DNA of 64,000 bases from positions 38,316,001-38,380,000 of the forward strand of contig NW_026889758.1 of the NCBI RefSeq assembly GCF_033153115.1, given 5' to 3'. The notes under the pieces were generated by a model. The model was given only the letters and a program-made list of their open reading frames with translations. It was not told the DNA's origin and did no database searches. Position 1 is the first letter of the stretch. Each line of letters begins with the position of its first letter. Source of the DNA: Saccostrea echinata (Eukaryota). Both the position numbers and the translations under genes were made by a program. Of this stretch, positions 1 through 64,000 are shown piece by piece.

Positions 1-18704
<18,704 letters not shown>

Positions 18705-21069
18705 TTTATTCCTTATTTATATGAAATTAGACGGAACTGTTTAGAAAACATTTGCTGCACCTTGCTCACTTGGTATGAAAACAGCCAAATTCGAAACGGG
18801 AAATACTAAAGTCAACGTAATGTTAGAGCCAAACCCAGCAGTATATTTCCCGGATAAAGATGACAGGCATATTTCGGGAGAATCCGTGAACTTAGTTCAC
18901 TTTTTATTGTATAATGTCAAGAGTTTAAAAGATCATTCATCTAATGAATATTAAAGGCCCGTAATACCCCCTTTATTTATTTTTACTTTGTTCTAAATTT
19001 AGTAGAGACTTTTTTACTCCATATTTTCTCAGTTGCACGGGCCGGCGGTCTGCAAATCCCGACGCCTATGAATACATGTGACGTAGAAATAAATACATTT
19101 ATAGAATACGAAATTTGGTACTATTTATACGGATTTTAATCAGAAATTGTTTCCTTAGTCGTCGATTTCCACAATACAACCTGGCATCGAGTCATCGACT
19201 ACTTGATACCAAAAATTTCTTAACAATGATGGAACCAAAGACTTCGTTTTCGGAGTTCACGCCGTTTTTGGAGTTCATCTAGACTGCAATTTACTATATA
19301 TCAGTTGAAAATGTCACTCAACCATGCTTAACAAACTTGTCGCAAGCAGGGATGTAGCATCGTTTTTGAAATTGCGTGTAGGAAGGGGGGGGGGGCAGAA
19401 AAAAAATCAACTTACCTAAAAAAAAAATTGACAAGTAGAAAAAAGGAAAATTGTTCAAACTCGAAAATCCTATTTCGTTGGGGAAGGGGTAGGTTCAAAC
19501 TTCTTTCTTTTTATATATACACTACTACATTACCCTTATTTGACTACACTACAACAAAAAGTGGTAGGGGGGACCGGCCTTTCAATGAACATTTTCAAAA
19601 GTAAAAAGTTGTATTTGGAAAAAAGGGGGCAGCCTCCCCCCCCCCCCCCCGATGCTAAGTGCCTGACAAGAAACTCTTTACTAACCGAAGAATGGCTAAA
19701 TTGTTTATAGCTAGATAAACAATGACGATCCTATCGTCAAAAACCCATTCCATTGATTCCGCTTCGTGCCTCTCATTGATGGAGAGAAAAACGAAGCGTA
19801 ATAAACCGTGGGTTTCTGACGATGTGGCGATGATCGGTAAGAATTTTAAATTTCGCCTCCTTTTCTAATAAAGGTAATTTAAGAGAATTTCTAGGACAAG
19901 TAAAGTGAAAACATAACAGTGAAATGTATTGGGGGGGGCGTGAATTTACCCAAAAAAATTGCAGTTTTTTTTTGTTTTTTTTTTTTTTTTGAGAAGGCCT
20001 TCGGTCTGTAGCCATATTTTTCCCCGGAGAGGCTGTACATAGATGTAGCTGTGAAAGGTCTATCATGCAAAAACAGTTTTGTATATTAATATCATATAAT
20101 ACTAGTAATTAGATGCAAAGTTTCACACAGTTTTATGAAAATCAACGATACATTTTTTAAAACATATTTTCATCATATTTACACTTTAAAGTCTTTCTGA
20201 CTTAGAAATCTTTTTATACATACAACATAAGATATTTGCAAATCTAACTAATCCCTACAAGGCAGGAATTGAGACCAGAGGCGTCTTAGTAATTAGCACA
20301 TATAAAGTGTATTGTGGTTGTGGTGGTGGTGGTGTGTGTAAGGGGGGGGGGGGGGGTCACATCCAAGATATATACTCAAATTGCAACTCATTGAAAAGCA
20401 AATCAGTTTGACAAACCACAAAGAAAACGTGATTAATGAGAAATTTAGCAATTTGATAATTGATATCAAAATAAGTTGGGGGCTGCCTCACCCCGACTAC
20501 TCCTATAGGGGCCAATTATAAGGTTCAGTTTTACTCTTAAAATTCCTAGAATTCATGAGCTTATAGGAACTTTACACCCTGAACCTCCACTTGGACCCAC
20601 TAGGGGGCCCTTTGCCTCTGAAAATATATTCCACCCTCTAAACGGAAATTCCAAGATCCGCCCCTGGCGGACTTGGAAATTTTGAAAACTTTGGATTTCA
20701 ATAGAAGAGAGGGTATATCATGCGTCTGGGTTGGGTTCATCTAATGATTTATTGCTGACAGTGGTTCATTGTTAGTGGTGTGACCGAGGCCTGCAACTGA
20801 ACCTTGTATTCGTGAGTTTTCATATTTTCTGTTAAATATTTCCTGTCTTATTTCTAGGAAAAAATAAAGTAAACTGATTTGGCAGTTGAGAAAAGAAATG
20901 GATATTGAACAGCAGTCTTATGTCTCTAGCCAATGTCTATGGTGGATTTAAATATCACAAATTTAAATATCTATCCCTAGATTGATATTGCTAAGTCCTT
21001 GTTTTTGTTGTTACTATGTGTTGTCACAATGTCCATATTTTTTCAGCCTAAGATCGCCCGAGACAGAAA

Positions 21070-22278
21070 ATGACAAGTAAGTATATTTCTCATTACATGG
21101 TAACAACCCGGCCTGAAAATCGTTAAATGACACACATTGTATAGCAAAAAAGGCCTAACAATATTTAAACTAGGCCTTCTTCTTGTTCTTAACAGAAACG
21201 AGTAATTTAATATCCTGCATGGACTATTATATAGAAAAAATATCAAAACATGTATCAAATATTAATTATGTAAAGTACACGGACTGAGTCTGAACCAGAA
21301 AATTGTTCTCAGAACTTGGGAGGCTGATTGACTGTAGTTAGTATAAATGTACTTTAGTTAGTACAGAGTATTTGTACTACTTCATAAATCTTTTATTCTG
21401 TTTAGGTGCCTGGTTGGTATTGCGAGATATTTGGAAAGACTTCATAATATGCGATGGAAAGAAAGTTGAGATAGTAGGAGGATTTCGGGGGTTTAGAAAT
21501 ATCCCTCCTGGGAATCACACGATAGAGAACTATGGAGCAAAGCTTGAGGTAGATTTGAAGCCGGGGGAGGTGAAAGTGTTTGTTTTAGATAGTCACAATA
21601 AGGTGAGTTGTGCTAGCTTCGTGATGTGATTCGCAGACTGCCAATCAGTCTGGTATAATCCGAGTACAAGTTCATATCAAGCTTATAGATTAAATGTCTG
21701 GGTGTAATTAAGTGTCTTTTAGAGTAATTAAAGGGTCATACATATATATGCCTAACAATCTATATTTTATTTCTTTTTATATATAAGTATACAAAAGACA
21801 TTTTAACAGTCTTTCTTTTGCTACGTTCTGGGGGAAGAGACAAACTTGTATTTTTACATTGCCTTTACTAAATGATTACTGTGTTAACATAAAACATACC
21901 CCCCCCCCCCCCAGTTCTTCAAATGGAAAGTTTCTGAGTGCAAAAACATCATCTCTGGGTTATATAGATTATTCTTCATGTATTTCTTTCTGTGAAGTAA
22001 ACCCAAATCAAAGAAAGGGGGGGGATGAAAATCAGAAAATTGAATGTTCGTAGTTTTTAAGCAAATTTTCTACATTGCATTTTTTTTAAAGATATCTCAT
22101 CGGGGATTTCTTGGACAAAGTTTCCAACTAGATTTTCAAAATGATGACTCCTAAAAAAATGTTTACTATGATTGAGCAGGTATTCAAAAGATTCTCGGAA
22201 GAAGAAGATGATTTTGGATTCCACCATTTAGCAAAGAGCGGTGCGATGGGCAAAGCGTTATATGAGTGGCCGACTTGA
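21070..22278 (+). CDS. 100-aa protein resembling a stand-alone AAR2 N-terminal beta domain
   Basis: Exons 21070-21076, 21406-21602, 22180-22278 (303 nt, phases consistent): MTSAWLVLRDIWKDFIICDGKKVEIVGGFRGFRNIPPGNHTIENYGAKLEVDLKPGEVKVFVLDSHNKVFKRFSEEEDDFGFHHLAKSGAMGKALYEWPT*. FRGFRNIPPGNH resembles AAR2 FRGVKMIPPGIH. Probable 5'UTR donor at 20810 and acceptor at 21046. Confidence 0.75.
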
Positions 22279-23014
22279 CGCACAAACTGAACCAACGGTG
22301 ACCATTCTTAGATAGATTATGTGCATATCATATCATGTCTAAGCATGATAAACTTATAGTCTATAAGATGAAAAAAATGTTCATAAGTGCACTTTAAACT
22401 AAGCGGACCGATTCCAACAACGAACAAACAGTTTATGTTGTGAATGTAATGAATGCATTTGAAATAAATGATTTTACACGTGGTCTGAATAGTTTTGCTT
22501 TCACTACTAGGTACAAAGAATTCAGCAGTACTGTTAAATGAACAAACCATTTTACGTGTGTTTATTGTATAAGTTATAAATAATCTTAAGATTGAAATAC
22601 AAGTCTCTGAATGGACCAGGGCGGGACACGTCATGTTCACATGAAATATTTGAATCAATTTTAATGTCTAGAGATTTGTATCGTGTTCACATCAAAATTC
22701 GTGAAAGTTGTATAATGCTTTAGGATGGATGTGTAGCTTCATTTTATGTGGCCATTTTTTTTGACGTCGGATTTTTTTTTATATATATACAATCGCGTCT
22801 CGGCGACTGCCGACGAAGATGATATCGAACGTTTCCATAAACACTGTTGAACAGCATGTGGTTTATAAGCTTAGGTAGATGTATACATAAACTTTATGCA
22901 TCGTCGCAAACCACGGCCAAAATGTACGACCCTCTCCCATTCTGGAGAGAGCTATATGCGGACTCCGGACCGTGGCTTGAGACGATGAACTTTATGCGGA
23001 TCTTCGAAAATACG

Positions 23015-24035
23015 ATCAGAGGCCCATGGACCACAACGCTCACCTGGGCCTCCTGTTCTTCAGAGGAAAACATTAAAAGTATGTTTTTTTCCTCTTTTTA
23101 TGCATTTCTTTAAGGTGTTTCTGTTTGCATTAAGTAATATTCTGAGCTACCCTTCGTTCTATTCTAGCTATCTTCGTTCATTGGCCGTCTTCCTGGCTGC
23201 TGCCCAGTGATTCGTTGAAAACAAACATGTAACTAGGTATTACGCGAGAGATTTGACAAACCACATTCAAATTGAAGTAGGCTGAGCTAGTAATTCTTCT
23301 ATTTATAGCCCATTATCAAGGTTTTCAACTCTCCATATAGACAAGACACGCTCCTACCAAAAAGAAGTACGTTTAGCCCTTGATGTTAACCTTCAATTTC
23401 AGCAGGGACCTATATGCTAATAGTACAGGTTCTGATGTCAGGGACTGGATATGAAGCTTTTTTTCTAATAAATTAGTATACAAATGAAATTAAAAAACTG
23501 TTTAAAATTATATGTATTTCGTGTTTCTGTGCCTCTTTGATTGAACTCCGTCCATCAACCAATCACTGAATCAGCTTTGAAAAAGGTTCGCCTATAAGCG
23601 AGGGCATTGTTTAACACCGACTGGAATAAAGAGTGAAAAGAATTATGAAAGGTATTGAAATGAGTCCTAGTATTTCATATTGAAAAATATTGACTCCATG
23701 TTGTGGTTAGGGCCAAGGAGTTATGATCTAAAACTTGAATCCACTCGAAATTGAGATGCTTTAATATAAATATGACTTACATGGCCACATCGCAAATTAA
23801 CCTCAGGGTCCACAATTTGAGTTTAAAAATGAATCAACAGAACTTAGGAATGTTTGTATATTGATATGATAGACCGTTGAATGAGGATGTGAATCTTCAT
23901 TTAAACAAAATGAATCCCTTTACCTAAGGATGTTTTGTGGCAAGTCTGATTGAAATTGGTTTAGTGGGTTTTGAGAAGAAGCCAAATAAACGGACGGAAT
24001 GCTCATTTGAGTTTTAAGCCCAGGTGAGGTAAAAG
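23015..24035 (-). mobile_element. Non-autonomous Helentron/pearl-type element
   Basis: Reverse-strand terminal boxes agaggcccatggaccacaacgctcacctg (23017) and gctcatttgagttttaagcccaggtgaggtaaaa (~24001-24034), with degenerate satellite monomers between them. Confidence 0.7.
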
Positions 24036-24350
24036 TTAGATTTTATCATTTATGGAATCGTATGTTACTGTTTATAAAATTCGTGTTTCAATTTTTTGGC
24101 ATTGGTTTATTTAGCAATTAAAAAAAACATAACAACTAACAAACATTTCGAAACAATATCGCAAGGATAAAAAAAAAATAGATAACCTGTCATCATATGT
24201 CACCGAAGTCCGATGTTCTCAATAGTTAAGATTATGAGTAAATTGAAAGTTTAAATATAAACAATAAACTATTTGATCTGCGTAGATGATCAGTTTTGTA
24301 ACATAAAATGTTTCATTTGCTCCATCCCCAATCTTGTCAACAACTGTAAC

Positions 24351-24566
24351 TTAAAGTAGATGATTAAATTCCGATCTTTGATAGCGTTTGTTACTCATGA
24401 AACGTGCCCTTGTTTGTAGGGCTATTTTGATTCTGTCACACTGGGGAATCTCCATTCGTGGCGGATCTTCATTCTGGCGATCATCTTCCTCATGTTTTAT
24501 AGATTCCGCCTGGTTACCGGAAGTATCCTCCACATCGTCCTTGGTATCCTCCGCTGACATTTGAAC
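24351..24566 (-). CDS. Possible terminal exon of a small unknown gene (acidic N-part, basic C-part)
   Basis: Acceptor ctgtaacag| in frame with VQMSAEDTKDDVED...RYQRSEFNHLL*. An exon-like segment at 25682-25586 exists, but no clean full model could be built. Confidence 0.3.
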   Translation of the reverse strand, partial: VQMSAEDTKDDVEDTSGNQAESIKHEEDDRQNEDPPRMEIPQCDRIKIALQTRARFMSNKRYQRSEFNHLL

Positions 24567-25894
24567 CTGTTACAGTAAATGAAATCTTTCGTATGAACAT
24601 TCGGCACAACGATTAAATATGATATATTTATATGATCATGCATTCGTCCTTGTCCTTGCCATCTTCACAATGTCAAGGTTTTATGATTACGGATGTCCTT
24701 TCGTCTTGTTCGATTGTCTTACATTTGTGAAAAATAAATAAATAACAGATTATGCTGTTGTTCTGTCTACTACTACAAATGCATAAAGTGCGAGGAGTCT
24801 CTACTACAATTTGTGTTAATAATAATGTTTCGCTCAAGTAGAAAACGATAGCAAATAACATTTTACGTCAATGTTGATATTCCAGGGCTATTATTCATTT
24901 CATAGACTTCACTCAGGAGAATTCGACCAAAAATATCAATCGATTCAACTGAATAATTTGCTTAACATCATGAAAATGGGTCGGTTACTGACTGAATGCA
25001 GATCTTGCAGAATTCTACAAAGACGCCGTGTACTCGAGACAATAACATCTGAAAGGTAAACTACAGAAGCAAAAATGTTGAAAAATGATATTTTTAGGGA
25101 ATCCATCAAATAATTCGTTTCTTATGAAATTGTATGTAAGATCTTTGCATTTAAACATGTACATGGCTGAAAATTATTGTTTAAATGCACTGTTTTCTTC
25201 GTCAATTACCATTGCCACAACAACATTGGTTAACACATGATCAACGCAGGAATGTCAAATTCTGATATTCTTTTCATCTACGTTTTTACTAGCAGTTCAA
25301 CAAATCATTAGTATATGCGGCATATGCAATTGCAATAGCCTGCCATATATACTTTTGGATCAATGGATATCATAACAGTATAACACAGATTAGATTCTTC
25401 TTGAGGTGCATGACTTCAAGATAAAAATCTTTAGTTTTAAATGTGAATGAAATCAATAGATGATATTTAGAAGATTTCGTCAATAAATGGTACAAACGGA
25501 CACCATGTTCGAAGTGAAAGACTGGAATGAGTGGAGATGATGGTATTTTGGTTTTATATATACAAAAGAAAATAAAAAAGCTTACGTGCTAGTGGTCCAA
25601 TTCCTCGACTTCTCCAATGTTTGTCATATGAACTCTTGACGATTCTCTCGCCGAGTCGACTCGCTTTAAAGGCTAATTGGGACTGTAGAAATCAGCGTTA
25701 AAGGTACATTGTTTATAGATCTTTTTTTTCACAGGAGGTATATAGCAATCGTTCACGCGTCAACTTATAAGAGGATTTACAAGGTCGATACACTGCGAGG
25801 ATTTAATGAATGTGGACATTTTGTTCCTGTCAGGGACGTGCGTTTAATTATAAGTGCTGGTTATACGAATATTCTGTTTGTCTATTGGCTTAAA

Positions 25895-26702
25895 ACACGA
25901 GACCTATGGGCCACAATAGTCACGTGAGATATCCTACTCTTATAAAGTTTTGGCATGGTCACCCTATTCACCGGGTATATCCCAACATATGGGATGTATA
26001 CTATGTTGTGCACAGGGTGTATGCTTTTGAAGCGATAAAACGGGAGTCGAGGTACGTTTTTTGTCTAATTTCTCAATTTATTTCGCCGGAAAGCATCTGC
26101 TCACGGAAGAAAGCATTTTTAGGAACATATGGATACATGTACCTATGAATCCATCGTACACTTTCTAGTTTCATCAAACACCTCAACACAATTCTGACGA
26201 TTAGAACAAGATTGGCGGTACATTGTGTTTATGTATAACATTCATTTTTCGTCAATATTTTTTAATACGAACTATTTTATTTCCAGACAATTAATTTATT
26301 CATACATTTATATGAGTAACATGTTTAATATAAAAGTGATGATATATCAAAGCTTTGTTCTGATATTTGATCATAATCACAATGTAGCGTCAATCTTGCT
26401 CTGATCTTCAGAATTGTGTTGAGGTGAAACTAGACAAAAAACGTACCTCGACTCCCGTTTTATCGCTTCGAAAGCATACACCCCGTGCACAACATAGTAC
26501 ACGTGACTATTGTGGCCCATAGGTATCCACATGTTCATAAAATAATGCTTTCTTCCCTAAGCATATGCTTTCCAGCAAAATATATCCATATATTGAGAAA
26601 TGTGACTAAAAACGTACCTGAACCCCCGTTTTATCGATTTGAAAGCATACACCCCGTGCATGTAACATAGTATACACCCTGCACGTTGGGATATACACGG
26701 TG
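25895..26702. repeat. Rearranged foldback/inverted-repeat structure, probably TE-derived
   Basis: 25996-26066 vs 26431-26500, 25902-25926 vs 26500-26524, 26165-26233 vs 26372-26433, and 25969-26060 vs 26610-26702 are reverse complements. Confidence 0.8.
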
Positions 26703-27744
26703 TGATTGTTCAAACTTGAACAATTATAGTGTTTAAGGATGCTCACGTATGAATTTGACATTTGCAATGACAATTATAATTATTCAGTCGTATTAAAACG
26801 TTGAACCTCTGATTCTAAGAACTAATTTATCATTTAACAGAATATACTCAGTAATTTAAAAATTTACTACAGGTATTAATTAACATATCCAGAGACATAA
26901 ATAACATGTGTCTGAAACACAGCGATAATATAAATATTGACAGGAAAAAATGACAAAATCCTAATTTACAAGGCGAACTGAAGACGCTCCGTTTTGTTTA
27001 ACCTTTGAAGTTCTTAACAACATGTGCACAAGAGTTTTTGGATTATAGAAAAATGCCTGAAAACACTGCGAGTAGCTTTTATAGTTCTCTTAATTTATGG
27101 CCTCGTGGTTAAATATCAGCAAAGATAAAAATCCGGTGGATTTAAGTGTGGTAAAAGTACGGACCACACTTAAGTAAAACTAAATGCCTGAGATAGACCT
27201 AGACATATAGAAAATCTAAAGTATCTTGTTTGTTTTTATATCTTTATAATTTTTCTCTTTTATTCTAAGCTCTCTGATCGGCACAAACCTGATCACAAGA
27301 TCAAGTATATAGACTTGTATTACTATTTAAAGATTCTGAAATGCATATCGACATGAAGTTTCTAAAAATGGAAATAATCTTTTATAAAACAATAATAGTG
27401 ATGACTTCACAATTATATAGCTTATATGACTTGGTGTTTCTGAAATAAAAAAAAATGCATGTACTTAAACTCCTATAATTTATAATTGTGATGTTCTGTA
27501 ATAATTGTTCAGTCGTAACAATGCCTTATAAGGATCTAATTAATATTAAAACATTTTAGATACGTTATTCATAAATTGATATAATAAAACAAATGTAGCC
27601 TTTTAAATAAGTACATTTCCTAAACTAATCTATCAGTATAAAGGAAACACAATTATTAAACAGCTTAAATTATTTTTATCTCTAGTCTCTCTGTGTTTAA
27701 AAAAAAGACAAGAGCGAAAACTTGTGGTTTGTTCCCATTAATTA

Positions 27745-29765
27745 GATATGGGTCTTGTTGGTATTATCCCACACGGTGAAGGCGTATTCGACCTGGGGTC
27801 TCACTAGAGTCTTATAACTGGTTGCCTTGATGGACCGTGGGCAGCCAGAAAGTCTACGGCTCAAGAAAGCAATGGTGTTGTTGGCTTTTCTTGGGATGCT
27901 ATTTATATGTGGTCCCCAGTTGAGCTTGTTATCGATGGTAACGCCCAGGTACTTTGCTTTGGTGATCTGCAAAGTTTGGCCATGGATGGAATAATTGGCC
28001 TCAATTATACGTCTCTTGTTGGTGATGCGTATAACTTCACATTTTTCTGGGTTGAAGCTCATCATCCAATCAGACTCCCATACTTGTTTTAGTCTTGCTG
28101 AAGAGTGGTCGTGTCCTCCTCATTGGTAATCTTTAGGTACACCAGGCAATCGTCTGCAAAGAGTCTTGTTGTGGATAAGTCATTGATGTAAACCAGAAAC
28201 AACAGTGGGCCAAGCACTGTGCCCTGGGGCACTCCAGATTTACAGGAGCAGCTGATGATATCTCCCCATCAACAACTTAATTCTTCTATCAACAAGAAAG
28301 CTTCTGATCCATTCCAGTGTCTGTCCTCTCACACCATAGTGCTCCAGTTTGATGGCTAATCGATGTTGGGGAACTTTGTCGAAGGCTTTGCTGAAATCAA
28401 GCAACACTGCATCCATCTGATGGCGTTGGTCAACATCCCAAGAAATCCCGTCCGATTTAGCTTTGAGCTGAACTCAATACAAGTGCTATTAACGCTAATC
28501 ACCGATATTCCCCTAAGAGTGATTTGAGACAATTTATGGCAGAATCTTGTAGAGGTGGATCTAAAAAAAAACACTTTTACAAATATTTTCCTCGGATGTC
28601 ATTGATAATTATAGCATTTATTTCCTTTAATATACTCAATATTATTTTGCTACCACGCGTTCTTCTACTTTTTGGCATGTGGAATTTATTTAAATTTTAT
28701 TTAGAATTCATTAAATTTATCTTGAATTTGAAATTTAGCGATTTCTTTTTCATTATAGCCTTAAAATATTTTTAAATCTAAGGAGGATCTATAGTGTACA
28801 AGTCCCTCTATGACACCGTGAGTTACCCCATACCCTGCATATTTAACTTACCCCTTGAGAAGAAGGTAAACATGGACTATTTACACCCTTAATTCCTACT
28901 ACGCCTTCAAAGGCAATATTTCTCAATATTTGAAATTTTAATTTTAATTCTTTTCCCCCAGACACTCTCCTTCCCACCTATGCCCTAAAATCAGCCCATT
29001 CCACTCCGTATACATCCGAAGACATATTTATGAAAAAACCTGTGTTTTTATATGGCACTACTTGGTCAATGAAAAGGGGTAAAATTAGTAACCTGTGATA
29101 CGCTTATACTTTATTAAAAAAATAAGGGTTACAAACTCAAACATGTATTTTAGTTTCCGTTTTATTTTAATTTGTTTATCGTTTACTCGTTTATTTTCTA
29201 TAATTATATGTTTCATTTTAAACTCGTTATTATTATTGAGCACGTAGGAAACTGAAATCACGCCCCCCCCCCTTCCAATGAAAGGCGTTATCATGCGCAT
29301 TGCATGACGGGACGGAAAACTCTCGTTTGGGGGTATACCCCTGTTCGGGGGTTCGACCAGACTGCTTATATTGTTCTTTTAAAGCTTTAATTTAAAATCT
29401 GAAAAAGGGTTGGATCCTTCCCTCAACAGTGCTGCCATCATTTGTCTCGCATCACTCTCATGGGTAATATAAAGATTAGCGTTAATTGCGCTTTGATTGA
29501 ATTCAGTCTAAAGCAACACCGGAGAAAATCCACAGAATTTCTTCCCATGGACTGCTTGCTAGATGATGGATTAATGTAATCAGTTAACTTTCACATGATC
29601 GTCTCTTTCTAAAGCCATGCTGCTGGTCAGAGAGGATGTTATTTCTCTCGAGATGTTTAATGACATGGCTATGAACTGTGTATGCTCCAAGGTCTTACAG
29701 CATACAGAAGTGAGAGACACAGGGCGAAAGTTAGATGCCTCAGATTTATTCCCTTTCTTGAATAA
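27745..29765 (-). mobile_element. Degenerate CR1-clade LINE reverse-transcriptase fragment, split by an insertion at 28434-29549
   Basis: Minus-strand motifs [90 protein letters not shown]; frameshifts present. Confidence 0.92.
28434..29549. mobile_element. Non-autonomous DNA element with ~130-bp imperfect TIRs and no visible TSD
   Basis: catcccaagaaat...attaacgctaatc...gagtgat..gagacaa..atggcag matches the reverse complement of ~29410-29549; removing it restores the in-frame LINE codons AGC AGT CTT GAC CAA (LASSLDQ). Confidence 0.8.
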
Positions 29766-30622
29766 TGGCGGTCGCCCCTTCTTTTTTAATTCGGCTTCTC
29801 TTTGGCATGTGACTTCATGGGTTAAGCAAATTTTGATCTACTGGTGTTTTATTTCGCCATATATTATAATTATTGAAGCTCATATGATATGACAGAACTG
29901 TTCAGCATCATCATTGAAAATGTTCAAATATAAACTAACCATGTATATTCCCCGTATATTCATTACACAGGGTTACTATAAAATTAACTGAACACTGCAA
30001 GCTAACTCAAACAAACTAATAAAAACATTCGTAAACACAAGCCATCTTCATGATTATCAATATTATTTTTTTCTACAGACGCTAAGTTTGAATTTCGATC
30101 ATAAAAAATACCTTGAAAAACTTTAATCAACTTCTATACGTAACGCCAGTTTTATACATGTACTTTATCTTTTCTAAAGTAATGGACGTTTGTAAACGGT
30201 AGTACATTAAATAGAGATATTTCTTCAATTATGTACCTTTCTATACTGTCTTGTGGGAAAAAAGCGTTTCAAATATTTACGTTTTTTAGAAATGGAACAT
30301 CGTATTTTAAACTAACGCAATCGACATGATAAAGAGCATTACGAAATCGCTCGTTATTTATTGTTCATTTTATTTACAACTCTCCAAAATTCTCCTGAAT
30401 TTACCGATGAATATACGGTTAGCAATATGATTTTGAACGGATTATTATTTAATTAATGCACAGTGTCAGCTAAATTCTTTGAGCTTCATAAGATAAAGGT
30501 GTGTGGGTAAACACACGCTAATTATAGACGCTATTGTTTGTACATGTAGGTCACAGGTAACCGCCTTCAAACTGACTGCATGGCCAATGTTTTTACAACA
30601 ATTAACACGAATGCAAGATAAG

Positions 30623-31234
30623 TATGGTGTCCGGATAGGGCCATTTGCAAAAGCTCAACAGCGCGTTCAGAAAAACACGCCGTCGCGCTGACACACAACA
30701 CGCTGTCACGCTAACACAAGTTCGCACAACACGCCGTCCCGCTAACACACAACACGCTGTCACGATATCACACAACACGCCGTCGCGCTAACGCAACTTT
30801 ACACGTCACGCTGTCACACAACTCGCTAACACAACTTTGTGATAGCGCGAATGCGAGTTGTGTGTTAGCGCGACGGCGTGTTGCTTGAAAGCGTGTTAGC
30901 GCGACGGCGTGTTGTGCGAACTTGTGTTAGCGTGACAGCGTGTTGTGTGTAATCGCGACGGCGTGTTGTGCGAACTTGTGTTAGTGTGACAGCGTGTTGT
31001 GTGTAATCGCGACGGCGTGTTGTGCGAACTTGTGTTAGCGTGACAGCGTGTTGTGTGTAATCGCGACGGCGTGTTGTGCGAACTTGTGTTAGCGTGACAG
31101 CGCGTTGTGTGTTAGCGCGACAGCGTGTTGTGCGAACTTGTGTTAGCGTGACAGCGTGTTGTGTGTTAGCGCGAGGGCGCTTTTTTCTGAACGCGCTGTT
31201 GAGCTTTTGCAAATGGCCCTATCCGGACACCATA
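30623..31234. mobile_element. TATGG-ended foldback MITE with 4-bp TSD (TAAG) and inverted 57-bp CpG-rich minisatellite arms
   Basis: ~50-bp perfect TIR tatggtgtccggatagggccatttgcaaaagctcaacagcgcgttcagaaaaa; taag on both flanks; ~5 units of 57 bp in the right arm. Confidence 0.88.
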
Positions 31235-31741
31235 TAAGTGTGAAAATGTCGTTTCTTGAAAAATTATCGTCCGGATAAACGAGTCATTTTTTCAATGAAC
31301 TATAATTTTTTGTAGTAGAAATTGACCGTCCGGATACGGAACGCGAATTTCCGGATTAATGAGACAAAATAACGTGGAAAAAATCGGTTCCCAAAAAATA
31401 TCGTCCGGATGGTGAAGCGTCCGGATAAACGCGGCGCCACTGTATTTGGCGGCCGCCAGATAAAATATTTTCTAGCTGGCACTTACCGGCTTCCGTATTT
31501 TCCAAATGCTTAATTGATTAAATTTTTTCTCGCATGTCAACATAGTTTTTATGTTGCAATTTGACATATTGATGTTTTATATCGACATAATGCATGTTAA
31601 CATATATAGAAAAAAATTGCATAGAGGGGCAGAAACGTCCTTTCCGTTCTGGGTTCTAATATTTAGACACCATTTTATCATCCTTCTTCCAACTGACTAA
31701 CTGACCTGTTCGGTCGTCATAATTTTGGCTGTTCGCGGAAG

Positions 31742-44800: not shown

Positions 44801-47800
44801 TATATATATTTCAACAAATTTGTCATACAGATAAAGCAAATTACATATAGCCAAAAAAAAAAAAAGCCCTGAACTTTTCTATAAATGAGTTTTACTGTAT
44901 ATGATGAACAAACCTTTTTACCTGTAACTGTTCTTATTTGAAGCAGTACTAGTAATCCCTTAATTTTGTTTTTTGTGTTGTAGGTTACAGCCCTAACACA
45001 CTTAGGCTTCTCATTCAGTACTTTACAAGTCGAGGTTTTGCTGTATTGGATGTTAACTACAGAGGAAGTAATGGATTTGGTACACAATACAGAAACAAAC
45101 TCAAAACAAAGTAATTATTGTATATCAAAGAAGCAATGAATATCTAAAATTTAGTATATGTCCATGTACAGGTATTCTTATTAGCTCACTTGAGTCAAAG
45201 GCTCAAGTGAGCCTTTCTGATCAAAAGTATGTCTATCATTTATTGGTATCTGTCTGTCATCTGATCTTTTTCCACAAATTTTGATGTCTCTTTTCAAGAA
45301 AATCTGGACCATTATCAGACTTGGCTCAAATTATCCTTGGATGAAGGGGATTCAAAATTATTATTTCTTTTTTTTTGAAATGAAAATTTTCCAATAGGAA
45401 ATAATAAAGAAATAATGAAAATAGACTGTCACAGGTCATTTTAAACATTCTCAAGAACTGCTGAACCTGAAATAAAAAAAGCTTATGTGAAAGGCTTCTA
45501 TCACAAAAACAATATAACTGAACATTCTTTAAATGGCTGTAACAAATGGATGTGTTTTAAAGGTTGTAAAAATATTTGAACCACTAATTGGATGCTTTTT
45601 TTTTTTAAAAAAAATATGACTGACTGGCATTCAATGACAGTCAATGGCATGACTGGCTTCTCACCCATAGTTATATCCCATGCACAATTTACATCTCTAA
45701 AATCTTTCATCTATAATATCTTTTTACTAGATGGGGAATATATGATGTTGATGACTGCTGCACAGGGGCTCAGTCTTTAGCTGATGAAGGTCAAGTGGAC
45801 AAGAATTGTCTGTGTATTGATGGGGGATCAGCAGGGGGATATACCACACTGGCTTGTCTGGCCTTCAAGAATGTGTTTAAAGCAGGTAAAATAAGGTTGA
45901 CAGAAAATATTTCAGTTCATTCCAACCATTGGGAAATATTAACAGTATGTGTCAGCTAGCACTCTGGAGAACATTTTTATTGCACAAGTTTTTCACTTTT
46001 TATGTGATTTTTCAAATCACCCGTTAGTTGTCTCCCTTTTGTGTATGTATACATGGAAGTATTAAACAAAAGAACATTGATTAGTATTGAAGGACACATG
46101 TCATTAAAAAGATTCTTCACTCTGAATGTATTAGACAAACATCTGATAACAATGCACAGATGGATTAATAATGAACTTTAACACCAGTGGCAGCAACTCT
46201 CCAGAATACAGAAGCTAGTGTATAAGAATCAGACAAGAGCATTCATGTAGTAATCCTGTGTAAAAAAGTGTAAAACAAGATGTGCTTGATAAACACAAAT
46301 GCCCCAAAAGTGTCCATTTATAATGAAAGACAATGATTCGGAGGGATGCACGGTTTAAACAAATAAGTAACTGTAAGGCCAAAATAAAAAACCTTTGTTT
46401 CCCCTAATGCGACCGACCCAATAAAATCTAGCCGACTGAAAAGTTTTTATTCAATTTTTTTTATGTTTATCAACTTTCATAAAATAAAATTTCATCAAAA
46501 TCTGCATTTATCAGAATGGCTGAAATTGTTCTACAGTGATTTTCAAGCGTATTGTGCCCATAACATGTGGTCACAGAGGATTATTTCGTTTACAGTGTTA
46601 TAAAACAACTTATCAACATTATGCCTTTAGCTTATTAGAATCCTACACTCTTTAAACATTTCGTTAATAAAATATACCATGACTAATTAAGAGTGTTTCG
46701 GTGGTATTTGCAATCCTGTCTTTTAAAATTGAGGTACTTAGTACATGGTAAGGCCAGCCTCATGAACAGTCCAGGCCGGGCATACTTTGTGGACATATCA
46801 ATCAATTTCACTGCATTTTATTTGAGTTTTGATGTGGTTTGAGTGTTTGAAGACTACAGTGTATATGTGGTTATACAGATCAATCACATAATATAAATGG
46901 TAAATAATTGATGTTCTACTGATTTAAATCAGGATTTATCTCACTACTGTTATGATCTTTGGTGTTGTTCAGTGTGTGTTAAAATGTCATGAGTAATTCA
47001 CAACTATATCTTAACCATCCCTGTCTTAAATTACAGGACCTTGATAGTTACAATGTACTAGTGTTGTACCAATAATCAGAGAACATCGATTGTCGATGAA
47101 AAAATGCTACCAATTCCGATGATCAATTATTATTTTTCATAATCGATCATCAGTAACGAACTTTTTATAAAATACAATCTGGAATTATCCGTTCCCAGTT
47201 TAAAATTAAATGAAAGAAAAATGGCATCTTATGTGTTATAAAGCCAACTAGCACAAAGCATAGGTGATTAAGAACCAAAAGGTACAAATATAGAAAGTGT
47301 AAAAGAAGCAAAACAACAAAGAAAACAATATATTTTATATATTCATGTTAAAGAAATAAAATGAAATACTTGTAATAGTCTGCTTTTTATATACAAAACT
47401 ATTACATCCGATTATAATCAGAAAAATCACATCGGAAGCAGTAACCAATTCCAACCGATGATCAGTTAAAAAAATTACCCGATGTCCCATCACTAGTAGT
47501 CACAAGTAATTGCACAGTTTTCAGTGCAATTTTCAGTTCATATACCGGTAGCAATGCAAAATAAATTTAATCAGTGAGTTAATATATAGCTGTATTATTG
47601 AGAAGGCACTAAGAAATTGATGGACTAAGAAATTCTCATAGATGTACACAAAAGCAGTAGGCCTATCCACTTTTAGGCCATCACTAAAAAATATCTTTGT
47701 TTCCCCTAACCCGACCCTAAAATCTCAAGTTGGGTAGGTAGGTAGGTAAATAATTTTTTTTTCTGACAGAAGCTTTGAAAATACCTTCTGAAATTTAATG

Positions 47801-50559
47801 GAATAATACCTTTATATTAAAATAAGATCAGTACAAAAGAAAGCGATTTGTAAACAGAACATCATACAAATGCTGTTTAAAAGCAAAATTTAAGGTAAAT
47901 TAATTCACAACTATTATCAAATTGAACTTGTGAAATATCTGATGCCAGTGTAAATTTATTGAAATCGAATAATTAAAAAACAAGATTTTCAGATACTAGT
48001 ACGCAAAGACCGACATCCGAGTATATTTTTCAAACCTCTAAATTTAATGTCTAAAATGTCATTGAAAATACTGAATCCAATCCATTTGCATTAAAAATAT
48101 TTAGTTATATTCAGTGTAATTTCCTTAATGAAATCCAGTGGAAATCTGCAATATTAAATACCCTACTGTGCGGTGGAATACACAGTAGGAACTATATGCA
48201 TTTTCAATACTTTAGGAACCAAAATGTATATTGTTTTGGCTCAATTAACATGTCTGATCTTTTCTTCAGAAAAATAAGTGATTTAAATTTTTTTTGGAAA
48301 AATATTAGTGCTCTCATATATATTATATATTGTATATATATAAGACTGTAAGTTCTATGGTTCAAAAGTTTCTAGGAAAGCTAAAGTTTTTGACAGAAAT
48401 GACAGATTTGCAGACAGTACAAAAACAATACGCCTCCAGATCTGTGATCTTGAGGCATAAAAAAACTTTTAGAGCAAATGCATGTACATTGTACAAGTAC
48501 CAGCTACATCAATCCTAACTCCTTTCGAAACTCTTTGCATCTTGGTTGTCAAATGCACTGGGGTTTCATTTTGGCACATTTTAAAATAATGTTTTGAGTT
48601 TTTTCACCTCCATTGTAGAATTTCAATCTTTTTCATAGGTACCAGTCTATATGGTGTAGCAGATCTTGAGGCACTGGTCAGAGATACCCACAAATTTGAG
48701 AGTCGGTACATTGATAACCTTGTTGCTCCTTACAGTGAAGAAACCAAAAAGATTTATGATGAACGCTCTCCTATCCATTATGTTGATAAACTCAACTGTG
48801 CAATGGCATTCTTTCAGGGAGATGAAGACAAGGTTAGTTATTTAATATATACATGTAAATTGAATCTAAAAAATGCACAAATTTTATCAGCAATGATTAG
48901 GTCAAAAAATGACATCTTTATTCAGTATTTGAATATTGATAATTTTCATTATATTGGGAAGTTATATGATGGAGTATATTAATCTACTGTGAATACGTAA
49001 ATTCTCAGATTGTTCCACCAAATCAAGCAGAAATGATGTATGAAGCTGTAAAAGCCAAAGGCTTGCCAACAGTATTGGTCATGTTCAAAGGTAAGGCAAT
49101 AAAAAAGAGCAGAAAATAGCATTTCTTTTTTTTTTTATTTGATTTTTAACTCACCTGAGCTTTCACCAGAGCTGAAAGCTCAATTGAGCTTTTTAAATCA
49201 CATTTTGTCTGTCTCTTCATCTGTAAATTTTTCACATTTTTAACTTCTTTTCAACCAATTTCAAGCAGACTTGCCACAAAACATTCTTGGGTAAGGGGGA
49301 TTTAAAATTGCTCAAATGGAGGCCCATGTCCTCTTTCAAGGGGAGATAATTAAGAATTAGGGAAAATTTAATGGCATCTTTGTAAATATCTTTTGTCAAA
49401 AACCACTGTGCCACATGAGATGAAACTTATAAATAAGCTTCATTACATAGTGTAGATTCAAATTTGTACAAATCATGACCCTCCAGAGGTAAAGGGTAAG
49501 GCAACAATGGGCGATCAAAGTTTTACATAGGAACATGTAGCAAAAATCTGGAAAAATTTTCTTCTCAAGAACATGAAAGCAATTATTAGTCATATTTATA
49601 TAGAATCATTCTCAGGTAGTGTAGATTTAGGGTGGGGACACAATTGGTGATCAATGTATTACATTAAAATATTCAGAAATTTTTTTTAAAAAAATCTTCC
49701 TCTCAGGAACAGAAAAGCCATTATTTTAACTATGTTAAAATATTGTCATACCTAGATAGATATTAACTTTCTAATAGAAAATTGACATTTTCAGAGTATG
49801 GGTGCAAAAGGGAAATAACATCTTCTTTTCTGCTTGAAAAATAGAAAATCAAGTTCTTCCACTGATCAATACATGAATAAAATTCATCAATGCAGCAGTG
49901 TTTGACCTTAGATGCAGCTGTGCCTTAGAACCTGTAGATTTTTTTTTATCGACCTCATGCTTTTATTTTATCATGATTATTGTAAGACATTCATAATTTT
50001 TTTTTTTCTGAGGAGTTAAATTAGCTAGGATATAACATGAACTTAGATTAGGTGCAAAATGTGTATTCACTAATTCTATCATAATTGTGGTATTCTCTAC
50101 AGTTTTCCTATATTAACTCTTGCACACCAAACAATAAACATATTATCCTTTAATATATTTCAGGAGAGCAACATGGTTTCAGAAAAGCTGAGAATATACA
50201 GACAGCCCTGGATGGGGAATTCTATTTCTTTGCTAAAGTATTTGGCTTTGAGCCAGCTGATAAACACATGTCTGTAAGTCTCTGTTTGATCACTGAAATG
50301 TGCATAATAACATTTTTCATCTTATGACCCTAATAAGGTCATTTTTAGTGAAGCAGGTATAAATTATGCTCAGTCAAGAGGATGTCGGTAGTGTGGAATA
50401 ACACACACTGTCAATCTTACCTCAAATGTTTAACAATTACCTTTCAAAATTATAATCCTTATAGATACAGTAATTTATATTGATCATTGAAAACAGGAGT
50501 TTGTTTAATCATGACTTTTTTTTTCTTTTCAGCTTGACATTAAAAATCTGAAAGGATGA
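31742..50559 (+). CDS. Prolyl oligopeptidase family S9 (S9C, puromycin-hydrolase/acylaminoacyl-peptidase-like) serine peptidase, 658 aa
   Basis: 14 phase-consistent exons: 31742-31856 ([15 protein letters not shown]), 37252-37541 ([10 protein letters not shown]), 38734-38850, 39880-39966 ([24 protein letters not shown]), 41106-41183 (PWD), 42775-43011, 43316-43480, 44027-44219 ([11 protein letters not shown]), 44984-45110 ([10 protein letters not shown]), 45731-45885 (GGSAGG, catalytic Ser), 48639-48832 (FQGDEDK, Asp), 49009-49090, 50164-50273 (GEQHGFRK, His), 50533-50559. Total 1977 nt. Confidence 0.95.
32065..32675. mobile_element. Non-autonomous Mutator-like (MULE) element with 9-bp TSD
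   Basis: tctctatcc at 32056-32064 and 32676-32684; GGT...ACC ends; subterminal gttcgcc/ggcgaac inverted motifs. Confidence 0.8.
33070..34272 (+). repeat. Cg170/HindIII-like ~166-bp satellite array (~6 monomers) ending in a Helentron/pearl terminal box
   Basis: ctcaagaacca recurs at 33235, 33401, 33564, 33735, 33897 and 34062; 3' box caggtgagcgttgtggcccatgggcctcttgttttt. Confidence 0.9.
34312..36127. mobile_element. TTAA-flanked TIR element (Kolobok/piggyBac-like) with a nested element in its right TIR
   Basis: ttaa|ggctgcggaacattaaatggcaagattggaaat...atttccaatcttgccagttaatg[insert]taatgttctgcagcc|ttaa. Confidence 0.75.
35202..36112. mobile_element. Nested non-autonomous DNA transposon (CAGG...CCTG ends, taatg duplicated)
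   Basis: caggcctctaa...ttagagccctg flanked by taatg on both sides; subterminal aaattttaggc(g/a)cca repeats. Confidence 0.7.
36423..36805. mobile_element. MITE (PIF/Harbinger-like)
   Basis: TIR ggtcattccaagttttttctatgtttag / ctaaacagagaaaaaacttggaatggcc. Confidence 0.6.
37003..37178. mobile_element. Tc1/mariner-type MITE with TA TSD
   Basis: ta|cagtaaaacttggt...accaagttttactg|ta. Confidence 0.7.
38363..38492 (+). mobile_element. Solo LTR of a tRNA-containing TRIM (Helenus-type)
   Basis: TGT...ACA ends, 4-bp TSD tatg; internal tRNA-like segment with A box tagctcagttgg and B box ggttctaatc. Confidence 0.75.
39978..40990 (+). mobile_element. Helentron/pearl-type element with degenerate ~160-bp satellite monomers; related copies ~45178-45500, ~49143-49720 and their duplicates at +11575
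   Basis: 5' box ttttagttcacctgagctgaaagctcaagtga followed by monomers containing ttcaaatcatgacc...ggggccacaatg. Confidence 0.8.
41757..41820. repeat. (TA)n microsatellite, ~32 units
   Basis: Read directly from the sequence. Confidence 0.97.
43560..44010 (+). mobile_element. Second non-autonomous Helentron-like family fragment with internal tandem repeats
   Basis: Repeated ttcatatttcaca..gtatttcttgtgacaaga and a 3' end ggggcat...tttcacaaacacatcttgt; the reverse-oriented end of the same family lies at ~46275. Confidence 0.55.
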
Positions 50560-51243
50560 GATGACATACATTTATTTAAAAAAAAGACTATTTAGTCAGA
50601 ATGCAATTAAATGGACACCTGTTTGATACATTAAAGCAAATTTTATATCCAGATTTTACATATTTTGACTTTTGCATTGATGATAAATGAGTAAAGTGCA
50701 CTGATTGCTTAATGCATGATAAATTTTAAAAGATGATCCCCATGATGTGCCCTTACAGCTTCTCTTAAAAAAAAATGGATTGGTTCACAGTCTGTAAGCA
50801 CCTCACTGTACATAAATAAGTTTTGTTATATAGATCCCTTTTTAACTCCAGTCCAATTTACTTACATAGCATGTTTCAATTTCAATGTAATAATCAATAC
50901 AATCTTTGATCTGATTCCAGCTTTGACTTGTGCATACAAATTCATAAAAGCAATTTTTTGAAAATTCATCCTATCATACTCAGTGAAATTGAATGGAATG
51001 ATTTATCTGTACATAAAAAAATGGCTCCAACACTCTGAATGCCTTCAAGCAATAAATTAAAAATGAAACAATGTCTAAATAATTTGTGATTATCAATTGT
51101 TTGTCTACATGTATGTATATTTATGTTTATGGTCAGGAGGCCCTGGGAAAGAATATTTCTTGTACTAATCATGTTACATTTTTTTAAATAAAGTTTTACT
51201 ATTATTATTATTGATTTTGTTATATTATTATTTTTAAGAATAT

Positions 51244-51563
51244 TGCGATGGTCTAGGGGTTTGTTTGCCGGTGGCCAGTGATATCTCAGTTGATTCAGTA
51301 GGCCTAGGTTTGATTCAGGTCTTGTCTGCTGAATTTTCTCCCTTCCTGGTGGTGCTTAATCATTCACTGGAATTAACAGGTAAAAGATGTGGCAGGGAGG
51401 AGTCTGGGTTGCTTTCTTTGGAGGGTGATGACTAGTGATGACATTTAAGGAGTAAAGCAGTAAGGGGTTGATTAAATTGCTCAATTGGTAAAGCACTTTT
51501 CTAAAATTTTGAGGACCCAGTTTGAATCCTGATCTGTTCCATCACATTGTCTCCCTTTTCATA
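51244..51563 (+). mobile_element. Degenerate full-length tRNA-containing TRIM (two LTRs, PBS-like tggtgc, purine tract); duplicate at 62819-63138
   Basis: Two diverged copies of the 38363 LTR (~51244-51347 and ~51435-51563) around tggtgc (~51350) and ggagggtga (~51420). Confidence 0.5.
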
Positions 51564-52473
51564 TCTAATGTGTGAAGAATTGTATTAATTTTAAAATTTG
51601 TATGCTGAAATATCGAATTCGTATAATTTGAAGTATGGCAAAAACAGATTTCTTTTCAAACGGTTTAATAAACAAGAAATGGTATTTAAAAGTTACTGTT
51701 CACAAATCATTGCAAAATTATATTTTTAATTGAGAACTGTTTTTTGATTTATACATAACCAAAGAAATGTCTCCATTTTCACTTCTTAAAATATTTTTAC
51801 ATATATAAGTGAAATATTTCTAATTTACTTCTTTTCTTTAATTAAGTTTAATTAAAAGTCATTATGTTTCATTCAATTAATCCTAGATTTTCTTTTGGAA
51901 ATTACGTACATAGTTTAATTAAATGGCCACTTTTGGGCTTCATGGCAGAATCACTCATACAGACGTTTTACTGTACATGAGTGATTCTTATCACGCAAAG
52001 AGGTGTTAAGAAAATTAGTCTCCTGTAAGGCTTTGACTAACGGCATCAAGATTGACACTAAGTATTGAAATCATTCTATTGTATGATTAACATTTATATA
52101 TCTAATGACAACTTTAACCTGAGGTCGTGCTTATTTAAACAATGAAATGCTTTCTGACATTTTATTGTTCATGTTGTTTATATCTGTATAAATTTTAATG
52201 ACCGTGTTAAGTTAAATATTGTATAATTGATTAGTACGTCATTGTATGTTTCACTGAATGCAGATAGAAGATCTGCTGCTCAGATTACGTGTAACATAAC
52301 AAATGAACTTCGGCAAAGAGACAAAGAACTCTGCAGGTAAACCTTCAATCTTGGAATACAAGTAGTCAGTTCATGGCACATTCATTAAAAAAAACATGAC
52401 GTTTTCTTTTGTGTCTCGCGTACTTGTGGTTGGTCCTACTCTTTTCCCCAAATACACAACACCCACTTTTGAT

Positions 52474-52506
<33 letters not shown>

Positions 52507-53608
52507 GAATTGTATTTACCATTGGAAAAATCTGGTAATTAAATTGTGACGTGTTAGAAAATGAGAAATTTAGACAATCTTATAATAATGAAAATGGTAT
52601 GAATGTGTTGATTAAAGCACAACAATTCAGCGTAGATTTTTTTTTTATCATAATGCGTTGACATGAAAACACAAAGTATAAATTTTAATATTGGTAATAA
52701 TTACAGGGACAATAAAATTATTTAGATTAGGAACCGTGCCCATTTCCGGGCCCAATCCCTCCAATTTTGCCAATATAAACTTTAAAATAGATAAACAAAG
52801 CTAACGTTTCGGTTGTACTCCCTCTGAAATAAGGTTTGATGGCATTTTTTTTCTTTACCTATGAAAGTATATATGTTAATAAATTTTTAATCAATAAAAG
52901 GCATACATGTGCATTGATAGTGCAGTAGAAAACCACGCTACTATAAGTGAAAAAAATAAATTAGAAATTATACAAAAGATATGGGAAATTTGAAAAAAAA
53001 AAAAAAAAAAGATTATTGCAATAGGCTTAAACTATCTCACTTTTCAGTACCTGAAGAAAATACTTAAATATTTCTGTATTAAAGCGTTGGATCCGCCTAA
53101 AGATCCAACTATCTCTATAAAACGGGAGCCTCTTAAAACCAGTTTTAACCAGTTTGTTACTTCGTCATAGACCCATTTACTCGAAAATCCTCTCGCTGTT
53201 GATGATTTACTTTTCTTAACTGATGTGTAAATATCTATATTTTTAGCGTTTTTTATGCAGACTTTTTTTAAAGATTTAGTTTCAAAGAGTGAGATTTAAG
53301 TTTTTAGTAAAAAATTATATCTTTTTTAGTTCAAAGTTTTGCGTACTATATTGTGTTACATCATGCGTAGTATTTCACAACAAACTGTATAAATAGTCGT
53401 GCAGCAAACGACGCCGAGGTGCGGGATTGATTAGTTTGTTTATGGTAGGGTGTATCTTTTTACGCGGAAATTCATTTTATGTTAAAAGTGTTTTATTTTA
53501 CGAATTATTTGAAATTCGTGTATAATTTCATGTGTATTCGTAAGATATATTGTTCTTCTGAATTAGAATGATTCATTTTTTGTGTATTGTACATTTTAAA
53601 CCAAAAAA

Positions 53609-55700
53609 ATGACTATTGTTCGAGAATCCAATATGGCGTCGAGGAAGCTCGGAGAGCAAAAACGAGAATTGAGAACTGTGTTGGTAAAAAGATTGCTGAC
53701 GAAGAAGAGGAAATACTCCAGAAACACGTATATTTGTGCGCTTATTCAAAGTACTGTGAAAAAAATTCTAGAAGTGAAGAGACCGAAATCTCTTGAAAAC
53801 CCAACAGATGGTGATCGTAATTTCGTTTCACTGGGACTCGATCATGGTTGTAATGTTGAATTAAGGAGTGATCCTTTAGATATAGATAAGTTTTTAAACA
53901 AATTGTAGGTCAGGTAATTTTTGAATAAAAAAAACGGGTTCATTCATTTATAAGAAAGTGTACTGTTTTTAGTGATCCTATTATACTACCTAAAGGGATC
54001 ATCCATTGTATTGTGTTCAAACATAAGTATATGTACTGCTTTTAATGACCAAAATAAAAACATTGCTTTTTTGTTGCCTAATTGCTTATTTTGTACTTTA
54101 TTGCAGTGCAGGGTCCATGAAGGCTCTGAATTGTAGAATTGTATGGCTGTTCATTGCAACATCATAACGTAAGACTCCTTGTTAGTGTGGACCAAACCCA
54201 CCTCCTCTGAGATTCCCCCATCTTGATGCCGCTTTGCTGCCCTGTCATTATCTGCCATGGCTGCCCCTAGATATGTTATAGCAAAGAAAGTAGGAATAGG
54301 CCTTGGATGGAAAAGTCCAAGCTGTTAACTGGTGAAAGAGTTGAAAGTATGGTCAACATTGATCTACTAATTCCATCAAGCAATGATTATTGATGACCTA
54401 GTGGTAATCTTAAATGGCCTAGATCATCCATCGTCACAATATTGAGAAGGATATGCCCTTTTCCCCTGCTCTTTAAACATGACTGAAGTATTACAAGACC
54501 AGTTGTCTATGACTTGGGAAGTGTAAAATGCTGTGGTTTGTAGACAAAGATCGTTCAAGTATCAAAGTTAAACCTTTTCTTTGTTTAGCAAGCAATTTAT
54601 GTTAAATTTAGTAAGAAAACTTTAAAGTGACTTAAATTGGGTATCATCAATTATTTACAAATGTTAATAGATAAATTGCATTTTTACATCCAGAGGATGC
54701 CGAGACAATATTTAAAACTGAATGTGACTTTTCAAGACTTAACATGTCATTATGTCAAGTTCTGTTTTGAATGTTTGGATTGGTTGATGGGTGAGGCAAT
54801 GCAATTCAATTGAAAATTATAAAATAATTGTGAAAATTTGACATTTCACAGCAGCACATGGGTTCTTAACAAGGAGCCAGTAAATGAAATTCAATGGATC
54901 TGAGGGTGTAATTCCAGAGTAATTGATGAAAGGGAGGAAACATCTGCTCTGATCCTTATCCTCATACATTGAAGATGAGGAGGAATCATCATTGCTTCTG
55001 GTTGATAATTTAAGAGGAATCGTCTCCCATCTTGCATTAGAAAATTCTGGCTTCCAGAAAATTTGTGTACCTTGACAGTGAACCAATAGATAAAGGTCTT
55101 ATTATTAAGGTTTTGTGGTGTGAAGGTAGAACATTTATGTAGTAAGGTAAAATGATGAAAATGTTTAAATTTTACAACAGGAACCATTCAAACCACAATT
55201 TTCGTATTGTGCTTGTTTAATTGGTAAAAAATATATTGCATTACATTGGTTATTTCAGCTTTGAACGTCCCATGGGGTCTTTCTGCAGAATATCACCCCA
55301 ATACTCCTCTCTAAAGCACCTCTCCAGAATTTCTCATGGAAAATCAACTAGAATCCTTTCAAAGAAACTTTCAGTCCCTGTTAAAAAAAGACATGAAAGA
55401 GACAACCTTTCCCTTTGTACTAGAGCAGAGGGCCTTGCAGTCTTGATTCCCCTTTGTAAAATCCTGAAATGCCAAGGGAAGGTAATTTGTTGTGTCATCA
55501 TATTGATAACAAAATGAAACTTTTTTGTTAATTGAAGGGAAGGGAGGGAGTAGTTTCACTTTACAGGTGAATGAAATTACAAAACCCCAGAAGAGCGCAA
55601 AGTATGGTCAATCTTGATCTACAGTGCCCATCTTACAGTGCAGACTTAATGGTTATCAGAGGTACCCAGATTAAATGGCTCAGTTCTTCCACCGTTACAG
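53609..55700 (+). pseudogene. Degenerate multi-exon coding relic of unknown identity, possibly from a transposon; truncated by the duplication junction
   Basis: Exon-like blocks with splice signals (53609-53908, ~54107-54530, ~54852-55110, 55260-55481, 55567-55700) containing stops and frameshifts; internal paralogy KVWSTLIY...LNGLDHPSSQY vs KVWSILIY...[11 protein letters not shown]. Confidence 0.4.
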
Positions 55701-58700
55701 TATGGATTCTTGTATACCCCAAAGAACAAGGATTACAAGGCTCCTGATGGAACCCTTCCACCACTCCTTGTCAAGGCACATGGAGGACCAACAAGTATGT
55801 CAAATTTCATTGACTTTATTTAGAACAGGTTTCCTATTGTAGGAGAGATAGGGGGTGGGGCTTAGGACAAGAGGAAAAATTCAAGTCACAGCCCTGTATC
55901 TCTCAAACAATAGGAAATATGTATTCTAATTGACTTGTAACAAGACTTTTCTGATGACCTCACTAGTCTACATATGTGTATGGGTATTACTTGTACTTTT
56001 CAACCAATCAAATGATTCTGCAGCAAGTTGACAAATTGTTATCAGTTATGGTTAAAATTCTGAGTGTGGTGCACATGCACTGTAACAGATGGACAATATT
56101 ACCATTTATAATATTGGTATGTGTTATATAACATGTTTTCCTCTCTGAACTGATTTTGTGTCCTGTAGAGGTTTAAAAATAATTTTATTTACATATTTAT
56201 AAAGAAGTCTTAAAATCTTTAAAATATTAAACTGACATTATTTTCCCAAGTGTTTTGAAATTCAGTTCATCTGAAAACTTTAGTACCCCATTGTAAGTTT
56301 TGTTATGATTTAATACTTCCCTGAACATATTTTGATAGTTATACTTGAAGGAAAACATGTATATTGCAAATTTGCTATATATATTTCAACAAATTTGTCA
56401 TACAGATAAAGCAAATTACATATAGCCAAAAAAAAAAAAAGCCCTGAACTTTTCTATAAATGAGTTTTACTGTATATGATGAACAAACCTTTTTACCTGT
56501 AACTGTTCTTATTTGAAGCAGTACTAGTAATCCCTTAATTTTGTTTTTTGTGTTGTAGGTTACAGCCCTAACACACTTAGGCTTCTCATTCAGTACTTTA
56601 CAAGTCGAGGTTTTGCTGTATTGGATGTTAACTACAGAGGAAGTAATGGATTTGGTACACAATACAGAAACAAACTCAAAACAAAGTAATTATTGTATAT
56701 CAAAGAAGCAATGAATATCTAAAATTTAGTATATGTCCATGTACAGGTATTCTTATTAGCTCACTTGAGTCAAAGGCTCAAGTGAGCCTTTCTGATCAAA
56801 AGTATGTCTATCATTTATTGGTATCTGTCTGTCATCTGATCTTTTTCCACAAATTTTGATGTCTCTTTTCAAGAAAATCTGGACCATTATCAGACTTGGC
56901 TCAAATTATCCTTGGATGAAGGGGATTCAAAATTATTATTTCTTTTTTTTTGAAATGAAAATTTTCCAATAGGAAATAATAAAGAAATAATGAAAATAGA
57001 CTGTCACAGGTCATTTTAAACATTCTCAAGAACTGCTGAACCTGAAATAAAAAAAGCTTATGTGAAAGGCTTCTATCACAAAAACAATATAACTGAACAT
57101 TCTTTAAATGGCTGTAACAAATGGATGTGTTTTAAAGGTTGTAAAAATATTTGAACCACTAATTGGATGCTTTTTTTTTTTAAAAAAAATATGACTGACT
57201 GGCATTCAATGACAGTCAATGGCATGACTGGCTTCTCACCCATAGTTATATCCCATGCACAATTTACATCTCTAAAATCTTTCATCTATAATATCTTTTT
57301 ACTAGATGGGGAATATATGATGTTGATGACTGCTGCACAGGGGCTCAGTCTTTAGCTGATGAAGGTCAAGTGGACAAGAATTGTCTGTGTATTGATGGGG
57401 GATCAGCAGGGGGATATACCACACTGGCTTGTCTGGCCTTCAAGAATGTGTTTAAAGCAGGTAAAATAAGGTTGACAGAAAATATTTCAGTTCATTCCAA
57501 CCATTGGGAAATATTAACAGTATGTGTCAGCTAGCACTCTGGAGAACATTTTTATTGCACAAGTTTTTCACTTTTTATGTGATTTTTCAAATCACCCGTT
57601 AGTTGTCTCCCTTTTGTGTATGTATACATGGAAGTATTAAACAAAAGAACATTGATTAGTATTGAAGGACACATGTCATTAAAAAGATTCTTCACTCTGA
57701 ATGTATTAGACAAACATCTGATAACAATGCACAGATGGATTAATAATGAACTTTAACACCAGTGGCAGCAACTCTCCAGAATACAGAAGCTAGTGTATAA
57801 GAATCAGACAAGAGCATTCATGTAGTAATCCTGTGTAAAAAAGTGTAAAACAAGATGTGCTTGATAAACACAAATGCCCCAAAAGTGTCCATTTATAATG
57901 AAAGACAATGATTCGGAGGGATGCACGGTTTAAACAAATAAGTAACTGTAAGGCCAAAATAAAAAACCTTTGTTTCCCCTAATGCGACCGACCCAATAAA
58001 ATCTAGCCGACTGAAAAGTTTTTATTCAATTTTTTTTATGTTTATCAACTTTCATAAAATAAAATTTCATCAAAATCTGCATTTATCAGAATGGCTGAAA
58101 TTGTTCTACAGTGATTTTCAAGCGTATTGTGCCCATAACATGTGGTCACAGAGGATTATTTCGTTTACAGTGTTATAAAACAACTTATCAACATTATGCC
58201 TTTAGCTTATTAGAATCCTACACTCTTTAAACATTTCGTTAATAAAATATACCATGACTAATTAAGAGTGTTTCGGTGGTATTTGCAATCCTGTCTTTTA
58301 AAATTGAGGTACTTAGTACATGGTAAGGCCAGCCTCATGAACAGTCCAGGCCGGGCATACTTTGTGGACATATCAATCAATTTCACTGCATTTTATTTGA
58401 GTTTTGATGTGGTTTGAGTGTTTGAAGACTACAGTGTATATGTGGTTATACAGATCAATCACATAATATAAATGGTAAATAATTGATGTTCTACTGATTT
58501 AAATCAGGATTTATCTCACTACTGTTATGATCTTTGGTGTTGTTCAGTGTGTGTTAAAATGTCATGAGTAATTCACAACTATATCTTAACCATCCCTGTC
58601 TTAAATTACAGGACCTTGATAGTTACAATGTACTAGTGTTGTACCAATAATCAGAGAACATCGATTGTCGATGAAAAAATGCTACCAATTCCGATGATCA

Positions 58701-61700
58701 ATTATTATTTTTCATAATCGATCATCAGTAACGAACTTTTTATAAAATACAATCTGGAATTATCCGTTCCCAGTTTAAAATTAAATGAAAGAAAAATGGC
58801 ATCTTATGTGTTATAAAGCCAACTAGCACAAAGCATAGGTGATTAAGAACCAAAAGGTACAAATATAGAAAGTGTAAAAGAAGCAAAACAACAAAGAAAA
58901 CAATATATTTTATATATTCATGTTAAAGAAATAAAATGAAATACTTGTAATAGTCTGCTTTTTATATACAAAACTATTACATCCGATTATAATCAGAAAA
59001 ATCACATCGGAAGCAGTAACCAATTCCAACCGATGATCAGTTAAAAAAATTACCCGATGTCCCATCACTAGTAGTCACAAGTAATTGCACAGTTTTCAGT
59101 GCAATTTTCAGTTCATATACCGGTAGCAATGCAAAATAAATTTAATCAGTGAGTTAATATATAGCTGTATTATTGAGAAGGCACTAAGAAATTGATGGAC
59201 TAAGAAATTCTCATAGATGTACACAAAAGCAGTAGGCCTATCCACTTTTAGGCCATCACTAAAAAATATCTTTGTTTCCCCTAACCCGACCCTAAAATCT
59301 CAAGTTGGGTAGGTAGGTAGGTAAATAATTTTTTTTTCTGACAGAAGCTTTGAAAATACCTTCTGAAATTTAATGGAATAATACCTTTATATTAAAATAA
59401 GATCAGTACAAAAGAAAGCGATTTGTAAACAGAACATCATACAAATGCTGTTTAAAAGCAAAATTTAAGGTAAATTAATTCACAACTATTATCAAATTGA
59501 ACTTGTGAAATATCTGATGCCAGTGTAAATTTATTGAAATCGAATAATTAAAAAACAAGATTTTCAGATACTAGTACGCAAAGACCGACATCCGAGTATA
59601 TTTTTCAAACCTCTAAATTTAATGTCTAAAATGTCATTGAAAATACTGAATCCAATCCATTTGCATTAAAAATATTTAGTTATATTCAGTGTAATTTCCT
59701 TAATGAAATCCAGTGGAAATCTGCAATATTAAATACCCTACTGTGCGGTGGAATACACAGTAGGAACTATATGCATTTTCAATACTTTAGGAACCAAAAT
59801 GTATATTGTTTTGGCTCAATTAACATGTCTGATCTTTTCTTCAGAAAAATAAGTGATTTAAATTTTTTTTGGAAAAATATTAGTGCTCTCATATATATTA
59901 TATATTGTATATATATAAGACTGTAAGTTCTATGGTTCAAAAGTTTCTAGGAAAGCTAAAGTTTTTGACAGAAATGACAGATTTGCAGACAGTACAAAAA
60001 CAATACGCCTCCAGATCTGTGATCTTGAGGCATAAAAAAACTTTTAGAGCAAATGCATGTACATTGTACAAGTACCAGCTACATCAATCCTAACTCCTTT
60101 CGAAACTCTTTGCATCTTGGTTGTCAAATGCACTGGGGTTTCATTTTGGCACATTTTAAAATAATGTTTTGAGTTTTTTCACCTCCATTGTAGAATTTCA
60201 ATCTTTTTCATAGGTACCAGTCTATATGGTGTAGCAGATCTTGAGGCACTGGTCAGAGATACCCACAAATTTGAGAGTCGGTACATTGATAACCTTGTTG
60301 CTCCTTACAGTGAAGAAACCAAAAAGATTTATGATGAACGCTCTCCTATCCATTATGTTGATAAACTCAACTGTGCAATGGCATTCTTTCAGGGAGATGA
60401 AGACAAGGTTAGTTATTTAATATATACATGTAAATTGAATCTAAAAAATGCACAAATTTTATCAGCAATGATTAGGTCAAAAAATGACATCTTTATTCAG
60501 TATTTGAATATTGATAATTTTCATTATATTGGGAAGTTATATGATGGAGTATATTAATCTACTGTGAATACGTAAATTCTCAGATTGTTCCACCAAATCA
60601 AGCAGAAATGATGTATGAAGCTGTAAAAGCCAAAGGCTTGCCAACAGTATTGGTCATGTTCAAAGGTAAGGCAATAAAAAAGAGCAGAAAATAGCATTTC
60701 TTTTTTTTTTTATTTGATTTTTAACTCACCTGAGCTTTCACCAGAGCTGAAAGCTCAATTGAGCTTTTTAAATCACATTTTGTCTGTCTCTTCATCTGTA
60801 AATTTTTCACATTTTTAACTTCTTTTCAACCAATTTCAAGCAGACTTGCCACAAAACATTCTTGGGTAAGGGGGATTTAAAATTGCTCAAATGGAGGCCC
60901 ATGTCCTCTTTCAAGGGGAGATAATTAAGAATTAGGGAAAATTTAATGGCATCTTTGTAAATATCTTTTGTCAAAAACCACTGTGCCACATGAGATGAAA
61001 CTTATAAATAAGCTTCATTACATAGTGTAGATTCAAATTTGTACAAATCATGACCCTCCAGAGGTAAAGGGTAAGGCAACAATGGGCGATCAAAGTTTTA
61101 CATAGGAACATGTAGCAAAAATCTGGAAAAATTTTCTTCTCAAGAACATGAAAGCAATTATTAGTCATATTTATATAGAATCATTCTCAGGTAGTGTAGA
61201 TTTAGGGTGGGGACACAATTGGTGATCAATGTATTACATTAAAATATTCAGAAATTTTTTTTAAAAAAATCTTCCTCTCAGGAACAGAAAAGCCATTATT
61301 TTAACTATGTTAAAATATTGTCATACCTAGATAGATATTAACTTTCTAATAGAAAATTGACATTTTCAGAGTATGGGTGCAAAAGGGAAATAACATCTTC
61401 TTTTCTGCTTGAAAAATAGAAAATCAAGTTCTTCCACTGATCAATACATGAATAAAATTCATCAATGCAGCAGTGTTTGACCTTAGATGCAGCTGTGCCT
61501 TAGAACCTGTAGATTTTTTTTTATCGACCTCATGCTTTTATTTTATCATGATTATTGTAAGACATTCATAATTTTTTTTTTTCTGAGGAGTTAAATTAGC
61601 TAGGATATAACATGAACTTAGATTAGGTGCAAAATGTGTATTCACTAATTCTATCATAATTGTGGTATTCTCTACAGTTTTCCTATATTAACTCTTGCAC

Positions 61701-62134
61701 ACCAAACAATAAACATATTATCCTTTAATATATTTCAGGAGAGCAACATGGTTTCAGAAAAGCTGAGAATATACAGACAGCCCTGGATGGGGAATTCTAT
61801 TTCTTTGCTAAAGTATTTGGCTTTGAGCCAGCTGATAAACACATGTCTGTAAGTCTCTGTTTGATCACTGAAATGTGCATAATAACATTTTTCATCTTAT
61901 GACCCTAATAAGGTCATTTTTAGTGAAGCAGGTATAAATTATGCTCAGTCAAGAGGATGTCGGTAGTGTGGAATAACACACACTGTCAATCTTACCTCAA
62001 ATGTTTAACAATTACCTTTCAAAATTATAATCCTTATAGATACAGTAATTTATATTGATCATTGAAAACAGGAGTTTGTTTAATCATGACTTTTTTTTTC
62101 TTTTCAGCTTGACATTAAAAATCTGAAAGGATGA
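55701..62134 (+). pseudogene. 5'-truncated duplicate of the S9 peptidase (catalytic domain exons only)
   Basis: Exons 55701-55794 (partial exon 8), 56559-56685, 57306-57460, 60214-60407, 60584-60665, 61739-61848, 62108-62134; Ser/Asp/His motifs intact; no native start, promoter or propeller exons. Confidence 0.8.
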
Positions 62135-64000
62135 GATGACATACATTTATTTAAAAAAAAGACTATTTAGTCAGAATGCAATTAAATGGACACCTGTTTG
62201 ATACATTAAAGCAAATTTTATATCCAGATTTTACATATTTTGACTTTTGCATTGATGATAAATGAGTAAAGTGCACTGATTGCTTAATGCATGATAAATT
62301 TTAAAAGATGATCCCCATGATGTGCCCTTACAGCTTCTCTTAAAAAAAAATGGATTGGTTCACAGTCTGTAAGCACCTCACTGTACATAAATAAGTTTTG
62401 TTATATAGATCCCTTTTTAACTCCAGTCCAATTTACTTACATAGCATGTTTCAATTTCAATGTAATAATCAATACAATCTTTGATCTGATTCCAGCTTTG
62501 ACTTGTGCATACAAATTCATAAAAGCAATTTTTTGAAAATTCATCCTATCATACTCAGTGAAATTGAATGGAATGATTTATCTGTACATAAAAAAATGGC
62601 TCCAACACTCTGAATGCCTTCAAGCAATAAATTAAAAATGAAACAATGTCTAAATAATTTGTGATTATCAATTGTTTGTCTACATGTATGTATATTTATG
62701 TTTATGGTCAGGAGGCCCTGGGAAAGAATATTTCTTGTACTAATCATGTTACATTTTTTTAAATAAAGTTTTACTATTATTATTATTGATTTTGTTATAT
62801 TATTATTTTTAAGAATATTGCGATGGTCTAGGGGTTTGTTTGCCGGTGGCCAGTGATATCTCAGTTGATTCAGTAGGCCTAGGTTTGATTCAGGTCTTGT
62901 CTGCTGAATTTTCTCCCTTCCTGGTGGTGCTTAATCATTCACTGGAATTAACAGGTAAAAGATGTGGCAGGGAGGAGTCTGGGTTGCTTTCTTTGGAGGG
63001 TGATGACTAGTGATGACATTTAAGGAGTAAAGCAGTAAGGGGTTGATTAAATTGCTCAATTGGTAAAGCACTTTTCTAAAATTTTGAGGACCCAGTTTGA
63101 ATCCTGATCTGTTCCATCACATTGTCTCCCTTTTCATATCTAATGTGTGAAGAATTGTATTAATTTTAAAATTTGTATGCTGAAATATCGAATTCGTATA
63201 ATTTGAAGTATGGCAAAAACAGATTTCTTTTCAAACGGTTTAATAAACAAGAAATGGTATTTAAAAGTTACTGTTCACAAATCATTGCAAAATTATATTT
63301 TTAATTGAGAACTGTTTTTTGATTTATACATAACCAAAGAAATGTCTCCATTTTCACTTCTTAAAATATTTTTACATATATAAGTGAAATATTTCTAATT
63401 TACTTCTTTTCTTTAATTAAGTTTAATTAAAAGTCATTATGTTTCATTCAATTAATCCTAGATTTTCTTTTGGAAATTACGTACATAGTTTAATTAAATG
63501 GCCACTTTTGGGCTTCATGGCAGAATCACTCATACAGACGTTTTACTGTACATGAGTGATTCTTATCACGCAAAGAGGTGTTAAGAAAATTAGTCTCCTG
63601 TAAGGCTTTGACTAACGGCATCAAGATTGACACTAAGTATTGAAATCATTCTATTGTATGATTAACATTTATATATCTAATGACAACTTTAACCTGAGGT
63701 CGTGCTTATTTAAACAATGAAATGCTTTCTGACATTTTATTGTTCATGTTGTTTATATCTGTATAAATTTTAATGACCGTGTTAAGTTAAATATTGTATA
63801 ATTGATTAGTACGTCATTGTATGTTTCACTGAATGCAGATAGAAGATCTGCTGCTCAGATTACGTGTAACATAACAAATGAACTTCGGCAAAGAGACAAA
63901 GAACTCTGCAGGTAAACCTTCAATCTTGGAATACAAGTAGTCAGTTCATGGCACATTCATTAAAAAAAACATGACGTTTTCTTTTGTGTCTCGCGTACTT
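55701..64000 (+). repeat. Tandem segmental duplication of 44126 onward (period 11,575 bp), apparently identical
   Basis: Constant offset of 11575 for all ORFs and landmarks from 44126/55701 to 52425/64000. Confidence 0.97.

What the first reader, a model, noticed from the sequence alone, without database searches (positions are those of the whole stretch)
21070..22278. Stand-alone AAR2-N-terminal-domain-like microprotein head-to-head with NVL
Seen: a clean 3-exon, 100-aa gene only partly captured by the ORF track. Established: AAR2 is a U5 snRNP assembly factor that binds PRPF8, with an N-terminal beta domain carrying FRGVKMIPPGxH and ending near LDxxLGPYP, followed by a helical C-terminal domain. 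Here GFRGFRNIPPGNH, L.PGEV.V and MGKALYEWP follow the same order, and the protein stops where the N-domain would end. Inference: a single-domain AAR2-like protein, either a truncated paralogue (possible competitor of AAR2) or a member of a separate, perhaps horizontally acquired, family.
Basis: partly seen in the sequence, partly recalled or inferred. Interest (0 to 1): 0.75.

Follow-up and report, generated by a model that had tools for sequence, protein, structure and literature searches.

The report
Stand-alone AAR2-like domain gene in oyster
Oysters carry a small, spliced and conserved gene for a 100-residue protein that has the fold of the front half of the splicing-assembly factor AAR2 but lacks the half known to hold AAR2's partner, so what it does is still open.

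Summary
A 3-exon gene (ATG 21070, stop 22276-22278; exon 2 ends at 21602) encodes 100 residues. Both introns are absent from a 525-nt contig of a public run that matches the window without a mismatch, and no joint leaves exon 3. NCBI already lists 100-aa orthologues as 'uncharacterized protein' in Saccostrea cucullata, Crassostrea gigas, C. angulata and C. virginica.

The AAR2 reading also holds, but not through Pfam. PF20981 scores 14.8-17.2 bits against a cut-off of 23.6. The support is:
- An oyster-only profile matches the N-domains of bacterial proteins that carry both AAR2 Pfam domains (hhalign 99.8%, E 1.7e-30).
- A pLDDT 93 model of the Saccostrea orthologue matches the human AAR2 N-domain (Z 10.9, 98 residues, next unrelated Z 6.0).

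It is not a recent copy of the oyster's own AAR2, which lies on another contig. It belongs to a separate clade whose other members are two-domain 'mini-AAR2' proteins, one of them amoebozoan. The oyster protein has lost the C-domain.

Published structures say the AAR2 N-domain does not touch PRPF8 RNase H, so competition for that known interface is unlikely. Function and origin (horizontal transfer or retention) stay open.

The parts
21047..21076 (+). Exon holding the start codon (ATG 21070-21072; 5' UTR at least from 21047). An in-frame TAA lies at 21049-21051.
   Evidence: In one search the X1 contig begins at 21047 and joins 21076 to 21406. 21047 lies just after an AG (21045-21046), so a further non-coding upstream exon is possible but was not seen.
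21077..21405 (+). Intron 1 (329 nt, GT..AG), splitting codon 3
   Evidence: the joint skips 329 nt in 1 contig of X1.
21406..21602 (+). Exon 2. It encodes residues 3-68, which form strands 1-7 of the beta-sandwich, including LRD, GGFRGF and IPPGNH.
   Evidence: (89% identical to Saccostrea P0001).
21603..22179 (+). Intron 2 (577 nt, GT..AG)
   Evidence: the joint is seen in 4 of 4 runs. The read-through products of other oyster contigs break at the same residue (P0003-P0011).
22180..22278 (+). Exon 3 coding part. It encodes residues 69-100 (last sandwich strand, helix LAKSGAM, final strand ALYEWP) and the TGA stop.
22279..22477 (+). 3' UTR with AATAAA at 22463-22468. The contigs end at 22391-22477.
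14948..15271 (-). Context only: the ORF stretch that contains the NVL exon encoding the first AAA Walker A region. NVL is the divergently oriented neighbour gene.
   Evidence: One search gives the ORF. One search gives human NVL (9bji_A, E 2.8e-31) as best PDB hit, ahead of p97/VCP at 1.6e-24.

Best explanation
This is a real, expressed, single-copy oyster gene for a 100-residue cytosolic protein. The protein consists only of a beta-sandwich that is homologous to the N-terminal domain of AAR2.

It is not a copy of the oyster's own spliceosomal AAR2. It is the remnant of a separate, non-canonical AAR2-like lineage ('mini-AAR2'). The other members of that lineage are about 230-270 residues long and carry the same N-domain plus a shortened AAR2-type helical C-domain. 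The oyster lineage lost the C-domain and kept the N-domain under purifying selection.

Inferred mechanism: the protein works as an autonomous small protein-binding module. The binding would use the surface built by the motifs that are conserved across the whole family (LRD, GGFRGF, VPxGxH, LAxSGAMxxAL). It cannot work through AAR2's known way of holding PRPF8, because that needs the C-domain and the C-terminal tail, and both are absent here.

Shown: the gene model, the splicing, conservation in oysters, the homology, the fold and the absence of a C-domain. Inferred: that it binds a partner. Unknown: what the partner is.

The confidence of 0.8 is for identity and descent (AAR2 N-domain homologue, separate lineage, C-domain lost). 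For the binding-module mechanism alone I would give about 0.4.
For: Gene and splicing.

Single locus.

Orthologues: 100-aa proteins in 4 named oyster species, plus further unnamed oyster-like contigs. The window's protein keeps all 14 of the 14 positions that are invariant or at least 90% conserved in the 40-sequence family alignment.

Homology:
- A profile of two oyster proteins, searched against 1.84 billion representatives, gave 63 hits at E<=1e-3. Most cover positions 4-99.
- One of them, P0018 (E 9.5e-10), is Pfam-positive for AAR2_1st (8.3e-19) and AAR2 C (2e-11).
- 32 of 40 alignment members hit PF20981 and 13 of 40 hit PF05282 at E<=0.01.
- hhalign of an oyster-only N-domain profile against 21 bacterial AAR2-like N-domains gives 99.8%, E 1.7e-30, 99 columns.
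- The family profile hits human AAR2 7pjh_A at E 4.6e-15 over both domains.
- The three nearest ESM Atlas clusters shown are all AAR2_1st (score 0.89, 200 of 256 features).

Fold:
- The AF2 model of orthologue P0001 has pLDDT 93.3 and pTM 0.85.
- In Foldseek against the PDB, ranks 1-7 are all AAR2/Aar2 (7pjh_A E 2.4e-6, TMq 0.73).
- In VIA-wide, 7pjh_A scores Z 10.9, rmsd 2.5 over 98 residues, and 4ilg_A scores Z 7.5. The next unrelated chain scores Z 6.0.

Separate lineage:
- In the tree of 57 N-domains, the oyster clade (96/92) sits inside a 10-row clade (99/90) with P0012-P0017, including Protostelium nocturnum. The cyanobacterial and Leptospiraceae AAR2-like proteins fall in another clade.
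- The C-domains of the two-domain relatives (four of them, P0014-P0017, from the oyster's 10-row clade) match the AAR2-type C-domains (hhalign 96.4%, E 1.4e-9).
- The P0017 model's top 10 Foldseek hits are all AAR2.

No C-domain:
- tblastn of 13 relatives' C-parts against the 64-kb window found nothing below E 0.7.
- P0012 searched against the whole genome hits only exon 2.

Canonical AAR2 lies elsewhere, at G000:C30:4092605-4095078.

PRPF8 contacts lie in the AAR2 C-domain and tail, not in the N-domain (PMC9629490, passages). NCDN binding needs AAR2 residues 202-384 (PMC13338715, passages).
Against: - Pfam's own threshold is not reached: 16.1 bits for exon 2 and 14.8 / 17.2 bits for P0001 / P0002, against 23.6. 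P0001 has no family at E<=0.01.
- A profile of the narrow clade alone (A6, 6 sequences) finds no AAR2 chain in the PDB at E<=10. phmmer of P0001 finds only pyocyanin demethylase, at E 0.12. The link to AAR2 therefore rests on intermediates and on a predicted structure, not a solved one.
- Within the oyster's own 10-row clade, only 1 of the 6 non-oyster members (P0012) hits PF20981.
- The model is of the Saccostrea orthologue. It differs from the window's protein at 7 of 65 residues in exon 2 and 2 of 32 in exon 3.
- No partner, localisation or phenotype is known. The binding-module mechanism is an inference from fold and conservation only. 'Cytosolic' is inferred too: the N-terminus is strand 1 of the fold in the model, and no signal-peptide predictor was run.
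- Purifying selection is inferred from protein conservation; no dN/dS was computed.
- The runs are labelled RNA only by guess.
Confidence: 0.8

Rival explanations
1. Decoy of canonical AAR2. The microprotein would occupy whatever the AAR2 N-domain binds (for example a part of PRPF8 outside the RNase H domain) and so tune U5 snRNP assembly.
For: It has the same fold as the AAR2 N-domain. The FRG..IPPG.H motif is shared with the oyster's own AAR2 exon 1 (7 of 14 residues). In yeast, Aar2 also contacts the Prp8 RT/En domain across the linker-endonuclease junction (PMC3677097, passage; the passage does not say which Aar2 domain makes the contact).
Against: [quoted passage not shown] Identity to the AAR2 N-domains is only 15-17%. 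The nearest relatives are not canonical AAR2. The same domain occurs in bacteria, which have no spliceosome.
Confidence: 0.12
2. Foreign origin. An oyster ancestor acquired the gene horizontally from a microbial eukaryote or a bacterium. The gene then gained introns and lost the C-domain. This concerns origin only and can hold together with the best explanation.
For: Among the hits I could name, oysters are the only animals. The other named members are Amoebozoa, a euglenid, cyanobacteria, Leptospiraceae and an unnamed bacterium. The family is patchy: PF20981 was found in 1 of 201 sampled genomes of the Nostoc phylum, and that one was the genome the search was centred on.
Against: It has two GT..AG introns, sits in a single locus between oyster genes, and has orthologues in at least 4 named oyster species, so any transfer would be old. 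Most hits are unnamed, including the nearest one, P0012, so absence from other animals is not shown. The tree is unrooted and has 104 columns. Vertical descent with many losses explains the same pattern.
Confidence: 0.25
3. Transcribed relic. The ORF is a decaying fragment of a former two-domain gene and makes no functional protein.
For: The C-domain is gone. No function, paper or expression study was found for the four locus names and two protein accession numbers searched.
Against: The frame is intact and 100 aa long in Saccostrea, three Crassostrea species and this genome, at 73-89% identity. All 14 family-wide conserved positions are kept. The fold is predicted with confidence. Stand-alone or terminally fused copies that end at the same WP motif recur in other lineages (P0023, P0036, P0040, P0050, P0052).
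Confidence: 0.07

Closest known systems
AAR2 / Aar2p, the U5 snRNP assembly factor (human 7PJH; yeast 3SBT, 4ILG, 4I43); Pfam PF20981 (N-domain) plus PF05282 (C-domain)
   Same: The fold of the N-terminal beta-sandwich is the same (Z 10.9, 98 of 100 residues aligned). The FRG..[IV]PPG.H motif and the closing ..L..[WY]P strand are shared.
   Different: It has no helical C-domain and no C-terminal tail, and those are the parts that bind PRPF8 RNase H and Jab1/MPN (PMC9629490). Identity to the AAR2 N-domain is 15-17%. PF20981 stays below its cut-off. The genome has its own canonical AAR2 on another contig.
Two-domain 'mini-AAR2' proteins of microbial eukaryotes (for example P0017 of Protostelium nocturnum, 233 aa; unnamed P0014-P0016). 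No published name was found.
   Same: They are among the nearest relatives of the oyster N-domain (clade support 99/90). They share the LRDxxKD, GG.RG..NVP.G and DDFG[FY]H.LA.SGAM motifs.
   Different: They keep a shortened AAR2-type helical C-domain (hhalign 96.4%). The oyster protein stops right after the N-domain.
Bacterial proteins that NCBI names 'AAR2 pre-mRNA splicing protein' (Coleofasciculus, Trichocoleus), and like proteins without that name (Nostoc sp. UHCC 0252, Leptospiraceae MAGs); about 260-282 aa
   Same: The N-domain is homologous at hhalign 99.8%, E 1.7e-30, 35% identity.
   Different: They have both AAR2 Pfam domains above the cut-off. They form a separate clade and occur in organisms without spliceosomes.
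Single N-domain copies fused to other modules (TPR in P0040, ankyrin plus pentapeptide repeats in P0028, PUB in P0032, N-terminal hydrophobic segments that look like membrane anchors in P0023/P0030/P0036/P0039/P0052)
   Same: The domain is used without an AAR2 C-domain. In the copies where it lies at the C-terminus it often ends at the same ..L..WP motif.
   Different: In those proteins the domain is tethered to another module or to a hydrophobic segment. The oyster protein is the bare domain.

Membership tests
AAR2 N-terminal domain (Pfam PF20981, AAR2_1st) | Score at or above Pfam's gathering cut-off (23.6 bits) | tested here: not met
   Exon 2 peptide: 16.1 bits, E 0.013. P0001: 14.8 bits. 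P0002: 17.2 bits. PF20981 is the only Pfam family listed for any of them.
AAR2 N-terminal domain (Pfam PF20981, AAR2_1st) | Significant homology to members that pass the cut-off | tested here: met
   The oyster profile reaches P0018 at E 9.5e-10, and P0018 scores 68.5 bits on PF20981. hhalign of the oyster-only profile against 21 such N-domains gives 99.8%, E 1.7e-30. The family profile reaches human AAR2 at E 4.6e-15. Against this, the narrow-clade profile A6 finds no AAR2 chain in the PDB.
AAR2 N-terminal domain (Pfam PF20981, AAR2_1st) | Beta-sandwich fold of the AAR2 N-domain | tested here: met
   This rests on a predicted model (pLDDT 93.3). Foldseek ranks 1-7 are AAR2/Aar2. VIA gives Z 10.9 for human and 7.5 for yeast, against 6.0 for the best unrelated chain.
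Canonical AAR2 (U5 snRNP assembly factor) | Helical C-terminal domain (PF05282) | tested here: not met
   The protein ends at residue 100. No C-domain exon is in the window, and none was found in the genome when searching with P0012. PF05282 hits only G000:C30.
Canonical AAR2 (U5 snRNP assembly factor) | C-terminal tail that extends across PRPF8 RNase H and, in yeast, bridges to Jab1/MPN | tested here: not met
   The tail is absent because the stop follows the N-domain. Its role is described in PMC9629490 and PMC3677097 (passages).
Canonical AAR2 (U5 snRNP assembly factor) | Binds PRPF8 and takes part in U5 snRNP assembly | not testable with these tools
   This needs pull-down or complex data.
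Canonical AAR2 (U5 snRNP assembly factor) | Is the genome's AAR2 orthologue | tested here: not met
   A full AAR2 with both Pfam domains (E 9.4e-18 and 5.9e-52) lies at G000:C30:4092605-4095078. Only a 14-residue motif aligns between the two.
Mini-AAR2 clade (P0012-P0017 type) | N-domain groups with this clade | tested here: met
   IQ-TREE, 57 rows, 104 columns: the 10-row clade has support 99/90.
Mini-AAR2 clade (P0012-P0017 type) | Shortened AAR2-type C-domain present | tested here: not met
   The C-domain of the relatives is shown.

The most novel reading that the evidence does not exclude
The AAR2 N-domain may be an old, autonomous binding module of a wider AAR2-like superfamily that is not tied to the spliceosome. 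The superfamily reaches into bacteria and several protist groups. On this reading the oyster lineage captured one member, possibly by horizontal transfer, stripped it to the bare module, and now uses it as a microprotein regulator. Finding its partner would also reveal what the so far partner-less N-domain of AAR2 itself binds.
Probability: 0.2. Interest if true: 0.65.

Novelty: new variant of a known kind. Interest (0 to 1): 0.45.

Why it matters
- It gives a first structural and evolutionary annotation to a gene that four oyster RefSeq sets list only as 'uncharacterized'.
- It shows that AAR2-type proteins are not one orthologous line. There is a second, shorter lineage in protists, there are bacterial homologues, and the N-domain is reused on its own or fused to TPR, ankyrin, PUB and TerB modules.
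- In the AAR2 papers I read, no partner is assigned to the N-domain: the PRPF8 RNase H interface and NCDN binding both map to the C-terminal half. A natural stand-alone N-domain is therefore a handy probe for what this domain binds.
- The practical weight is modest. There is no phenotype, no partner, and the animal range so far is oysters only.

Tried and rejected
- **Recent truncated duplicate of the oyster AAR2: rejected.** Only a 14-residue motif aligns. No canonical AAR2 was recognised among the 63 hits, judged by length and by those of them that I scanned with Pfam. Canonical AAR2 lies on contig C30.
- **Onward splicing into a longer gene: not seen.** This rests. No C-domain exon is in the window.
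- **Paralogues in the genome: none.** One weak extra hit on C56 at E 4.3 is chance level.
- **Pyocyanin demethylase 5k21 as a relative (E 0.12): dropped.** It was not recovered by the fold searches.
- **My guess that P0012's C-part resembles the C-part of cyanobacterial P0033: not supported by BLASTP, withdrawn.**
- **Naming the nearest relative P0012: failed.** It is a singleton.
- **Last word-based search with A3: only 2 proteins returned.**
- **Narrow-clade profile against the PDB: no AAR2 hit.**
- **Idea that bacterial AAR2-like genes are partners of a large upstream gene.** I looked at one Nostoc locus only. The 1316-aa upstream ORF has no Pfam or NCBIfam hit. I did not pursue it.
- **Bacterial-type promoter and terminator scan of 20000-21200: of no use for a eukaryotic gene, not used.**
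- **Literature.** There is no paper with 'AAR2-like', 'AAR2 N-terminal', 'AAR2_1st' or 'PF20981'. There is none with the four LOC names or two XP numbers. The listing for AAR2 + cyanobacteria + homolog showed nothing relevant among the 8 of 23 papers listed, judged by title and the start of the abstract only. Supplements were not opened and could hold expression tables that name these loci.
- **Papers read as passages only:** PMC9629490, PMC13338715, PMC3677097.
- **Papers not held:** PMC3672837 and PMC3182018. What I say of Galej 2013 and Weber 2011 comes through the papers that cite them.
Full report
**1. The observation**

Reading the window gives a + strand gene with these parts:
- ATG at 21070
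- a 7-nt coding start (ATGACAA) followed by GTAAGT
- an acceptor TTTAG before 21406
- exon 2 up to 21602 (AAG, then GTGAGT)
- an acceptor GAGCAG before 22180
- TGA at 22276-22278

The in-frame pieces translate to 65 residues and to 32 residues plus the stop. The coding parts add to 7+197+99 = 303 nt, so the product has 100 residues. I first mis-set the end of exon 2 by one base (21603). The splice joints fix it at 21602.

An in-frame TAA at 21049-21051 lies upstream of the ATG. The first + strand AATAAA after the stop is at 22463-22468.

Contigs of four public runs were laid on 20200-26100:
- Run X1 has one 525-nt contig with no mismatch. It covers 21047-21076, exon 2, and 22180-22477, with both introns (329 and 577 nt, GT..AG) missing.
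- The second joint appears in 4 of 4 runs (two studies) and the first in 1 of 4.
- No joint leaves exon 3.

The runs are Logan contigs whose RNA label is a guess. The genome holds the exon 2 and exon 3 peptides at this locus only, so an intron-less DNA copy is not the source in this assembly.

**2. The gene in other oysters**

The exon 2 peptide finds 9 proteins. The best is the 100-aa NCBI 'uncharacterized protein LOC134230569' of Saccostrea cucullata (P0001), 89% identical over exon 2 and with the same exon 3 product apart from 2 of 32 residues.

P0002 (100 aa) shares a 90% cluster with proteins of three species, all named 'uncharacterized':
- Crassostrea gigas, XP_011451655.1
- C. angulata, XP_052702326.1
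- C. virginica, XP_022334448.1

The other hits are ORF calls on short genomic contigs that read through into intron 2 at the same residue. This shows the same intron position.

So the gene is real and already annotated, but unnamed. The window's genome is therefore an oyster. I infer this from these identities only.

**3. What the protein is**

Weak or negative direct evidence:
- Pfam lists only PF20981 (AAR2 N-terminal domain), and below its cut-off: 16.1, 14.8 and 17.2 bits against 23.6.
- phmmer against PDB sequences gives nothing useful.

A lead:
- The three nearest ESM Atlas clusters shown are all AAR2_1st (score 0.89, 200 of 256 features).

The decisive sequence result is the HMMER search of a two-oyster profile against 1.84 billion representatives. 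It gave 63 hits at E<=1e-3. In most of them the whole domain (positions about 4-99) matches the N-terminus of a 200-290-residue protein, or the C-terminus of a longer one.

Pfam on relatives, in two overlapping scans:
- I scanned 30 relatives. Twenty list PF20981 and 8 are above the cut-off. Examples are P0018 (68.5 bits, plus AAR2 C-domain at 2e-11) and P0045 and P0055, which have both domains.
- Of the 40 members of alignment A2, 32 hit PF20981 and 13 hit PF05282 at E<=0.01.

Further sequence links:
- A profile of A2 hits human AAR2 (7pjh_A) at E 4.6e-15 across both domains. GGFRGFxxVPxGxH aligns with FRGVKMIPPGIH, and the closing ..aL.dYP aligns with LDQFLGPYPY.
- To avoid leaning on the mixed alignment, I compared an oyster-only N-domain profile (4 sequences) with 21 N-domains of the bacterial AAR2-like clade. 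The result was hhalign 99.8%, E 1.7e-30, 99 columns, 35% identity.
- Against the reading, a narrow-clade profile (A6) does not reach AAR2 in the PDB by sequence.

**4. Fold**

AlphaFold2 on P0001 with A2, without templates, gives pLDDT 93.3 and pTM 0.85. The model has eight strands, a helix at 82-88 and a last strand at 95-97.

Foldseek against the PDB:
- Rank 1 is human AAR2 (E 2.4e-6, TMq 0.73).
- Ranks 2-7 are yeast Aar2p entries.
- Only one hit reaches E<=1e-3.

The Foldseek-independent VIA search of 48,161 chains:
- 7pjh_A scores Z 10.9, rmsd 2.5 A, with 98 residues aligned (model 1-100 to chain 16-127).
- 4ilg_A scores Z 7.5.
- The best unrelated chain scores Z 6.0.

The paper on 7PJH defines the N-domain as residues 10-158 (PMC9629490, passage). 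The oyster protein therefore covers the sandwich up to the GPYP-equivalent strand and stops about 30 residues before the annotated end of the domain.

**5. Which lineage**

The genome has a canonical AAR2 at G000:C30:4092605-4095078, with both Pfam domains (9.4e-18 and 5.9e-52). Its first exon and the small gene's exon 2 share only FRGFRNIPPGNHTI / FKGVKMIPPGIHFV, 7 of 14 residues.

The maximum-likelihood tree has 57 N-domains and 104 columns. It is unrooted, and I left out partial domains and repeat false positives such as P0037 and P0066. It shows:
- the four oyster rows as a clade (96/92)
- that clade inside a 10-row clade (99/90) with P0012-P0017
- the cyanobacterial and Leptospiraceae proteins in a separate 22-row clade (91/92)

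Names come:
- P0017: Protostelium nocturnum
- P0067: Mastigamoeba balamuthi
- P0046: Ploeotia vitrea
- P0033 cluster: Microcoleus
- P0035: Leptolyngbyaceae
- P0068 cluster: Coleofasciculus and Trichocoleus, named 'AAR2 pre-mRNA splicing protein' by NCBI
- P0049 cluster: Leptospiraceae MAGs
- P0040: an unnamed bacterium

I compared the C-parts of 11 two-domain relatives with the AAR2-type C-parts of 15 proteins of the bacterial AAR2-like group. The 11 were P0014-P0017 from the oyster's own clade, plus P0024, P0044, P0048, P0063, P0065, P0067 and P0069. The result was hhalign 96.4%, E 1.4e-9, 103 columns.

The two-domain model of P0017 (pLDDT 92.1, pTM 0.55) has AAR2/Aar2 as its ten best Foldseek hits. 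The rmsd is high because the domain orientation differs.

The oyster protein's relatives are therefore short two-domain AAR2-like proteins, and the oyster version has lost the C-domain:
- No such exon is in the window; all tblastn hits are at E>0.7.
- P0012 searched against the whole genome hits only exon 2.

**6. Mechanism**

Shown: the protein is a compact, confidently folded, conserved N-domain. The window's protein keeps all 14 positions that are invariant or at least 90% conserved in A2: L8, R9, D10, K13, G27, G28, R30, G31, P36, G38, A86, G89, M91 and L95.

From the literature (passages only):
- In both the human and the yeast complexes, the AAR2 N-domain makes no direct contact with PRPF8 RNase H. 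The C-domain and the tail form the interfaces (PMC9629490).
- Neurochondrin binding needs AAR2 residues 202-384 (PMC13338715).
- Yeast Aar2 also contacts the Prp8 RT/En domain, but the passage does not say through which domain (PMC3677097).

It follows that the microprotein cannot copy AAR2's known hold on PRPF8. A decoy role would have to go through an unknown N-domain partner.

The same domain recurs without an AAR2 C-domain in other proteins:
- after TPR repeats (P0040)
- after ankyrin plus pentapeptide repeats (P0028)
- before a PUB domain (P0032)
- after N-terminal hydrophobic segments (P0023, P0030, P0036, P0039, P0052)

This recurrence, and the domain's presence in bacteria, favour an autonomous binding module whose ligand is not specific to the spliceosome. 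That last step is inference.

**7. Origin**

The named animal range is oysters only. Relatives are scattered in protists and bacteria. In the phylum of the Nostoc hit, PF20981 was found in 1 of 201 sampled genomes, and that one was the genome the search was centred on.

This patchiness fits either old horizontal transfer or many losses. The two confirmed introns and the shared presence in Crassostrea and Saccostrea make any transfer old. I cannot decide between the two.

**8. Comparison and verdict**

The protein works like, and is homologous to, the AAR2 N-domain. It is not AAR2: it has no C-domain, no tail and is not the orthologue. It is also not a full member of the mini-AAR2 group, because it has no C-domain.

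I found no paper on such proteins. Supplements were closed.

I rate it a new variant of a known kind, of moderate interest. It agrees only in calling the neighbour NVL, which I checked myself.

Noticed in passing
window 21045-21047: The spliced X1 contig starts exactly after an AG (21045-21046), at 21047. This may mean that a further non-coding 5' exon splices in here. No contig lay on 20200-20987 in the four runs.
   Followed up: partly
window 22898-22987: A short stretch is covered by many contigs of all four runs. They carry 2-9 mismatches and have loose ends on both sides, so this looks like a dispersed repeat.
   Followed up: no
window 24091-24564 and 25584-25787, minus strand: A spliced minus-strand transcript lies downstream (joint 24564/25584, CT..AC, run X2). 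It overlaps an acidic 69-aa ORF at 24351-24560(-). It was not identified.
   Followed up: no
window about 44000-50800 and 55600-62400: Chance tblastn hits come in identical pairs offset by exactly 11,575 bases (for example 47177/58752, 45005/56580, 50778/62353). This points to a tandem duplication of several kb.
   Followed up: no
L009 4001-4804 (Nostoc sp. UHCC 0252 record): A 267-aa bacterial protein carries both AAR2 Pfam domains (3.1e-18 and 1.2e-13). It lies 22 nt downstream of a 1316-aa ORF that has no Pfam or NCBIfam match. PF20981 was found in 1 of 201 sampled genomes of that phylum. Why bacteria hold AAR2 homologues is unexplained.
   Followed up: partly
proteins P0032, P0055, P0019 (one search hits): The domain occurs in unusual architectures. 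P0032 has it with a PUB domain (7.3e-18), and I recall that PUB domains bind p97-type ATPases. P0055 has TerB plus a full AAR2-like unit. P0019 has four tandem copies in a 1207-aa protein. The oyster gene sits next to the p97 relative NVL, which may be coincidence.
   Followed up: no
window 18534-18704, minus strand: The ORF beginning [21 protein letters not shown] may be the first coding exon of NVL. It lies about 2.4 kb from the small gene's ATG. This was not verified.
   Followed up: no
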